From contig CAVYRE010000006.1 in the NCBI GenBank assembly GCA_963770875.1, positions 27,836 to 91,835 of the forward strand: a stretch of DNA of 64,000 nt, given 5' to 3'. Each line of letters begins with the position of its first letter. Positions within the stretch are counted from its first letter, which is position 1. Below, piece by piece: positions 1-64,000 of this stretch. The notes below the pieces were generated by a model. It had not been told where the DNA came from, did no database searches, and worked only from the letters and a program-made list of their open reading frames with translations. The DNA is from an uncultured Chloroflexia bacterium (GTDB lineage Bacteria; Chloroflexota; Limnocylindria; QHBO01). The translations under genes and the position numbers were made by a program.

Positions 1-176
1 TCGGGCAGGTTGGTGGTGATCGCCAGGATCACGAGCCCGCCGAGCGCCTCGCCGAACCCGAAGTGGCGCTCCAGCGCATCGGTCGTGTCCGAGAGCCAGA
101 GGCCCGCCAGCCAGACGGCGGCGGCCGAGCCGACGAAGATGGCAAGCGCCCCGATCAGGGTCAGTCCCGCAAACAC
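1..176 (-). CDS. Cation/Ca2+ exchanger (CaCA/YrbG-like) membrane protein, N-terminal part only. The gene runs off the window start.
   Basis: My own reverse-strand translation gives VFAGLTLIGALAIFVGSAAAVWLAGLWLSDTTDALERHFGFGEALGGLVILAITTNLPE, which resembles the alpha-1 repeat of Na+/Ca2+ exchanger family proteins. A GTG start is possible at 176. This reading is not in the ORF track. Confidence 0.45.
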   Translation of the reverse strand, partial: MFAGLTLIGALAIFVGSAAAVWLAGLWLSDTTDALERHFGFGEALGGLVILAITTNLP

Positions 177-286
177 GCCGGTAAGGGTAGCGGCAGGCTC
201 GGTGAGCTATACTCGCAACCCGTGGCGCCGCCGTGTGAGACGGCGCATTTCATTTCCCATTCCGCACCGTTGAGGACTGTTCGCTC

Positions 287-820
287 GTGGCACGAAAAGC
301 TCGAACCTGGAAGGGCGCGCGCACGCCGCAGGCCCTGAAGCGCGTCCGCCAGTCACTCCGCCGGCACACGATCAACCAGCGCACCCGCAGCGAGGCGAAG
401 ACGCTCGTCCTGGCCGCCAACAACATCGCCCTGGGCCGCGCCGAGGGCGATGGCGCCGCCGCGGTGGCTGCCGCCATCAGCGCGCTCGACAAGGCCGCCG
501 AGAAGGGGATCCTCCACCCGCGCAACGCCGCTCGCCGCAAGAGCCGGCTGATGGCCAAGGCCAACGCCGCGCACCTGCTGGAGGGAGCCACCCCCGAGCT
601 GGCCGCGCCGAAGAAGAAGTCGACCGCCACGAAGACGGCACAGCGCAAGAAGGTGGCCGCCTCGAAGGCGTCGAAGGCCGCCGCCGGCAAGGCCGCCGAT
701 CGACCTCGCACCGCGGCCGGCAAGGCCAAGGTCGCCGTGGTCCGCGCCTCGCGCGAGACGGCAGCCGCGCGCAAGCGCGCCAAGTCCGATACGGCCCCCG
801 AGGCTCCGGCGGAAGGCTAG
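287..820 (+). CDS. rpsT: 30S ribosomal protein S20 with a long Lys/Ala-rich C-terminal extension
   Basis: The core ALKRVRQSLRRHTINQRTRSEAKT...KGILHPRNAARRKSRLMAK matches S20. GTG start with GAGGA about 9-10 nt upstream. Roughly residues 95-177 form an AKK/KAA-rich tail. Confidence 0.85.
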   Translation: MARKARTWKGARTPQALKRVRQSLRRHTINQRTRSEAKTLVLAANNIALGRAEGDGAAAVAAAISALDKAAEKGILHPRNAARRKSRLMAKANAAHLLEGATPELAAPKKKSTATKTAQRKKVAASKASKAAAGKAADRPRTAAGKAKVAVVRASRETAAARKRAKSDTAPEAPAEG

Positions 821-830
821 TCCCCGCCTG

Positions 831-1646
831 ATGACAACGGAGCGGTCGCGCGACGACAATGCGCGCGTGACCGATCTCCGCGACCCCAGCACCCGCGCGA
901 CGCGCCTCGCCGCCAACGCGGCCATCCCGGCGATCGTGGCTTGGGCGGCGCTGTGGTACGTCACCACCCAGGTCCACAGCGTGCGGGTCGCCTCACCGTT
1001 CGGCGACGACCCATGGGACCTGGTGGCCTCGTACACCGCCATCTTCATGCCGATCGTGGTCGGCGCGACGTGGGTGCGCAGCCTACGGCATCGGGGACCG
1101 CACCTGCGGCGGCCACCGCCAGCCGGATCCGCGTCGGCACTGCCATCGCGCTTGGGCTGATCGGGGTGAACGTGGCGTCCGACGCGCTCGCCCTCTCGGT
1201 CGTGCCGGCGACGGCGACCGACGGCCGCCTCGCGCTGATCATCGGCCTGGTGGTCGGGGCCGGTGCGGCGTTCGTCTTCGCCGACCACCTACCTCGTGCG
1301 CGCGTTGCGGGCCTTCCGACCCGCACCGGGTGACGCAAGCGAACCCGACGTCCTCGACGACCTCCTTGGCCTGGTCGGCGAGGTCCCCGGAGCGGCCCGC
1401 GTGGTCCAGCCGCTCGACCGGTTCCTCGCCAGCTCGCCCGTGAGCCCGCGGAGGCATCGGCTCATCTTCGGGTTGCTCGCGGCAGCGCTGGTGGGCGTCG
1501 CCTTCGCCGTCTGGCACTCGATCGTCGAAGGGCCGTGGGCGTCGCTCCCCGTCATGGTCCTGTTCGCCGCGTTGATCGGCTTCGGGGTCCTCGCGATCTA
1601 CCTGGTCACGCTCGTCCCGCTTCGCCTCATCCGGCCCGCGCATTGA
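831..1646 (+). pseudogene. Hypothetical multi-pass membrane protein; its reading frame is broken twice
   Basis: Three hydrophobic ORF pieces (831-1160, 941-1333, 1263-1646) join into one plausible protein if one-base shifts are assumed near 1090 and 1300. No recognisable family. Confidence 0.4.
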
Positions 1647-1654
1647 CCGTACCG

Positions 1655-2128
1655 ATGTCCGAGCCACGCTCCGGCCACGTCGTCAGCGTCAACGTCAATG
1701 AGGGTGGCGTCCCGAAGCTGCCGGTGCCGGAGCAGTGGGTCGGCCCGCTCGGCCTCGCCGATGACCGCCACCTCGAGCCCGTGCCGAGCCACGGTGGCGT
1801 CGACCAGGCGGTCTGCCTCTACTCGATGGAGGCGATCGCTCGCCTCGTCGCCGAGGGGCACAACGCCTTCCCCGGGGCGTTCGGCGAGAACCTGACCCTG
1901 GAGGGGATCGAGCTTGACTCGATCGGGCCGGGCGATCGGCTGACTATTGGCGACGGTGGGCTCGTGATCGAGATCACCTGGAACGCGGCGCCCTGCTACA
2001 AGCAGGCCGACTGGTTCAGCGACGGCAGGTTCGGGCGGATCAGCCACAGGACGCATCCGGAGGATGCACGCTGGTACGCGCGGGTCATCAGCGAGGGGCC
2101 CGTGCACCCGGGAGACGCGGTCCGGTAG
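1655..2128 (+). CDS. MOSC domain-containing protein
   Basis: MSEPRSGHVVSVNVNEGGVPK...GENLTLEGIELDSIGPGDRLTIG...EITWNAAPCYK is a typical MOSC beta-barrel signature. ATG at 1655 lies inside ORF 1535-2128. Confidence 0.75.
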   Translation: MSEPRSGHVVSVNVNEGGVPKLPVPEQWVGPLGLADDRHLEPVPSHGGVDQAVCLYSMEAIARLVAEGHNAFPGAFGENLTLEGIELDSIGPGDRLTIGDGGLVIEITWNAAPCYKQADWFSDGRFGRISHRTHPEDARWYARVISEGPVHPGDAVR

Positions 2129-2131
2129 CGG

Positions 2132-2898
2132 TCACGCCCCTTGGCGGCGGACCTTCCAGATGTGCTCCATCGGCCATTTGCGGGCCCATTCGCGGTCCTC
2201 GACGGTGCGGTAGGTGCTCACCGCGTCGGGCTCGGGACGGAGCTCGATCAGGTCCTCGACCACGAAGCCGTTGGCGCGAAAGAGGCGGATCCACTCGCCG
2301 TAGGGCAGTTGGAACTCCACGTGCTGTGACTCCCCCACGTCGACGACGTTGAGCTCGTAGTAGTTGAGGTGCAGGCGATCGGTCACCTGCTCGGAGTCGG
2401 GCGGCCAGGCGATGTCGGCGACAGGGGTGTGCATGCTGAAGACGAGCAACCCGTCGCTGCGCAGCAGGCGCGCCGCCTCCGGGACGGTGCGGCGCGGATC
2501 GGCAAAGACCATGGCGCCGTGGTCGCAGAAGATCAGGTCGAAGCTGGCATCCGGATACGGCACCGCTTCGGCGCTGGCGTGGACGAGCGGGAAGTCGAGC
2601 CCGGCCGCCGCCAGCAGCTCCCGGGCATGCTCCAGCTGCCGCTCCGAGAGATCGAGGCCCACCGGTCGTGCGCCGCGCTTCGCCAGCTCGATCGACCACT
2701 GCGCCGCCCCGCAGCCCAGCTCCAGGACGTCCTTGCCGGCGACGTCGCCCAGGGCGTGGATCTCGTCCTCGGGAATCTGCCAGACGCCCCAGGCGGCGCC
2801 ATGGCGGGCCAGGTCGGCGCCGTGATCGGCCTGGTAGGTGTCGGCGAGCTCGTTCCAGAAGGCGCGATTCGTCTTCGCGTGATCGGTGAGGCGGTCCA

Positions 2899-2899
<1 letters not shown>
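2132..2899 (-). CDS. Class I SAM-dependent methyltransferase
   Basis: Has the VLELGCGAAQW SAM-binding motif. Its start ATG (2897-2899) shares one nt with the eno stop, consistent with translational coupling. Confidence 0.75.
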
Positions 2900-5390
<2,491 letters not shown>

Positions 5391-5397
5391 GTGCTGC

Positions 5398-7404
<2,007 letters not shown>

Positions 7405-7554
7405 AGGCCGTCATTGTAGCGACCGAGCACGGAATCGGCCGCTCGGCGGCGGCCATCGGTCTCCCGACGACGCGCGACCGAGCGGCCGACGCGCTTGGTA
7501 TTCAGCCGCAGCGGGCGAGATCCGCGCGACTGATGGGAACGGCAGATTCGGGCG

Positions 7555-7698
7555 TCAGGCGCCGATCTTGAACATCTTGGTGCCGCAGACCGGACAGGTG
7601 CCCTGGGTCGCAGGCTTGCCGTTCTTCATGGTGATCTTGTGATCGCCCTTCATTTCGCGCTTGGCCTTGCACTTGACGCAGTAGCCAGTGGTCGCCAT
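7555..7698 (-). CDS. Small zinc-ribbon protein (DUF5679-like)
   Basis: 47 aa, MATTGYCVKCKAKREMKGDHKITMKNGKPATQGTCPVCGTKMFKIGA, with two CxxC pairs. This is the internal ATG of ORF 7555-7932. Confidence 0.6.
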   Translation of the reverse strand: MATTGYCVKCKAKREMKGDHKITMKNGKPATQGTCPVCGTKMFKIGA

Positions 7699-7742
7699 CG
7701 GTGAGGTGCCTCCTTGTGTGCCGGCATGGGAACCGGTCCTGC

Positions 7743-8597
7743 TTAACGCTTCCCGCCCCGCTCGCCGATCAGAGCCGACCAGCGTGCGTGGTGATCTCCT
7801 TCGTTGCCGTTGTCGATCTCCCAGAGCAGGTGGATGCCGGACAGTCCGACATCGATGCAGCGTGCCTCCGCGGCCTCCTTCGCCGCTCCTTCCAGAAACG
7901 TCCCATCGACGCGCTGTGCGTAGGCCGCACACACCGTCCCCGCCCGCAATCCCGCGAGACCCGCCAGCACAAAGAGTGCCGACGACTCCATCTCGAGGTT
8001 CGCGACGCGTTGGCGGCGGAGCTCCTCCGCGAGATCAGGATAGCGAACCGGGAGCGTGCGCATCGCCCTTCCCTGCGGAGCGTAGAAGCCGCTTGCGGTC
8101 GCGGTCATGCCCATGTGGTACGGGGCGCCGGCCCGGAGGCATGCCGCCTCGAGCGCCCAGACCACGTCGCGATGGGCGATCGCGGGGTAGCCGGGATGCA
8201 CGTAGAAGTCGGTCGTGTTCTCGAGGCGCACCGCGCCGATCGACACGATCAGGTCGCCCAGGGCGATCTCCGGCTGGAGCGCCCCGCTCGATCCGATGCG
8301 GATGAACGTGGCGGAATCGGTGATCTCCATCACCTCGGCGAGCACGATCTCGACGTTGTCGGTGCCCATCCCGGTCGACATCACCGAAAGGCGCATCCCC
8401 CGATACGTGCCCGTCGCGGTGGTGATCTCCCGGTTGCTCCGGTTCAGCTCGACCGAGTCGAAGCGCTGCGCGACCTTCGCAACCCGGCCCGGATCCCCGA
8501 CCAGAAGGAGGTACTCGGCCAGCTCGCCACGCTCCAGGGCGATGTGGTACTGGCGGTCGCCGGTGCGGGGCGCGTCGGCGCGGGAAAGATCGGTCAA
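7743..8597 (-). CDS. Nucleoside phosphorylase, PNP/UDP family (uridine phosphorylase-like)
   Basis: 284 aa with LLVGDPGRV, MSTGMGTDN, IRIGSSGAL and VANLEMESSALF, characteristic of the PNP_UDP_1 fold. Confidence 0.8.
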   Translation of the reverse strand: MTDLSRADAPRTGDRQYHIALERGELAEYLLLVGDPGRVAKVAQRFDSVELNRSNREITTATGTYRGMRLSVMSTGMGTDNVEIVLAEVMEITDSATFIRIGSSGALQPEIALGDLIVSIGAVRLENTTDFYVHPGYPAIAHRDVVWALEAACLRAGAPYHMGMTATASGFYAPQGRAMRTLPVRYPDLAEELRRQRVANLEMESSALFVLAGLAGLRAGTVCAAYAQRVDGTFLEGAAKEAAEARCIDVGLSGIHLLWEIDNGNEGDHHARWSALIGERGGKR

Positions 8598-9654
8598 GGC
8601 CTCGGCAAGCTCCTCTGTGAGCGTGGCGGGTCAGGTCGGCGGGAGTATACGCCGCCCTTCCGCGGCCTCCTCCGCATCGACCCGCAGCAGCGAGAGGTGC
8701 GGGACGGACGCTTCGGGACTTCCTTCCGGTGTCTCCGACCACGACGCCTCGGCAAGCTGCGTCTCGCCGAGGCGCCGCCGGCGACCAAACCAGGCGGCCA
8801 ATCCGGCAAGCGACGCCAGCCCGATCCCCGACACGATCAGCCCCGCCTCTCGCGGCATCGGTCCGGTCGAGGGGGGCGTCGTGCCGGTGATCGGCGCGCT
8901 GGCTGCGAGGGTCGGCTGCGGTCGGGCGAGGACGGGAGGGATGCCATGCCACGGGATCATCGCGGCTCCGGCCTCGGTCCCGGTGAGGTTCGCTCCGACG
9001 AGCGGGGCCGGCGTCGACCCGCCATGCGGGCAGCACGTGGTGCCCACCCCCGCGCCGGAGACGGGAGTCGCAAGCACCAGCAGGTCGGCCCGTGCCCGTG
9101 GCCAGAGCCGGTACCCCTTGAGCGGGGCCTTGCTCGTCGTCTCCTGCCCGAGCACGCCGCGCAACTCGAGCCACGAGCCGCTCTTCACGCCGCTGGTCGC
9201 AATGCCGGTGCGGGGCGAGATGGTGACGCGGATCGGGCCCGACCCATCGTTGATCGAGAAGGAGACTGCCCCGCCGTGCGGCCGGCTCACCGCGCCGCTG
9301 ACCATGCCGCGGGTGATGACGAGCCGCGCCTCTTCGGCCTCACCCAGCCGGCCGGTGGCCTTGCGGACCGGCGTCGGATCGGCGAGCGTTCCAAGCCGCA
9401 GGGCGGGTTTCACGACACGCAGGGTGAGCATCCCGGCCTTCGTGGCGCGGACGCCGTCGAGCTCGACGAACTGGCCGAGCAGGAGGCTGCCCGCCTTGCT
9501 GCCGAGCCGAACCAGTATCGCCCCGCTGGAGTCCTGGACGACGGCGCTCCCTGCCTCGAGCAATCCCGATGGCGCCGTGACGACTCCCCGGACGCGGAGG
9601 CGCGTTCCAACCGTTGCCGCACGCGCCTGCGCGATCGAGACGATCGGGATGCCG

Positions 9655-9790
9655 CTCGCCGTGGCCGAGGGCGACGGTGCGGGGGTCAGCGTGGGGCTGC
9701 TCGTCAGCGCCGGCGACGCGGTCGGCTCCGGCGTCGGCGAGGGAGTCGGACTGGGGCTCGGCGTCGGGGTCGCGGCCGGCTCGACCGCGA
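9655..9790 (-). repeat. Low-complexity Pro/Thr/Ser-rich linker coding repeat inside the LTD protein
   Basis: Translates to PAATPTPSPSPTPSPTPEPTASPALTSSPTLTPAPSPS. The DNA is a periodic ggcgtcgg-type tract. Confidence 0.7.
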
Positions 9791-10339
9791 TGAGATCGGC
9801 GGCGTCCCGCGGCTGCACGCGGTACCCGACCGTGCCACTGCCGCCGGAGTCCCGTTGACCGACGACCCCGACCAGGGTCAGGCCCATGCCCCGCTCCCAG
9901 CCGGTGGTGTCGATCCCCGTCGCGGTGCCGATGACCACCCGGATCGCCCCGGTGCCATCGTCCACGTCCCAGGCCATGCCCGTGCTCAGGGTCGTTGCGT
10001 TGCTCGTGATCAGCCCCGTGAGCTCGACCAGCTGCCCCTCGTACGGCTCACCAACCGATCCCGTGTCCGTGTCCACTGGGAGCGGCTCGCCGCCGGTGCC
10101 GAGTGACGTGATCTGCGCCGCTGAGGTGCGGAGCGTGCGCTGGGAGTACCGATCGTCCACGGTGCCGGCAATCCGCAGGAACTGGCCCCGCGCGAAGCTT
10201 CCGTCGCTCAGCAGGACGGCGATGCCCGGCGGTGCCGTCCGCCAGGTACCCGCCTCCGTCGGTGAAGGCGGAGTCGGCCAGGGCGACCGCCCTCCACCAC
10301 GACCGCGGTTCCGTCGGCACGGACGCGCGCCTCGGCGAT

Positions 10340-10510
10340 CGAGATCGGCGCGGGCGTTGGCGTCGGAGTGGGCGTGGGTGATGGCGGCGGCGTGGGCGTC
10401 GGCGTCGGGGTGGGCGTGACGGCGAGTGAAGGGCTCGGCGTGTCGGAGGGAGCGGCGGTCGGCGACGGCGACTCCGTCGGAGTGGGCGTTGGGGTCGCCT
10501 CGATCGTCGC
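10340..10510 (-). repeat. Second Pro/Thr-rich linker coding repeat inside the LTD protein
   Basis: Translates to [51 protein letters not shown]. Confidence 0.7.
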
Positions 10511-11371
10511 GGGCTTGCGGTGGCGGCGGTCGAAGGAGTCGCAGATTCCGTCGCCGAGGGCGCCGGTGTCGGAGACGTGAAGCCGATCGGTGGCGATCCG
10601 CTGTTCTGGGGATCGGGAATCGGCTGGAGGACGAAGTCGACGAGGTTGTCGTCCATGTCCTGGCCCGATCCGGCCATGCCGCCGGGGAGCCGCTCCAGGC
10701 TGCTGCCGGCCGCAGGCGCGGGAGCCGGTTGCGCCTCGAGCCACGTGCTGGCGGCGGTCCCCCAGCCAACCGCGTCAACCGCGCTGGTCGCGCCCTGGAC
10801 GCGCAGCGCGACGCTCCCACCGGCGGCCGCACAGGCCGCTCGCGTAGCTGACGTCGGCCAGCCCGGCGAAGATGCCCGCCGAGTTCGCGATCAGCAGGTG
10901 GGCGCCCGCCGGCATGCCCGCCGCGCCGGCGGCCCAGGCGGCCTTGCGCGTGACCGTCGCGCCGCTCGAGGTCGCGTAGATGACCTCCAGCCCTTCGAGC
11001 GGCTGCGTGCTCGTCGTCGGGTTGTAGAGCTCGATGAACTCGTCCGAGGCGCTCGTACCGCCGGTCATCACCTCGCTCACGACGAGGTGGCTGGAGGCTC
11101 GTGCCGGAGAGATCGGCCTGGCCGACGGCAGACGCAGGCAACGGCAGCGCCAGGGCGCGGTCGAGCGCAAGTGCGACGAGCCCGATGGCAGCCAGGGCGG
11201 CGATGGGACGGCGAGCGACGGTGAAGAGGGACGGGGAAACGGGCACGGCACACCTCGACGGGGGAGGCGTGCAGGCCGCGGCAGGATGCCCGGCAACGGC
11301 TTACCGGGCGATTAGCCCGCGCTTATCGGCGGCCGCATGCAGCAGGATCGGGCAGCGTACAATCGCCGCTC

Positions 11372-12044
11372 ATGCCCAAGAAGACGGCCGCCCAGCGCGA
11401 TGCCGAACGCCGCGCCGAGGCGCGCCGGCGATCTCGGCTCGTGGCACAGGGACGCACCGAGGAGGTCGAGGAAGAAGTCGAGGAGGCACCGGCGCCGCCA
11501 GCCTTCGACGTCGTTCCTCCAGCGCATCTTCCCGCCGGCCGCGCCGCTCCCGGGGAAACCCGCCCCACTGGCCGGCTTCACCTACACCGGCAGGTTGCGT
11601 CCTGTCGTCCAGGCCGGCTGGCTGATCCGCCGCGACCTGTACGCCGGCATCGGGATGGGGATCCTGTGGGCCGGCTCGTACATCCTCGTCGGCCAGAGCG
11701 GGGGGTCGCTGCTCGGCACTGTTGCCTCGTTCGTCTCGTTCGGCGCGCTTGTCGCGGCCGGCTGGCTCGGCTGGCGGCGCCCCTGGTTCTATGGCCTCAT
11801 GGCCGCGGTCGTCGGCTACCTGCTGTACGCGCCGTACTTCTTCTTCGCGTACTCGCACAACCCGGTCTCGATCCCGACCGACCCGAACTACGTGGCTCCC
11901 TCGCAGGTGGCGGCCTACCTGGTCACCAACGGACTCCTGCAGGCCGCGATCGGTGCGCTCGCCGGCTTCTACGGCGGGTACCTGCGTCGGCGCCTGGCCG
12001 ATCCGGCCACGCGGCAGGCGGCCACCGCCCGACGTCGCCGCTAG
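11372..12044 (+). pseudogene. Hypothetical membrane protein with a charged N-terminus and 4-5 TM segments; one frame break near 11500
   Basis: MPKKTAAQRDAERRAEARRR...EEVEEEVEEAPAPPA (ORF 11372) continues in ORF 11337-12044 as FTYTGRLRPVVQAGWLIRRDLYAGIGMGILWAG... Confidence 0.5.
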
Positions 12045-12048
12045 GGGT

Positions 12049-14841
12049 TCAGCGGTGGGCCGCGGCCGCCGCCTCGGCGGCCGCCATCGCGCCTGCGTAG
12101 TCAGGCGCCAGGCCCAGCACCTCGCCGGTCGAGCGCATCTCCGGTCCGAGCGTGGCGTCCACGCCGGGCAGGCGCCAGAGCGAGCCGATCGGCGCCTTGA
12201 CGGCGACGAGCGCCGCGTCGGGTGCGAGCCCCGGCAGCCACCCCACGTCGGCAAGCGATGCGCCGAGCGCACAGCGGACCGCGGCTGCGACGACGTCCCG
12301 GCCGGTCGCCTTGGCCACGATCGGGACGGTCCGGCTCGCGCGCGGGTTGGCCTCGATCACCACCACGCGCCCCCCCGCCACGATCATCTGGACGTTGAGC
12401 ATGCCGCGCACGCCGAGGCGCAGCGCGATCCGCCCGGCCGTCTCCGCGGCTCGCTCCTGGATCGCCCGCGAGGCGCGTCTGCGGCGGCAGCACGGCGACC
12501 GAGTCGCCGGAGTGCACGCCGGGCGGATCGAGCTGCTCGAGGATGCCTGGCACGCACCAGTCGCGCCCGTCGCTCATCACGTCGACGTCGAGCTCGATGC
12601 CCTCGACCATCGCATCGACGCGCAGCGGCCAGCCGATCTCGGTCGCCAGCAGGCATCGCAAGGTCCGCCGCATCGGTCCAGCACGGCGATGCCCCGCCCG
12701 CCGATCACCCACGACGGCCGCACGATGGCCGGCAGCCCGATCTCCTCGAGCGCCGTCGCGCAGCTGCGCCTCGTCCGACGGCGACGCGGCCGCGCGGCCC
12801 CTCGATCCCCAGCTCGTCGAGCAGCGCGGCGAAGCGCTCCCGGTCCTCGGTCAGCTCGATCGCCTCGGCGGTGAGCCCGGCGATCGGCACGTCGGCGTAG
12901 GCCAGCTCCTTGGCCAGGTCGATCGCCGTCTGCCCGCCGAAGGTGAGCACCACGTGCGGCGGCTCGCCGGTGAGCGCCCGCTCGTGGTCGATCACGTCGA
13001 GCACGCTCTCGGCGTCGAGCGGCTCGAAGTAGAGGCGCGAGCAGGCGTCGTAGTCGGTCGACACGGTCTCGGGGTTGTTGTTGATGACCACCGCGTCGAG
13101 GCCCATCTCGCGGATCGCCCAGGCGGCGCGCACCGAGCAGTAGTCGAACTCGATCCCCTGCCCGATCCGGATCGGCCCTGAACCGACCACGATCACGCTG
13201 CGCCGCTCGGTCGGCGGCGCCACCTCGGCCACGGTGTGCGACGAGTAGAAGTACGGCGTCTCGGCTGGAAACTCGCCGGCGCAGGTGTCGACGCGTCGGT
13301 AGGCGGGACGGATCCCGGCCCGGACCCGGGCCCGCCGCACCGCGACCGCGGGAACGCCGCTGAGCGCCGCGATGTCGGCGTCGCCGAAGCCGGCGCGCTT
13401 GGCGTCGAGCAGCGAGCCACCCAGGACGCCTCGCTCCGCGCCGACCAGCTCGACGAGCCGCTCGCTGAACCATGGCGCGATCCCCGTTGCCGCGCTCAGC
13501 CCGGCGGCATCGGTCCAGTCATGGCGCAGCAGCGCGATCATCCGCCACAGGCGGGTGTCGCTCGGCGCCAGGAAGGCCGCGAGGTCGTGAGGAGCGCGAT
13601 GCGACAGCTCCCACTCGGCCGCCTCCCAGAGCCAGCCGTGGCCGCGCGGCTCGAGCGAGCGGATCGCCTTGAGGAGCGCGGGGCCGAACTCGCGGTCGAT
13701 CGCCATCGCCTCGCCGGTGGCCTTCATCTGGATCCCGAGCGACCGATCCGCCGACGGGAACTTGTCGAACGGCCAGCGCGGCAGCTTGACCACCACGTAG
13801 TCGACTGCCGGCTCGAAGGCGGCGCTCCCCGACCCGGTGGCCGGATTCGGCAGCTCGTGGAGCCGCTTGCCGAGCGCGATGAGCGCCGCGACCCGAGCGA
13901 TCGGGTAGCCGGTCGCCTTGCTGGCGAGGGCCGACGAGCGGCTCACCCGCGGGTTGACCTCGATCACGCGGTAGTCGCCACCATCGGGACGTACCGCCAG
14001 CTGCACGTTGCAGCCGCCCTCCAGGCGCAGCTCCCGCACGATCTTCAGCGCGCAGCGCCGCAGCCGCTGGACGAGCGGGTCGGGCAGGGTCTGGATGGGA
14101 GCCACCACGATCGAGTCGCCGGTGTGGACCCCCATCGGGTCGAGGTTCTCCATGCCGCAGATGGCGATCGCCGTGTCGGAGGCATCGCGCAGCACCTCGA
14201 ACTCGATCTCGTACCAGCCGAGCAGGCTGCGCTCGACGAGCACCTGCCCGATGGGGCTGGCCGCCAGCCCCGTGACCAGCCGCTCGCGCGCCTCGCCCGG
14301 CGTCATCGCGAATCCGCCGCCTCCACCGCCCAGCGTGAAGGCCGGGCGGATCACCACCGGCGCGCCGAGCTCCTCGACGAAGCGCAGCCCGTCCTCGACC
14401 GACTCGACCACCGCGCTCTCCGGCACCGGCTCGCCGATCCGAGTCACGAGGTCGCGGAAGCCGCCACGGTCCTCCGCCGCGCGCACCGCGGCAAGCGGCG
14501 TGCCGAGCACCCGCACGCCGTACCGCTCCAGCACCCCCGCGTCGTCGAGCGCCACGGCGAGGTTCAGCCCGGTCTGCCCGCCCAGGGTCGGGAGCAGCGC
14601 GTCGGGCCGGTGCTCCTCGATCACCGAGGTCAGGTGCGCGACCGTCAGCGGGCCGATCACCACCGTGCCGCCCACGTCCGGATCGGTCATCACGGTGGCG
14701 GGGTTCGAGTTGACGAGGACCGTCTCGACTCCCTCGCCGCGCAGCGCCAGGCAGGCCTGCACCCCCGCGTAGTCGAACTCGGCGGCCTGGCCGATGACGA
14801 TCGGTCCTGACCCGATGACAAGGACCCTGCGCGGGCGTCAC
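12049..14841 (-). pseudogene. carB: Carbamoyl-phosphate synthase large subunit; at least 4 frame breaks
   Basis: RVLVIGSGPIVIGQAAEFDYAGVQACLALRGEG..., two ATP-grasp halves, and GPEMRSTGEVLG near the end. GTG at 14841 sits in a GTGA overlap with the carA stop. Frame breaks lie near 14825, 12790, 12660 and 12480. Confidence 0.9.
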
Positions 14842-15995
14842 GCGCCGACGCGCTCCAGGGCGAGGTCGAAGATGCGCGCTGCGTCGATCGGGCCGGGAGC
14901 CCCCTCGGGATGGAACTGGACCGATGCGATCCGCCCCGACGCGTGGATCAGCCCCTCGAGCGTGCCGTCGTTGAGGTCTCGATGGCTGACCCGATACCCG
15001 CGGCCCGCCAGTGCCGGGCCGTCGAGCACCTCCACCTCGTGGTTGTGCGCCCCGATGTCGACGCGCCCGGTGGCCAGCTCGAGCACGGCGTGGTTGCCGC
15101 CGTGGTGGCCGACCGCCAGGCGCCTTGTTGCCGCGCCGGCGGCGAGGGCGAGGAGCTGGTGCCCCAGGCAGATGCCCAGGATCGGCGTCCCGCCGGACAT
15201 TGCGGCCGAGGCGAGCTCACGGACGGTCTCGATCTGCGGGGCCATCCGCGAGGGGTCGCCGGGGCCCGGCGAGAGGACAACGAGGTCGGGCTGCGTGGCG
15301 GAGATGGCGGACGCGGTCGCGTCGTGGGGCAGCACCGTCACCTCGAGCCCGCGACCGGTGAGCGCCCGCAGCAGGGAGCGCTTGACGCCGAAGTCGACGA
15401 GCGCCGCCCGGCCACGGCGCGGCCCCTCCGCGGGCAGCAGGTAGCAGTCTCGTGTCGAGACGGCGGCAACGTGGTCGACGGCGTCCCAGGCGGTGACCTC
15501 TCCGGCCTCGCGCGCCGCCTCCCCGTCATCGCCCGCCGGCCTGATCACCGCGCGCCGGGCGGCGCCGCGGCGCAGCTCGAGGGTCAGCGCGCGCGTGTCA
15601 ATCCCCTCCAACGCCGGGATCCCGGCCTCGACGAGCTGCTCCTCCAGGGAGCGCCCCGGGCCGTCAGGTGGGGTCATCAGGCGCGTCACGACGATGGCCC
15701 GCGGATGGACGCGATCCGATTCGAGCTCGTCCGGTGACAGCCGATAGCTGCCGACCATCGGGTGCGTGAGGACCACGATCTGCCCGGCATATGACGGATC
15801 GGTCAGGATCTCGCCCCAGCCGGTCGCCGCCGTCGAGAAGATGAGGTCGCCCTCGGCCGGTCCGGCGGCGCCCCGCAGGCGCCCACGCAGCACCGTGCCG
15901 CCCTCGAGGGCGAGCACGCCATCGGCCAACGAAAACGACGCCTGCCGCTCGCTGGCGGACGGCGTCGCGTGGTTGCTCGGGAGAGTGGCGCGCAT
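14838..15995 (-). CDS. carA: Carbamoyl-phosphate synthase small (glutaminase) subunit
   Basis: 385 aa with GEILTDPSYAGQIVVLTHPMVG and the GICLGHQLLA catalytic Cys motif. Confidence 0.95.
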   Translation of the reverse strand: MRATLPSNHATPSASERQASFSLADGVLALEGGTVLRGRLRGAAGPAEGDLIFSTAATGWGEILTDPSYAGQIVVLTHPMVGSYRLSPDELESDRVHPRAIVVTRLMTPPDGPGRSLEEQLVEAGIPALEGIDTRALTLELRRGAARRAVIRPAGDDGEAAREAGEVTAWDAVDHVAAVSTRDCYLLPAEGPRRGRAALVDFGVKRSLLRALTGRGLEVTVLPHDATASAISATQPDLVVLSPGPGDPSRMAPQIETVRELASAAMSGGTPILGICLGHQLLALAAGAATRRLAVGHHGGNHAVLELATGRVDIGAHNHEVEVLDGPALAGRGYRVSHRDLNDGTLEGLIHASGRIASVQFHPEGAPGPIDAARIFDLALERVGA

Positions 15996-16134
15996 CGCTT
16001 GCTCCTTTCCGGCATCGCAGTGCCGGGCTTAAAGGACCGAGGCGCAGTCTAGCGCAGGGGCCACCCTCCCCAGGCCTTGATCGGCGCAGTACCATCGCCA
16101 CCCCGACCGGGCAGCCACGAACGAGGAGTCACGC

Positions 16135-16755
16135 ATGACCAGCCGCGCCGCAACCCTGGCCGAGGTCGCCGTCCCCGCCTTCGGGGCGAGCGAATCGGCT
16201 CGCCTGCTGCGCGCGGCGCTGATGGTCGTCGGCGGCGCTGCGCTGACCGCGCTCTCGGCCCAGATCGTCTGGTTCGCGCCCTGGAATCCGCTGGTGCCGT
16301 ACACCTTCCAGACCGCTGCGGTCCTGCTGGTCGGCACCGTCCTCGGCTCGCGCCTGGGGCTTGCCTCCATGCTCCTCTACGTCGTCCTTGGCGCCGCGGG
16401 GCTCGGCGTCTTCGCGCAGGGCACGTCAGGGCTCTTCCGGGCCGATGGCACCCTCAGCCTCACCATCGGCTATCTCGGCGGCTTCGTCCTGGCGGCTGCG
16501 CTCGTCGGGTGGCTGGCCGAGCGAGGCTGGGACCGATCCCCACTCTCCACGCTCGGGCTGATGGTGCTCGGCAACCTGGTCATCTACGCCGTCGGCGTGC
16601 CGGTCCTGATCGCGATCACCGGCCTGGACCTCGGCACGGCGATCAGGGTCGGCGCGCTCGACTTCGCCCCGTGGGACGCCATCAAGATCGTGGCGGCCGC
16701 CGGCCTGCTGCCGCTGGCCTGGCGAGTGATCGGGTCAGGCAGGGCGCGCCGCTAG
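16135..16755 (+). CDS. bioY: Biotin transporter BioY (ECF S-component)
   Basis: 206 aa, PYTFQTAAVLLVGTVLGSRLG...GYLGGFVLAA, typical BioY. GAGGAG RBS upstream. Confidence 0.85.
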   Translation: MTSRAATLAEVAVPAFGASESARLLRAALMVVGGAALTALSAQIVWFAPWNPLVPYTFQTAAVLLVGTVLGSRLGLASMLLYVVLGAAGLGVFAQGTSGLFRADGTLSLTIGYLGGFVLAAALVGWLAERGWDRSPLSTLGLMVLGNLVIYAVGVPVLIAITGLDLGTAIRVGALDFAPWDAIKIVAAAGLLPLAWRVIGSGRARR

Positions 16756-16778
16756 TCCGGCGCGTCCCACCCCTTCGA

Positions 16779-17729
16779 CTATCCCTCCGCGGCGGTCGCG
16801 GGAGGAGCGAGCTCGGCAGGCTTGCGAGCCCGCCGCCCAAGGCCAGGCAGGAATCGCCTGAGCAGCCAGAGCAGGATCGCAAGCAGGATGAGCACCGGAA
16901 GCCACACGATCGCGAACCAGATCGCGCCATTGGCGGCTCCCTGGACGCCGTCGACCAGGGCGGCGAAGGCGTCGGAGATCGTCTTGCCGGGATCCCACTT
17001 GCCGGCCGCCTGCTGCACCGCCCCCGGGACGAGGCTGACGGTCAGCGTCGCGAGGTCGGCCAGGCCGGTCAGCTCCTTCTGCTGGGCCTGGAGCTGCTCG
17101 ATCTGGCCCCGCACGTCGTCGAGGCGCGACTGGACGGCGAGGATGTCCTCGATCTTCTCGGCCTTCGCGAGCAGGAGCCGGTACTGGGCCTCGGACGCCT
17201 GGAGGTTCGTGAGGCGGGCCGCGAGGTCGACGATCGCGGAGGTGACGTCCTCTTCCTTGGTCGTCTCGGTCAGCACGGTGCCATCGATCTTGTGGAGTCG
17301 CGTGATCGCATCCTCGAACCTGGCGGCGGGGATCCGCAGCGTCAGCGTCGCGGTCTGGTCCAGCGTCCCGACCTGGGAATCGCCGACGTAGCCGCCGAGC
17401 TCCAGGGCCATGGCGCGCACGAGTGCCATTGCCCTGGCGACGCTGTTGACCTCGATGCTGACCTCGCCGGTCTTGATGATCCGGCGGGCGGCGAGGTCGG
17501 CGCTGCTGTAATCGGTCGCGCCCGCGCCGCTCCCATTGAGGAGGCCTGGAACGGGTGCGCCAGCGGTGTCTCCGGTCGTGCCCTTGCCTTCCAACGTGCC
17601 CGTCGTGCGGGCCCCAGGGAGGGCTCCCGCGGTGGCGCAGGCCGCGAGCACGAGGGCGATTGCGACGATCAACGCCACCAGCGCAGGGAGTGGCGGGCGT
17701 CGCGCTGCGTGTCGATCGGTGTTGGACAT
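16779..17729 (-). CDS. DUF4349-like lipoprotein with a coiled-coil and a C-terminal TM segment
   Basis: Lipobox LVLAAC, then IIKTGEVSIEVNSV...TLTLRIPAARFEDAI and a coiled-coil, ending in a TM helix. Internal ATG at 17729. Confidence 0.6.
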   Translation of the reverse strand: MSNTDRHAARRPPLPALVALIVAIALVLAACATAGALPGARTTGTLEGKGTTGDTAGAPVPGLLNGSGAGATDYSSADLAARRIIKTGEVSIEVNSVARAMALVRAMALELGGYVGDSQVGTLDQTATLTLRIPAARFEDAITRLHKIDGTVLTETTKEEDVTSAIVDLAARLTNLQASEAQYRLLLAKAEKIEDILAVQSRLDDVRGQIEQLQAQQKELTGLADLATLTVSLVPGAVQQAAGKWDPGKTISDAFAALVDGVQGAANGAIWFAIVWLPVLILLAILLWLLRRFLPGLGRRARKPAELAPPATAAEG

Positions 17730-17811
17730 GGTCCCCTTCTTCTTGGTGCTTGCTGCCAGATGGACGCCGCCGGGTGCCCGCCCGTTCCCTCCCTCGGCTA
17801 GCATCCAATCG

Positions 17812-18606
17812 ATGGATGCCACGAACGCGGCCGCGCCACGCCCGAACCTCCCCGCCTCCGCCTACGAGCGCGATTGGGTCCGGGCCCACCTCGCCGACGA
17901 GCGACGCAAGGCCAGCCTGCTGGGCGAGATCCGGGAGGCGATCTTCGGGGCGCAGGACGGGCTGGTCAGCACGCTGGCGGTGGTGAGCACCGTGGCGGGC
18001 GCGTCCGCGGACCGCGTCCCAGTGCTGATCGCCGGCATCGCCACCGCCCTTGCGGGCGTCTTCAGCATGGCCGCCGGGGAGTACATGAGCAGCAAGAGCC
18101 AGCGCGAGATCTTCGCCGCCCAGATCACCGGCGAGCGCGAAGAGGTGCTCGAGCGGCCGGGCGAGGCGGAGGCGGAGATGGCCTTCATGCTCGAGGAGGA
18201 CGGCCTGCCGCGACCCGTCGCCTCGACGATGGCGACCACCCTCGCCTCCCATCCGGAGGTGTTGCTCAAGACGATGGTCGAGAAGGAGCTGGGGCTCAGC
18301 GGCGAGCACGCCGAGGGGAGCCCATTCCAGGGAGCCCTGGTGATGGGCGCCAGCTTCGGCCTTGGGTCACTCGTGCCGGTCCTTGCCTACCTCGTCCTGC
18401 CGATCGGGATCGCCACCTGGGCGGCGGTGGTGGCGAGCGCGACGGTGCTCTTCGGGATCGGGGTCCTCAAGTCGCGCTGGACGCGGCGGTCGTGGCTGCG
18501 CTCCGGCCTCGAGATCCTGATCCTCGGCGCGGTGGCCGGCATCGCCGGCTTCCTCTTCGGCAACGTGCTGCCGTCCGTCCTCGGCGCCTCGGTCCCCCCG
18601 GTCTAG
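17812..18606 (+). CDS. VIT1/CCC1-family iron/manganese transporter
   Basis: IREAIFGAQDGLVSTLAVVSTVAG...AGEYMSSKSQRE plus C-terminal TM helices. ATG at 17812 inside ORF 17536-18606. Confidence 0.8.
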   Translation: MDATNAAAPRPNLPASAYERDWVRAHLADERRKASLLGEIREAIFGAQDGLVSTLAVVSTVAGASADRVPVLIAGIATALAGVFSMAAGEYMSSKSQREIFAAQITGEREEVLERPGEAEAEMAFMLEEDGLPRPVASTMATTLASHPEVLLKTMVEKELGLSGEHAEGSPFQGALVMGASFGLGSLVPVLAYLVLPIGIATWAAVVASATVLFGIGVLKSRWTRRSWLRSGLEILILGAVAGIAGFLFGNVLPSVLGASVPPV

Positions 18607-18632
18607 CTCGACCTCAGGCGGCGGTGAGCGCC

Positions 18633-19007
18633 TTAACGGCGCTCGGCGTCGAGCCGGGCGACCAGCGCACGTGGTGCGACGGCGCGGTAGCTCTCCTCGA
18701 TCCAGCCCAGCAGCAGGTCGAGCGGGGCGTCCGGCGGAGCGTGCACGGTCACCCAGTAGCCGCGCGCGAGCCCATAGCCGGTGGGCACGGTGAATGGCAT
18801 CGTGAGCGCCTCGTCGTTCGAGATCGGCAGCTTCACGCTGAAGGCGAAGGTCCCGTCCGGATCCGGAGAGCCGAGGAACGCGAAGACCTTCTTCCCGACC
18901 TTGGCAACCGCGTCGCCCCAGGGGTGGTCCTCCCAGGCCTCGGGGAGGCTGAATGCGAAGGCACGGATCGGCTCGTCGAGCGTCACGTGGTCACCGCGGT
19001 CAGCCAT
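18633..19007 (-). CDS. MmcQ/YjbR-family protein
   Basis: 124 aa with LPEAWEDHPWGDAVAKVGKKVFAFLG...GYWVTV, a typical YjbR fold signature. Confidence 0.7.
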   Translation of the reverse strand: MADRGDHVTLDEPIRAFAFSLPEAWEDHPWGDAVAKVGKKVFAFLGSPDPDGTFAFSVKLPISNDEALTMPFTVPTGYGLARGYWVTVHAPPDAPLDLLLGWIEESYRAVAPRALVARLDAERR

Positions 19008-19768
19008 CCGATGCCGAGGACCGCGCTGACGATGAAGAGGGCGAATCGGGCGGGCCAGACCAGGCAGCCGCTGCGGGTCTCGGGCGCCGCCAACGCCCGC
19101 GGTGCGACCACGAGCCCTGCGTAGAAGACGGCCAGCCCGGCCAGCAGCATCCCGGCCACGAACAGGCCGAACCCCGTCTGGTCGACCCGCAGCGAGGCGA
19201 TCAGGTCGGGAACGTTGATGTCGCCGAGCAGCTGCGCTGCGAACCCGTCGAAGATGCCGGCGCAGACGAGCACGAACGGCAGCAGCATCGCGCGCCGGAG
19301 CGTCGCGTCGATGGTTGGCAGCCGATCCCCCAGGACCATGGCGGCCACGATCACGAGGAACGCGGTGCCGACGACCGCTCCCTCGAGGCTCAGCCCAAGG
19401 TAGGTCGAGGCCGATCCCGCGACGAACATGATCGCGAAGACGAGCGGCCCGATGAATGCCATGCGGGCGTCGATCGTCCCGGTCTGAACCGCGGGCAACG
19501 GGGTGCCGGAGGGCCGGGTGGCGATCGCGGCAATGGCGCCGATCACGGCCAGCAGCTGGATCCAGCCGGCGACGGCGTCGGGCGCGTCACCCAGCTGGAG
19601 GACCGGCGCGCTTCCACCGAGCGCCAGCAGCGGCACGGCCGCGACGTTCCAGCCGGCGAGCGCCAGGTCCTCGGCGGCCAGGGAAAGGCGGCTGGCTATT
19701 CCGATCGGTGCTGCCGGAGCTTCGCCTGACATCGGTTGAGCGTGCGGCCGCCCCCGCCGTCCCGTCAA
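18983..19768 (-). CDS. Hypothetical polytopic membrane protein
   Basis: 261-aa ORF with 6-7 hydrophobic segments and no recognisable family. An alternative start lies at 19732. Confidence 0.45.
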   Translation of the reverse strand: MTGRRGRPHAQPMSGEAPAAPIGIASRLSLAAEDLALAGWNVAAVPLLALGGSAPVLQLGDAPDAVAGWIQLLAVIGAIAAIATRPSGTPLPAVQTGTIDARMAFIGPLVFAIMFVAGSASTYLGLSLEGAVVGTAFLVIVAAMVLGDRLPTIDATLRRAMLLPFVLVCAGIFDGFAAQLLGDINVPDLIASLRVDQTGFGLFVAGMLLAGLAVFYAGLVVAPRALAAPETRSGCLVWPARFALFIVSAVLGIGWLTAVTT

Positions 19769-19783
19769 GGCCCGTTGTCGGTG

Positions 19784-22700
19784 TCAGCGGAACATGCGCT
19801 GCTGCTTGGCGAGCGGGACGCGGGTCTCGCGGGCGTCCTCGGCGATCACCGCGGCGACGGGGTGGATCCGTCGCGCCACCACGTTGAGCACCTCGCCCTC
19901 GACCTGGAGCGTGCCGTCGATCACGAGCAGCGGGTTGCGGTGCAGGATCGCGCGGAACTCGGTGTAGACCTGCGGCCGGACCGTGACGTTGATCATGCCG
20001 GTCTCGTCCTCGAGCGCGATGAAGACGAAGTTCTTGGCGGTCATCGGGTGCTGGATGCTGACCGCCAGCCCCGCCAGCCGCACCTGCGACCGATCCCTCC
20101 GTTTCCCGACCTCCGCGACGCTCACCACTCCCCGCTGGGCGAGCCGCTCCCGGAAGAGCTCCACCGCGTGGGCGGTCGGCGAGAGGCCCAGCTCCCGGTA
20201 GTCGGCCGCGATCCGCTCGGCGAAGGTCATCGGGGGGAGGGTGGCGCCCGAGCTCGCGCTGCGCGTCGTCGGTCAGGCCGAGGGCGGGACGCGCGGGATT
20301 GGCGTCGGCCAGGGTGCTGCGCAGCTGCCAGAGGAGCTCGCGACGGGGCGCATCGGTCCAGTCGAACGCCCCGATGGCGATCAGCCGCTCGACCACCTGC
20401 TCGCCCAGCCCCGTGCGCGACACGAAGTCGCGCACGCCCGCGTATGGACCGATGGCGCGCTCGCGCTCGAGCGGCTCGCGCGCTGCACTCGTCGATCCCC
20501 TTCACCTGCCGCATCCCCAGCCGGAGCGCGCCTGGTCGCCGTCGGGGAGGCGGCTCGACCTCGTGCTCCCAGCGCGAGGCGTTGACGTCGACCGGCAGCA
20601 CCTTCACGCCGTGCCGCTTGGCGTCGCCGACGATCACGGCCGGCGAGTAGAAGCCCATCGGCTGGTTGTTGAGGACGCCGGCGTAGTAGTAGGCCGGGTA
20701 GCGCTGCTTGAGCCAGGCGGTGTCGTAGGTGATCTTGGCGAAGGCGGCTGCGTGGGCCCGGGCGAAGCCGAACTCGGCGAAGGCGGAGCAGCGCTGGAAG
20801 AGGTCGTCGCGCGTCCGCCTCGGTGAGGCCGGTGCGCATGGCGCCGCCCACGAAGCGGTCACGCTCGGCCTGCATCTTGGCGTGGCTGCGGTGCGAGCCC
20901 ATCGCCTTGCGGAAGATGTCCGCCTCGAGGGCGGTGTAGCCGCACACCTCGATCGCGATCTGCATCACCTGCTCCTGGTAGAGGATCACGCCCAGGGTGT
21001 CGTCGAGGATCGGCTGCGAGGCTCGGGTGGAGGTAGGTGACCGGCTCGGTTCCGGCGCGTCGGCGCAGGTAGGGGTGGACGGCGTTGCCCTGGATCGGGC
21101 CGGGGCGGATGATCGCGACCTGGACCACCAGGTCCTCGAAGCGCTCCGGGCGGGACTTGGGGAGCGCCTGCATCTGGGCGCGGCTCTCGATCTGGAACAT
21201 GCCGACCGTGTCCGCCGCGCGGATCGTGCGGAACACCTCGGGGTCGTCGTGGGGGAGCGCGTCGAGGTCGATCCGTTGTCCCGTGTCGCGCTCGATCTTG
21301 TCGAGGCACTCGCTCACCACGCCCAGGGTGCGCAGGGAGAGCAGGTCGATCTTCACCAGCCCGAGCGCCTCGATGTCCTCCTTGTCGTACTGCGTGACGA
21401 CCCTGTTGGGCATGGTTGCGCGCTCGATCGGGACAAGGTCGATCAGCGGGGTGCGGGTCACCAGCATCCCGCCGACGTGGATCCCCAGGTGGCGCGGGAA
21501 GCCGTCGATCTCGGCGCAGAGCGCGAGCAGCCACTGCCAGCGGTTGCGCGGCGCGGCGTGCGGCCCTTCGAGGATGGCGTGAGTAGCAGGGCTACTGCTC
21601 GTGCGCCGGAACGCCTCTTCCAGCGCCAGCTCAGTAGCTGGACTACTGAAGGTGCGCGGGAAGGCCTCAATCGGTGCATGAGCAGTAGTGGGGCTTATGG
21701 CGACCGGCAGCACGCTCGGACGGCGGCGCTCCTCGATCGGCATGCCGCTCTCCGGGTCCACTCGCACGACACCCGGCCTTGCCTCCGGCTGGCACCTCCG
21801 CGACCCGCTTCAGCCCGCCCGGCCCGTAGCGCTTCTGCTCCCAGCCCTCGTGCTTGACCGATACCACCGACTGGTCGAGCACCGACGGCCGGCGCGGCGG
21901 GACCCAGCCGCTCTCGCTGTACGGCCGCCCATCGTGGTCGCCGGCGGCGTCGCGGGCACGTGACTCGGCAGCCGCCAGGTCGGGGCGCAGGACGAGGTGG
22001 CCGCTGCCGTGCCACGGGCTGTCGGGATCGTGCCCGATCAGTGGGTTGCCGGCATCGGGCGCTGGTGCACCCCCCAGCTCCTCGAAGAGCCAGCCGAAGG
22101 TGCCGTCGGCGGCGAGGTCGGCGGCGACATCGGTCGCGTCGCGCGTGTCGAGCGCCTTGGCCACCCTGTCGACGAGCTCCAATGGAAAGCCGAGCGCCTT
22201 GGCCACCTCGCGCACGGCTGATCGGGCGCGATAGGTGATCACGGTGCAGACCATCGCGGCGTGATCGGCGCCATAGCGGTTATAGAGGTACTGGATCACC
22301 TCCTCGCGGCGGTTGACGTCGAAGTCGATGTCGATGTCCGGGCAGCGTGCGCGCCTCGTTGATGAAGCGCTCGAAGAGGAGCTTGTGGGCGATCGGGTCG
22401 ACCTTGGTGATGCCGAGGCAGTAGGCCACGATCGAGTCGCCGGCGCTCCCCCGCCCCTGGCCGATGATGCCCGTTGCTCCGCGCGAACTCCATCAGGTCC
22501 CACACGATCAGGAAGAACTCGGCCAGGTTGGTGCGCTCGATGATCTCCAGCTCGTGCGCCAGCTGCTTCACCGACTGCCTGGTAATGGGCCGATAACGGA
22601 CCCGTAAGCCCTCGTGTGCACGCTGGTAGAGATATGAGAACGGCGTCTCTCCCTCGGGGACCGTGAATCCCGGAAACCGATAGCGCTCGAAGTTCAGGTC

Positions 22701-23679
22701 CAGGGCGCAGGATCGGCCGATGGCGGCGGCGCCCGCCATCCCCGCCTCCCAGGCGTGGCGGGCGCGCGCGTCCGGCAGCCCCACGCCGATCCCCGCCAGC
22801 TCGGCGGCGCTCTTCAGGCGGAACTCGGCGTTCGGCAGGAGCAGCTCGCGCGCCTCGTCGAGGGTGGCGCCGTGGCGGATGCAGACCAGCACGTCCTGGA
22901 GCCGATGGCCCCCGGCCGCGGCGTAGTGGACCTGGTTGGTGACGACCACCGGCAGCCCGGCCTCGTCCGCCAGCTCGGCGAGCTGGGCGACGAGCCAGTC
23001 GTCGTCGGGCTCGAGGTGGTGCGACAGCTCCACCGCGAAGTCGCCGTCGGGGAAGCGCCGCGCCCAGCGCCGGGCGGCGTCGAGGGCCGCCTGCCCGCTC
23101 CCCGGCGAGCAGGTGGCGCGGCACCTCCCCGTTGCGACAGCCGGAGAGCCCGACCAGGTGGCCGCGCCCCTCGTCGAGCGCCTCCTCGACCAGCTCCCGC
23201 GTGAAGATGGGGTACTGCTTCTCCCCGGCGAGGTGGCCGCGGCTGGCGAGGCGCGACAGGGCGGTGTAGCCGTCCGCGTCACGCGCCAGCAGGACGAGGT
23301 GATCGCCGGGGATCGGCCCCGCATGCAGCTCGCCGGGCCAGCCCCGGCTCGCATGCTCCCCGCGGACCGGGTCGTTGAGCTTTCGTCCGCGCCGCGCCAG
23401 ACGCAGCTCTTCCTCGCCCCGGGGAATGGCCAGCTCGATCCCGATGATCGCCGTGACCGGGGCCAGGCCGGCGGCCCGGGCGTCATCGGTCCGGGTCTGG
23501 GCAGCCGCCTTGACGAGGCGGACCGCCGCGTACAGGCCGGCGTGGTCGGTGACCGCCAGCGCCGGCATGCCCAGCTGCGCGGCCCGCGCGATCAGCTCCT
23601 CGGGGTGGCTCGCCCCGTCCAGGAAGCTGAAGTTGGAGTGCGCGTGGAGCTCGCAGTAGTCGTCGTCCGGCATGCTCAT
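19784..23679 (-). pseudogene. dnaE2: Error-prone DNA polymerase DnaE2 (Pol III alpha family, ImuC); about 7 frame breaks
   Basis: PHP start [17 protein letters not shown]; PDIDIDF; GFPRHLGIHVGGMLV; GMFQIESRAQM; OB-containing C-terminus ending KQQRMFR. The pieces lie in ORFs 21667-23679, 22296-23486, 20859-21767, 20381-20989, 20227-20862, 19587-20435 and 19784-20230. Confidence 0.9.
21543..21695 (-). repeat. Degenerate 3 x 51-nt (17-aa) in-frame tandem repeat inside dnaE2
   Basis: Units are [17 protein letters not shown] / SPATELALEEAFRRTSS / SPATHAILEGPHAAPRN. The DNA units share agtagc(a/t)gg(g/a)ctactg...gtgcgc.gg.a.gcctc and are rich in A/T-ending codons (AGT, ACT, GCT, CCA, ATT). Confidence 0.65.
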
Positions 23680-23692
23680 CGGACGACGAATG

Positions 23693-23710
23693 ATAGAACG
23701 AATGTTCTAT
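23693..23710. promoter_or_regulatory. LexA (SOS) box of the GAAC-N4-GTTC class upstream of dnaE2
   Basis: ATAGAACGAATGTTCTAT has perfect 7-nt inverted arms and lies 14 nt upstream of the dnaE2 start. It is nearly identical to the box at 30246. Confidence 0.8.
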
Positions 23711-23777
23711 CTGACTACCCTGAAGTTGGCCCAAGCGAGCGGCCACCGACGGCTCGCCCAACAAGTAGGATGAGGCC

Positions 23778-24449
23778 ATGGGAACGACGATTCGCATCCA
23801 CGATGCCACCGGGGACACCGACGCCTATGTCGCACCCGCGCGACCTTCACCAGGTCCGCCGGTCCTGCTCCTCCACACGTGGTGGGGCCTCAACCAGACC
23901 ATGCGCGATCTCGCCGATCGGCTCGCCAGCGATGGCTTCACGGTCCTGGCGCCGGACCTCTTCGATGGGACGGTCAACACCACGATCGAGGACGCCCAGG
24001 CGTTCACCACGTCCATCGAGCAGGGTGACGGCCGGCCCGACGGGCTGAATCCCGACCGCATCATGGGACGCGTCGAGGCGTCGCTCGACCACCTGCTGGC
24101 ACACCCGGAGGCGCGGGGCAAGCGGGCCGCGATCATCGCCGCGAGCTTCGGGGGCTGGTACGGCAGCCAGGTGGCCACGTCGCGGTCGGACGTCGCCGCC
24201 TTCGTCGCCGTCTACAGCGACGTCTACGAGGGACCGGGCGGAGCCGCATATCTTGGCCATTTCGCCGAGCAGGACCAGTTCGTCGACCCTCCCGCGGCGG
24301 ACATGACGCTCCCCGAGGGGAGCGCCGCGTACATCTACCCGGGCATGAAGCACTGGTTCATGGAGCCGGATCGGCCCGAATACGACAAGGAGGCGGCCGA
24401 GCTCGCCTACCGTCGCACCGTGGAGTTCCTGCGCGCCAACCTGACCTGA
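23778..24449 (+). CDS. Dienelactone hydrolase family protein
   Basis: 223 aa with PVLLLHTWWGLNQTMRDLADRLASDGFTVLAPDLF, an alpha/beta hydrolase DLH pattern. Confidence 0.75.
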   Translation: MGTTIRIHDATGDTDAYVAPARPSPGPPVLLLHTWWGLNQTMRDLADRLASDGFTVLAPDLFDGTVNTTIEDAQAFTTSIEQGDGRPDGLNPDRIMGRVEASLDHLLAHPEARGKRAAIIAASFGGWYGSQVATSRSDVAAFVAVYSDVYEGPGGAAYLGHFAEQDQFVDPPAADMTLPEGSAAYIYPGMKHWFMEPDRPEYDKEAAELAYRRTVEFLRANLT

Positions 24450-24492
24450 GCGCCGCGCGGCGGACAGCCGCGTCGGCCCGAGCGGCTGGGGC

Positions 24493-25041
24493 ATGATCCC
24501 GGTCGTGGAGCTGCCGATCCCCACGATCGAGACCGAGCGACTCACGTTGCGGGCCTTCCGCGAGGCGGACGCGACCGCCCTCTTCGAGCTCTCCCAGGAT
24601 CCCGACGTCATGCGGTACGTGGGCGACCGGCGGGTCCCGACCCTCCAGGAATCGTGGCGCGCCGTCGCCGGCTGGCTCGGGCACTGGGCGATCCGCGGCT
24701 ATGGCCAGTGGGCGATCGAGGAGCGAGCGAGCGGCCAGTTCATCGGCCGGGCGGGCATCATCAATCCGGTCGACTGGCCCGGCCCCGAGGTGGGCTATCT
24801 GCTGGGGAAGGCCTGGTGGGGCCACGGGTACGCCACCGAGGCGGCGCGCGCCGCGATGGACTGGGGCTTCGAGCAGGTTGGATTCAGCGAGCTGATCAGC
24901 CTGATCTTCCCGGAGAATGTGCGCTCGATCGCGGTCGCCACGCGCCTCGGGGAGTCGCTCCGCGGCGACACTGTTCTGTGGGGCAACGCGGTTCGGGTCT
25001 ACGGCATCACCCGCGCGGAGTGGGAGGCGAGGCGCGCATGA
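24493..25041 (+). CDS. GNAT N-acetyltransferase (RimJ/RimL-like)
   Basis: TERLTLRAFREADATALFEL...GYLLGKAWWGHGYATEAARAAMDWGF. Confidence 0.8.
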   Translation: MIPVVELPIPTIETERLTLRAFREADATALFELSQDPDVMRYVGDRRVPTLQESWRAVAGWLGHWAIRGYGQWAIEERASGQFIGRAGIINPVDWPGPEVGYLLGKAWWGHGYATEAARAAMDWGFEQVGFSELISLIFPENVRSIAVATRLGESLRGDTVLWGNAVRVYGITRAEWEARRA

Positions 25042-26265
25042 CGCAGCGCGCCAACCCCTTTGGCGCGCTGAGCGAGCCGCAATTCCGGCTGCTCTGGATC
25101 GGCCAGACCACGTCGCTGGCCGGCGACGCGCTGATACCAGTGGCGATCGCTTTTGCCGTGCTGGGGATCGGCACGGCGACCGACCTTGGCATCGTCTTCG
25201 CTTCGTTCAGCGTCGCGCACGTCGCCCTGGTGCTGGCCGGCGGGGTGGTGGCCGACCGGCTCCCGCGACAGCTGGTCATGGTCGTCTGCGACCTGGTCCG
25301 ATGCGTCGGCGAGGTGGTGCTGGCCGTGCTGCTGATCACCCACAACGCCCAGGTCTGGCACCTCGCGGTGGGCGCCGCGGTGATCGGCGGCGCGAGCGCC
25401 TTCTTCCTGCCGGCAGCCAGCGGGCTGCTGCCGCAGACCGTCAGCGCGGGACGCCTGCAGCAGGCCAATGCCCTGATGAGCCTCTCGCGCAGCGCGACCG
25501 GGATCTTCGGACCGGCGCTCGCCGGGCTGCTGATCCTTGCCGTGGGAACCGGGTTCATCCTGCTGATCGACGCCGCCACCTTCGTGGTGAGCGCGCTGTC
25601 CCTCCTGGCGCTGCGGCCTGCCCCCACCGAGGCCAGGCCCAGCGAGCAGCACTTCTTCGCCGACCTGGCGGCCGGCTGGCGCGAGGTCGTCTCGCGCCGC
25701 TGGATCCTGGCGGCGATCTGCGCCTTTGCCATCTCCAACATGGCCGGCTCGTCGTTCTTCATCCTCGGGCGCGGTGATCGCCAACACCAAGCTGGGCGGG
25801 GCCGGGGCGTGGGGCCTCATCCTCACCGGCGGCGCCATCGGCGGCCTGCTCGGCGGCCTGCTGGCCCTCCGCCTGCGTCCGAGCCGCCCGCTCCTCATCG
25901 GGTTCGTGCTGACCAGCGCAGAGGCGCTGCCGCTTCTTGCCCTGCTCGGTCCGGCCCCGATCCTGGTGATCGCGGCGGCGTCGTTCGTGTCGGTGGCCTG
26001 CATGGAGCTCGCCAACACGTGGTGGTTCACGATGCTCCAGCAGCACGTCCCGGAGCACGCTCGCTCGCGGGTGAGCAGCTACGACTGGCTCGTCTCCCTC
26101 ATCTTCCAGCCGCTCGGGTCGCTGGCGGCCGGCCCGCTGGCGTTGACGATCGGCTTCCCGGCGACCCTGCTCGGGGCGGCCGGCCTCGCCATCGGCGGCA
26201 ACTTCGGGGTACTCCTGGTGCGCGACGTGCGCGAGGTGCGCTGGGTCGAGGAGGCTCCCGCCTAG
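25038..26265 (+). pseudogene. MFS transporter (EntS/DUF894-like); one frame break near 25770
   Basis: FRLLWIGQTTSLAGDALIPVAIAF... continues in ORF 25726-26265. ATGA overlap with the GNAT stop. Confidence 0.75.
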
Positions 26266-27164
26266 CCCTGCGCGAGAGCCGCGAGCACGGGCAGGTGCTC
26301 GGTCGTGCCGTCGGGACCCACCGGAATGACCGCCACGTGGTCGGCGCCGGCGGCGGTCAGCTGCCCCACCCGCGCGCGGAGCGCACCGACGTCGCCCCAC
26401 GCCACCATCGCGTCGACGAGCCGGTCGCTGGCCGGCCGCTCCCAATCGGCCTCGCTGAAGCCCTGGGCGAGCCAGCAGGCCTGGTATGCGGGGGTGCGCA
26501 GGTACGGGGCGAGGTACCCGCGGGCCGCCGTGCGTGCCGGCTCCGGATCGGATTCGAGGACCGCCGGCATGCTCACCGCCAGCGTCGGGCGCGCGCCGGC
26601 GGGAGCGGCCGCGTCGAGCACGCCGCGCGTCCAGGCCACGCGCTCGGGCGTGACGAGGTACGGGAATGCGCCATCGGCATCGGTCGCGGCCAGGCCCAGC
26701 ATCCGCTCCCGGAGCGCCGCAATCGAGCACCGGCGGCTCAGAGGCGCCCTCGACCATCGGTCCTCGATAGATGGCGGCCCGGTACGCGGCCAGGAACTCG
26801 CGCATGCGGGTCAGAGGCCGCTCGAAGGTGTGGCCGCGCAGCTTCTGGGCGAGGTGGGGGTGCGACACGCCGAGCCCCAGCACGAAGCGGCCTCCGGTCG
26901 CCTCCTGGAGCGTCATCGCCGCCATCCGCGTCGTCTGGGCGTCGTGTCCCCAGATGCTCACGATGCTGGTGCCGATGCGGACCTCGCGCGTCTCGGCGGC
27001 AAGCAGGCCAAGGAGCGTGAATGGTTCGCGTCCCACGGTCTCGGGCACCCAGAGCGTGCCGTAGCCGAGCTCGTCGACGCGTCGCGCATAGGCGCGTGCC
27101 GCGTCGATCGTGCAGGGTAGTCGAGGTGTCCCCAGGCTCCCAGCCGACCGAGGTCGACGCTCAT
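26262..27164 (-). pseudogene. LLM-class (luciferase-like) F420-dependent oxidoreductase; two frame breaks
   Basis: MSVDLGRLGAWGHLD (ORF 26958-27164), then ARRVDELGYGTLWVPETVGREPFT...GLGVSHPHL (frame of 25759-27414), then C-terminus YLRTPAYQACWLAQGF... (ORF 26262-26702). Confidence 0.7.
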
Positions 27165-27938
27165 CGGCGCCGATGCTCTCGAAGCGGTAGCGCAGGAAGA
27201 GCTCGTCGCCGGACCGATGGACGCTCACCAGCGTCCCCTCGCGCGGATGGTCGGCCCAGGGGGAGCCGCCGGGAATCGGTGCGATCATCGGCAGGGCGCC
27301 GGTGCCCAGCAGCCGCGCGCCGATCGTCCAGTACAGCTCGTCGATGCAGCCCTGCCTCCAGGAACGCGCCGTTCGTGGTCGGGCCGCCCTCGAGGAGGAG
27401 CGAGCCGATCCCACGCTCGGTGAGCCGAGCCATGAGCCAGGCGGGCTGGGGTCTCGCGGTCGGGCGCCACCAGGATCTCGGTCCCCGGCGGCTGGTCGGG
27501 ACGCGGCGCCTGCGCACCCAGCACCAGGATCCGTCGCTGGTCGGCGTGGCCGAACCAGCGGCGATCGGTCGGCACGGCGCCACTGCCCCCGATCACGACG
27601 GCGATCGGCTGCGGGGATCGCCCCGCGGCCACCCGTCGAGCGGCCAGGTCGGCCGGCAGGTGCGAGTAGAAGTCGTCGGCGCGGAGCGTGCCGATACCGC
27701 TCCCCACCGCGTCGTAGGCGACGCGGTAGAGCTGGAGCAGCCGGCGATCGGCGCGACCGGAGAGGCCCTCCGCGCGACCGGCGAGCTGCGCCCGGCCGTC
27801 GATGCTGGTGACCATGTTCACGCCGACCAGCGGCCGTCCCGCCGGCGAGGATGGCAGGGCAAGGTCGGCGAGGGCCTCGTCGAGGTCGAGGTCGGCGGCG
27901 GGATCGGGCCAGAGGCGGTCGACGCGGAAGTCGGGCAT
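27161..27938 (-). pseudogene. RibD C-terminal domain / dihydrofolate-reductase-like reductase; two frame breaks, exact 3' end unclear
   Basis: LVGVNMVTSIDGRAQLAGRAEGLSGRADRRLLQ..., then GIGSLLLEGGPTTNGAFLEAGL, then IDELYWTIGARLLG...ELFLRYRF, spread over three frames. Confidence 0.65.
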
Positions 27939-27961
27939 GGGCGATGGTACCCGCCCATCGG

Positions 27962-28216
27962 TCAGTCGAAGATGCGCTCCAGGTGCCAGGTGCCGCGCAT
28001 CTCGTCGAGGTAGACGGTGCAGAGCAGCCCGTCGCGCGTGACGAGCTTGAAGTAGGCGCGCGCGGTCGGCTCGCGCCACCAGTCGTCGTCGACCCGCCAG
28101 CGGTTGCAGATCCCCACCTCGCCGTGCGTCTCGCCGTCGAGGCGCAGGCGGAGCGGGGTGCCGTCGGGATCGGTCTCGACCTGGATGAGGGGATGGTCGA
28201 GGTAGAGGCGCGTCAC
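27962..28216 (-). CDS. Small conserved-looking protein (84 aa) translationally coupled to imuB; function unknown (possibly DUF6504-like)
   Basis: MTRLYLDHPLIQVETDPDGTPLRLRLDGETHGEVGICNRWRVDDDWWREP...WHLERIFD. Its GTG start overlaps the frame-corrected imuB stop as GTGA. Confidence 0.6.
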   Translation of the reverse strand: MTRLYLDHPLIQVETDPDGTPLRLRLDGETHGEVGICNRWRVDDDWWREPTARAYFKLVTRDGLLCTVYLDEMRGTWHLERIFD

Positions 28217-29252
28217 AGCTCCACCAGCCTGGCCCGATGCTCAGGGAGCGACGCGGCCGGCCGATCGTGGCTGGCCCGCCAGAGGCGGCCCTCCCCGAAG
28301 CGCATCGTCAGCCGTTCCAGCGACCAGCGCAGCTCCTCCCAGCGCCCGACCCGCGCCTCGAAGGCGGGCAGCTGCCTGGTTGCCGGGTCCGCCAGGTGGT
28401 CGAAGGCAAGGCCGATCCCGATGATGCGTGGCTCTTCCTCCGCGCTGCTGCCTCGCGCGGCTGGCCTGCTCGAGGCGACCGATCAGGAGGCGTGCGATCC
28501 AGTCCGGCTCGAGGGTCGGTTCGGGGAGCGCCAGCTCCAAGGTGAGTGAGGGCGCGTCTTCGAGTCTCAGGGCGAGGCGCGCTCGGCCGGGCGCCAGGTG
28601 GCGGGCGCGCAGCGCGTCGCACAGCTCGGCCACGAGGCGGCGCAGGGAGAGGGCGATCTCGGTGGTCCCCTGCGCCGGCGGCTCGAAGGCGGCGTTGACG
28701 TTCAGCCGCTCCGGGCGGCGGCGCGGGATCAGTGGCCGCGGGTCGTGGCCGCGGGCGAGCGGCTGGAGTCGTTCGCCGGGCAGCCCGAACTGGGCGCCGA
28801 CCGCGGACCGCGGGAGCGCGGCCAGCTGCCCCATGCTGGTCAGCCCGAAGAGGGCGAATCTCGCGCGCGTCTCCGGGTCGGCGGGGAGCAGGTCCAGGGA
28901 GAGTGGGGGCAGCTCCCCGGCACCGAGCACGCGGAAGGCGGCCGGCGCGTCGGGTCGGGTGGGGCGCGCCAGGCGCGCGGCCAGGACCGCCAGCCAGCGG
29001 TTGTCCCCGACTCCCGCCTTGCACGGTGAGCGGGGCCACCCCGCGCGCCAGCGCCACCGCCCGCGCCGCGATCCGGCGCTCCTCGCCGAGCAGCGGCCCC
29101 AGGCCCGTGATGTCGAGCAGCGCCACTCCCCGATCAACCGCCTCGATCCTCGGGGAGAGGTCGTCGAGGCGATCCAGCATGGCGTCGAAGGTGGCCTGGT
29201 CCGCGTCCGCCGCACGCAGCGCCGGCCAGACGAGCGCGAGGAGGCGCGTCAC
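28213..29252 (-). pseudogene. imuB: ImuB, the catalytically inactive Y-family polymerase-like mutasome subunit; two frame breaks
   Basis: LLALVWPALRA...LSPRIEAVDRGVALLDITGLGPLLG; LFGLTSMGQLAALP (HhH region); corrected C-terminus ...RWSLERLTMRFGEGRLWRA. The start is uncertain (GTG 29252 or 29288). Confidence 0.75.
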
Positions 29253-29271
29253 GCGGACAGCCCCCGTTCTC

Positions 29272-29421
29272 GTGTGCGCTGAGCGCACGTAACGGCCAAG
29301 TAGCCTCGGCCGCTACGGCCCAGACGGCCCTCTTCTTGGCCAGTCATGTGCGCTGGGTGCACAAGCAGCCAAGTTGGGCCGACAAGCGCCTCTTCTTGGC
29401 CGTTACGTGCGCTGGGCGCAA
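29272..29421. repeat. Three copies (one inverted, two direct) of a roughly 30-bp element with a GTGCGC-TGR-GCGCAC palindromic core, in the imuA-imuB spacer
   Basis: 29272-29303 is the reverse complement of 29388-29421, with a 19-nt exact match cttggccgttacgtgcgct. 29328-29362 shares cctcttcttggcc and gtgcgctggg with the third copy. Confidence 0.7.
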
Positions 29422-29442
29422 ATCGCCGCGCATCGCGGAGCC

Positions 29443-30231
29443 TCAGGCGGAGATGACGCGCAGGGCGGGCTGCTGCTCGACCGCCTCGCCGGGGACCTCG
29501 CGCGGAGCGGCGGCGGAGCGCAGGAGCGGGTCGATCCGGCGTCCCTCCCCGAACCACAGGTCCAGCTCGGCGTGGCCGCCGGCCAGCGCCCAGCGGTGGC
29601 GCGTCACGGTCGCCTCGACCCGCTGCCCGACCAGGTCCTGCCCCACCGCCAGCCAGGCGCGGCGGGCCAGCGCCACGCGAACCCCGGCCACGCGGGCCGC
29701 CGCCTCGCGACCAGCAGCCCCCGCGAGGAGCAGGCCCGTGCCGCCGGCGCGCAGCAGCAGGTCGGCGAGGCGGTCGAGGCCGCGGGGCGGCGGGGCATCG
29801 GCGAGGTCCAGGACGAGGAGGTCGATGAGGCGGGTGCGGGCCAGCCAGCCGGCCAGCTCGACCGCCTCGGCGGGGTCGGCGGGGCGAACGACCAGCAGCC
29901 ACTCCAGCGCGACGCCGAGCCGGGCCGCGGTCGCCGGGTCGAAGCGGCCCGCCGGATCGAGCCAGGCGACCAGCCCACCATCGGCCTGGCAGGCGGCGAG
30001 GGATCCGAGCGCCAGGCTGGTGGCGCCGCCGCCGGTCGGGGCATCGAGCAGGGCCAGGGCGCCGCGCGGCCAGCCGCCGCTGCGCAGCGCCGCGTCGAGC
30101 GACGGATGCCCGGTGGGAAGGGGGTCGGCGGCGACCATCGGGCCAGGGTCCGTGCCCTGCCGCAGACCATGCGAGCGCAGCGCTTCGAGGAGCTCGGGAA
30201 GGGGTCGGACGGGCCGGGCGGCATCGGTCAT
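29443..30231 (-). CDS. imuA: ImuA-like RecA-fold SOS mutagenesis protein with a degenerate P-loop
   Basis: PTGHPSLDAALRSGGWPRGALALLDAPTGGGATSLAL...VAWLDPAGRFDP shows RecA/SulA-like architecture. The Walker A lysine is absent (GGGATS). Confidence 0.75.
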   Translation of the reverse strand: MTDAARPVRPLPELLEALRSHGLRQGTDPGPMVAADPLPTGHPSLDAALRSGGWPRGALALLDAPTGGGATSLALGSLAACQADGGLVAWLDPAGRFDPATAARLGVALEWLLVVRPADPAEAVELAGWLARTRLIDLLVLDLADAPPPRGLDRLADLLLRAGGTGLLLAGAAGREAAARVAGVRVALARRAWLAVGQDLVGQRVEATVTRHRWALAGGHAELDLWFGEGRRIDPLLRSAAAPREVPGEAVEQQPALRVISA

Positions 30232-30245
30232 GGCCCAACCGATGA

Positions 30246-30261
30246 TAGAACAGATGTTCTA
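30246..30261. promoter_or_regulatory. LexA (SOS) box upstream of imuA
   Basis: TAGAACAGATGTTCTA lies 15 nt upstream of the imuA start. The extended match TGATAGAACrrATGTTCTA is shared with the dnaE2 box. Confidence 0.8.
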
Positions 30262-30264
30262 GTT

Positions 30265-30294
30265 TGTGAAGCCCCCAAAGGGCGCTGATATACT
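30265..30294 (+). promoter_or_regulatory. Putative sigma-70-type promoter of tRNA-Ala(CGC)
   Basis: TTGTGA, 18 nt spacer, TATACT. The -10 ends 12 nt before the mature tRNA 5' end. It abuts the LexA box. Confidence 0.45.
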
Positions 30295-30306
30295 GCCTCG
30301 GCCCGT

Positions 30307-30382
30307 GGGGATGTAGCTCAGCCGGGAGAGCACTGCGTTCGCATCGCAGGGGTCAGGGGTTCGAGTCCCCTCATCTCCACCA
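30307..30382 (+). tRNA. tRNA-Ala (anticodon CGC)
   Basis: 76-nt cloverleaf folded by eye: acceptor GGGGATG/CATCTCC with G3:U70, anticodon loop TTCGCAT, T-loop GGTTCGAGTCC, encoded CCA. Confidence 0.9.
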
Positions 30383-30405
30383 CTTCTTCCCGCTGATAGC
30401 CGCGC

Positions 30406-31750
30406 TTAATTCCCGCTGCGCGGCCTATACAACTCGGCGCTTGCCAGCATGCCGGTCGGAGCGCTACCACCCGCCATCAGCACGCTGCCATCGTCAAGCA
30501 ACGTGGCTGTGTGATCGGTGCGCCCCTCAAGCATGCTCGCGGTGGCACTCCAGGATCCAGTCCTGGCGTCGTAGAGCTCCTCGCCACCGCTGCCGCCGCT
30601 GCTTCCCCCACCTGCCACCAGCACGCTGCCGTCGTCAAGCAGCGTCGCGGTGCCTCCGAGGTGTTCGCCGTTCATGCTCTCAGCCGCTGTCCATGACCCG
30701 GTGCTGGGGTCGTACAGCTCTGCTGTGCCCTCCGGACCGCTGCCGCTGCTGCCACCCAACACCAGCACCCTGCCGTCGGGCAGCAGCGTGGCGGTGTGCC
30801 CGGCGTGGTCCCCGATCATCTTCCCGGTGGCGGTCCACGAACCGGTGCTCGGGTCGTACAGCTCGGCTGACGGGAGCTGAGGGCCGCTGCTGCCGTTGCC
30901 ACCGGCCACCAGCACCCTGCCATCCGGCAGCAGTGTGGCCGTGTGTTCGGCGCGGGCCTCCATCATGGTCCCGGTGACGGTCCAGGTCCCGGTGGCGGGG
31001 TCGTACAGCTCGGCGGTGGCCAGGGTGGGGCTGCCACTGCCTCCACTGCCGCCTGCCACGAGCACCTTGCCGTTGGCCAGCAGGGTGGCGGTATGGTGGG
31101 CGCGCGCCTCGATCATGGATCCCGTTGCGATCCATGAGCCACTGGCGGGGTCGTACAGCTCGGCGGTGGCCAGCGCATTGACGCTGGTTTCACTGATGCT
31201 GTCCGCACCACCCGCCACGAGCACCTTGCCATCAGCAAGGAGCGTGGCGGTGTGAAGGATGCGGACCCCAGTCATGCTCCCGGTGGCGGTCCACGATCGA
31301 CTGGTGGGGTCGTACAGCTCCGTGGTTGCCAGAAGCGCGCTCAGGCCGGTTCCGCCGCCGCCCACCACCAGTACCCTGCCATCGGATAGCAGCGTGGCGG
31401 TGCTGGTTGGCGCGGGTCTCGATCATGGTCCCAGTTACGGTCCAGGATGCCGGCACCTGTACGACCGGACTTGCCGAGGCCGCCGTTGACTCCCGCGCCG
31501 ACGAGGAAGGATTCACGGATGAGGGACTCGCCGACGCATCAACGGTCACTGGCAGCTTGACGAGGCCGGACCCAACCAGGACCGCTCCGCCGACGGCCAG
31601 TGCCAGCAGCAGGGTGACGGCAATCAGGACCCAGGCCCCCCTCCGGCGGGTGGTCGGCGCTGCGGCCATAGCTCGCTCCTGGATCTCATACCAGAGGTCG
31701 GGCGCCGACGCTGAGTCGAGCGCCTTGAAACGGCCGTGCAGATCGGTCAT
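30406..31750 (-). pseudogene. Anti-sigma-like single-pass membrane protein with an extracytoplasmic Kelch beta-propeller; one frame break near 31390
   Basis: N-terminus MTDLHGRFKALD..., TM segment WVLIAVTLLLALAVGGAVLV, then at least 6 repeats of ELYDPxTGSWTATGxM...HTATLLxDGxVLVxGG. ATGA overlap with the sigma-factor stop. Confidence 0.75.
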
Positions 31751-32274
31751 CGCTCATCACCCAGCAGGACGCGAAGGCGCTTCCGACCTCGGCTCAGGTG
31801 AGCGCGGACCGCAAGCGGATTGATGCCGGTGCGGCGCGCGATCTCGCGCACCGGGCAGTCGGCGTAGTAGTGCAGCACGATCACCGCGCGCTGCTGCGGG
31901 GTCAGCCCCGCGAGTGCGTCGAGCAGCTGATGATCGGGGTGCGCATCGTGAACCGCGCCGTCAGGCACCGGTCCACGGGAGAGGCCGGATCGGCGCTTGA
32001 GGTCACCCTTGGCGAGGCGAAAGGCAGAGCGCCACACCCACGCCTGCACGTCGCGGATCGCCGAGCCGCGGCGCAAGGCCTGTGCGAACGCCTCGGCGAC
32101 GGCGTCGGAGGCCACGTTCTCGTCCCCGGCGAAGGCATAGAGCGCGCGCCACAGGCGATCGCCGTCCTGCCGGTAGACAGCCTCGACCGCTTCGGATGCC
32201 GCAATGTGAGCCACGAGCGTCGCCACTATGCCGTACAGGGACCGATCGGGCGCGAAAGGTGACACACCCGCCAT
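31747..32274 (-). CDS. ECF (sigma-70 family) RNA polymerase sigma factor
   Basis: Region 2 AEAFAQALRR...AWVWRSAFRLAKGDLKRR and region 4 LTPQQRAVIVLHYYADCPVREIARRTGINPLAVRAHLSRGRKRL. Start taken at the ATG at 32274. Confidence 0.8.
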   Translation of the reverse strand: MAGVSPFAPDRSLYGIVATLVAHIAASEAVEAVYRQDGDRLWRALYAFAGDENVASDAVAEAFAQALRRGSAIRDVQAWVWRSAFRLAKGDLKRRSGLSRGPVPDGAVHDAHPDHQLLDALAGLTPQQRAVIVLHYYADCPVREIARRTGINPLAVRAHLSRGRKRLRVLLGDER

Positions 32275-32332
32275 CGACCGCTCGCGGGATGCCCGCACCC
32301 CGGTTTGCAGGCCGGGCCGACAATAGGTCTGC

Positions 32333-33203
32333 ATGGCAAGGCCAAAGGGTGACAAGGCGCAGGACTCCACGCGGCTGGCGGGCGTCTGGCCCGATCCGCC
32401 CGTCGATGAGGCGGGCTCCTCCGCGAGGAGCATCCCCAACAAGGTGTACCTGCGCGAGCTGTCGAAGCTCCAGATCGAGCTTGTCAAGCTCCAGGAGTGG
32501 ATCAAGCACGCTGGGCTGAAGGTCGTCGTCGTCTTCGAGGGGCGGGACGCGGCCGGCAAGGGTGGGGCGATCAAGACCATCATGCTGCGCCTCAACCCGC
32601 GCTTCGCACGCATCGCCGCCCTCGCCGCCCCGACGGAGCGGGAGCGGACGCGAGTGGTATTTCCAGCGCTACGTCGCGCACCTGCCGAGCGCCGGCGAGA
32701 TGGTCCTCTTCGATCGCAGCTGGTACAACCGGGCGGGCGTCGAGCGGGTGATGGGCTTCTGCACCGAGGAGGAGTACCAGGAGTTCCTGCGCTCGTGCCC
32801 GGAATTCGAACGGATGCTGATCCGCTCGGGAATCATCCTGGTCAAGTACTGGTTCAGCGTCAGCGACGAGGAGCAGGAGCGCCGCTTCCAGAGCCGCATC
32901 GAGGATCCCAGCAAGCGCTGGAAGCTGAGCCCCATGGACCTCGCGTCCCGGACACGCTGGGTGGAGTACTCGAAGGCGAAGGACGAGATGTTCGCCCACA
33001 CCGACATCAAGCAGGCGCCGTGGCACGTCGTCAATGCCGACAACAAGAAGCGGGCGCGGCTGAACGTGATCCACCACCTGCTCAGCCTGATCCCGTACGA
33101 GGACCTGACGCCGGAGCCGATCGTGCTGCCGCCGCGGGAGCCCGATACCGGCTACATCCGCCCGCCGATCAGCGACCAGACCTTCGTCCCGGAAGTCTAC
33201 TAG
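32333..33203 (+). pseudogene. ppk2: Polyphosphate kinase 2 (single PPK2 domain); one frame break near 32650
   Basis: VVVFEGRDAAGKGGAIK (Walker A), then WYFQRYVAHLPSAGEMVLFDRSWYNRAGVERVMGF in ORF 32562-33203. Confidence 0.85.
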
Positions 33204-33374
33204 AGCAGCGCCAGGCCGTACCGATGGCGAAGGTCCCCGTACCAACGCCGCCGGAGACCGGCCGTTCGTTGCGTTCCGCTGGTACTCCAGCTGGGCAACA
33301 CTTTCGGCTGGGCGTGGCGCCGTCGTGGATTCTGCACCCTAGCGAGCTCTCAGACGCACGAGCGATCCTCAAGG

Positions 33375-36176
33375 ATGGTGATGAACCTCGTCGACGTAGT
33401 GCATCGAAGCCTGGCCGGATTCGCGGGAAAGGTCCGAGCGCGCCGGGGCGTGCCCGCTGCGTCAGAGACACGACCGTGGCCACGCTTCCGACGGCCAAGA
33501 CCGGATACGGTGATGGTCGCGCTGGCGCTCACAGCCGTGGGCGTGATGGAGACTTGGGTGTTCTTTGGCGGGGCACGCAGCAACACCGAGAACGCCGTTA
33601 CCGGCTTCGCACCGCCGCTGGTCGACCTCGTCGCGGCGGTGTTGGTCGCCAGAGCAGCCCGTTCGGCCACGGGGTGGCGGATTCGCATCGCCTGGGCGTT
33701 CATCGCCCTCGGCATGCTGGTCTACGCCGCAGGCGACGGTATGTGGGCCTGGGTCTCGATCGTCCAGCACGCGGACCCGTTCCCCTCGGCGGCGGACGTG
33801 GCATATGTCGCGTTCTATCCAATCGTCGCCGGCGGTCTGCTGCTCTTCCCCGCCCCCTCGCGCGCAAAGCGCGAGGCGATGCACCTGGCGATCGACTCGG
33901 CGATCGTCGTTGTCGGCGGAGGCATGGTCGTCTGGCACAGCCTGCTCCTGCCGGCGTTGACGGCAGCCGAACCGGACCCGATCACCACGGGCCTGGTCCT
34001 CGGATACCCGATCGGAGACCTCGTCCTGCTGTTCGCCGTGGCGACGATCGCACTTCGGCGCCCGATTGGGATCGCACCCCGAGCACTCGTTGCGCTCGTT
34101 GCTGGGCTGGGGCTCATGTTCGTGGCCGATATCGCCTACGGTGAGCTGACGCTGCTGGGCAGCGACCAGGCAGACTGGGTTGACCTCGTCTACCTCGCTT
34201 CGAGCCTGACCATCGCCGCCGCGGGCTACCTCCAGGCGAATGCCGTCGAGCTGCCGAGTGGCGAGGAGGGAGAGGAGGTGAGTCGCTGGCTCGTGGCGCT
34301 GCCCTACGCCGGCCTGGCCGCGGGTTTCGGCGTGATGCTCACCGCGGCGAATGGCACCGTCACTGGATCGGAGGCCACTCTGCTGGTCGGCGCGGTTGTC
34401 CTGACCATCCTCGTTCTCGTCCGCCAGGAGATCACCAATCGCGAGAACAGCGAGCTGCGGGCGGACCGAGTGCGGCGCGATAGCGAGGCGCACTATCGGT
34501 CGTTGGAGGGCCAGGCGACCGACGCCGTCCTGCTGGTGGATACGGACGGGGTGGTGGCCTATGCCTCGCCATCACTCGAACGGGTCCTCGGCCTCCAGAA
34601 CGCCGCCCTGCTCGGGACGCGCATCACCAGGCTCGCCCATGCCAATGACGCAACCGCGCTCGAGCAGCTGATCGCCGACACGGCCGCAGGGCGCCCGGTC
34701 GATCCACTGGAATGGTCCCTGTGGGGCGCAGATGGCGTGTGGCGGGAGGTTGAGACCATCTCCGCGAACCTGCTCGACGACCCGACGATCGGCAAGATCG
34801 CGCTCACGACTCGCGACGTCCGCGAACGGAAGGCGCTCACCCAGCAGCTCACACAGGCCGGGTTCCACGATCTCCTGACCGAACTCCCCAACCGTGCCCT
34901 CTTCATTAACCGGGTCGGTCAGGCAATGGTGGCTGCGCGTCGGACCGGGCAACCGATCGCGATCTTGAAACTTGACCTCGACGGGTTTACGCGTCTCAAC
35001 GACACGCTCGGCCACGGGATCGGCGACCTCGTCCTTCAAGCGACAGCCCGACGCCTTGTCGGGGCCATTCGCGAGGCGGACACCGCGGCACGAATCAGCG
35101 CTGACGAGTTCGGAGTGCTGTTCGAAGGTCCCAGCACGGTGGCCGATGCCCTCGAGGTCGCTGGCCGGATCCGCGACGCGCTCCACCAGCCGATGACGGT
35201 CGCCGGCGCGACCATCCACCCAACCGCCTGCATCGGCATCGCAAGCAGCGAGGAGGCTGGCGACACGACCGACCCAACGGTCCTCACCCGCAACGCGCAT
35301 GTCGCGCTGGCGGCCGCCTGCCTGCAGGGCGAAGACCGCGTGGTTGTCTTTGCCCCTTCGATGCACCAGGCGCTCGAAGACCGTTTTGTGCTGGAATCGG
35401 ATCTCCGCACCGCGATCGCCGATCACCAACTCGTCCTCTGTTACCAGCCGATTCTCGATCTCGCGACGAACGAGCTGGTCGGGGCCGAGGCGCTCGTCCG
35501 ATGGGACCACCCGACGCGTGGCCGGATCGACCCCGACGCCTTCATCCCTGTGGCCGAAGAGACCGGCTTGATTGGTGAGATCGGGAACTGGGTCCTTCAG
35601 ACCGCGTGCATCGAGGTCGCCGGCTGGGCGCGCCGCACGCCCCACCGCGTCCCGAGGGTGTCGGTCAACCTTGCGTCGTTACAGGTGGGCGATCCCAATC
35701 TGCCGTGGACCGTCCAGTCTGCGTTGGCCCAAGCTGGTGCCGCCCCGGGCTGGCTCACGCTGGAGCTGACCGAGCGCCAGCTCGTGCAAGACACCGCGGA
35801 GGTGCTCGCGCGCTTGCACACGATCCGCGCCCTCGGGGTCCAGATCTCGATCGACGACTTCGGAACCGGCTACTCGTCACTTGCATATCTTCAGCAGTTC
35901 CCGGTCAACACCATCAAGATCGATCGCTCGTTCGTCACCCCACTGGATGACCCCGACCAGGGCCCGGGGCTGGCGGCCGCCATTGTCGAGATCGGCCGCG
36001 CGCTCGCCATCGGGACGATTGCCGAGGGCATCGAGACTGAACGCCAGCGCGACCGCCTGCTGGCGATGGGCTGCGCGCTCGGCCAGGGCTACCTCCTGGG
36101 TCGACCCCTCGAGTCTGCGGGCATGCTCGAGCTGATTGCCGACCCGACCACCTCGAGGGTCGAGCACGCGGCCTGA
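33375..36176 (+). CDS. Membrane sensor protein: multi-TM N-terminal domain, PAS, degenerate GGDEF, EAL (probable c-di-GMP phosphodiesterase)
   Basis: 933 aa, intact. The GGDEF position reads SADEF (RISADEFGVLF). The EAL domain has EALVRW, DDFGTGYSSLAYL and EGIET motifs. Confidence 0.85.
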   Translation: MVMNLVDVVHRSLAGFAGKVRARRGVPAASETRPWPRFRRPRPDTVMVALALTAVGVMETWVFFGGARSNTENAVTGFAPPLVDLVAAVLVARAARSATGWRIRIAWAFIALGMLVYAAGDGMWAWVSIVQHADPFPSAADVAYVAFYPIVAGGLLLFPAPSRAKREAMHLAIDSAIVVVGGGMVVWHSLLLPALTAAEPDPITTGLVLGYPIGDLVLLFAVATIALRRPIGIAPRALVALVAGLGLMFVADIAYGELTLLGSDQADWVDLVYLASSLTIAAAGYLQANAVELPSGEEGEEVSRWLVALPYAGLAAGFGVMLTAANGTVTGSEATLLVGAVVLTILVLVRQEITNRENSELRADRVRRDSEAHYRSLEGQATDAVLLVDTDGVVAYASPSLERVLGLQNAALLGTRITRLAHANDATALEQLIADTAAGRPVDPLEWSLWGADGVWREVETISANLLDDPTIGKIALTTRDVRERKALTQQLTQAGFHDLLTELPNRALFINRVGQAMVAARRTGQPIAILKLDLDGFTRLNDTLGHGIGDLVLQATARRLVGAIREADTAARISADEFGVLFEGPSTVADALEVAGRIRDALHQPMTVAGATIHPTACIGIASSEEAGDTTDPTVLTRNAHVALAAACLQGEDRVVVFAPSMHQALEDRFVLESDLRTAIADHQLVLCYQPILDLATNELVGAEALVRWDHPTRGRIDPDAFIPVAEETGLIGEIGNWVLQTACIEVAGWARRTPHRVPRVSVNLASLQVGDPNLPWTVQSALAQAGAAPGWLTLELTERQLVQDTAEVLARLHTIRALGVQISIDDFGTGYSSLAYLQQFPVNTIKIDRSFVTPLDDPDQGPGLAAAIVEIGRALAIGTIAEGIETERQRDRLLAMGCALGQGYLLGRPLESAGMLELIADPTTSRVEHAA

Positions 36177-36213
36177 TCGGGTCTTCGGTCCCTCCCGGCC
36201 GCCGCCAGCTCGC

Positions 36214-37152
36214 CTAGAAGATCGCGATCGGGTTCCAGGGCGAGCCGGTGCCTCCCGGCAGGCGCAGCGGCAGCCCCACGACCATGAACTCGAACCGGCC
36301 CTCCTCCTCGCAGGCGCGCGCCAGGTCCTCGAACTGGAGGCTGTCGCTGGCGAGCATGCCCATCGACACGATCTGGAGCGGGTGGATCGGGTATGTCATC
36401 CCCTCGACCACGCTCGGGATCGCTTCGCCGTCGCCATCGGGCAGGAAGGCGGCGATGTGGCGCTCGTGCATCCACGGGATGGTGTCCACGTGGAGGCCGG
36501 CCTTGCCTTCGCCGGTGAGGCCGTTGTCCCAGGGTCCGAGCGCCAGGCGACGCGCGTGGTGACCGGTGCGGAAGACGAGGATGTCGCCCTCCCCCAGGTG
36601 CACCCCCTGGGCCTTCTCACAGGCCTCCAGCTCCTCCCGCCGCACCGCCTCGCCTGGCTCGAGCCACTTCACGCCGCGGAAGCGCGGGATATCGAGCAGG
36701 ACGCCGCGGCCCACCACGCCATTCCCATAGCTGGTGATGTCGAGCGAGGTGGCGCCCTGGCTTGTGAGCACCTCCTCGGCGGGGTGCCCGTTGTACGTCA
36801 GGCCCTTGTACGAGATGTGGCAGAGCGCGTCGATGTGGGTATGGCAGTCGCCATGGCAGGCCATCCCCATGAAGTCGAGCCCGAAGCGCAGGCCGCCCGA
36901 GCCGATGTCGATGTCGTGCCCCTGGCTCACGAAGTGGATGGCGGGGTTCGGGTTGTCGGGGCCGGCAACCGTGTTGATGGGTATCTCCATCGAGACGCGG
37001 CGGCCCGATCGGACGAGCCCAGCAGCCGCCTTCACGTGCTCGGGAGTGATGTAGTTCATCGTGCCGAGCTGGTCGTCGGGACCCCACTTGCCCCAGTTCT
37101 TCACCGACTCGAAGATCTGTTCGAACTCCGCGATGCTGACCTTGCCGGCCAT
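36214..37152 (-). CDS. Cyclase-family (kynurenine formamidase fold) metal-dependent hydrolase
   Basis: HGDCHTHIDALCH fits the HxxxHxDxxxH metal motif of PF04199-type proteins. The ATG at 37152 has GAGGAGG upstream; an alternative start lies at 37188. Confidence 0.7.
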   Translation of the reverse strand: MAGKVSIAEFEQIFESVKNWGKWGPDDQLGTMNYITPEHVKAAAGLVRSGRRVSMEIPINTVAGPDNPNPAIHFVSQGHDIDIGSGGLRFGLDFMGMACHGDCHTHIDALCHISYKGLTYNGHPAEEVLTSQGATSLDITSYGNGVVGRGVLLDIPRFRGVKWLEPGEAVRREELEACEKAQGVHLGEGDILVFRTGHHARRLALGPWDNGLTGEGKAGLHVDTIPWMHERHIAAFLPDGDGEAIPSVVEGMTYPIHPLQIVSMGMLASDSLQFEDLARACEEEGRFEFMVVGLPLRLPGGTGSPWNPIAIF

Positions 37153-37172
37153 CACGCCGTCCTCCTCACGCT

Positions 37173-38409
37173 TCAGACTTCCGGCCACTTCTCGAGCGCG
37201 GCCGACAGCTCAGGGTGTTCCTTCCTTGCCTCCGCGAGGGGCACCCCGCGGACGGCGGCATCGAATGCCTGACGGATGGAGCGGGCGCCCGCCGCGGTCC
37301 CGTCAGGATGGCCATGAACGCCACCGCCAGCCGCCACGGCGAAGTCGATCCCCAGGTCCGCGACGAGGCGCGGCACCATCCCGGCGTGCAGCCCGCCGCC
37401 GGCCACCGGGAGCGATCGCCGCATGCCGAACCACGGGTCGGTGAGCGCGTGGCCGACCTGCTGCGCATCGGCGCGCGAGAAGGGCAGCGTGCCGAGGTGG
37501 CTCGGGTAGATCTCCAGGTCGGCGCCAGCCAGGCGAGGCAGTGTCCCGAGCACGAGGTGCGGACTCATCCCCGACCACGGGGCGCCGGAGAGGGCGCCGG
37601 TGAAGGCGAGGTGGGCCATGATCGGCACACCGATCGCCGGGTCGTCGGCGAGCATCGACGAGCGCCGAGACGCCGACGGTCCAGGCATTCACCAGCAGGG
37701 CCGATGCCCCCGCCTCGACGGCGGCGTGCGCGTTGGCGAGCAGGCGGTCGGGCCGATCGGTGATGTTCACGAAGTAGAGCGTGCGATGGCCGGTCTCCTC
37801 GTAGGCGGCGGTCGCGGCCCGCGCGTGCAGCCGAACGCGGTCGAGGAAGTCGCTCCACGGCTGCGAGACGACCTTCTCGTCGTCCTTCACCGCGTCCGAG
37901 CCACCGATGGCCGACTCGTAGAAGATCGCGGCGCTCTCGCTCGGGGTGAGCCCGATCGCGGGCTTCAGGATCGTCACCAGCAAGGGCCGATCCGGGGCAT
38001 CGACCAGCTCGCGAATCCGATCGAGCCCAACGGCGGGGCCTTTGAAGGCGGAGACGAACGGCTCCGGCAGCGCCAGGTCGATCAGCTTGAGGTCGCGCCA
38101 CGAGGCGCACTCGCCGTACACCGTGGCGAGGAGGAGCGGGATCTGGTTGCTCGTGTTGTGGGTCGGATAAGCGATCTCCATCCCCCAGGCCGGCGCATCG
38201 AGATCGGCGATCTCCCAGGTCTTCAGGACCCGACCGGCGTGGCGGCGCCGGATCAGGTCGGTCTCACCCGCGAGGTCGACCCACGCGCCGCTCGACTGGA
38301 GCTCGGCCAGGCTGCGCGCGTAGCGCTCGACATCGGTCCCGGCGACGGCGCGGGCGCGGTAGGTGGCGACAACGAACTCATTGCCGTCGATCGCCTCGGC
38401 GTCGCCCAT
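37173..38409 (-). pseudogene. RuBisCO large-subunit-like protein (form IV RLP); one frame break near 37670
   Basis: LVTILKPAIGL, AIGGSDAVKDDEKV (KDDE carbamate/metal motif), PIMAHLAFTG, PVAGGGL and AAGGGVHGHPDG. The two pieces are ORFs 37303-38409 and 37173-37688. Confidence 0.85.
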
Positions 38410-39596
38410 CAGCGGCCGGCCTCGACGAGCTGAAGCAGCCCGCCGTGGAGCGGGCCGCGCGGCATGATCGGCCAGATGTCGACCACGCTGCCGTCCTCGA
38501 CGACGTGGTAGGCGTCGAAGTAGTTGACCGCGAAGGGCGTGTAGCCGAGGTGGAAGTCGACCACGTCACCGACCTTCAGGTCGCAGGTCGCATCGGCCTC
38601 GTAGGTGGCGTGCTCCTCGTCGAAGCGGTACGGCTTGAGGTCCTCGTGGCCGAAGATGCGGGGATGGGCCGCGATGCTGCCCACCTCCGCCGAGCCGAAG
38701 GTCTTCTTGCCGAGGTCGAGCACGACCCGGTCCCTGCGACGGCTGATCACCGTCACGACGGCGGTGGTCGCCTTCTTGAAGCGCGGCTCCATCAGGAAGT
38801 GGTAGTCGTCCATGGCGGCATACGAGCCGAGCTGGAGCTCGGTGATGCGCGGGTTGGCACCGGTCCAGAAGGCAGTGGCCGTGCCCGCGGCCGAGAGGAT
38901 CGGGCACGGCACCCCGTTCGCCTCGAGGTGGTCGGCCACGCCGACGAAGTACTCCATCGCCGCCGCCTGCTTCGCGTGGCGCAGCTCGTGGTCCATCTCC
39001 ATCGAGCAGTGGCCCTCGTAGCCGGAGAGGCCGTCCATCCGCAGTCCCGGCAGCGCCTGCACCGCCCGACCGACGGTCAGCGCCTCCTCCGGCGAGTCGA
39101 CACCGGCCCGATGCATGCCGGTGTCCACCTCGACCAGGATCCCCAGCGTCGTGCCGGCCGCCACCGCCGCCGCGGAGAGGGCCGCCACGTCGTCCACGTC
39201 GTCCACGTTCACGGTCACGTTCGCCTCGCGCGCCAGCAGCGCGGCGGCACGGCGCTTCACCGGGTTCACGAGCTGGTTGGCGATCAGCACCTCGTCGGCG
39301 CCGGCCCGCACCATCACGATCGCCTCCCAGACGGTCGCCGCGCAGAGGCCGAAGGCGCCGTGCTCGAGCTGCATGCGAGCGACGTGCGGGCTCTTGTGGT
39401 TCTTGACGTGGCCGCGCAGGCGGGCGTGGAGCTCGGGCAGGCGCGACTGCATGTACGCGAGGTTCGCCTCCAGGATGTCGCGGTCGATCACCAGCGCCGG
39501 AGTAACGAGCTCGTACTTGCTTCGACCGATCGCCGAGCCGTAGTAGCCACGCACGCGGTCGTGGGCCTCGGTGATGATCGGGTCGAGGTCGCGCAT
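38409..39596 (-). CDS. DSD1-family PLP enzyme (alanine-racemase N-domain plus D-Ser-dehydratase-like C-domain), paralog a
   Basis: TPALVIDRDILEANL, HVKNHKSPHVA (PLP Lys), GYEGH, RFDEEHATY. One-nt start/stop overlaps on both sides. Confidence 0.75.
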   Translation of the reverse strand: MRDLDPIITEAHDRVRGYYGSAIGRSKYELVTPALVIDRDILEANLAYMQSRLPELHARLRGHVKNHKSPHVARMQLEHGAFGLCAATVWEAIVMVRAGADEVLIANQLVNPVKRRAAALLAREANVTVNVDDVDDVAALSAAAVAAGTTLGILVEVDTGMHRAGVDSPEEALTVGRAVQALPGLRMDGLSGYEGHCSMEMDHELRHAKQAAAMEYFVGVADHLEANGVPCPILSAAGTATAFWTGANPRITELQLGSYAAMDDYHFLMEPRFKKATTAVVTVISRRRDRVVLDLGKKTFGSAEVGSIAAHPRIFGHEDLKPYRFDEEHATYEADATCDLKVGDVVDFHLGYTPFAVNYFDAYHVVEDGSVVDIWPIMPRGPLHGGLLQLVEAGR

Positions 39597-40759
39597 CAGT
39601 CCCCCCGCTCGAGCATGTCGAGCAGCCAGCGCGACTCCGGCCCGCGCGGCATCACCGGCCAGATGTCGACCACCTTGCCGTCCTCGAGGACGTGGTACGC
39701 CTCGAAGTAGCTGATCGCGAACGGGGTGTAGTTGCACAGGATCTCGACCTTGTCGCCGGTGGTGAGCGGCACGCTCGCGTCGGCGAGGAAGATCGAGTGC
39801 TCCTCGTCGAATCGGTACTTCTCGAGGTCCCAGCCCTTCAGCACGCCGTGCGAGGCGCCCACCGTCTTGCTGCCGGCATCGGTCACGATCCGGTCCGTCC
39901 GCCGGCTGATGACGGATGCCAGCACCGTCACTGCCCAGCCGAAGCGCGGGTCGAGGCCGCGATGATGCCCGTCCATGGTGGCGTAGGAGCCCGGCTGGAT
40001 CTCCGTCACGCCCGGGTAGCGGCTCGTCGTCTCCCAGGTCCCAGTGCCGGCCGCCGACACGATCTGGCACGGCAGCCCGGCGGCCGCCAGGTCGGCGGCG
40101 ATCCCGGTCAACTTGGCCATCGCCTCGCGCGCCATGGCGTGGCGCTTCGTCTCGTCGAACTCGAGCGAGCAGTGGCCCTCGTAGCCGGTGAGCCCCAGGA
40201 ACCGCAGCCCGGGGGACTCGGCGATGCGCTGGGCGAGCGGCAGCGCCTCGGCGGTGGTGGTCACGCCGCAGCGGTGCATCCCCTCGTCCACATCGATCAG
40301 CAGCCCGATCGTGGATCCGGCCTTCACCGCGGCGGCCGACAGCTCGTCGACCTGGGCCGCGTCGTCGACGGAGGCCTTGGCATCGGCCTCCCGCGCCAGG
40401 AGGGCGAGCGCGCGCGTCTTCTCCGGACCGACCACCTCGTTGATGACGAAGACGTCGCGGATCCCAGCGCGCGCCATCACGATCGCCTCCCAGACCGTCG
40501 CGCAGCCAACCCCGATCGCCCCATGCTCGACCTGCATCCGGGCGATGTGCGGGCTCTTGTGCACCTTGACGTGCGCCCGCAGCGTGGCCGGCGCGTCGCG
40601 CATGCCGTCCGCCATCAGGTCGAGGTTGGCGTGCAGCGTGGCCATGTCGAGGAGGAGGGCCGGCGTCGAGACCTCGTCCCGCGGGCGGCCCAGGGCGGAT
40701 CGGTACAGGGTGCGGACGCGCTCGTGCGCCTCGCTGATGAGCGGCGCCGGATCGTTCAT
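39596..40759 (-). CDS. DSD1-family PLP enzyme, paralog b
   Basis: TPALLLDMATLHANL, HVKVHKSPHIA, GYEGH, RFDEEHSIF. Clearly similar to paralog a along its full length (by eye). Confidence 0.75.
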   Translation of the reverse strand: MNDPAPLISEAHERVRTLYRSALGRPRDEVSTPALLLDMATLHANLDLMADGMRDAPATLRAHVKVHKSPHIARMQVEHGAIGVGCATVWEAIVMARAGIRDVFVINEVVGPEKTRALALLAREADAKASVDDAAQVDELSAAAVKAGSTIGLLIDVDEGMHRCGVTTTAEALPLAQRIAESPGLRFLGLTGYEGHCSLEFDETKRHAMAREAMAKLTGIAADLAAAGLPCQIVSAAGTGTWETTSRYPGVTEIQPGSYATMDGHHRGLDPRFGWAVTVLASVISRRTDRIVTDAGSKTVGASHGVLKGWDLEKYRFDEEHSIFLADASVPLTTGDKVEILCNYTPFAISYFEAYHVLEDGKVVDIWPVMPRGPESRWLLDMLERGD

Positions 40760-40788
40760 CGTCTGAGTCTGCTCCGCTTTCGGCGCCG

Positions 40789-41874
40789 CTACTGCGAGCT
40801 GCCGCGCGCCGAGATCGGCCAGCGGTCGACAAGCCGGCCGCCGCGGCTGAGCCACACCTCGTCGTGGAGGTTGAAGGTGGTTCGCACCTGGCCGGGCACC
40901 ATCTCGAGCCGGCTGCCGAGCGCCGGCAGCGGGTCGGCCATCGCGATCCGGGAGTGCTCGTCGCTGATCGCGATGTCGTCCGCGACGAAGCCGATGGGCA
41001 CCGGTGGACCGTATTCGATCCCGACCGCTCGGCGGCCGATGTCGAGCACGATGCGCCCCGGGTGGCGGCTGATCACGGTGCCGCGGATCGCCACCGCGCA
41101 GCGGAACGGGAGGCCGAGGTTGAGCAGCTCCGGCTCCATCAGCGCGTAGACCCCGGCCTGGATCTCGGTGATGGTCGGGTCGGCGAGTGCCTCGCGCAGC
41201 GTCGAGGTACCGGCGCCCGAGACCACCTCCACCGGGAGGCCAGCGCTGCGCAGCGCGGCCACCACCTCGGCCATCAGCGCATAGGCGCGGGCGATCTTGC
41301 CGGCCCGATCCTCGTCGCCGAGCCGGACGCGCCCCTCGTAACCCATGATCCCGCGCAGCCGCAGCCCGGGCGAACGAGCCACGAGGCCCGCCAACTCGCT
41401 CGCCTCCTCGGCCGACCCGACCCCGCAGCGGTGGAGCAGCACGTCGACGTCGATGAGGACCTCGACCGTGACTCCGATCCGTGAAGCTGCCTGCGAGAGC
41501 GCCGCGATCGGCTCGCGGTCGTCGACGGCGACCCCGATCCTCGCCCTCCGCGCGAGCGCGACGAGGCGCTCGATCTTGCCAGGCTCGACGACCTCGTTCG
41601 CGACCAGCACGTCGTCGATGCCGGCCTCGACCATCGCCTCGGCCTCGCCAACCGTGGCGCAGGTGACCCCGACGGCCGGCCCGCCGAGCTGACGCCGCGC
41701 GAGCTCCGGGGTGCGATGGGTCTTGACGTGCGGCCGGAGCGCTTTGCCGGTGCCGCGGAGCAGCTCAGCCATCGCGGCCACATTCGCCTCGAAGATGTCG
41801 AGGTCGACGACGAGCGCCGGGGTCGAGAAGGCGCTGGCCAGGTCAGGCTGCGGCGTGAGCGCGGCGGACGACAT
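40789..41874 (-). CDS. DSD1-family PLP enzyme, divergent paralog c
   Basis: TPALVVDLDIFEANV, HVKTHRTPELA, GYEGR, ISDEHSRI. Same architecture as a and b, but lower similarity. Confidence 0.7.
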   Translation of the reverse strand: MSSAALTPQPDLASAFSTPALVVDLDIFEANVAAMAELLRGTGKALRPHVKTHRTPELARRQLGGPAVGVTCATVGEAEAMVEAGIDDVLVANEVVEPGKIERLVALARRARIGVAVDDREPIAALSQAASRIGVTVEVLIDVDVLLHRCGVGSAEEASELAGLVARSPGLRLRGIMGYEGRVRLGDEDRAGKIARAYALMAEVVAALRSAGLPVEVVSGAGTSTLREALADPTITEIQAGVYALMEPELLNLGLPFRCAVAIRGTVISRHPGRIVLDIGRRAVGIEYGPPVPIGFVADDIAISDEHSRIAMADPLPALGSRLEMVPGQVRTTFNLHDEVWLSRGGRLVDRWPISARGSSQ

Positions 41875-41886
41875 GCGGCCCTCCCC

Positions 41887-43335
41887 TCAGCCGGCCGCCA
41901 GGCGCCGGCGCACGCCGTCGTAGGCGGCGCCGCGCTCGGCGTCGGGCTCGAAGCGGCGCGAGACGGTCACGAGCCGGGCGACCGCCGCGGAGACCGACTC
42001 GTAGACCCCCGCCCCGACGCCGGCCATGATCGCCGCCCCGAACGCGCCGGGCTCCTCCTGCGCGACAACCTCGATCGGCAGCGCGGTCAGGTCGGCCATC
42101 AGCTGCAGCCACCAGGCGTTCCGCGAGCCGCCGCCCGTCGCCCGGACCAGGTCCAGCTCGATCCCCCGCGCCATGAGCAGGTCGAGGCTGAGCGAGAACT
42201 CGCAGGCGATCCCCTCGAGCAGCGCCCGCAGGATGTCGACCGGGGTGGCCGCCAGGGTCATGCCCGCGAACGTCCCGCCGAAGCCGGGAGCGGCCGCCAC
42301 GTGCGGCAGCGGGGTGAAGCGCGCGTCGGCGAAGACGTGGCCCGGACCCGGCCCGGCGAGGGCCAAACCGGCCTCCAGCTCCGGGATGGACAGGTGCAGC
42401 AGCTCGCGCGCCCGGTCCACCACGCTCATCCCGTTCGGGTTGGTCACCAGAATCCCGAAGCCGGTCGGCCCGGGATGCGGGAAGACGTTCATCCCGTCAT
42501 GCACCAACTCCACGGGCCAGCCGGGGCGAACCGGGGTGTTGTAGGAGTGCCACGTCCCGCAGGCGAGCGAGACGACGCCGGGGTCAACCGCCGCGGACCC
42601 GACCGATGCCGCGTAGGTGTCGTAGGCGCCCGTCACGATCAGCGTCGCGGCAGGGAGCCCGAACCGCTCGGCCGCCTCCGGCAGGATCCGCCCGATCGGC
42701 GAGGCGTTGGGCTGGACCTCCGGCAGCCATTTCGGGTCGATCCCGGTCTCCGCGATGCGCTCCGCCGACCAGTTGCCGGTCGCCACGTCGTAGACGGCCC
42801 AGGTCCCCGCGTCGCTCCAGTCGACCACCGGGCGGCCGCTCAGGCGGAGGGCGTAGAACTCGTGCCAGTTCATGAACCAGCGCGTTCGAGCCGCGACCTC
42901 GGGAGAGGTGCTGCGCCACCAGAGGGCTCGATTGACCGGGTCCATCCGACGCGGTACGTGGCCGGTCAGGCGGAACCACTCCTCCTCCGAGCGACGCTCG
43001 CGGGTGACCGCAGCCACCTCGTCGCCGCGCGTATCGGAGGTCATCAGGCACCTGCCGAGGGGCGTCCCGTCCGCCGCCACCGGGAAGACCTCCCGACCCG
43101 ATGAGCTGAACGAGATGGCGACCGGCGGGTCGCCTTTCAGGGCAGGATCCGCGGCCACGGCCCCCAGTGCGTCGTCGAAGGCGGCCCGCGACTCGAGCAC
43201 GTCGACCTCGCTGTGGCCCGGCTCGGGGTGGTAGGAGGGAGCCGGACGACGCGCCTCGGCGAGCGCAGTCCCGTCGAGCGCGTAGGCCCCGACCTTGATC
43301 GCGGTCGACCCCAGGTCGATCCCGATGAGGCTCAT
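41887..43335 (-). CDS. FGGY-family carbohydrate kinase (xylulokinase-like)
   Basis: MSLIGIDLGSTAIKVGAY..., ATGGGSRNAWWLQLMADL, EPGAFGAAIMAG. Start ATG at 43335, internal to ORF 41887-43614. Confidence 0.8.
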   Translation of the reverse strand: MSLIGIDLGSTAIKVGAYALDGTALAEARRPAPSYHPEPGHSEVDVLESRAAFDDALGAVAADPALKGDPPVAISFSSSGREVFPVAADGTPLGRCLMTSDTRGDEVAAVTRERRSEEEWFRLTGHVPRRMDPVNRALWWRSTSPEVAARTRWFMNWHEFYALRLSGRPVVDWSDAGTWAVYDVATGNWSAERIAETGIDPKWLPEVQPNASPIGRILPEAAERFGLPAATLIVTGAYDTYAASVGSAAVDPGVVSLACGTWHSYNTPVRPGWPVELVHDGMNVFPHPGPTGFGILVTNPNGMSVVDRARELLHLSIPELEAGLALAGPGPGHVFADARFTPLPHVAAAPGFGGTFAGMTLAATPVDILRALLEGIACEFSLSLDLLMARGIELDLVRATGGGSRNAWWLQLMADLTALPIEVVAQEEPGAFGAAIMAGVGAGVYESVSAAVARLVTVSRRFEPDAERGAAYDGVRRRLAAG

Positions 43336-43410
43336 CCTGGCGCTCCTTCGACGTTGCTGGGGGACGCTTCGCGGGTCGGGGCCCGGGGGCTTGGACCATC
43401 GTAGCGAAAT

Positions 43411-43420
43411 GTTTGCCGAT
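43411..43420 (+). promoter_or_regulatory. Candidate operator half-site GTTTGCCGAT
   Basis: A variant of the GTTTGCGAT 9-mer, located in the divergent kinase/NTF2 promoter region. Confidence 0.3.
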
Positions 43421-43442
43421 TGGGAACAGAAGGGGTGATTCC

Positions 43443-43472
43443 TTGACCCGCGATCGCGCCGCCCCCTAGAAT
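43443..43472 (+). promoter_or_regulatory. Putative sigma-70 promoter for the NTF2-like gene
   Basis: TTGACC, 18 nt spacer, TAGAAT. This is the best -35/-10 pair seen in the window. Confidence 0.5.
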
Positions 43473-43486
43473 CGGTTCGTTCCGTT

Positions 43487-43495
43487 ATCGCAAAC
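43487..43495 (-). promoter_or_regulatory. Candidate operator half-site GTTTGCGAT (reverse strand)
   Basis: An exact 9-mer copy of the site at 48653, lying just downstream of the -10 element. Together with 43411 it forms an inverted pair flanking the promoter. Confidence 0.3.
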
Positions 43496-43540
43496 AGACG
43501 GGCGAGACCCCGCTCTGAATGCCGGTGCATGGAGCAAACG

Positions 43541-43903
43541 ATGCCCACCACACCCCGCGAGGTCTCCGAAGGGTACTGGGCGGCCGAGTGCCGCCGCGAC
43601 GTCGATGCCGTCATGGCCTTCTACCTCCCCGATGCCACCTACGAGGACGCCGGAGGCCTCCGACGTGGCCAGGCCGAGATCCGTCAGGCCTACGAGGACT
43701 CGAAGAACGCGTATCCGGGCCTCGAGGTTCGCATCCTGCGTGAGTTCACCCACTCCTCCGACACCGCCGGCCTCGAGTACTACGCGGTGCTGATCGACGT
43801 CGCCGGGCAGCGCTTCAAGGTCCGTGGGGTGAACGTCGTGACGGTTCGCGACGGGAAGTTCGTGTCGGTCCGTTCCTACGAGGACGCACCCAGCCTCGAG
43901 TAG
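43541..43903 (+). CDS. SnoaL/NTF2-like fold protein
   Basis: YWAAECRRDVDAVMAFYLPDATYED...VVTVRDGKFVSVRSYED. The ATG at 43541 has GGAG 6 nt upstream; an alternative ATG lies at 43529. Confidence 0.65.
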   Translation: MPTTPREVSEGYWAAECRRDVDAVMAFYLPDATYEDAGGLRRGQAEIRQAYEDSKNAYPGLEVRILREFTHSSDTAGLEYYAVLIDVAGQRFKVRGVNVVTVRDGKFVSVRSYEDAPSLE

Positions 43904-43932
43904 CCGTCCCAACGAGGAGGTCAGCACCCGCC

Positions 43933-44643
43933 ATGCCATCGCCTACACGACCCGAGGGCAGCCCGGTCCGCTCGTACCGGACCCGGTTCCAGCTCATCGA
44001 GGACCCGATCTCCGAGGGCGGGATGTGGGTCAACGGCAAGGCCGAAGGGATCGACTGGGCGGATGTCGTGACCGAGCAGGGGCGGGCGCACGGCGGGAAG
44101 GTGAAGGTCGGCGCCAGGGAGCGGCGGGCGGAGCAGGGGAACCTCGACGGCGGAGAGGCGGCGGCGCCCGAGGGCGACTACGACGACCCGACAGCCGTGC
44201 TCACCGGGTCCTGGGGCCCGGACCAGTTCGTCAAGGCGACCGTCTTCAGCCGGAACCAGACCTCGGACCTCTTCCAGGAGGTCGAGATCCGGTTGCGCAG
44301 CTCCATCGGGCCGCACTGGTGCAGCGGCTACGAGGTCTTCTGGCGCTGCCTCAAGACCGATGAGGGGTACGCCGAGATCGTGCGGTGGAACGGCCCGATC
44401 ATGGGATTCACATCGCTCGCCCGGGCGCAGGGCGCCGAGTACGGGGTGCAAGACGGCGACGTGGTCGAGGCGACGATCGTCGGCAACCGGATCACCTCGT
44501 ACATCAACGGCGTCGAGGTGCTCTCAGCGACCGATGACGCCTTTGCCAACGGCAGCCCGGGGATCGGCTTCAACTTCGGCTGCGGCGACACGTACGTCGA
44601 CCACGGCTTCACGTCGTACGAGGTCGATACGTACGACGGGTAG
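43933..44643 (+). CDS. Hypothetical protein, possibly a concanavalin-A-like/LamG jelly-roll
   Basis: 236-aa intact ORF with a beta-rich C-terminal half (EVFWRCLK...VVEATIVGNRITSYINGVEV...GSPGIGF). No confident family assignment. Confidence 0.4.
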   Translation: MPSPTRPEGSPVRSYRTRFQLIEDPISEGGMWVNGKAEGIDWADVVTEQGRAHGGKVKVGARERRAEQGNLDGGEAAAPEGDYDDPTAVLTGSWGPDQFVKATVFSRNQTSDLFQEVEIRLRSSIGPHWCSGYEVFWRCLKTDEGYAEIVRWNGPIMGFTSLARAQGAEYGVQDGDVVEATIVGNRITSYINGVEVLSATDDAFANGSPGIGFNFGCGDTYVDHGFTSYEVDTYDG

Positions 44644-44649
44644 TCGCGC

Positions 44650-44913
44650 CTATTCGACTCCCGAGATGTCCTCGCCCGGCTCGCCGATGATGCCGATCGT
44701 GGAGAGGATCGGCGTCTGGGTCTTGTCCGGGACGACGATCTTCAGCAGCACACCACTCGCCGGCGCCTCCAGCTCCAGGCTGATCTTCTCGGTCTCGACC
44801 GCGACCAGCGCCTCGCCCTTCGCGACCGTGTCACCCTCGGCCTTCAGCCACTGGGTGACCGTGCCGGTGTCGAGGTCCTGGCCGGCCTGCGGCATGACGA
44901 CCCTGGTGGCCAC
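44650..44913 (-). CDS. Stand-alone lipoyl(biotinyl)-attachment domain protein
   Basis: MPQAGQDLDTGTVTQWLKAEGDTVAKGEALVAVETEKISLELEAPASGVLLKIV resembles E2 lipoyl domains (ETDK-type Lys). There is no E2 catalytic domain. Start is GTG 44913 or ATG 44895. Confidence 0.7.
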   Translation of the reverse strand: MATRVVMPQAGQDLDTGTVTQWLKAEGDTVAKGEALVAVETEKISLELEAPASGVLLKIVVPDKTQTPILSTIGIIGEPGEDISGVE

Positions 44914-44915
44914 CC

Positions 44916-45683
44916 CTACAGCTCCGCGTTGACGATGAAGCCGGCGTCCACCAGCAGCGTCGCCGAGGTGATGTAGCTGGCGTCGTCGGAGAGGAGGAAC
45001 GAAACCGCGTTCGCGATCTCCTCCGGCTCGCCACCCCGGTGCAGCGCGACCCGCTCCTCGTAGTACTTCAGCGCGACGGGGTCGTCGGTCAGGGGCGCCG
45101 CCATGTCCGTCTTGATCCAGCCCGGCTCGATGGCGTTGACCCGGATCCCGTATTCGCCCACCACGGCGCCCAGGGCCTTGGTCCACATCGAGATGCCGCC
45201 CTTGGTGGCGCAGTACGCGCTCTGCGAGGGCGCACCGACGTGGGCGGAGATGGAGCTGATGCAGACGATCGCCCCGGGATGGCCCTCCTTGCGTATCTGC
45301 TTGGCGGCCTCGGTGGTGACCACCCAAGTCCCGCGCAGGTTCGTCTCGCAGAGGGCGTCCCAGTCATCGACCGTCGTCTCGTCCCAGGGCATGAACGGAT
45401 TGATCGCAGCATTCGAGACCAGGTAGTCGAGACGCCCCCCGCGGCGCGCGACCTCCTGCACCATCTCGATCACCTGGGCCGGGTTGCGCATGTCGGCCAT
45501 CACCGGGAAGCCCTCCCCGCCGGCCTCCTTGATCAGGCCGAGGGTCGTGCTCGGGTCACCGGTCGGCCGGTAGTTGACGCCGACCAGGGCGCCTTCGGCC
45601 GCAAGGCGCACCGACGTCGCCCGGCCCATCCCCCTGGTTGCGCCGGTGACCAGCGCCACCTTGCCTGCAAATCGCTTCTCCAT
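44916..45683 (-). CDS. SDR-family oxidoreductase
   Basis: VALVTGATRGMG, NAAI and the SAYCATK (YxxxK) motif. 255 aa, intact. Confidence 0.85.
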   Translation of the reverse strand: MEKRFAGKVALVTGATRGMGRATSVRLAAEGALVGVNYRPTGDPSTTLGLIKEAGGEGFPVMADMRNPAQVIEMVQEVARRGGRLDYLVSNAAINPFMPWDETTVDDWDALCETNLRGTWVVTTEAAKQIRKEGHPGAIVCISSISAHVGAPSQSAYCATKGGISMWTKALGAVVGEYGIRVNAIEPGWIKTDMAAPLTDDPVALKYYEERVALHRGGEPEEIANAVSFLLSDDASYITSATLLVDAGFIVNAEL

Positions 45684-45704
45684 GACCTGTACTCCTTCCG
45701 GTGC

Positions 45705-46814
45705 CTATCGCACCGCTGTCGCGTCCAGCTTCTTGACGCGCTGCGCAAAGACGTCCATCTCGCCCTCCCCGACCAGGGCACCCATCTCGAGGTCGTAGGT
45801 GCGCTTCTCGCCCGGGTCCAGCTCGATCAGCTCGCCGCGCTCCTTCGCGTCCCAGCGGCCCGCATCGCGGTTCGTGCTCGCCTCGATCGCCACCACGTAG
45901 AGGCTCTCGCCCGGCATGCGCCAAGTGGTCTGGTGCGGGAGCTGGCCCTTGTTGAAGAGCTGGTAGACCCCCAGGCCGATCCTCCGGTTGAGGATCCCCA
46001 CCGGCACCGTCCCATCCGCTTCCGTGAAGGCGTCGTGCTCGAAGCAGCGCTCGGTGTACTCGGGAATCGGCGCATCGAAGATCCGGTAGTTGCCCGCGGG
46101 AGCGGGATCAGTCGGCACGCCCTCGCCCGGGACGAGCAGCTCGGAGCCCTCGTCGACGATCGGGAAGCCCACGTTGCAGTGGTAGAGGAGCATGTGGCTG
46201 GTCCGGTGGAAGCCGGTGTTCTCGACCTCGTCGTGGATCCGGAACGACGACTCGCCGACCCTGGCCTCGATCCGACGGCGGAGGGTCAGGTTCTCCTTGA
46301 AGACGGCCACCTGGTGCACCTCGCCCTCGGCCCACAGGGTGCACTCGTCGCCGTCCCAGCGCTCGCCGTAGCCGGTGAGCCGCGCGGGCAGCGTCCAGAC
46401 CCGCCCCATCATGCCGTAGGTCTCGGTCGGGAACAGATGCGGCTGCTTGAAGTTCTCGAAGCCGTCCTCGCCGCCGATCAGGGTGTGGTCCAGCCCCGCC
46501 GTCGAGACCAGGCCGCCGGGGAAGCTGCGGAACCAGCCCATCCCCTCCGGCTCCGAATACCACGGTCCCGAGTACCCGACCGGCGAGATCCAGCCGATCG
46601 CCGAGCCGTTCATCTCGCAGCGGCCGATGTCGAAGGCGCGATCGACGACCACCTCGAAGGCGAACCCGGTGCCGGTGCGGAACTCCAGCAGCCGAACACC
46701 GCGCTCCATGCCGTCGCCAGCCGTCACCAGCCGCACCCCGGCGACCTGCTCCAGGCGGCCGACGCGACGCATCAGCTCCGCTTGCTTGTAGCTCGCCTTA
46801 AACAGCGCCGGCAC
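45705..46814 (-). CDS. Aldose-1-epimerase-like (DUF4432) protein
   Basis: 369 aa with GVRLLEFRTGTGFAFEVVVDRAFDIGRCEMNG...LYHCNVGFP, the pattern of the DUF4432 / galactose mutarotase-like fold. Confidence 0.65.
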   Translation of the reverse strand: MPALFKASYKQAELMRRVGRLEQVAGVRLVTAGDGMERGVRLLEFRTGTGFAFEVVVDRAFDIGRCEMNGSAIGWISPVGYSGPWYSEPEGMGWFRSFPGGLVSTAGLDHTLIGGEDGFENFKQPHLFPTETYGMMGRVWTLPARLTGYGERWDGDECTLWAEGEVHQVAVFKENLTLRRRIEARVGESSFRIHDEVENTGFHRTSHMLLYHCNVGFPIVDEGSELLVPGEGVPTDPAPAGNYRIFDAPIPEYTERCFEHDAFTEADGTVPVGILNRRIGLGVYQLFNKGQLPHQTTWRMPGESLYVVAIEASTNRDAGRWDAKERGELIELDPGEKRTYDLEMGALVGEGEMDVFAQRVKKLDATAVR

Positions 46815-46945
46815 GGTGCTCCTTTCCGCCGGTCGGCTCGCGCCCGAGACCGCCGGCCGCTCTGAGTTCCCGAGGGTCGGTCACCATTCCGGCCCGGCCG
46901 GCTCGGTCACCGCGTCAGCGTATTTCGCCCCCGGGAACAAACGTG

Positions 46946-46977
46946 CCTAGTGGCCCCGCCTTGACGGGACCACTAGG
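46946..46977 (-). terminator. Strong hairpin downstream of the APC permease (possible intrinsic terminator)
   Basis: CCTAGTGGCCCC-8 nt-GGGACCACTAGG forms a 12-bp stem with one mismatch. On the minus strand it is followed by a weak TTTGTT tract. Confidence 0.4.
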
Positions 46978-47002
46978 CCGTTTCGCCGTGAGGTGGCGGG
47001 GG

Positions 47003-48451
47003 TCAGACCGACTCGCCGATGGAAGCCCCTGCCTTGTTGAGCCACTCCTCGTTTCCGCGGAAATAGAGGACGACCAGGATGAGGATCCCGATCACGAGCC
47101 AGGCGCCGTTGATGATCGGCGCAAGGTCATACGGGGTCGAGAGCGGGAACGACTTCCAGATGGCGTACAGCAGGACGCCCGTGGAGGCGATCGGGAACAC
47201 GAAGTGGAGGATCCAGTTGAAGTCGCTCCGCATCTGGTTCCAGTAGAAGAGGAACACGGCCAGGTTCGCCATGATGTAGGCGACCGACACGGCCAGGACC
47301 AGCAGCAGTCCCGTGATCAGGTAGAACCCCGTCTGCGGACCCCAGACGAAGCCGACGTACACGCCGGCGGCCAGGTTGAGGGCCATCTGCAGCAGGATGG
47401 CGTTGGTCGGTGTCTTGTGCCGCGGGTGCACGGTGGCGAGGGCCTTGGGGAACGAGCCGCTCCTGGCCATGCTGTACCACATCCGCGTGCCGACGTTGGC
47501 ACACGCGATGCTCACCGCAGCCACGCTGTTCAGGAAGGCAATCAGGACCAGGATCCAGAGGTTGCCCCAGACCCGATGCGCGAGCGCCAGCGCGGGCAGG
47601 ACGGGCGCATTGACGATTGCGTCCGCGTCGTTGCCGAAACCGGTGATCACGCCCCAGAAGACGATCACCAGGAACGAACCGATCAGGACGATGCTCAGCA
47701 TCACCGAGAGCGGGACATTCCGTCTCGGGTCCCTGGTCTCCTCCGCAAGTGGGGCGGAGGCCTCCCACCCGGTCAAGCCCTGCACGGTGAACACGACCGC
47801 CAGGGAGAAGCCTGCGCCCGCGGGGATGAACGACGGGTTGAAGACGTTCAGCGTGATGCTGGTGCCCGTGGGCGGGTCCAGGAACCCGGTAACGGCGAGC
47901 GCCATCACCAGCAGCATCTCCAGGCCGCCGGTGATCACGATGAACCGAGTCGAGATCTTGATCCCCTCCCACTGCAGGTACGCGGTGAGCGGCGCAAAGA
48001 TGAGCACGGAGACCCACCAGAGCCAGGGGACGTCGATGCCCCAGGTGGCCTTTAGCTCGCCCGCGACGAGGAAGCCGAAGAAGCCGGCCAGCGGTCCGCC
48101 GACAAGGGGGGAGTACAGGATGTACATCCAGGACACCAGGAAGCCGGCCCGCGGATGGATGGCGCGGCTCACGTAGGTGTAGTAGCCGCCGGCAGATGGC
48201 ATGTGCTTGGCGAGCTGTGCGAGCGTGCTGCCGAGCATCAGGACGAGGATGAACCCGACCGTGTAGGCGAGCGGGGCGGTGATTCCCGCCAGGAAGACGA
48301 TGAATGGGGTGAACAGGAACCCGGCGATCGCCGGCGCGATATGGGTGATTGCCTGCATCGTCGCGCCCAGCAGCCCGATCGCGTCCGGCTGGAGGTCGGT
48401 CTTCATGACTTCTGGCGCGGCGCTGGACTGCATCATGGGCTCGGTGGTCAT
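47003..48451 (-). CDS. APC-superfamily amino acid (or amino-acid-conjugate) permease
   Basis: 12-TM protein with GGYYTYVSRA and GWEASAPLAEETRDPRRNVP motifs. The ATG at 48451 has GAAGGAG upstream. Confidence 0.85.
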   Translation of the reverse strand: MTTEPMMQSSAAPEVMKTDLQPDAIGLLGATMQAITHIAPAIAGFLFTPFIVFLAGITAPLAYTVGFILVLMLGSTLAQLAKHMPSAGGYYTYVSRAIHPRAGFLVSWMYILYSPLVGGPLAGFFGFLVAGELKATWGIDVPWLWWVSVLIFAPLTAYLQWEGIKISTRFIVITGGLEMLLVMALAVTGFLDPPTGTSITLNVFNPSFIPAGAGFSLAVVFTVQGLTGWEASAPLAEETRDPRRNVPLSVMLSIVLIGSFLVIVFWGVITGFGNDADAIVNAPVLPALALAHRVWGNLWILVLIAFLNSVAAVSIACANVGTRMWYSMARSGSFPKALATVHPRHKTPTNAILLQMALNLAAGVYVGFVWGPQTGFYLITGLLLVLAVSVAYIMANLAVFLFYWNQMRSDFNWILHFVFPIASTGVLLYAIWKSFPLSTPYDLAPIINGAWLVIGILILVVLYFRGNEEWLNKAGASIGESV

Positions 48452-48652
48452 CTCCACTCCTTCAGGCTTGTTGCCAATCCTCCCCTCCATCGCGGCGTAC
48501 CGGGTTGCAGTCATGCGTCCGGCGTCAGCAGGCGCCAGGGTGCCTCAGGTGCTCTGCCTACCCTCCATCTTCGAGCTGCCGCCGCCGAGGTCGTTCCCGG
48601 TCTGGGCGGGGCCATGCGTCGCGTGGCTCGCGGGCGAACGAAAGAGCAAAGC

Positions 48653-48661
48653 GTTTGCGAT
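48653..48661 (+). promoter_or_regulatory. Candidate operator half-site GTTTGCGAT upstream of the APC permease
   Basis: An exact copy of the 9-mer at 43487-43495, in the AT-richer permease/regulator intergenic region. Confidence 0.3.
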
Positions 48662-48763
48662 CGGCGAACAAAACGGATCATACGGCGGACTGTCAACCTC
48701 TCCGGGAGGCTCGCTTTGATTGCCGCATAGCACGGCAAACCGGGACGTTTCCGCGGTCGGCGA

Positions 48764-49695
48764 TCAGTACTCCGGCACCAGCTGGCCCGACATCACCTCG
48801 TGCTGGATCCGCGCCACTTCGGCCGGTGCCACATGCCCGAGCAGCGCGCTCAACAGGTCGGCGTCGCTGGCTCGCCCGACGAGCGCGGCACGCGTGTCGG
48901 CGTCGCCCACCTGCGCGCGGACCGACTCGGCCAAGGGCCGATCGAGGATGCCATCCAGGCGCGTCGCCTGCATCTCGTCGCTCGTCCAGACGGCGGCGTC
49001 GGCCAGGCCGTTCGTGAGCAGGCGCGTGATCTGGCCGGTCATCGCGAGCAGCAGCTCAACCCCACCGTCGGCAAACTCCAGCGCGGTGAGCAGCTGCTGG
49101 TCGGCGGAGTGCCGGTCGACGATCACCCGCAGCGGCCGATGCGGCTCAGCGGGGCATAGAAGACGCGATGCCCGGTGTTGTACGAGTTCGGGGCGAGCTC
49201 GAGGATCACGCGCTCCTCCGGCCCGCACAGCTCGGCGGCTGCGAAGCTCGACATGACCGCAAGGTGGCAGCGCCCCTCGCGAACGGCCTGGAGGCGTTGC
49301 CGGGATCCGCGCACGAAGATCAGGAAGACCTCGAGCCCGACCTTGGTGAGGAGCTGCTTGATCGCCGTCGCGAGCGCCTCGTAGCGCTGCGATGAGGCGA
49401 GCGGCAGGCTGACCACCAGCGGGCCGCCCTCGGCGGCCGCCCAGAGCACGCCGATGGAGCGCGAGACGAGAAAAGCGCCCAGCCTCCCCCGCCGCTCGAG
49501 CTGAATGGCGCCGCCCTCCTCGAGGCGGGTGATGGCGGCGTGGATCGAGGCCAGGCTGGACCGATGCTCACGGACGAGCTGTCGCACGGTCGGCACGCGC
49601 GACGGCGGCTCCGGGGCCGTCAGGAAGCGGCGGGCAAGCTCCGGCACGACATCGGTGATCGCGCGCGCGCCGGCACGACCACGGGGCTTGCTCAT
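48764..49695 (-). pseudogene. YhfZ-like transcriptional regulator (GntR-type wHTH plus periplasmic-binding-protein-like domain); one frame break near 49140
   Basis: VPTVRQLVREHRSSLASIHAAITRLEEGGAIQLERRGRLGAFL, then VVSLPLASSQRYEALATAI...FVRGSRQRL. The C-terminus lies in ORF 48764-49228. Confidence 0.6.
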
Positions 49696-49743
49696 CGGGG
49701 CAGGATAGTCCGCAAGTCCAGACCCTCCATCGCGCCGGTCCGC

Positions 49744-50508
49744 CTACGTCAGACAGGCTGCCAGGTCGGCGAGGGTCAGCCACTCGCCGGGCTTCGCGGC
49801 GGACCGGTTCGCCAATATGTGCGTGGGCTCGCCAGCGGGATCGCCGAGGGAGTCGACGACCAGGACCGCCTCCGGGAACGCCTCGTCGGCGGTGTAGTCG
49901 TTGACCGTCACGAGACAGCGCAGGCCCGCGCCGGCAGCTGCGAGGAGGCCGTTCCGCGAGTCCTCGATGACCACCACATCCGCCGGCGAGACTCCGAGCC
50001 GCTCGAGGGCCAGCAGGTAGATGTCCGGCGCCGGCTTCTTGTGGGCCACCACGTCGCCGGCGAGGACCGAGGAACCGGGCGGCGCGTCCGGACCGGCAGC
50101 GACGTCGAGGATGGCTCGCACGGACGGCTCGGCGGAGGTCGAGGCGACGGCGAGCATCCAGCCGGCCGCCAGCGCCTCGCCGATGATGCGCGCGATGCCC
50201 GGGCGGGCGGCAGCGCCCCGCCGCCACCATCTCGGTGTAGATGGCGGTCTTGCGGGCGTGCCATCGGGCCAGCTCGCCGGCTGGCCGTCGGCGTCCGTCG
50301 GCAGCCCGGCGGCGGCGATGAACTCGGGCGTCAGCAGCGACGCCATGCGCTCCTTGCCGCCGCCGATCCGCAGCCGCCGACCGTACTCCTCCTCGGACCA
50401 CTGGACCGGCAGGCCGAACTCCCGGAACGTCTGGTTGAAGGCCGGCAGGTGGCCGTACCGCTCGGTGTCCGCGAGGACGCCGTCGCAGTCGAAGATGAGG
50501 GTCGTCAA
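49744..50508 (-). pseudogene. HAD-IA hydrolase of the CbbY type (sugar-bisphosphate phosphatase-like); two frame breaks
   Basis: TTLIFDCDGVLADTERYGHLPAFNQTFREFGLPVQWSEEEYGRRLRIGGGKERM...VVIEDSRNGLLAAAGAGL. TTG start at 50508. The middle part lies in the frame of ORF 49568-50401. Confidence 0.7.
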
Positions 50509-50512
50509 CGCC

Positions 50513-51352
50513 TCACCACCCCTTGCCCGCACTGCCGAACATGCTGATGTGGTCGTTGGCCATCGCCATGACCTCGGCCCGCGGGCACGGCAGAGGGTGG
50601 GCGGGTCGTAGTTGCCGGGATGCGCCGCGATCCAGTCGTGGCGGATGTAGCGGATCTTCAGCGCGGTCGAGATGTTCACCTTGGCGCAGCCGCGCGCGAT
50701 GAGGTCCGTGAACTGCGCCGGCGTCAGGCCGCTGCCGCCGTGGAGCGCGATGGGCAGGGCCTCCGCCACGATGGCGGACACCCGCTCGGCGTCCAGGTGC
50801 GGCTCCGCGTGATACATGCCGTGGGCGTTGCCGATGGCCGGCGCGAAGCAGTCGATGCCCGTGAAGCGGATGAAGTCGAGCGCGACCTCGAGCGCCTGGG
50901 TCGCGCGGCTCGTCGGAGCCGATGCCGTCCTCGACGCCCCGGATGGGTTCGATCTCGCCTTCGACGGCGGCACCGAGCGTGGGCCTCGACGACGATCTCG
51001 GCGCACGGCGCGCGGTTGTCCGCGACGCTCAGCCGGGAGCCATCGAACAGCACCGACTGCCACCCCTGCGCGAGGCAGGCGGTGATGAGCGCGCGGTCGG
51101 GGCAGTGGTCGAGGTGCAGGGCGACGGGCACCGGCACGTCGCGCGCCATCTCCTGGAACATCGAGTACAGGACCGCGATGCCGACGACTGGACGGTCTTG
51201 ACCGAGGTCTGGACGATGAGCGGCGCCTCGGCCGCCGTCGCGGCCGCGAGCACGGCCTCCATGGTCAGGTCGTTGACGATGTTGATGGCCGCGACCCCGT
51301 AGCCGCTCGCGAAGGCGCGCTGCAGGATCCTGGGACTGGGGCCGATCGGCAT
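50513..51352 (-). pseudogene. Class II fructose/tagatose-bisphosphate aldolase family; at least 3 frame breaks
   Basis: YGVAAINIVNDLTMEAVLAAATAAEAPLIVQTS; VPVALHLDHC; AIGNAHGMY; LHGGSG...KVNISTAL. The corrected C-terminus reads ...SMFGSAGKGW. Confidence 0.75.
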
Positions 51353-51478
51353 GCGCCACCTCCTGGCGCGCTGCGCCGGATCCGTGCGTCGCCGGTGACT
51401 CGGATCGACGCGATCGTGCGGCCGATGCCTCACGATCCCACACGACGGCGGATGATCCACGGAGATGCGAACAGACCC

Positions 51479-52445
51479 ATGACCGCACGTTGGACTCCCG
51501 ACCGCCTCCGTCGCGACCATGTACGAGACGGCCCTGACCATCCGCCTGTTCGAGCAGCGCGCCATCGAGCAGTACCGGGTCGGCAACATCCGGGGCTACC
51601 TGCATCCCTACCTGGGCGAGGAAGGCATCGCGGTCGGCGCCTTCGCGGCCCTCGGCCATCGGACTACATCGTGAGCACCCACCGGGGTCACGGCCACGCC
51701 ATCGCCAAGGGCCATGAGCCGCGGCTGATGATGGCCGAGCTGCTTCGGCCGCGCGACCGGCTACTGCCGCGGCCGGGGCGGCTCGATGCACGTGTCCAGC
51801 CTGTCGCTCCGGAACCTGGGCGCCAACGGCGTCGTGGCGGGTGGCATGCCCCTCGCGGTCGGCGCCGCGTTCGCCATCCGGCTCAAGGGCGAGACGGACA
51901 TCGTGGTCTCGTTCTGCAGCGACGGGGCATCGGCGAACGGGGTGTTCCACGAGGCGCTCAACCTCGCGGCGATCTACCACCTGCCGGTGGTCTTCGTGCT
52001 CGAGAACAACCAGTACGCGGTGTCGACGCCCATCCGGGACTCCGCCCTCGTCGAGGACCTCTCGGAACGCGCGGCCGGCTACGGCATGCCGGGCGTCACC
52101 GTGGACGGCAACGACGCGGTGCTGGTGCTCGAGGCGATGACACGAGCCGTTGCGCCGTGCCCGGGCCGGCGAGGGGCCGACGCTCATCGAGTGCAAGACC
52201 TTCCGCCACGGCGGCCACCACGTCAACGACCCGGGCTGTACCTGCCCGCGGACGAGCTCGAGCCGCTGGCGGGCGCACGACCCGGTGATCGTGCTGCGCC
52301 AGCGGCTCGGACCGCCGGTGGCGGCGCCGCGGCGATCATCGAGGTCGACCAGCACGTGGAAGCGGTCATGGACGAGGCGGTCGAGTTCGCCGAGGAGAGC
52401 CCGCAGCCCGACGTCGAGGAGTTCCTCGCCGAGGTGGCGTCATGA
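51479..52445 (+). pseudogene. TPP-dependent 2-oxoacid/acetoin dehydrogenase E1 alpha subunit; at least 4 frame breaks
   Basis: [69 protein letters not shown] and TFRHGGHHVNDPG, spread over three frames. Confidence 0.8.
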
Positions 52446-53420
52446 AGTACCGGGACGCGCTGCGGCCGCGCTCACGAGGAGATGACGCGCGACCCGCTCG
52501 TGTTCGTCATGGGTGAGGGCATCGCCGAGCGGGGCGGCTCGTTCAAGGTGACGGAGGGCCTGCTCGCCCAGTTCGGACCGGACCGCGTCATCGACACGCC
52601 GCTGAGCGAGGCGGGCTTCACGGGCATGGGCGCCGGGGCGGCCATCGCGGGCCCGCGGCCGGTCATCGAGATCCTGTTCATCGACTTCCTGCTGCTCGCC
52701 GATGGACCAGGTGGTCAACCAGGCGGCCAAGTACCGCTTCATGTCCGGCGGCCAGGGGAGCGTGCCGCTCGTCATCCGGACCCAGGGCGGGACCGGCGAG
52801 TCGCTGGCCGGGCAGCACTCCCAGAGCCTCGAGGCGATGTTCTATCACGTGCCCGGCCTCAAGGTCGTGATGCCCTCGACGCCGTACGACGCCAAGGGGC
52901 TGCTCAAGTCGGCCATCCGGAGCGACCAGCCGGTCATGTTCATCGAGCACAAGCTGCTGTACATGACCGATGGCGAGGTGCCGGACGAGGAGTACGTCGT
53001 CCCGCTCGGAGAGGCCGAGGTCAAGCGACCCGGGTCCGACGTCACCGTGGTCACCTAGTCCCTCATGACGCTCAAGAGCCTCGAGGCCGCCGAGGAGCTG
53101 GCCGCCGACGGGATCAGCGTCGAGGTGGTCGACCTGCGCACGCTCTCCCCGCTGGACTGGCCGCGTGCTCGACTCGGTCCGCCGGACCCATCGGCTGGTG
53201 GTCGTCCACGAGGCCATCAAGCGCGGCGGCATCGGCGGCGACATCGCGGCCACGGTCGCGGAGGAGGCATTCGACAGCCTCGCGCGCGCCGATCGTGCGG
53301 GTCGCTGGCAAGAACACGATCATCCCCTTCAACCTCGCCCTCGAGAAGGCGTCGGTCCCGCAGGTGGCCGACATCGTGGCCGGGGTTCGCTCGGTGGTGG
53401 GTGCGCCGGCACGCACCTGA
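52442..53420 (+). pseudogene. E1 beta subunit; at least 5 frame breaks plus an in-frame TAG at 53056-53058
   Basis: [78 protein letters not shown] and [19 protein letters not shown] overlap with E1 alpha. Confidence 0.8.
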
Positions 53421-53428
53421 CGATGACG

Positions 53429-54188
53429 CTAGTGCATCCCGCGCCCGCCGGCGACGATCAGCAGCTCGCCGGTGATGAAGGAGGCCTCGGCCGAGGCCAG
53501 GAAGACAGCGCAGCCGGCGACGTCGTCGGGCGTGCCCCAGCGGTGGAGCGCGGTTTCGTCGAGGATGCGCTGCACGATGGCGGGATCGGTGTCCTCGACC
53601 ATCTCGGTGCGGATCCAGCCGGGGCAGATGGCGTTGACGGTGATGTACGGGCCGAGCGCCAGCGCCATCGCCTTGGTCAGCCCGTTCATGCCGGCCTTCG
53701 AGACGACGTACTCGGTGAAGCGCATCGCCGAGGGGTGGTAGAGCCCCGAGTTCGACGACATGTTGATGATCGTGCCGCCCTGCTGGGCGATCATGATCGG
53801 CGCGACCGCCTTCGAGCACAGGTAGGCGCCCTTGAGGTTGACGTCGATGGTCCGATCCCACTCGTCCTCGGTCGTCTCGAGCACGCCCTTGGCGACCATG
53901 ATCCCCGGCGTTGTTGAAGAGGATGTCGATCCGGCCGTAGTGGGCCATCGTCTCCTCCACGAGCCGGTCGACGTCGGCCTTGCTCGAGACGTCCGCGGCG
54001 ACGGCGATCGCGTCGCCGCCCGCCGCCTTGATCGCGTTCACCACGGCCGCGGCCTCGGCCGCGCGCGCCTCGTAGTTGACGACGACTCTGGCGCCCTCGA
54101 CGGCGAAGCGGAGGGCGATCGCGCGCCCGATCCCGCGCGACGCGCCGGTGACGATCGCGACCTTGCCGGCCAGGCGGTTCACGGACAT
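53429..54188 (-). pseudogene. SDR-family oxidoreductase; one frame break near 53905
   Basis: VAIVTGASRGIGRAIA and NNAG (ORF 53217-54191), then YVVSKAG (YxxxK) and the C-terminus (ORF 53429-53899). Confidence 0.8.
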
Positions 54189-54661
54189 CACTCCTCCTTC
54201 CTTCCGGAAGCATCGCGGGCCTTCCCGGCGTCGAGCGCGTCCATTTTCGCGACCTTGCGGGCGGAGTCGCCGCCCTGGAACTCGGAAGCGAGCCAGTGAT
54301 CGACCAGGAGGTCGGCCACCTCGGGCGGCACCACGCGCGACCCGAGGCAGAGCACCTGGGCGTTGTTCGACTTCCGCGCCCGCTCCGCGGAGTACGGGTC
54401 GGCCACGTTCGCGGCCCGCACGCCCGGCACCTTGTTGGCGGTGATCGCCATGCCGATCCCGGTGCCGCAGACGAGGATCGCCCGCTCGAAATGCTCCGCG
54501 GCAACCTCGCGGGCCACGACCACCGCGACGTCGGGGTAGTCGGCGGGGGTCGTATCGGCGACGCCGAAGTCGACCACCTCGTGACCCAGGCCGGTGAGGT
54601 GGGCCTTGACCGATTCCTTCAGGGGATAGCCGAGGTGATCGGCTCCGACGGCGATCTTCAT
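54188..54661 (-). CDS. rpiB: RpiB/LacA/LacB-family sugar-phosphate isomerase
   Basis: MKIAVGADHLGYPLKE...ILVCGTGIGMAITANKVPGVRAA. Start ATG at 54661 overlaps the upstream TIM stop as ATGA. Confidence 0.85.
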   Translation of the reverse strand: MKIAVGADHLGYPLKESVKAHLTGLGHEVVDFGVADTTPADYPDVAVVVAREVAAEHFERAILVCGTGIGMAITANKVPGVRAANVADPYSAERARKSNNAQVLCLGSRVVPPEVADLLVDHWLASEFQGGDSARKVAKMDALDAGKARDASGRKEE

Positions 54662-55422
54662 GTGGCTGCCTGCTCCTTCACCGCGCCCGCGGTCGCGATC
54701 CGTGCAAAGTTGACCGGGTCGAGCGCGAAGCGCCCCACGAAGAGCCCGCCGACGCCTGGTTCCTCGAGCAGCCTCGATGCTGCGTCGACGTCCACGCTGC
54801 CGCCATACAGGATTGGCACCTCCGCGCCGCCCGGGCGTTCGGCGAGCCACGCCCCCAGCGCCCGATGCACCGCCCCCACCTCCTCGGGGGGCGCGGCGAC
54901 GGCCCCCACGCCGATCGCCCAGACCGGCTCGTACGCGATGACGATCCTGCCCAGGTCCGCCGGCGCGACCTGCGCGAGGCAGCGGCCGACGTCGTCGACG
55001 AGGAACGGGACCGTTTCGGCCAGCTCCCCGCGCCGCTGCTCGCCAACGCAGATGATCGGCCGCATCCCCCAGCGCAGCGCCGCCACTACCTTGGCCGAGA
55101 TCAGCTCCGGGGCCTCGCCGTAGTCGCGTCGACGTTCGGAATGCCCAACCTCGACGAAGCGGCAGCCGAGGTCAGCGAGCATCGGGGCAGAGATGTCGCC
55201 GGTGTGCGCACCCGCGTCCGCCGCGTCCACGTCCTGCGCGCCCCACGCGATTCGGGTATCGGCGAGGCGCTCGCGCGCGACCCAGATCGAGGTGAAGGGC
55301 GGCAGGACGAAGAGGTCGCGGTCGTCGAGGTGCGCCACCAGGGGGACGAAGTCGCGGAACCAGCGATCGGCCTCCGAGGAGGTCAGGTTCATCTTCCAGC
55401 TGGTCCCGATCAAGGGTCGCAT
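54658..55422 (-). CDS. Triosephosphate-isomerase-family protein; a paralog lying outside the glycolytic operon
   Basis: IGTSWKMN, EVGHSERR, IAYEPVWAIG and YGGSV motifs. 254 aa starting from the ATG at 55422. Confidence 0.8.
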   Translation of the reverse strand: MRPLIGTSWKMNLTSSEADRWFRDFVPLVAHLDDRDLFVLPPFTSIWVARERLADTRIAWGAQDVDAADAGAHTGDISAPMLADLGCRFVEVGHSERRRDYGEAPELISAKVVAALRWGMRPIICVGEQRRGELAETVPFLVDDVGRCLAQVAPADLGRIVIAYEPVWAIGVGAVAAPPEEVGAVHRALGAWLAERPGGAEVPILYGGSVDVDAASRLLEEPGVGGLFVGRFALDPVNFARIATAGAVKEQAAT

Positions 55423-55519
55423 CGGCGCCACGACGATAGCATCCGCCGTGCTTGACGGCGCTGCCACAATCGATTTGTTCGGCGACCCGGAACGGGCGGC
55501 AGCGCAGGTAGGAGAACCG

Positions 55520-56023
55520 ATGAGCAGCGGCACGGGCCCAACCCACATCTCCCAGGTTGCGATGGTGGTCCGCGACCTCGACGCGAGCATGAAGATGCTC
55601 TGGGAAACCCTCGGCTGGGGACCGTGGAACGTCTACGAGCACGTTCCGCCGAAGCTCCACCACACGCATCTACGGGGCCAGCCGACCGCGTTCTCGATGC
55701 TCGGCGCCGAGTGCGAGGTGCAGCCCGGACTCGTCTTTGAGCTGGTGCAGCCGCTCGACGGCCCGAGCATCTACAAGGAGCACCTCGAGAAGTACGGCGA
55801 GGGGGTCCAGCACATCGCCTGCATGATGCATTCACAGGGCGACTCGGACGAATTCAAGAAGGAGTGGGAGGCACGGGGCGCCAAGGTCGTGATGGGTGGC
55901 CGGATCGGCGACACGATCGAGTTCTACTACCTCGACACCGAGCCGATGCTCAAGTTCGTGCTCGAATCGGGCAGCGGCCACGCGATCGACCTCACTCCCG
56001 TTCGCACCTATCCGCCCTCCTGA
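55520..56023 (+). CDS. VOC (glyoxalase/bleomycin-resistance/dioxygenase) family protein
   Basis: ISQVAMVVRDLDASMKMLWETLGWGPW...GVQHIACM. GGAGAA RBS upstream of the ATG at 55520. Confidence 0.7.
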   Translation: MSSGTGPTHISQVAMVVRDLDASMKMLWETLGWGPWNVYEHVPPKLHHTHLRGQPTAFSMLGAECEVQPGLVFELVQPLDGPSIYKEHLEKYGEGVQHIACMMHSQGDSDEFKKEWEARGAKVVMGGRIGDTIEFYYLDTEPMLKFVLESGSGHAIDLTPVRTYPPS

Positions 56024-56057
56024 TCAGTCCATCGCGCCGATCACGCCCGCCGGCGCC

Positions 56058-57125
56058 ATGCGCATCCTGATCGTCGGTGATTCGTACTTCCCGTCATCGG
56101 CCTATCGCGAGCCATTTGAACGACTGGCAGGTCGCCACGAGCTGACCTTCGTCGACCTGGCCGATGAGCCGGGCTGGGTCGCCGGAACCCCTTCTGAGCA
56201 GCGCCTGAAGGAGACGTTCGGGAGCCCGGCTGCGGTGATCGGCGCGCTCGATCGTCACGAGGTGATCGTCTTCCAGGGCGCCGCGATCAGCGACGCCGTC
56301 CTGGATGCCGCACCCCGGCTTCGCGCGATCTGCTGCGCCCGCGGCGGTCCGGTGAACGTGGACCTGGCCGCCGCCACCGAGCGCGGGATCCCGGTCGTGA
56401 CCACGCCTGGCAAGAACGCCGACGCAGTCGCCGACCTCGCGATCGGCTTCATGGTGATGCTGGCACGGCGCCTCCCCGAGGTGGTGCGACACGTCGAGGC
56501 GGGAGGCATCTTCGGCCACGACAACTACGAGGGGAGCCGCTGGTTCGGGCACGACCTCGCCGGGAAGACGCTCGGCCTCATTGGCTTCGGGCAGGTCGGG
56601 AGCCGAGTCGCGAGGCGGGCGGTTGCGTTCGGGATGCACGTGGTCGTGCACGATCCGTTCGTGCCGGCCGCCGCGATCGCCGGCGCGGGAGCCGATCCGG
56701 TCGACCTCGAGACGCTCATCGCCAGCGCGGACGTCGTCTCGCTCCACGCGCGGGCGTCGGCCGACAACCGGCACCTGATCGGAGGCCCGGAGGTGGCGCG
56801 CATGAAGCCGGGATCGCTGCTCATCAACACGGCGCGCGACACGCTGGTCGACGAAGAGGCGCTCGCCGAAGGGCTGGCCAGCGGCCGGCTCGCCGGGGCG
56901 GCGCTCGACCTGGTGAGCCCGTCGCCCCCAACGGGACGGCACCCGCTGCTCGCCTTCCCGAACGTGATCATCACCACGCACATCGGGGGAGCCACCTTCG
57001 AGACGCTCCAGCACGCGGCCGAGATGATCGCCGCGGAGATCGAGCGGCTCGAGGCCGGGGAGCCGCTCCTCAATGTCGCGAACCGGGCCGGACTCGAGGC
57101 GCGCGGCGCCGGCTCCGCCGCCTGA
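56058..57125 (+). CDS. D-isomer-specific 2-hydroxyacid dehydrogenase family, NAD-binding
   Basis: [17 protein letters not shown] (Rossmann), [21 protein letters not shown]. Confidence 0.8.
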
Positions 57126-58699
57126 TGACTCACCTGCTCGCGATCGACCTGGGGACCGGCAGCTGCCGCGCGGTGATCTTCTCGACCGACGGGCGGCAGC
57201 TCGCCATCGGCCAGCGGGAGTGGTCGCACGCCGCCCTGCCCGGCGTCCCGGGGTCGCAGGTATTCGACACGGAGCGCAACTGGCGCCTGATCTGCGACTG
57301 CATCGGGGAGGCGCTCACCGCGGCCGGACTACGGCCGAGCGAGATCGGGGCGGTGAGCGCGACCAGCATGCGCGAGGGGATGGTCCTCTACGACGCCGCG
57401 GGACGCGAGATCTGGGCCTGCCCCAACGTCGACTCCCGCGCGGCCCACGAGGCCGCCGAGCTGGTCAGCAGCGGGCAGGCTCGGCGCATCTTCGAGATCG
57501 GCGGCGACTGGGTGCCGATCACCTCGCCGGCGCGCTTCCGCTGGATCCGGCATCACCAGCCCGAGGTCTTCGCGGCCATCGCGCACATGGGCATGCTCAG
57601 CGACTGGGTCCTCTACCGGCTGACCGGTCGATTCGTCACCGACCCGAGCGCCGGGTCGAGCTCCGACCTGTTCGACCTGCGCGCCCGCAGCTGGTCACCG
57701 GAGATCCTGGAGCTCGTCGGCCTCTCGCCGTCGATCGTCCCCGAGGTGCTGGAGCCGGGGCAGTTGGTCGGGCCGCTCCACGCTCGCGCGGCCGAGGAGA
57801 CGGGGCTGGCGGCGGGGACGCCGGTGGTCGTCGGCGGGGCGGACACGCAGCTCGGGCTGGTCGGGATCGGGGTGGTCGGCGGGGACCGGCTCACGCTGGT
57901 GGGCGGCAGCTTCTGGCAGCTGACGGCGGTCACCGATGCGCCCCTGATCGACCCGCAGGCCCGCGTCCGCACCCTCTGCCACGCAGTGCCGGGGCACTGG
58001 ATGACCGAGGGGATCGGCTTCTACTGCGGCATCGCGCTGCGCTGGTTCCGCGACGCCTTCTGCGAAGGGGAGTCGGCCGAGGCGGTTCGCCGCGCCGTCG
58101 ACCCGTACGTGGTGATGGAGGAGGAGGCCGCTCGCGTGCCGCCCGGATCGAACGGCGTGACCGCCATCTTCTCGAACGTGATGAACGTCAAGCGCTGGGT
58201 CCAGGCGTCACCCTCGTTCGTCGGCTTCGACATGGAGCAGCCGGCAGGGTCGAATCGGGCCGCCTGCATCCGTGCCCTCGAGGAGCAGGCCGCGTACGCG
58301 TCGCGTGGCCATCTGGCGATCATCCGGGAGCTGACGCGGCGAAGCTACGACGATTTGGTGCTCACCGGTGGCGCCGCGAAGGGCCGGCTCTGGCCGCAGA
58401 TCGTGGCCGACGTGCTCGGCCTCACGGTGCGCCTGCCAGAGGTGAAGGAGTCGACGGCGCTCGGCGCCGCGATCTATGCCGGGATCGGGTCGGGCGCCTA
58501 CGCGACCATCGACGAGGCGATCGCCCAGCTGGTCCGATTCGAGCGCTCGGTCGAGCCGAGCACCGCCGCCCACGAGGCGTACGACGCGCACTTCGCCCGC
58601 TGGAGCGAGCTCTACGGGCGCATGCTTGCCCTGTCCGAGGATCGCCTGCTGCGACCGATGTGGTGGCCGGCCGGCGCGGACGCGGCAGAGCCCTCCTGA
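57125..58699 (+). CDS. lsrK: FGGY kinase closely resembling autoinducer-2 (DPD) kinase LsrK
   Basis: [16 protein letters not shown]...[19 protein letters not shown]...[30 protein letters not shown] parallels E. coli LsrK as recalled. One-nt overlap with the upstream stop. Confidence 0.7.
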
Positions 58700-58713
58700 A
58701 AGGACCTTCGACG

Positions 58714-59589
58714 ATGCCCGAGGCCGACAGCAGCGAACGCAAGCAGTTCCACGAGGAGGTGCCGCAGGCCCGCGAGGCGTTCTTCCTCAAGGGATCGACC
58801 GCGTACGACTGGGGCATGCAGCATCGCCTCGCGCGCATCTTCCGCCCCGAGGACGGGCGCACGGTGATGCTCGCCATCGACCACGGCTACTTCCAGGGTC
58901 CGACCTCGGGGCTCGAGCGGGTCGACCTCGACATCGTCCCGCTCATCCCCTACGCCGACGCGCTGATGGTCACGCGCGGCGTCCTGCGCTCCGTCGTCCC
59001 ACCCGCCATGCAGCAGGGCGTGGTGGTCCGCGCCAGCGGCGGACCGAGCATCCTCAAGGAGCTGTCGAACGAGCAGATCGCGATGGACGTGGACGACGCG
59101 GTGCGCCTGGGAGCCTCGGCGATGGCAGTCCAGGTCTTCATCGGCGGCGAATTCGAGACCCAATCGGTGCACAACATGACCCGGCTCGTGGACGAGGGGC
59201 TGCGGCGGGGCATCCCTGTGCTCGGCGTGACCGCGGTCGGTCGGGAGCTGGTCCGCGACGCCCGCTACCTGGGCCTCGCGACGCGGATCATCGCCGAGCT
59301 GGGGGCGCAGCTCGTGAAGACCTACTACTGTGACGAGGGCTTCGAGCGCGTCACCGCCGGCTGCCCCGTCCCGATCATCATGGCCGGCGGGAAGAAGCTC
59401 TCCGAGCTCGATGCACTGACCATGGCGCGCCGGGCGATCGACGCCGGCGCCGCGGGCGTGGACATGGGCCGCAACATCTTCCAGAGCGACGCCCCGGCGG
59501 CGATGATCCAGGCCGTGCGCGCGGTGGTCCACGACGGCGCGAGCCCCGCCGAGGCGCTGACCACGTACGACCGGCTGCGCGCCGCCTAG
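58714..59589 (+). CDS. lsrF: LsrF-like class I aldolase-fold enzyme (3-hydroxy-5-phosphonooxypentane-2,4-dione thiolase family)
   Basis: [40 protein letters not shown]...[27 protein letters not shown]...[11 protein letters not shown] is near-colinear with E. coli LsrF as recalled. Confidence 0.75.
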
Positions 59590-59596
59590 CGGACGC

Positions 59597-60391
59597 CTAC
59601 GGGGCGAAGGACATCCCCGGGATGGGGAGCTCTCCCTCGGTGACCTGCGCGTCGGGCGGCGGGCTGACCGTGACCGCCTCGTCGAAGTTGCTGAAGGTGA
59701 GGGTCACGCTGAAGGTGCCCAGCGTGTCGCTCGCGACATCGGTCGAGACGGATGTCAGCCACAGCTTCTCGCGATCGAAGAGCAGGTTCAGCACCAGCGC
59801 GTCGCCAAAGACGGTCGAGGGATCCATCGACGCGACGGCTCCGGCGTCCTTCATGAGGCTCGACGGGATCGAGACACTGACCTGGTAGCACTGGCGGTCG
59901 CCGCAGGCCACGTCGGCCAGCTTCTTGGTCTCCACGCCATCCTTGGCCAGGAAGTCCTTGACCTTCTTGACCATCGAAGCGGTATCGATGGAGGCGGTCG
60001 GCGCGAAGCTTGCTCCGGCGATATCGCTGCTCGACATGTGCGAGTACTTGTCGCCGCTCATGCTCGTCTTGACCCACAGGTCCTTTCCGATCAGCACGAC
60101 GTCGCCGGACAGGCCCAGGAAGGCGGGGACGGCGAAGCTGAGGTGGGCAAGTTTCCCGCCGATGTCCACATCGGCCTCAAGGCTGGTCGACTTCAGGTCG
60201 ACCGTGCCCCCGGTCGCGGACATCTTGAAGGAGCCGTCGAGGGCGAGCGACACGTGGAAGCTCTTGAGGCTGGTCGTTGCCGTCAGCCCCTGAGTGATGA
60301 TGTCGGTCGGACTGGCGATCGCCGGCGAACCCTGGCAGGCGGCCAGGACGGTGATCATCAAGGCCATGGCGGGTGCGAGTCTGCGGAGCAC
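59597..60391 (-). CDS. Secreted lipoprotein, LolA/LppX-like fold suspected
   Basis: Lipobox LAAC after the signal peptide. 264 aa, beta-rich. No catalytic motifs seen. Confidence 0.55.
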   Translation of the reverse strand: MLRRLAPAMALMITVLAACQGSPAIASPTDIITQGLTATTSLKSFHVSLALDGSFKMSATGGTVDLKSTSLEADVDIGGKLAHLSFAVPAFLGLSGDVVLIGKDLWVKTSMSGDKYSHMSSSDIAGASFAPTASIDTASMVKKVKDFLAKDGVETKKLADVACGDRQCYQVSVSIPSSLMKDAGAVASMDPSTVFGDALVLNLLFDREKLWLTSVSTDVASDTLGTFSVTLTFSNFDEAVTVSPPPDAQVTEGELPIPGMSFAP

Positions 60392-60480
60392 GGGTGGCCC
60401 CTCCCTGTTCTGAATTGCAAGCAGGATACGCGGTCGCGCGGCCGCCCGCGCTACACCGATGGTCCTGTACCGTTGGGCCG

Positions 60481-60936
60481 ATGCGCCGCGTGTCCGGAAC
60501 CGTGCTGATTGCCGCCTCGCCGGCGGAGGTGTATGCGTTCCTGTCCGAGCCCACGAACGTGCCGCGCTGGCAGACGGGGGTGGTCTCGTCGGAGCGAACC
60601 TCCCCGCCGCCCACCGTCGCCGGCTCCACAGGGCGCGTCACGCTGGATGTGATGGGGCAGCGGGTCACCGCCAATACCACCGTGCTGGAGGCCGTACCGG
60701 ATCGGCGCTTGGCCCTGACGACGAGCGCGAGCGGGATGTCGGTGGTCGGGTCGCTTGACCTGATCGCGGCCGAGGGCGGGACGAAGCTGACCTTCAGCTC
60801 GGAGGTGAAGGCCGACAGCATCTTCATGGCCCCGCTCGAGCGCATGGTCACCGATGCCATCGAGAAGGACATGGAGGCCAGCCTGACCCGGCTCAAGGCA
60901 GCGCTGGCGGCGGACCAGCACGGCCCAGGGGCCTGA
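60481..60936 (+). CDS. SRPBCC (START/polyketide-cyclase-like) family protein
   Basis: VSGTVLIAASPAEVYAFLSEPTNVPRWQTGV... typical of Polyketide_cyc2. ATG at 60481. Confidence 0.7.
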   Translation: MRRVSGTVLIAASPAEVYAFLSEPTNVPRWQTGVVSSERTSPPPTVAGSTGRVTLDVMGQRVTANTTVLEAVPDRRLALTTSASGMSVVGSLDLIAAEGGTKLTFSSEVKADSIFMAPLERMVTDAIEKDMEASLTRLKAALAADQHGPGA

Positions 60937-61017
60937 CCGATCGCCAGTCCGGGATCCTCGCCGCCAGAGAACAGCCTGGACGTCGCCCTGCGACCGGCAA
61001 CGCTCCGGGACGCGGAG

Positions 61018-61443
61018 ATGGTGGCCGAGGTCTACCTCCGGTCCTTCCAGGCCGCGTATCGGTTCCCGATGGCCCACACGGACGCGCAAGTCCGGACCTG
61101 GATCCGCGACGTCGTCATTCCCGCCCGTGAGACGTGGGCAGCAGTCACTGCCGACGGCTCGATCGTCGGGATGATGGTCCTGGACGGCGCTGAGCTCGAT
61201 CAGCTCTACATCGCCCCGGGCTGGACGGGCCGGGGGATCGGCGGCCGGCTCGTGGAGCTCGCCCAGGGGCTCCGGCCGGGCGGACTGTCGCTCTTCACGT
61301 TCCAGGTCAACCCCGGGGCCTGCCGCTTCTACGAGCGCCACGGATTCGTCCTCGTGGACGAGACCGATGGCGCCCGCAACGAGGAGCGGCAGCCTGACGT
61401 CCGCTACACGTGGCCCGGACGCGCCGCCGAATCGCCTGTCTGA
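61018..61443 (+). CDS. GNAT N-acetyltransferase
   Basis: QLYIAPGWTGRGIGGRLVELA...FYERHGF. The similarity seems to extend upstream (LRPATLRDAE) where there is no ATG or GTG, so the true start is uncertain. Confidence 0.7.
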   Translation: MVAEVYLRSFQAAYRFPMAHTDAQVRTWIRDVVIPARETWAAVTADGSIVGMMVLDGAELDQLYIAPGWTGRGIGGRLVELAQGLRPGGLSLFTFQVNPGACRFYERHGFVLVDETDGARNEERQPDVRYTWPGRAAESPV

Positions 61444-61634
61444 GGGCGGGCAGGCCGGCTGATATACTCCCGCCCGAACGCGATGACGCGGGAGCAGTAG
61501 GCGTCCGCCTCGATCCGCAGCGAGCCGGGATGGTGCAAGCCGGCGATCGGAGAGGCCCCGAACTCGCCCGCCGAGCAGCCGCCAGCAGCGGCCGGGATGG
61601 CGTCCGATAGCAGCGCCGATGAGTGGACCGACGT

Positions 61635-61710
61635 GGGGTTGTAGCTCAGCTGGGAGAGCACCTGCATGGCATGCAGGGGGTCGGGGGTTCGAGTCCCCCC
61701 AGCTCCACCA
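61635..61710 (+). tRNA. tRNA-Ala (anticodon GGC)
   Basis: 76-nt cloverleaf folded by eye: GGGGTTG/CAGCTCC acceptor with G3:U70, anticodon loop ATGGCAT, T-loop GGTTCGAGTCC, encoded CCA. Confidence 0.9.
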
Positions 61711-61803
61711 ACCCAATCGGTCAAGTCAGCGTGGTACCGCGAAGGCCCCCCTTCGTCCTGACGAGGCGGGGGCTTTGTCATACCCAGCGCAGGAGTAACC
61801 GCA

Positions 61804-62373
61804 TTGACGCTCAGCGAGGCAGAGGCGCGCACCGCGATCGACGGACGACGCTGGACGCTGCGCCCCGCCCGGCCCACGGACGCCCGGCCGCTGGCCACCC
61901 TCTTCGCCGCCGTGCGCCGCGAGGGGCGGTGGCTGGTGACGCCGGCAACCGCGGTGAGCGAGCCGTCGGAGGCCTTCTACATCGGCGAGATGATCCGCGA
62001 GCCGCAGAGCCTGGCGCTCGTGGCCGAAGCGGAGGGCGAGGTGGTCGGCAACGTGCTGGTGAGCGTCGAGCGGAGCATCGTGAGCGACCACGTCGGCGTG
62101 CTCTCGATCTGCGTCGCCGACGGCTGGCGCGACGTGGGAATCGGCTCGGCGCTCGTCGCGGCGGCGCTCGACTGGTCGCGCCAGCGCGGCCTGGCCAAGG
62201 TGGCCCTCGGCGTCTTCCCGGACAACGACCGGGCGATCGCCGTGTACGAGCACGCCGGGTTCGTGCGCGAGGGGCTGCGTCGGCGCCAGTACCGCGTGCC
62301 GGGGGGCACCTTCCGAGACGAGGTGCTGATGGCATGGTTCCCGCCCGAGCCATCGGGAGGGTCGCAATCGTGA
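61804..62373 (+). CDS. GNAT N-acetyltransferase
   Basis: LRPARPTDARPLATLF...VADGWRDVGIGSALVAAALDWSR...AIAVYEHAGF. TTG start. Confidence 0.8.
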   Translation: MTLSEAEARTAIDGRRWTLRPARPTDARPLATLFAAVRREGRWLVTPATAVSEPSEAFYIGEMIREPQSLALVAEAEGEVVGNVLVSVERSIVSDHVGVLSICVADGWRDVGIGSALVAAALDWSRQRGLAKVALGVFPDNDRAIAVYEHAGFVREGLRRRQYRVPGGTFRDEVLMAWFPPEPSGGSQS

Positions 62374-63177
62374 CGCCCACCACCGAGCGGGGCCGGAGCT
62401 TCGACGCCTGGGCCGAGGAGTACGACCGCTATCGCCCCACCTACCCCGACGCGCTCTTCGCCCTGATCGCCCGCGAGCTGGGCCTTCCGGAGCGGCCGGC
62501 GGTCGCGGACCTGGGCGCGGGGACGGGCCGCGCGAGCCTGGCCATGGCGACGCTCGGGTGGCGGGTCACCGCGGTCGAGCCGGGAGGGCCGATGCTCGAG
62601 CAGCTGGTGGCCGGGGCAACCAGCCTCGGGCTGGCGGTGGACACGGACCAGGCGACCGCGGAGCAGACCGCGCTCCCGTCCGCGTCCGTCGACCTGGCGA
62701 CCGCGGCACAGGCCTTCCACTGGTTCGACCAGCCCGCCGCGCTGGCCGAGATGGCACGCATCGTGCGGCCCGGTGGCGGGATCGCTCTCTTCTGGAACGT
62801 GCGCGACGAAGATCGGTCGCCGTTCGTGGCCGACTATCACCGCATCCTGGAGCGGTACGGCGGCGTGGCGGAGGGCAAGTACCTCCAGGCCGGCCGCGCG
62901 TCGGGACGCTCCGGCACCCGAGGGGCCCTGGAAGGGGCCGCCGGCTTCGAAGCACCACACCTGCATGAGCTGCACCATGAGCTGCCGGCCTCGGCGTCGG
63001 CGTTCATCGGCATGGCCTTCACCGCGTCGTACATCCGCGCCCTCGAGCCAGCCGCGCAGGAGCGGCTTCCGGGCCGAGGCGCTGGACCTGCTGGCGCAGC
63101 ACGGGCATCACGGTGACGAGCCGTTCACCATCCCCTATCGCATCGACCTGTGGACCGCACGAAGGAGCGCCCCATGA
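62370..63177 (+). pseudogene. Class I SAM-dependent methyltransferase; one frame break near 63065
   Basis: FDAWAEEYDRYRPTYP, VADLGAGTGRAS, AAQAFHWFD. GTGA overlap with the GNAT stop, and its own stop overlaps the leuS ATG. Confidence 0.75.
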
Positions 63178-64000
63178 CGACGGAGAATGCCGCCCGCCCG
63201 GCGCCCGCCGAGCGCTTCGATCCGCGGACCTATGAGTCGCGCTGGCGCGAGCGCTGGGCGGCGGATGACCTATATCGGGCCGATGACGCCGACCCGCGCG
63301 AGAAGCACTACCTGCTGACCATGTACCCGTACCCGTCGGGCGACCTGCACATCGGTCATTGGTATGCCGCGACGGGGCCCGACATCGTGGCCCGCATGCG
63401 CCGCATGCAGGGCTTCAACGTGATGTTCCCGATGGGCTTCGACTCGTTCGGCCTGCCGGCCGAGAACGCCGCGATCGACCGTGGCGCGCACCCCATGGAG
63501 TGGACCGCCGCGAACATCGATCGGATGCGGACCCAGTTCCGCTCGATGGGCTGCATGTTCGACTGGAGCCGCGAGGTGGTCACCAGCGACCCGAGCTACT
63601 ACCGCTGGACGCAGTGGCTCTTCGTCCAGTTCTTCAAGGCAGGGCTCGCCTATCGGGCCATGGCGCCGGTCGACTGGTGCCCCAAGGACCAGGTGACGCT
63701 GGCGCGCGAGCAGGTCGAGGGGGCGGACCGCCATTGCTGGCGCTGCGGGACCCCGGTCATCAAGCGCGACCTGGAGCAGTGGTTCTTCCGCACCACCCGC
63801 TACGCGGACGAGCTGCTCGACTTCAGCCAGATCGACTGGCCGGAGCCGATCCGCCTGATGCAGACCAACTGGATCGGCCGCAGCGAGGGCGCCGAGATCG
63901 ACTTCGCGGTGGAGGTCGACGGCGTGGCGCCGATCCGCGTCTTCACCACGCGTCCCGACACGATCTTCGGGGCGACCTTCATGGTGCTCGCCCCCGAGCA
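63174..64000 (+). CDS. leuS: Leucyl-tRNA synthetase, N-terminal part; runs off the window end
   Basis: My own translation gives YLLTMYPYPSGDLHIGHWY (HIGH motif), GFDSFGLPAENAA, CWRCGTPV and TTRPDTIFGATFMVLAPE. It has no stop in the window, so it is absent from the ORF track. Confidence 0.9.
   Translation, partial: MTTENAARPAPAERFDPRTYESRWRERWAADDLYRADDADPREKHYLLTMYPYPSGDLHIGHWYAATGPDIVARMRRMQGFNVMFPMGFDSFGLPAENAAIDRGAHPMEWTAANIDRMRTQFRSMGCMFDWSREVVTSDPSYYRWTQWLFVQFFKAGLAYRAMAPVDWCPKDQVTLAREQVEGADRHCWRCGTPVIKRDLEQWFFRTTRYADELLDFSQIDWPEPIRLMQTNWIGRSEGAEIDFAVEVDGVAPIRVFTTRPDTIFGATFMVLAPE

Follow-up and report, generated by a model that had tools for sequence, protein, structure and literature searches.

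The 64-kb window analysed here, a stretch of a contig from an uncultured Chloroflexia bacterium, carries on its minus strand a compact set of six genes, which begins with an FGGY kinase (41887-43335; Pfam FGGY_N 123.5 bits, FGGY_C 76.5 bits) and ends with a cyclase-fold putative metal hydrolase (36214-37188 or 37152; PF04199, 58.5 bits). Between them lie three DSD1-type PLP enzymes, each with Pfam Ala_racemase_N and D-ser_dehydrat domains that both score above the Pfam cut-offs, namely the fold-type III enzyme DSD_A (40789-41874) and the accessory paralogues DSD_B (39596-40759) and DSD_C (38409-39596), followed by a RuBisCO-like protein (RLP; 37173-38409; RuBisCO_large 177.6 bits, RuBisCO_large_N 35 bits). 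As read from the sequence, gaps of 12 and 29 nt separate FGGY from DSD_A and DSD_A from DSD_B, the DSD_B/DSD_C and DSD_C/RLP junctions are TGATG with a 1-nt overlap each, and the RLP and hydrolase genes are either 20 nt apart (ATG start) or overlap by 16 nt (GTG start). No terminator-like site was found within the six-gene unit, which is predicted to be translationally coupled. A preliminary description had assigned all six identities, here borne out by the Pfam domains, and had reported tight packing on one strand with 1-nt overlaps or 12-29-nt gaps, which we confirm.

The unit extends further, to transport, regulatory and putative catabolic genes. Also on the minus strand is BL, an 87-aa free-standing lipoyl-attachment domain protein (44650-44913; Biotin_lipoyl, 58 bits), whose NCBIfam matches are only E2 lipoyl domains (AcoC, SucB) and the N-terminal lipoyl domain of a long E1 beta, and whose lysine motif, ETEK, does not vary among 20 orthologues. 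At higher coordinates on this strand come an SDR oxidoreductase (44916-45704; adh_short_C2, 202 bits) with pyridoxal 4-dehydrogenase, L-rhamnose 1-dehydrogenase and butanediol dehydrogenase as top NCBIfam matches, all below cut-off, and an aldose-1-epimerase-like DUF4432 protein (45705-46880; 288 bits) with a sole PDB relative, 3TY1, a 'hypothetical aldose 1-epimerase'. The two neighbours named previously are both present: an APC-family amino-acid/amine permease (47003-48544; AA_permease, 106 bits), with no NCBIfam equivalog match and weak matches to ethanolamine, GABA and FrlA permeases, and a frame-broken YhfZ-family regulator (48767-49647), recovered as two tblastn pieces 74% identical to an orthologue in locus L004 that carries PF14502 HTH_41 and PF14503 YhfZ_C. 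Searches with L004 genes by tblastn further located a HAD-IA phosphatase (49747-50508; the orthologue is a beta-PGM-family HAD in NCBIfam) and a frame-broken class II ketose-bisphosphate aldolase (50581-51352; the orthologue has class II FBA, tagatose-bisP and cbbA-type NCBIfam matches below cut-offs). On the plus strand, tblastn places E1 alpha and a frame-broken E1 beta of a thiamine-dependent 2-oxoacid/acetoin dehydrogenase (51516-53399), with no E2 core or E3 gene nearby; in NCBIfam the L010 orthologues score 342 bits against a PDH E1 alpha cut-off of 394, and 405 bits, above a subfamily cut-off of 321, for E1 beta. The earlier reading had overlooked BL, E1 alpha/beta, the class II aldolase and the HAD phosphatase. 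Between BL and FGGY, on the opposite strand, lie a SnoaL-like protein (43541-43903, plus; SnoaL_2) and U237 (43933-44643, plus), a conserved 236-aa hypothetical protein with no Pfam match, the predicted model of which shows a concanavalin-A-like beta-sandwich similar to CBM66, galectins and GH16. The window's RpiB and TIM score above housekeeping equivalog cut-offs; they, and likewise E1 alpha/beta and the aldolase, could have housekeeping roles and be only incidental neighbours.

Removal of a single extra base gives an RLP of 411 aa; of its 325 homologues, the nearest shares 91% identity and the same length. The motifs quoted previously are all found in the sequence (LKPAIGL, i.e. KPA; VKDDEK; MAHLAF, i.e. 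His-Leu; AAGGGVHGHP), and the proposed replacement of RuBP-specific residues is real: K175, KDDE, H294 and the Gly-rich P1 phosphate site are retained and K177, R295, H327 and K334 lost, a pattern that fits a monophosphate substrate and excludes RuBP carboxylation. By sequence, the protein forms its own, previously undescribed 'YGECAS' subclade, outside the characterised clades, rather than falling in a known one with the same neighbours. The assignment of the PLP enzymes to the DSD1 family holds for domain architecture and fails for the family's metal ligands and catalytic His. DSD_A, whose best PDB match is the D-threonine aldolase 4V15 (220 bits), keeps Lys59, Arg157 and Tyr187; however, the Mn/Zn ligands and His base of that enzyme are missing from all three paralogues, as His347, Asp349 and His193 are respectively Gln, Arg and absent in DSD_A, Tyr, Pro and Leu in DSD_B, and Tyr, Pro and Met in DSD_C. 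D-hydroxyamino-acid dehydratase or aldolase chemistry is therefore unsafe to assume from the family name. The FGGY kinase is xylulokinase-like yet under every equivalog cut-off (NCBIfam XylB 197 vs 380; LsrK 122 vs 528), and the cyclase-fold protein, putatively a kynurenine-formamidase-like metal hydrolase, has the uncharacterised 5IBZ as its sole PDB relative.

To place this arrangement in context, we compared 37 Chloroflexota loci with RLPs 49-91% identical to that of the window. The cluster is found in many uncultured soil Chloroflexota, the closest genomes belonging to the class Candidatus Limnocylindria, and recurs in about 25 species-level genomes at RLP identities down to 49%; such co-occurrence across many independent genomes, beyond the window's own, argues that the arrangement is not due to chance. 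BL is the most constant neighbour of RLP (22 of 37 loci, including a minimal DeoR-BL-RLP-UPF0261 form) and lies upstream of FGGY in every locus whose upstream flank extends far enough. DSD_A lies beside RLP in 21 loci; FGGY does so in 19, always in the company of DSD_A. The triple DSD1 set plus cyclase, previously presented as the core, does not hold as such, as only DSD_A and FGGY travel consistently with RLP; DSD_B, DSD_C and the hydrolase are accessory modules, variably present. DSD_B is confined to context types 1 and 2, the same as DUF4432, and DSD_C to types 1, 2 and 5. The 17 of 37 loci with the hydrolase fall in types 1 and 5, apart from L008 and L033, whose flanks are limited, and L001, which has a 50-aa remnant. 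The modules thus co-vary as FGGY/DSD_A, DSD_B/DUF4432 and APC/SDR/hydrolase. In type 3 loci a ribose-type ABC importer stands in place of the APC permease, and the SnoaL-like/U237 pair, present in 10 loci, there accompanies the importer genes on the strand opposite RLP. The aldolase is linked to the cluster in four context types, directly after RLP in L026 and L032, and E1 alpha/beta are divergent from the DeoR-BL genes in types 2 and 4. In the minimal variant a UPF0261 protein replaces FGGY and DSD_A, and as the UPF0261 fold is that of an ATP-dependent kinase (PMC12624787), kinase plus RLP emerges as the invariant pair. RLP active-site columns are identical across all BL-linked context types, which implies that RLP has a single substrate regardless of the accessory gene set. 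We infer a conserved logic of a kinase (FGGY or UPF0261), a distinct-subclade RLP and BL, usually with an aldolase and E1 alpha/beta.

These data lead us to favour, tentatively and at somewhat less than even probability, a model where the locus is a real chromosomal, substrate-specific catabolic cluster with a functional RLP, in which phosphorylation by the kinase would be followed by RLP-catalysed enolisation and by aldolase or E1-lipoyl cleavage. The steps and their order are derived from gene content. A nitrogen-bearing sugar derivative, with an amino-sugar, amino-aldonate or glycated amine as candidates, would be imported by the APC permease, or by the ribose-type ABC system in variants. 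Where the cluster is complete, preparation of the substrate would fall to the mutarotase-like DUF4432 protein, the SDR and the hydrolase, possibly from lactol to lactone or from amide to open-chain acid, although we know of no precedent for lactone hydrolysis by a cyclase-fold hydrolase. The metal-free DSD1-like enzymes may then epimerise the compound and/or take off its alpha-amino group, and FGGY would phosphorylate a terminal hydroxymethyl group. At its carbamylated Lys-Asp-Glu/Mg2+ site, RLP would enolise the monophosphorylated keto or diketo compound so formed as a tautomerase, isomerase, beta-eliminase or decarboxylase rather than a carboxylase. Its product would be split to triose phosphate and a C2/C3 unit by the class II aldolase, by the acetoin-dehydrogenase-like E1 with BL, or by both. 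The substrates suggested previously (a hydroxy-amino acid, an amino-sugar acid or a glycated amino acid) remain plausible candidates, and the replacement of the APC permease by an ABC sugar importer in variants makes a sugar-like substrate likelier than a plain amino acid.

Two more specific routes have to be weighed against this general model. The RuBisCO enediolate is known to lose its C1 substituent by beta-elimination, which yields 1-deoxy-pentodiulose-5-phosphate; the decay of Amadori compounds to 1-deoxyosones follows the same chemistry. In a first route, the substrate might be a pentose- or hexose-derived glycated amine, phosphorylated by FGGY, whose C1 amine is beta-eliminated from an RLP-generated 2,3-enediolate to leave a 1-deoxy-2,3-diulose phosphate, a P-DPD-type diketone that the neighbouring thiolase LsrF, or else E1 and BL, would cleave. 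Bona fide LsrK (611 bits, cut-off 528) and LsrF (336 bits, cut-off 297) adjoin the RLP cluster both in the window and at 10 further loci, with glyoxalase-fold proteins and a 2-hydroxyacid dehydrogenase alongside. DUF4432 belongs to the RLP-side operon in type 1 and, in type 2, accompanies the lsr-like genes on the other strand, suggesting that the two modules are connected; moreover, the APC permease weakly resembles the fructoselysine transporter FrlA and the nearest characterised RLPs use 2,3-diketo phosphates. We nevertheless consider this route unlikely, as types 3, 4 and 5 have no lsr-like module within 10 kb, that module may constitute an AI-2/DPD pathway of its own, no known deglycase or Amadori enzyme is present, and up to three PLP enzymes are left with no clear role, since N-substituted alpha-amino groups cannot form aldimines.

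PLP enzymes of Pseudomonas and Salmonella deaminate D-glucosaminate, and OiaC/OiaX are RLP decarboxylases of 3-oxo acid-sugar phosphates. An oxidative route may be drawn along such lines. DUF4432 would anomerise an amino-aldose, which the SDR would oxidise and the hydrolase ring-open to a 2-amino-2-deoxy-aldonate, a D-alpha-amino-beta-hydroxy acid that the DSD-like enzymes would epimerise and deaminate to a keto-deoxy acid. After phosphorylation by a gluconokinase-like FGGY, RLP would isomerise the product or decarboxylate it as a beta-keto acid, in the manner of apionate pathways. This route is consistent with lactol/aldose 1-dehydrogenases as best matches of the SDR, the likeness of DUF4432 to aldose 1-epimerase, the strict co-variation of the hydrolase with the SDR and APC permease, the match of FGGY to FGGY-type gluconokinase (NCBIfam), and the use of D-beta-hydroxy-alpha-amino acids by DSD1-family enzymes (PMC4401734). 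However, all three paralogues lack the Mn/Zn site with which DSD and DTA activate the beta-hydroxyl, a 2-keto-3-deoxy-phosphoaldonate is not an obvious substrate for RLP or a class II FBA, the OiaX model gives RLP 184 bits against a cut-off of 700, and BL is left unexplained, so that this route too has a low probability.

That the juxtaposition is partly fortuitous, an RLP-BL (plus kinase) system having been fused in some lineages to a separate amino-acid pathway of FGGY, three DSD1 enzymes and the hydrolase, is improbable. RLP does occur with BL and UPF0261 but no DSD or FGGY gene (L009, L013, L037), or next to RpiB/TIM without kinase, PLP or BL genes (L001, L007), but FGGY-DSD_A-RLP adjacency with overlapping or nearly overlapping stop and start codons persists from 91% to 49% RLP identity in four transporter/regulator contexts, and the kinase and PLP genes lie between BL and RLP wherever the upstream flank reaches.

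It is very unlikely that RLP is a genuine pseudogene in an operon decaying in this genome. The frame break reported near 37670 is present in the window, at 37659, where GCGCTC-G-TCGATG replaces the GCxCTC-TCxATG (encoding ALSM) of four relatives and the resulting +1 frameshift splits the ORF; at least four other genes (YhfZ, class II aldolase, E1 beta, a second SDR) are also frame-broken, and the related L001 keeps just RLP and the hydrolase stub. However, the inserted base is the only lesion, with no stop codons in either half, dN/dS is 0.064-0.085 3' of the break and 0.06-0.17 across both sides, fragmentation is likewise seen in clearly essential genes of the window such as carB and a DNA pol III alpha-type gene, and loci from MFD-series MAGs show the same scattered breaks, all of which points to an indel-rich assembly rather than biology. 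With intact 411-aa orthologues besides, the break is almost certainly a one-base assembly error and not the mark of a dead gene. Finally, RLP is extremely unlikely to be the methionine-salvage enolase MtnW with unrelated neighbours: MtnW entries are its best matches in NCBIfam (NF007095) and the PDB (2ZVI and 2OEK, about 267 bits) and its relatives are annotated (JGI) as '2,3-diketo-5-methylthiopentyl-1-phosphate enolase', but both equivalog cut-offs are missed (342 vs 409 and 295 vs 514 bits), the GECAS motif places an invariant Glu where MtnW has Lys98, reportedly a catalytic residue, the scanned ORFs of the window include no recognised mtn-type gene and, as sole nucleoside phosphorylase, a uridine-phosphorylase-like one, and the conserved DSD_C/RLP start/stop overlap argues for a shared pathway.

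Overall, the cluster probably encodes a new route for the breakdown of a nitrogen-bearing sugar derivative. The claim that it has no characterised counterpart stands as far as NCBIfam and the full-text literature reach: RLP passes no curated cut-off among the NCBIfam RLP/RuBisCO models, and neither source yielded a paper or curated model for the combination of RLP, FGGY, DSD1 and cyclase genes. No known RLP pathway accounts for the role of a lipoyl protein such as BL. Characterised RLPs, including MtnW, the R. rubrum isomerase and the apiose RLPs, all enolise keto-sugar or keto-acid phosphates (PMC6302742).

At about 70% G+C the window yields noisy raw ORF lists, and the minus-strand gene run was picked out by third-position GC and domain searches. 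It consists of an FGGY kinase (41887-43335; FGGY_N 123.5 bits, FGGY_C 76.5 bits), three DSD1-type PLP enzymes (DSD_A, 40789-41874; DSD_B, 39596-40759; DSD_C, 38409-39596), each featuring Ala_racemase_N and D-ser_dehydrat domains above the Pfam cut-offs, the RuBisCO-like protein (RLP, 37173-38409; RuBisCO_large and RuBisCO_large_N) and a PF04199 'cyclase' hydrolase (36214-37188; 58.5 bits against a Pfam gathering score of 23.1). FGGY is followed by DSD_A after 12 nt and DSD_A by DSD_B after 29 nt, the DSD_B/DSD_C and DSD_C/RLP junctions are two TGATG overlaps of 1 nt, and the RLP and hydrolase genes are separated by 20 nt or overlap by 16 nt depending on the start chosen for the latter. A scan found no terminator-like site inside the six-gene unit, whose genes and junctions, as first described, were confirmed in the sequence. 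The kinase falls below the NCBIfam equivalog cut-offs (XylB 197 bits versus 380; LsrK 122 versus 528) and matches xylulokinase, LsrK and gluconokinase about equally, with no substrate resolution, while the hydrolase displays the string HGDCHTHIDALCH, a candidate His/Asp metal motif and presumably the counterpart of the KynB HxGTHxDxPxH motif.

One additional G (minus strand), at window position 37659, interrupts the RLP reading frame and was located by DNA alignment with four relatives: the window reads GCGCTC-G-TCGATG where the relatives have GCxCTC-TCxATG, encoding the conserved VGVSALSMLADDP. Minus the extra base, the protein measures 411 aa, the exact length of its closest homologues. Compared with the two nearest orthologues, dN/dS amounts to 0.13-0.17 in the part preceding the break and 0.064-0.085 in the part following it, so that the nominally 'untranslated' half is under purifying selection at least as strong as the first. 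Frame breaks also affect YhfZ (48767-49647), the class II aldolase (50581-51352), E1 beta (52476-53399) and a second SDR (53444-54176); carB and a DNA polymerase III alpha-type gene are fragmented as well (12705-14762 and 19784-23486), and loci from MFD-series MAGs show scattered breaks of the same pattern. The many split genes in the window suggest an indel-rich, long-read-type assembly rather than genome decay. Based on the dN/dS values, the other frame-broken genes and the MFD-series pattern, we conclude that the break at 37659 is most probably an assembly or sequencing indel and that the gene is not dead. The opposite case, a real frameshift in a pseudogene, had been allowed for in the preliminary description and was rejected, as the orthologues are 411 aa long, selection is purifying on both sides of 37659 with low dN/dS past it, and indels are scattered across many other genes of the window.

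The gene list first given for this locus proved incomplete. Upstream of FGGY the unit extends through SDR, DUF4432, APC permease and YhfZ genes and then a HAD-IA phosphatase and a class II ketose-bisphosphate aldolase; the phosphatase and aldolase had been missed, as had the E1 alpha/beta pair (51516-53399) and BL, a stand-alone 87-aa lipoyl-domain protein (44650-44913). BL matches PF00364 (Biotin_lipoyl) with 58 bits, its only NCBIfam matches are E2 lipoyl domains and the N-terminal lipoyl domain of long E1 beta (model positions 2-85), and its lysine motif ETEK is unchanged in 20 orthologues, all as expected of a lipoyl-attachment domain whose lysine is predicted to be lipoylated. Neither an E2 catalytic core nor an E3 gene was found beside E1 alpha/beta within the flanks. 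Assignment of YhfZ relies on an orthologue in locus L004 containing PF14502 (HTH_41) and PF14503 (YhfZ_C), against which the window copy, read in two frames, shows 74% identity across residues 1-295. In the gap separating the DUF4432 gene from the stop codon of the APC permease, positions 46945-46978 (minus strand) hold a perfect-looking 15-bp stem with 10 G-C pairs and a 4-nt loop, followed by a T-rich tract, which could be an internal terminator, an attenuator or an mRNA-stabilising hairpin of the upstream operon. The 205-bp divergent intergenic region between FGGY and a SnoaL-like gene (43336-43540) contains a sigma-70-like promoter match (43443-43472, plus strand), the sole one in the 14 kb scanned, and is likely a control region for the YhfZ or DeoR regulator; no Rfam riboswitch matched at E <= 1 across 35-60 kb. 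Next to the SnoaL-like gene (43541-43903) lies U237 (43933-44643, plus strand), a 236-aa protein without a Pfam family and with some 2,000 close metagenome homologues at 66-94% identity, which always has a SnoaL-like protein as its partner. The AlphaFold model of U237 (mean pLDDT 70, core blocks mostly 80-97, residues 22-84 poorly predicted) shows a putative concanavalin-A-like beta-sandwich resembling CBM66, galectins and GH16 glucanases, a generic carbohydrate-binding fold.

Searching a protein collection with the corrected RLP retrieved 325 relatives at E <= 1e-20, the best 120 of which share 61-91% identity with it; those few that have organism names attached come from Chloroflexota MAGs. 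Scanning species-representative genomes returned 34 Chloroflexota loci, from Candidatus Limnocylindria, 'Chloroflexia' soil MAGs, Anaerolineae, Caldilineaceae and Ardenticatenaceae, and one locus whose MAG is labelled Desulfobacterales. Even the nearest genome reaches no more than 89% DNA identity, and the window therefore represents a separate species. The RLP subclade is common in soil and freshwater Chloroflexota metagenomes, hundreds of 90%-identity clusters having been found for RLP, DSD_A and U237. The best 120 matches to DSD_A are all orthologues of at least 72% identity from the same metagenomic clade, and none of them leads to a cultured organism or a named pathway.

When 33 query proteins were placed on all loci by tblastn, five recurrent architectures emerged. 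Type 1, to which the window belongs together with L002, L005, L016, L027, L028, L030, L034 and L036 (L006 and L012 being truncated), has the order YhfZ, APC permease, DUF4432, SDR, BL, FGGY, DSD_A, DSD_B, DSD_C, RLP, hydrolase, in some loci with SnoaL and U237 on the opposite strand between BL and FGGY. Type 5 (L004, L011, L014) is type 1 minus DUF4432 and DSD_B. Type 2 (L010, L017, L018) runs DeoR, BL, FGGY, DSD_A, DSD_B, DSD_C, RLP, lacking hydrolase and APC permease; L010 and L017 have divergently transcribed E1 beta and E1 alpha genes, and no DeoR was found in L018. Type 3 (L026, L029, L031, L032) comprises DeoR, YhfZ, a ribose-type ABC importer with SnoaL and U237, BL, FGGY, DSD_A and RLP, with a class II aldolase immediately after the RLP in L026 and L032; its solute-binding protein matches generic ribose/monosaccharide binders only, giving no substrate resolution. 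In type 4 (L009, L013, L037), divergent E1 beta/alpha genes flank DeoR, BL, RLP and a UPF0261 protein that takes the place of FGGY and DSD_A, a class I aldolase being present in L013. The UPF0261 fold was shown in 2025, for MarK, to be an ATP-dependent kinase (PMC12624787), and the pairing of a kinase with an RLP is, as read from gene content, the invariant logic of these clusters.

The main prediction tested, recurrence of the co-occurrence in other genomes, thus held, the association being kept down to 49% RLP identity. Across 37 loci, several of which have short flanks, the neighbours counted were BL in 22, DSD_A in 21, FGGY in 19, DSD_C in 18, the hydrolase in 17 and DSD_B in 14. BL is the most constant, lying 4 nt upstream of RLP in type 4, and E1 alpha/beta adjoin the cluster in types 1, 2 and 4. 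FGGY co-varies with DSD_A, DSD_B with DUF4432, and the APC permease with SDR and hydrolase, which leaves kinase, DSD_A, RLP and BL as the conserved core. The operon with three DSD1 enzymes and a cyclase-type hydrolase, originally presented as the defining arrangement, therefore exists as the most elaborate version, but by these counts it is not the conserved core. At the other extreme, locus L001 (GCA_936418255.1, 9546-11418) carries an intact RLP, 90% identical and directly after RpiB, after which only the final 50 codons of the hydrolase remain; compared with the window, L001 has lost about 16 kb, extending from the three DSD genes to E1 and the aldolase, together with the bulk of the hydrolase, and is a natural deletion variant of the cluster.

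The RLP belongs to the RuBisCO large-subunit superfamily (PF00016 177.6 bits, cut-off 30.1; PF02788 35 bits, cut-off 20.7), and it scores below the curated NCBIfam cut-offs for both MtnW equivalogs (NF007095, 341.9 bits versus 409; TIGR03332, 295.5 versus 513.6), form III RuBisCO (253 versus 497) and OiaX (183.8 versus 700). Its best solved relatives are the MtnW enolases 2ZVI and 2OEK (about 267 bits, full-length), followed by the uncharacterised RLPs 4NAS and 3FK4. Set against the full RuBisCO catalytic set (K175, K177, K201, D203, E204, H294, R295, H327 and K334 in spinach numbering), it retains K175, H294 and the KDDE carbamate/metal triad, and the two Gly-rich phosphate loops are kept as well; alignment with MtnW together with motif inspection gives Ala for K177, Leu for R295, Ser for H327 and Phe for K334; the motifs quoted at the outset (KPA, KDDE, His-Leu, GGGVHGHP) are all found in the window. 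Judged by these residues the protein cannot carboxylate RuBP and probably binds a monophosphate, and a true RuBisCO of forms I-III was rejected on the four lost residues and the form III score below cut-off.

An MtnW identity was equally rejected, both equivalog cut-offs being missed and a key position altered. Lys98 (G. kaustophilus numbering) is said to have been identified by Imker et al. in 2007 as the catalytic general base of MtnW; in the 2OEK alignment TTFGKLSLDG of MtnW lies opposite TVYGECASWRD of the RLP, placing Glu100 at the Lys98 position. This Glu is invariant in all aligned sequences of subclade A, and YGECAS, with its Glu followed by Cys, is carried by every member linked to BL or DSD genes, in place of the FGKLSLDG of MtnW. 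None of mtnK, mtnA, mtnB, mtnX or mtnD was recognised by Pfam/NCBIfam among the window ORFs scanned, where the one phosphorylase present resembles uridine phosphorylase. Across context types the active-site columns of the YGECAS subclade stay constant, suggesting that the RLP substrate is probably the same with or without DSD_B, DSD_C, hydrolase and APC permease. A sister subclade (L019-L025, L038; 53-57% identity) has HGNI(A/S)(A/S) at the YGECAS position and HLDF for HLAF. Several of its loci, such as L025 10001-15246 and L038 8124-14563, place the RLP in a different conserved context, with a UPF0261 protein of kinase fold and a TIM barrel resembling PEP hydrolases (plant Tm-1 in its split, bacterial form), joined by a SorC regulator in L038 and a ComB-like 2-phosphosulfolactate phosphatase in L025; this context is also uncharacterised.

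All three PLP enzymes are closest to D-threonine aldolases, with 185-220 bits to the solved aldolases 4V15, 7DIB and 6QKB (DSD_A 220 bits to 4V15) and 224-230 bits to the NCBIfam BhcC model, against a cut-off of 690. In the DSD1/D-threonine aldolase family, aldol cleavage or dehydration depends on activation of the beta-hydroxyl by a metal whose ligands are His347 and Asp349 (the latter replaced by Cys in D-serine dehydratase), with His193 as the proposed base (PMC4401734). Aligned to AxDTA, DSD_A, DSD_B and DSD_C retain the PLP lysine Lys59, Arg157, Tyr187 and the phosphate-binding Thr233; the positions of the Mn2+ ligands His347/Asp349 are occupied by Gln/Arg in DSD_A and by Tyr/Pro in both DSD_B and DSD_C, and that of the proposed base His193 by a gap, Leu and Met, respectively. 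DSD1 membership holds for the fold and breaks down at the catalytic site, and racemase, epimerase or other elimination chemistry appears as likely as the activities suggested by the family names.

The cluster is embedded in housekeeping surroundings (rpsT, eno, pgk, gap, carAB, bioY), and a mobile-element reading was rejected on these glycolysis, carAB and ribosomal-protein flanks. Downstream, a membrane-anchored 933-aa PAS-GGDEF-EAL protein (33375-36176, plus strand) is convergent with the hydrolase; this gene and the adjacent PPK2 gene are missing at this place in L002 and L028, where a RecA-like gene follows the hydrolase instead. At 26262-30258 and 19784-23486 (minus strand) the window itself encodes a short RecA-like protein (29443-30258) and polymerase III alpha-type fragments, and the syntenic region of L002 has an IMS_C (Y-family polymerase-like) protein after its RecA-like gene. 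Together these genes resemble an ImuA-ImuB-DnaE2 mutagenesis cassette, which in relatives without the GGDEF-EAL/PPK2 insert lies directly downstream of the RLP cluster. On the far side of the cluster, past RpiB and TIM, an lsr-like module (55520-59352, plus strand) encodes a Glyoxalase_4 protein, a D-2-hydroxyacid dehydrogenase, an FGGY kinase and an LsrF-type protein. The FGGY kinase (57140-58678) passes the LsrK (autoinducer-2 kinase) equivalog (611 bits versus 528) and the LsrF-type 3-hydroxy-5-phosphonooxypentane-2,4-dione thiolase its own cut-off (336 versus 297); no LsrG or LsrB gene was recognised in the module. Ten further loci also have the module beside their RLP cluster, often accompanied by an RPE-like gene, SorC and RpiB-Dak1-Dak2-TIM, and it was not seen within the flanks of types 3-5; DUF4432 belongs to the RLP-side operon in type 1, and in type 2 it neighbours the lsr-like genes on the other strand. 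These arrangements hint at a connection between the module and the RLP cluster. The TIM-RpiB genes next to RLP in L001 and L007, considered as a clue to a tetrose phosphate, were given little weight, because both copies in the window score above the housekeeping rpiB and tpiA cut-offs and L001 arose by deletion.

Methionine-salvage enolase, MTA-isoprenoid isomerase, and apiose decarboxylase and transcarboxylase are the solved RLP functions, each of which brought unexpected chemistry and also fed ideas on the evolution of carboxylation. Every characterised RLP enolises its substrate (PMC6302742). From the gene content, with its transporters and YhfZ, DeoR and SorC-type regulators, we infer a catabolic pathway in which the kinase would make a monophosphorylated keto compound, the RLP would enolise it, and the aldolase and/or the E1-lipoyl pair would cleave the product; we hold this general scheme at slightly under an even chance. 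It would work like the known sequence of kinase, RLP and C-C cleavage in methionine salvage, the MTA shunts and apionate catabolism. With its PLP enzymes and APC permease, the cluster implies an amino group in the starting compound, and the type 3 ribose-type importer, the mutarotase-like DUF4432 and the lactol-dehydrogenase-like SDR imply a sugar-like compound. Two more specific routes each fit part of this evidence and leave some of the genes unexplained: conversion of a glycated amine to a 1-deoxy-diulose-phosphate that feeds LsrF or E1, which is in line with the beta-elimination side reaction of RuBisCO and which we consider unlikely, and an oxidative route from an amino-sugar to an amino-aldonate, to which we would assign similarly low odds. 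Bolder is the proposal that YGECAS RLPs might couple enolisation to beta-elimination of the amine from a phosphorylated amino-deoxy-ketose supplied by the kinase, or tautomerise the diketone so formed, with a dedicated free-standing lipoyl carrier and E1 oxidatively cleaving the diketone, a reaction type new to the superfamily; at present this is a long shot. If true, it would amount to a new pathway, widespread among soil bacteria, for nitrogen in glycated or amino-sugar form, and would for the first time tie an RLP functionally to a lipoyl protein. Apart from any particular chemistry, the YGECAS subclade combines a distinct catalytic signature with evolutionarily stable, unprecedented partners (lipoyl carrier, metal-free DSD1-type PLP enzymes, FGGY/UPF0261 kinases). 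As Limnocylindria are abundant but uncultured, the pathway may matter for soil organic-nitrogen or sugar-derivative turnover, and for these purely metagenomic hosts the comparative map supplies intact orthologues and a minimal gene set of relevance to enzymology and soil microbial ecology.

Among known systems, MtnW/YkrW of B. subtilis and G. kaustophilus (2ZVI, 2OEK) is the closest characterised relative by sequence, sharing the KDDE site, the K175 and H294 equivalents, the GGG...GGGxHGHP phosphate site and the loss of the second phosphate site; unlike MtnW, the RLP has Glu-Cys at Lys98 and sits with a sugar kinase, PLP enzymes and a lipoyl protein. The R. rubrum RLP is a 5-methylthio-D-ribulose-1-phosphate 1,3-isomerase, handling a monophosphorylated pentulose after a kinase step and ahead of C-C cleavage or rearrangement (PMC6302742). 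The trio of kinase, RLP and aldolase in this and the DHAP shunt is found here too, a likeness of pathway logic, whereas MTA-related genes are absent, the kinase is FGGY or UPF0261, and PLP enzymes and a lipoyl carrier are added. D-apiose/apionate catabolism (OiaC decarboxylase, OiaX transcarboxylase/hydrolase) leads from aldose through lactone and acid to keto-acid with a dedicated kinase and an RLP, and the SDR, hydrolase, kinase and RLP described here could play matching parts; that system, however, uses a DUF1537 kinase and has neither PLP enzymes nor a lipoyl protein, and the OiaX cut-off is far off. With the DSD1 enzymes (AxDTA, D-serine dehydratase, the D-3-hydroxyaspartate aldolase BhcC) the PLP proteins share the two-domain architecture but not the metal ligands or His193. 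In the Lsr AI-2/DPD pathway an FGGY kinase yields a phosphorylated 2,3-diketone that is isomerised and split into DHAP and an acetyl unit, but the cluster's own FGGY is not LsrK, and the RLP would need an isomerase or eliminase role without precedent. BL aligns to the lipoyl domains of AcoABC/PDH systems with long E1 beta but is here a separate 87-aa protein, and linkage of an E1/lipoyl protein to an RLP has not been described before. No description of this cluster was found by full-text literature searches, which took in RLP papers since 2017, nor any curated NCBIfam model describing it; together with the scores below curated cut-offs, this bears out the initial claim that the operon has no characterised counterpart. 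Since the RLP falls outside MtnW, OiaX and RuBisCO, the PLP enzymes depart from DTA/DSD enzymes at the catalytic site and no description was found, we regard the system as an RLP subfamily that is new, set in a pathway context that is also new and partnered, without precedent, by a lipoyl protein, rather than as a categorically new system.

Follow-up and report, generated by a model that had tools for sequence, protein, structure and literature searches.

An LsrK- and LsrF-type gene pair in a recurring, possibly catabolic gene cassette that lacks the Lsr transport, regulator and LsrG genes

The plus strand of the window, by which we mean the whole 64 kb stretch of DNA that was analysed, contains four closely spaced genes at positions 55520-59589 that encode a VOC protein, a D-2-hydroxyacid-type dehydrogenase, an FGGY kinase and a DeoC-family aldolase (Table 1). 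The reading that we tentatively prefer is that these genes form a single operon of a conserved catabolic cassette in soil bacteria, rather than a piece of an autoinducer-2 (AI-2) uptake system. The module would then, quite possibly, serve to phosphorylate a small hydroxy-ketone sugar, oxidise it to a diketone, isomerise this by means of the VOC protein and cleave the product with CoA to DHAP and acetyl-CoA.

The host is a soil bacterium with a high-GC genome (70% GC), and the GC content at the third codon position of the four cassette frames is 0.88-0.95, which is typical of real genes in such a genome. The genes, all on the same strand and tightly packed, constitute one operon-like unit, in line with the original prediction. 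The 1-nt overlap that had been placed at position 57125 is real, because the A at this position is common to the stop codon TGA of the dehydrogenase gene (57123-57125) and the ATG of the kinase gene (57125-57127). A GGAG-like ribosome-binding site is present upstream of the ATG of the VOC gene.

Table 1. Genes of the cassette and of its divergently oriented side, with positions in the window.
Feature	Position	Strand	Basis
VOC (glyoxalase-fold) protein, 167 aa, first gene of the cassette	55520..56023	+	Pfam Glyoxalase_4
NAD-type D-2-hydroxyacid dehydrogenase family protein, 355 aa	56058..57125	+	Pfam 2-Hacid_dh_C and 2-Hacid_dh
LsrK-family FGGY kinase, 524 aa	57125..58699	+	NF008187, FGGY_N and FGGY_C
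LsrF-family class I aldolase-fold enzyme (P-HPD thiolase family), 291 aa	58714..59589	+	NF006081, DeoC
Divergent intergenic region between TIM and VOC genes, 97 bp; presumed shared control region	55423..55519		sequence
Triosephosphate-isomerase-family (TIM) paralogue, 254 aa, divergent from the cassette	54661..55422	-	Pfam TIM, E 9e-65
RpiB/LacAB-family sugar-phosphate isomerase	54188..54661	-	tblastn with L003 RpiB

The kinase scored 594.8 bits against the NCBIfam model NF008187 "autoinducer-2 kinase" (cut-off 528), with XylB next at 235 bits and the pentulose-kinase models at 85 bits, and it matched the Pfam families FGGY_N (3e-44) and FGGY_C (1e-20). Its top PDB match is LsrK (5ya0, 485 bits; runner-up 123 bits), and its tblastn alignment with LsrK of E. 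coli K-12 is colinear, with 44% identity over residues 16-525 of 530. The proposed near-colinearity with E. coli LsrK is thus confirmed, and the curated equivalog cut-off and the best PDB match place the kinase with LsrK and not with the generic FGGY kinases. The cassette kinase is 44-45% identical to canonical LsrKs (E. coli, Georgenia), and 13 alignment columns are uniform in 34 cassette kinases and different in two canonical LsrKs. As judged from these alignments, the cassette kinase is a separate LsrK sub-group, and both the level of identity and the group-specific columns would fit a related but different input for the kinase.

The aldolase obtained 473.8 bits with the NCBIfam model NF006081 "P-HPD thiolase" (cut-off 297); the runner-up, the ADH synthase subfamily, gave 195 bits, under its own cut-off. 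The protein matched DeoC in Pfam (3e-21), its top PDB match is LsrF (3gkf, 376 bits; second match 128 bits), and it is colinear with LsrF of E. coli K-12, sharing 60% identity over residues 6-286 of 291 (tblastn), so that the predicted near-colinearity also stands for this gene. The active site of E. coli LsrF contains the Schiff-base lysine K203 together with D57 and D251, and the phosphate-binding residues H58, R254, G226, G227 and G253 (PMC2728841); Asp251 was singled out by Diaz et al. The corresponding residues of the aldolase, whose numbering is that of E. coli minus one, are K202, D56, D250, H57, R253, G225, G226 and G252, and all eight positions are invariant in the family alignment. 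Hence, the Schiff-base lysine is kept, as are all the other active-site residues of the crystal-structure paper, and these residues, the curated threshold and the best PDB match assign the protein to LsrF and not to the FbaB-type group. The best-segment identity to the LsrFs of the canonical lsr loci L014 and L071 is 73-75%, and no alignment column among 79 family members splits the cassette LsrF proteins from those in a canonical context, which suggests that the terminal reaction is very probably the same as that of canonical LsrF. The RefSeq names of E. coli lsrF and lsrG supply the reference reactions.

The VOC protein shares the Pfam family Glyoxalase_4 (PF13669; E 9e-10) with Zn-type glyoxalase I and methylmalonyl-CoA epimerase of the VOC superfamily, whose glyoxalase fold takes four metal ligands from paired beta-alpha-beta-beta-beta modules, but it matched no NCBIfam family, and its PDB similarity is limited to 3gm5 (47 bits), an uncharacterised structural-genomics protein named "lactoylglutathione lyase and related lyases". 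Residues Q12, E74, H98 and E149 are invariant across 84 orthologues and align with the Q/E/H/E of 3gm5. Such a Gln/Glu/His/Glu set presumably corresponds to the metal ligands of Zn-type glyoxalase I, which is an enediolate isomerase, and the four residues match as putative metal ligands on the basis of sequence position alone. We propose that the VOC protein may be a metal-dependent enediolate isomerase or epimerase. The idea that it does the job of LsrG is plausible in view of this invariant set, its first position in the cassette, which it also holds in most relatives, and the absence of LsrG from all the cassette loci. No VOC gene is present within 10 kb of the dehydrogenase, kinase and aldolase genes in loci L009 and L010, and the isomerase step may therefore be dispensable or be carried out by another protein.

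The dehydrogenase gene, which remains linked to the kinase and aldolase genes in these two loci, is a more constant partner than the VOC gene, and a plain model in which the VOC protein replaces LsrG is insufficient because it gives the dehydrogenase no role. The dehydrogenase matched the Pfam families 2-Hacid_dh_C (3e-51) and 2-Hacid_dh (7e-20). Every NCBIfam match was under its cut-off, the top one being PGDH (213 bits versus 454), and the best PDB match is PGDH 1wwk; the protein thus appears to be closest to the phosphoglycerate dehydrogenases. Alignment with E. coli SerA revealed that the catalytic residues Arg260 and His312 and the GxGxxG-Asp motif are retained, and that E269, R60 and R62 of SerA are not; the E269 position is occupied by Ser and is variable among the orthologues, and the Glu of the usual catalytic His-Glu pair is missing.

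With E. coli K-12 queries, tblastn searches of the 64 kb window gave no match at E<=0.01 to LsrR, LsrA, LsrC, LsrD, LsrB or LsrG, as had been predicted, and the LsrG query produced only noise even at E<=10. Among 160 related loci, LsrG is present in the canonical locus L014 only and in none of the cassette loci; LsrB or LsrACD were found in the flanks of relatives only at the canonical locus L071. The SorC-family regulator of the relatives reached 121 bits with the LsrR model (cut-off 486). Complete lsr genes do not lie just outside the window either: its right flank contains a lipoprotein-like gene, a GNAT gene, tRNA-Ala and leuS, and no lsr transporter is located within 10 kb in relatives whose contigs are long (2.98 Mb in one case), which together argue that the window end conceals no lsr genes.

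The gene order VOC, (AraD-like epimerase), dehydrogenase, LsrK-like, LsrF-like, (Rpe-like epimerase) recurs in Chloroflexota, Dormibacterota, Actinomycetota and some Alphaproteobacteria. LsrF orthologues occupy at least 594 places in a collection with one genome per species, and analysis of the neighbourhoods of LsrF homologues revealed a recurring non-lsr cassette: canonical lsr loci account for just 2 of the 80 closest LsrF loci, and most of the others pair LsrF with a dehydrogenase. Hence, the absence of the remaining Lsr genes, on which the original prediction insisted, is upheld, but it is no oddity of this genome, since non-lsr contexts are the rule in the family. In 64 VOC-anchored metagenome loci, the gene after VOC encodes the dehydrogenase (38 loci) or an AraD-like epimerase followed by the dehydrogenase (9 loci), and an LsrK-like gene comes next in 27 of the 33 loci of sufficient length. 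The dehydrogenase, kinase and aldolase genes occur together in 13 genome loci of at least four phyla. More generally, a dehydrogenase gene is located within ~4 kb in 49 of the 59 LsrF loci with enough flank, so that oxidation before LsrF cleavage looks like a general rule. The linked dehydrogenases are class-II-aldolase/SDR bifunctional proteins (at least 22 loci), Zn-ADHs (14) and 2-hydroxyacid dehydrogenases (14), the last of which are confined to cassette loci among the LsrF loci compared. The cassette is not a chance leftover of an lsr operon, and our literature search found no published description of it. Because many soil bacteria carry LsrK/LsrF-type genes in a sugar-breakdown cassette without signal-uptake genes, their presence gives no evidence for quorum sensing.

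In the relatives, the cassette is usually divergent from TIM, RpiB, Dak and SDR genes and from a SorC-type regulator gene. The TIM gene adjoins the cassette in many of them, as it does in the window. Its product scored 135.4 bits with TIGR00419 (cut-off 130.6) and 227 bits with NF000722 (under the cut-off of 293), and it would convert DHAP to GAP or serve as a tetrulose-phosphate isomerase. The start of the adjacent RpiB-family gene overlaps the TIM stop codon; this gene shows 80% identity to the RpiB of locus L003 over 54661-54218 (tblastn), and its L003 counterpart exceeds the cut-off of the rpiB model (146 bits versus 138.7). Rpe-like, AraD-like, Dak and SorC genes were not found in the 64 kb window. 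An APC-type permease gene, whose product might be a transporter for the cassette, recurs nearby in some cassette loci only. The recurring neighbours TIM, RpiB, Dak, AraD-like, Rpe-like and SorC favour sugar catabolism over signal quenching, and with it the alternative, already raised in the original prediction, of a different five-carbon deoxy-ketose or diketone.

In the scheme that we infer, the input would be a small hydroxy-ketone resembling a sugar, the simplest case being a 1-deoxy-pentulose or something closely analogous, and the LsrK-type kinase would phosphorylate the terminal CH2OH of this input. The NAD-dependent dehydrogenase would then bring the phosphorylated sugar to the diketone oxidation level; AI-2 (DPD) is already at this level, so that canonical lsr operons would need no dehydrogenase. 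The VOC metalloenzyme would move the carbonyl through an enediolate, converting the 2,3-diketone into the 2,4-diketone, which is the step of LsrG, a P-DPD isomerase with the ABM fold, performed by a different fold. The LsrF-type enzyme would form its Schiff base adjacent to the phosphate and, with CoA, split the 2,4-diketone (P-HPD or a near analogue) into DHAP and acetyl-CoA, and the divergent TIM paralogue would feed the DHAP into glycolysis.

The scheme resembles the Lsr branch of E. coli and Salmonella (LsrK, LsrG and LsrF) in that curated thresholds identify the kinase and the terminal enzyme as orthologues, the LsrF catalytic residues are identical and the proposed chemistry would run alike, from phosphorylation through a 2,4-diketone phosphate to DHAP and acetyl-CoA. 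It differs in that the cassette lacks the LsrACDB importer, LsrR and LsrG, has an additional dehydrogenase and VOC protein, is flanked by genes for sugar-phosphate isomerases and contains a kinase that by sequence forms its own sub-group; its input is probably not DPD. The complementary distributions of LsrG and the 2-hydroxyacid dehydrogenase, the former only in canonical L014 and the latter only in cassette loci, argue for the scheme, as do the conserved LsrF active site, the invariant residues of the VOC protein and the conserved gene order, and the TIM, RpiB, Dak, Rpe-like, AraD-like and SorC neighbours are as expected for sugar-phosphate catabolism. On the other hand, D-2-hydroxyacid dehydrogenases normally act on 2-hydroxy acids and not on hydroxy-ketones, and the cassette enzyme lacks the Glu of the His-Glu pair; we know of no report that 1-deoxy-pentuloses are abundant in soil. 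The lack of a nearby VOC gene in L009 and L010 and of Rpe-like, AraD-like, Dak and SorC genes in the window also counts against it, and the scheme has no need of RpiB, Dak, AraD-like and Rpe-like proteins, except perhaps to adjust stereochemistry or to serve a pathway in parallel. A deoxy-pentose is likewise taken via a ketose phosphate to DHAP and a C2 unit by the DHAP shunt of 5-deoxyribose and methylthioribose (DrdK/MtnK, DrdI/MtnA, DrdA/Ald2), but there the cleaving enzyme is a class II aldolase and the C2 unit is acetaldehyde, whereas in the cassette oxidation would come first and the C2 unit would leave as acetyl-CoA. MtnA-, MtnK- and DrdI-type genes were absent among the Pfam-annotated neighbours of the relatives, and the literature search found no paper tying LsrF to this salvage.

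True AI-2 scavenging or quenching is an explanation that we consider unlikely. DPD from other soil bacteria would enter through a non-dedicated transporter and be converted by the kinase into P-DPD, the VOC protein would act for LsrG, LsrF would cleave P-HPD, and the dehydrogenase would be accessory, acting for instance on a reduced or hydrated side-product. Both curated cut-offs are passed, the cassette LsrF has no specificity-determining difference from canonical LsrFs, the putative metal set of the VOC protein would suit enediolate isomerisation, and LsrG is missing wherever the VOC cassette is present. A possible precedent for non-orthologous replacement of LsrG is the canonical lsrACDB-R-K...F locus of Georgenia (L071), which is without LsrG and has a small cupin gene between lsrK and lsrF. 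Moreover, Sinorhizobium meliloti, which has no luxS, imports the AI-2 of other bacteria. However, an LsrB-type binding protein, an ABC transporter and LsrR are absent from the window and most cassette loci, and the most constant partner, a dehydrogenase translationally coupled to the kinase, is not needed for AI-2 processing. The neighbouring sugar-phosphate isomerases, epimerases and Dak kinases and the divergence of the kinase from canonical LsrKs also speak against scavenging. The dehydrogenase would receive its normal type of substrate in a sugar-acid pathway, to which we likewise assign a low probability and whose chemistry would parallel that of Lsr but with a carboxylate where Lsr has the acetyl group. 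A C4-C6 aldonate (e.g. L-threonate) would be converted to the 2-oxo acid and phosphorylated at its terminus, the VOC protein would shift the carbonyl from C2 to C3 like OtnI, and a Schiff-base decarboxylation by the LsrF-like enzyme would yield DHAP; the homologous C5 and C6 acids would lead to phosphates of a tetrulose or pentulose, to be taken by the RpiB/TIM and Rpe-like/AraD-like enzymes. This would account jointly for the TIM, RpiB, Dak, Rpe-like and AraD-like neighbours, and 3-oxo-tetronate 4-phosphate would be nearly isosteric with P-HPD. In the yiaK-S and ula pathways of E. coli, an FGGY kinase works together with a reductase, a decarboxylase and 3- and 4-epimerases, and the tetronate (threonate/erythronate) pathway reportedly consists, after Zhang et al. 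in 2016, of LtnD/DenD, OtnI, OtnK and OtnC. In a published parallel, DHAP or ribulose 5-phosphate is made from C4-C6 sugar acids by a dehydrogenase, a kinase and a decarboxylase in turn (PMC12994016). The tetronate pathway shares with the cassette the series of 2-dehydrogenase, 2-oxo/3-oxo isomerase, terminal kinase and C-C cleavage giving DHAP (cf. PMC12994016), and its intermediates would be nearly isosteric with P-DPD and P-HPD, but the cassette has 2-Hacid_dh for the LtnD type, VOC for OtnI, FGGY for DUF1537 and DeoC/LsrF in place of a class II aldolase-type decarboxylase. A sugar-acid route would require a switch from thiolase to decarboxylase in a protein as close to canonical LsrFs as this one, with no group-specific residue. 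The AraD-like protein of the fuller cassette is a far better match to the L-ribulose-5-P 4-epimerase models, with 253 bits, than to the model of the OtnC decarboxylase, with 48 bits, and DUF1537, OtnI and PdxA-type genes are absent among the Pfam-annotated neighbours of the relatives.

It is very improbable that the locus is a mixed polyol/pentulose locus, in which the kinase, as an L- or D-pentulose 5-kinase, would supply the pentose-phosphate pathway by way of the Rpe-like and AraD-like epimerases, the LsrF-like enzyme would be an ordinary DHAP-forming aldolase acting on a ketose phosphate, and the VOC protein and dehydrogenase would serve a side reaction (e.g. removal of an aldehyde or 2-oxo-aldehyde). 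The AraD-like and Rpe-like proteins do belong to pentulose-5-phosphate epimerase families, and rhizobial erythritol loci also bear ribitol and arabitol genes. The SDR, Dak1/Dak2, TIM and RpiB neighbours are of the same families as the tetritol/erythrulose modules of M. smegmatis (LerK, LerI, DerI) and Brucella (EryH, EryI), but the likeness concerns the neighbours and not the cassette itself, and the RpiB homologue is under the DerI model cut-off (148 bits versus 240). The kinase scores, the intact LsrF catalytic set, including the Asp251 equivalent, and the constant, translationally coupled dehydrogenase-kinase-aldolase core, which favours one pathway, all stand against such a mixed locus.

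A wider reading, of which we are rather doubtful, is that LsrF forms the conserved centre of a widespread route, as yet undescribed, that would oxidise small keto-sugar phosphates and then cleave them with CoA, different lineages using different dehydrogenases and isomerases, and that enterobacterial Lsr quorum sensing is a late offshoot that borrowed the kinase and thiolase. Inputs might be 1-deoxy-pentulose 5-phosphate, P-DPD arising from ribulose 5-phosphate without an enzyme, or 5-deoxy-ribulose 1-phosphate that stems from radical-SAM waste. Dehydrogenases of the 2-hydroxyacid type, aldolase-SDR fusions or Zn-ADHs would feed the same thiolase, and the isomerase would be VOC, cupin or LsrG according to lineage. 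If true, such a route would make DHAP and acetyl-CoA without aldehyde release.

Finally, the region between the TIM and VOC genes (55423..55519) contains no sigma-70-type consensus promoter that we could find, and one 8-nt inverted repeat (55458-55465 / 55498-55505).

The four genes of the VOC-dehydrogenase-kinase-aldolase cassette have a third-codon-position GC of 0.88–0.95, in a window whose G+C content is about 70% throughout. The claimed 1-nt overlap between the dehydrogenase and kinase genes at 57125 is real: the sequence TGATG at 57123–57127 contains the stop codon of the former and the start codon of the latter, which have one base in common. The remaining intergenic gaps within the cassette are 34 and 14 nt. 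On the left, 97 bp separates the VOC gene from a divergent group of three genes. This intergenic region contains only one 8-nt inverted repeat, and a scan of positions 54000–60600 for promoter and terminator consensus sequences found nothing. Further to the left are the E1-alpha and E1-beta genes of a TPP-dependent 2-oxoacid/acetoin-type dehydrogenase and genes for a class II ketose-bisphosphate aldolase, a HAD hydrolase and a YhfZ-like regulator, in the same order as in L003, the related locus on the closest long contig. The right flank consists of a lipoprotein-like gene on the opposite strand to the cassette, a GNAT gene, tRNA-Ala and leuS, and the cassette therefore ends at 59589.

Genes of the cassette and adjacent features (positions in window numbering)
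Feature	Position	Strand	Family or remark
VOC protein, 167 aa	55520-56023	+	Pfam Glyoxalase_4
Dehydrogenase, 355 aa	56058-57125	+	Pfam 2-Hacid_dh(_C)
Kinase, 524 aa	57125-58699	+	Pfam FGGY_N/C
Aldolase-fold protein, 291 aa	58714-59589	+	Pfam DeoC
TIM-family paralogue	54661-55422	-	divergent from VOC gene
RpiB-family gene	54188-54661	-	start overlaps TIM stop
SDR gene	left of RpiB	-	third of divergent group
tRNA-Ala (anticodon GGC)	61635-61710		between GNAT gene and leuS; housekeeping right flank

The original prediction held that the kinase and the aldolase are near-colinear with LsrK and LsrF. This was borne out by end-to-end alignment to the E. coli K-12 proteins of the annotated lsr locus, with identities of 44% (LsrK) and 60% (LsrF). 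On the NCBIfam equivalog models, the kinase scored 594.8 bits as an AI-2 kinase (cut-off 528) and the aldolase 473.8 bits as a P-HPD thiolase (cut-off 297); their scores against all other NCBIfam families were much lower, each below its own cut-off. The best solved structures are LsrK 5ya0 for the kinase (485 bits, second-best 123) and LsrF 3gkf for the aldolase (376 bits, second-best 128). The crystal-structure paper on LsrF names the Schiff-base Lys203, Asp57 and Asp251, and also His58, Arg254, Gly226, Gly227 and Gly253 as phosphate binders (PMC2728841). Lys203, whose presence had to be checked, and all the other residues named there are invariant in our alignment, including the window aldolase. 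As predicted, the rest of the Lsr system is absent: the 64-kb window contains no homologue of LsrR, LsrA, LsrC, LsrD, LsrB or LsrG. The cassette resembles the LsrK-LsrG-LsrF branch, with a kinase and a thiolase that belong to the LsrK and LsrF families, but it is not an Lsr system, because the importer, the repressor and LsrG were searched for and are absent. The Otn tetronate pathway and the DHAP shunt follow a parallel logic, but the protein families of the cassette are unrelated to theirs.

Metagenomes contain thousands of close relatives of the LsrF-like protein; the top 120 share 81–96% identity with it and mostly carry the source label "putative AI-2 aldolase". The exact sequence of the window kinase had no match in the assembly index, and genomic context was read from close homologues. 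On the long contigs of relatives the VOC-dehydrogenase-kinase-aldolase order is kept, sometimes with two additions, an AraD-like gene of the class II aldolase family following VOC and an Rpe-like one following the aldolase, and the neighbours are TIM, RpiB, Dak1/Dak2, SDR and a SorC-type regulator. The AraD-like protein scored 253 bits against a cut-off of 257 (L-ribulose-5-phosphate 4-epimerase), the Rpe-like protein 187 against 213 (ribulose-phosphate 3-epimerase), and the SorC-type regulator fell far under the LsrR cut-off (all NCBIfam). The class II aldolase-family gene was rejected as an OtnC-type decarboxylase (48 bits for OtnC versus the AraD score), as was the neighbouring RpiB as the erythrulose-4-phosphate isomerase DerI, since the cut-off of the DerI model was not reached. 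A metagenome scan anchored on the VOC protein gave 241 relatives, and context was counted in the best 80 of these. Of 64 informative loci, 38 have the dehydrogenase gene directly after VOC and a further 9 have the AraD-like gene there. Of the 33 loci that are long enough, 27 carry an LsrK-like gene. The gene upstream of VOC is SorC (22/50), RpiB (10/50), Dak1 (6/50) or TIM (3/50). The species-representative genomes that carry the dehydrogenase-kinase-aldolase core belong to Chloroflexota (Ktedonobacteraceae among them), Dormibacterota, several orders of Actinomycetota and an alphaproteobacterium; the closest named relatives of the window by similarity, among the matches listed, are Chloroflexota MAGs.

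A scan of a collection with one genome per species identified LsrF relatives in at least 594 stretches, and the 80 closest loci include just two canonical lsr loci: L071 (Georgenia, lsrACDB-R-K...F) and L014 (a Rhodospirillales MAG with lsrK, R, C, G, an Rpe-like gene and F). For most environmental bacteria, the AI-2 annotation thus misleads. The non-canonical contexts among these best 80 of at least 594 loci include the cassette itself, the order PfkB-E2-E1-alpha-E1-beta-LsrF-Rpe, LsrF followed by a "bifunctional aldolase/short-chain dehydrogenase" (at least 22 loci; NF006196, 1062 bits against a cut-off of 831), and LsrF followed by a Zn-dependent alcohol dehydrogenase (14 loci). Of the 59 loci of this set with enough flank, 49 have a dehydrogenase gene no more than about 4 kb away.

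Directly downstream of LsrF in L016, L027, L035-L039, L041, L046, L047, L050, L058, L064, L068, L072, L080, L085 and others, one of two kinds of protein is encoded. In Acidobacteriota, Verrucomicrobiota, Planctomycetota, Desulfobacterota and other phyla it is the aldolase/SDR protein (about 650–700 aa), a paralogue of RhaD-aldolase/ADH. In Desulfobacterota and Nitrospirota, a Tdh-like Zn-dependent dehydrogenase follows LsrF instead. Both arrangements are often embedded among housekeeping genes (ruvABC, purF, fmt), and LsrF with its dehydrogenase is an uncharacterised, widely conserved gene pair. In L060 (3507–11000), genes for a DeoR-type regulator, a PfkB kinase, an E2 acyltransferase, E1-alpha, E1-beta, an LsrF-like protein, an Rpe-like protein and an SDR follow one another, so that an acetoin-dehydrogenase-like TPP/lipoyl complex adjoins LsrF; this context recurs in L046, L047, L055, L072, L031 and L049. 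The window has E1-alpha and E1-beta (51507–53408), with no E2 nearby.

LsrF evolves slowly: the E. coli protein shares 61–64% identity with its relatives in Desulfobacterota and other distant phyla, and 79 of 290 columns of the LsrF alignment are invariant. No alignment column separates 14 cassette LsrFs from three canonical-context LsrFs, and in a neighbour-joining tree, which has no outgroup root and serves as a sketch only, two canonical-context LsrFs are placed next to the clade of the window. The kinases, in contrast, do split: the window kinase shares 44–45% identity with two canonical LsrKs, and the groups differ at 13 columns. In our reading of these alignments, the terminal reaction would be common to the cassette and the canonical Lsr pathway, and the input would differ.

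The VOC protein matched no NCBIfam family, and its only structural likeness is to 3gm5, an uncharacterised structural-genomics VOC protein. Gln12, Glu74, His98 and Glu149 are invariant in 84 orthologues and, from their position in the four beta-strand modules of the fold, are predicted metal ligands; Zn-type glyoxalase I binds its metal through Gln/Glu/His/Glu. In glyoxalase I, a proton passes from one carbon of an alpha-hydroxy-carbonyl compound to the next via a metal-bound enediolate. Conversion of P-DPD (2,3-diketone, 4-hydroxy) into P-HPD (2,4-diketone, 3-hydroxy) is the same kind of shift. In E. coli this step is assigned to LsrG by annotation, and LsrG is absent from all cassette loci examined. 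The canonical lsr locus of Georgenia sp. AZ-5 (L071) also has no LsrG; a small gene between lsrK and lsrF (9545–9934) encodes a 129-aa protein that is cupin-like by eye and may be a non-orthologous LsrG replacement. After lsrF in the same locus, a 399-aa class II aldolase-like gene (10953–12152) resembles the N-terminal half of the aldolase/SDR fusion.

Across loci, the dehydrogenase accompanies the kinase and aldolase more constantly than any other protein. Its nearest families are the phosphoglycerate dehydrogenases, which oxidise the CHOH adjoining CH2-O-phosphate. The catalytic Arg and His are conserved, as is an NAD-type fingerprint. Missing are the Glu that normally pairs with the catalytic His (E269 of E. 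coli SerA aligns with Ser) and the anion-binding Arg60 and Arg62 of SerA, and there is a partly conserved extra N-terminal segment (roughly residues 8–60). These features are unusual for the family and may reflect a non-acid substrate.

We tentatively favour, at somewhat less than even odds, a catabolic route to P-HPD, or to a closely similar compound, that starts from a substrate less oxidised than DPD (AI-2) by one step. The two weightiest observations behind this reading are that LsrF is indistinguishable from the canonical ones and that a dehydrogenase is present in place of LsrG-only processing. A 1-deoxy-pentulose would be a fitting substrate: the kinase would phosphorylate the terminal CH2OH, the dehydrogenase would produce a diketone, and the VOC enzyme would establish the 2,4-diketone arrangement, or the configuration at C3. 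LsrF would then transfer the acetyl group to CoA and release DHAP, which the neighbouring TIM could convert into GAP. The AraD-like and Rpe-like enzymes of the fuller cassettes could feed in other stereoisomers, and Dak, RpiB and SDR may provide a parallel entry, e.g. for a 5-deoxy-pentose or a tetrulose.

Genuine AI-2 scavenging, with the VOC protein as LsrG analogue, would agree with both enzymes scoring above curated thresholds, but it does not account for the dehydrogenase, the epimerases or the lack of a transporter and a regulator, and we consider it unlikely. A sugar-acid route could mirror the Lsr chemistry, a carboxylate taking the position of the acetyl group: an aldonate would be oxidised to a 2-oxo acid and phosphorylated, and a 2-oxo to 3-oxo shift would be followed by Schiff-base decarboxylation to DHAP. 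Such a route suits the dehydrogenase family and, if C4–C6 acids were all accepted, accounts for the TIM, RpiB, Rpe and AraD neighbours; a promiscuous C4–C6 sugar-acid route is a precedent (PMC12994016). It needs a change of reaction in a protein that is 73–75% identical (best segment) to canonical-context LsrFs, and we judge it improbable. That the locus serves mixed polyol and pentulose use with an ordinary aldolase seems very unlikely. An Amadori-compound (frl-like) pathway, prompted by an APC permease and the YhfZ-like regulator, was dropped: homologues of E. coli FrlB, FrlC, FrlD, FrlR, YhfS, YhfT, YhfU, YhfW, YhfX, YhfY and Php are lacking in the window, the FrlA match has only 25% identity, and YhfZ matches in two segments (32% and 25%).

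In the literature searched we found no description of the cassette, no role for LsrF other than in AI-2 processing, and no paper linking LsrF or LsrK to erythrulose, deoxy-sugars or the cassette. Matches to lsrK and lsrF in genomes and metagenomes are routinely taken to indicate AI-2 sensing or quenching, e.g. in Syntrophobacterium (PMC10787695) and in marine archaea (PMC11442133). A 2012 survey of isolate genomes found that where lsrF and lsrG occur together, other lsr genes are nearly always present (PMC3420918); for lsrF, the metagenome-era data presented here show otherwise. Our finding undermines the common inference of quorum sensing from annotation. If the proposed chemistry holds, the cassette would represent a new way to split C5 keto-sugars into DHAP and acetyl-CoA, and the origin of the AI-2 processing enzymes would also be explained. 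This origin is a directly testable question, because the four proteins are small and soluble-looking and assays for P-DPD and P-HPD exist.

Compared with their L003 homologues, several neighbour genes in 48767–54179 are split over two to four reading frames, with shift sites in the genes for the YhfZ-like regulator (near 49150–49162), the class II ketose-bisphosphate aldolase (near 50943–50982 and 51185), E1-beta (near 52700, 53147–53157 and 53281) and SDR (near 53886–53905); the cassette, TIM, RpiB and HAD genes show no frame change. No RNA run contained the cassette region, and soil, peat and sediment metagenome runs contained at most 21% of its sampled words. Contigs of four runs gave exact-match fragments over parts of the cassette and covered the frameshift sites only with diverged strains; diverged soil strains have 1–2 nt indels at 51208, 52096/52098, 53157/53158, 53281 and 53902. 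The frame shifts may be real pseudogenes or assembly indels. Similar ones are present in kinase genes of the related long-read MAG loci L013 and L020. A crude codon-position scan of 38091–41149 gave no clean long ORF, only long ORFs with an antisense-type GC pattern (first position about 0.85, third about 0.7), and this region may be another run of frame-shifted genes.

A minus-strand group at 40789–48544 encodes a D-serine-dehydratase-like PLP enzyme, a second FGGY kinase that is a distant relative of LsrK (25% identical), an SDR, a DUF4432 protein and the APC-type amino-acid permease; a plus-strand hypothetical gene (236 aa, no Pfam match) lies inside it. The group may provide uptake and the early part of the cassette's pathway, or may constitute a separate pathway. 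Homologues of the permease, DUF4432 and SDR genes are located within 10 kb of the cassette in several genomes, e.g. at L008-L010, L020, L023, L095, L150 and L152.
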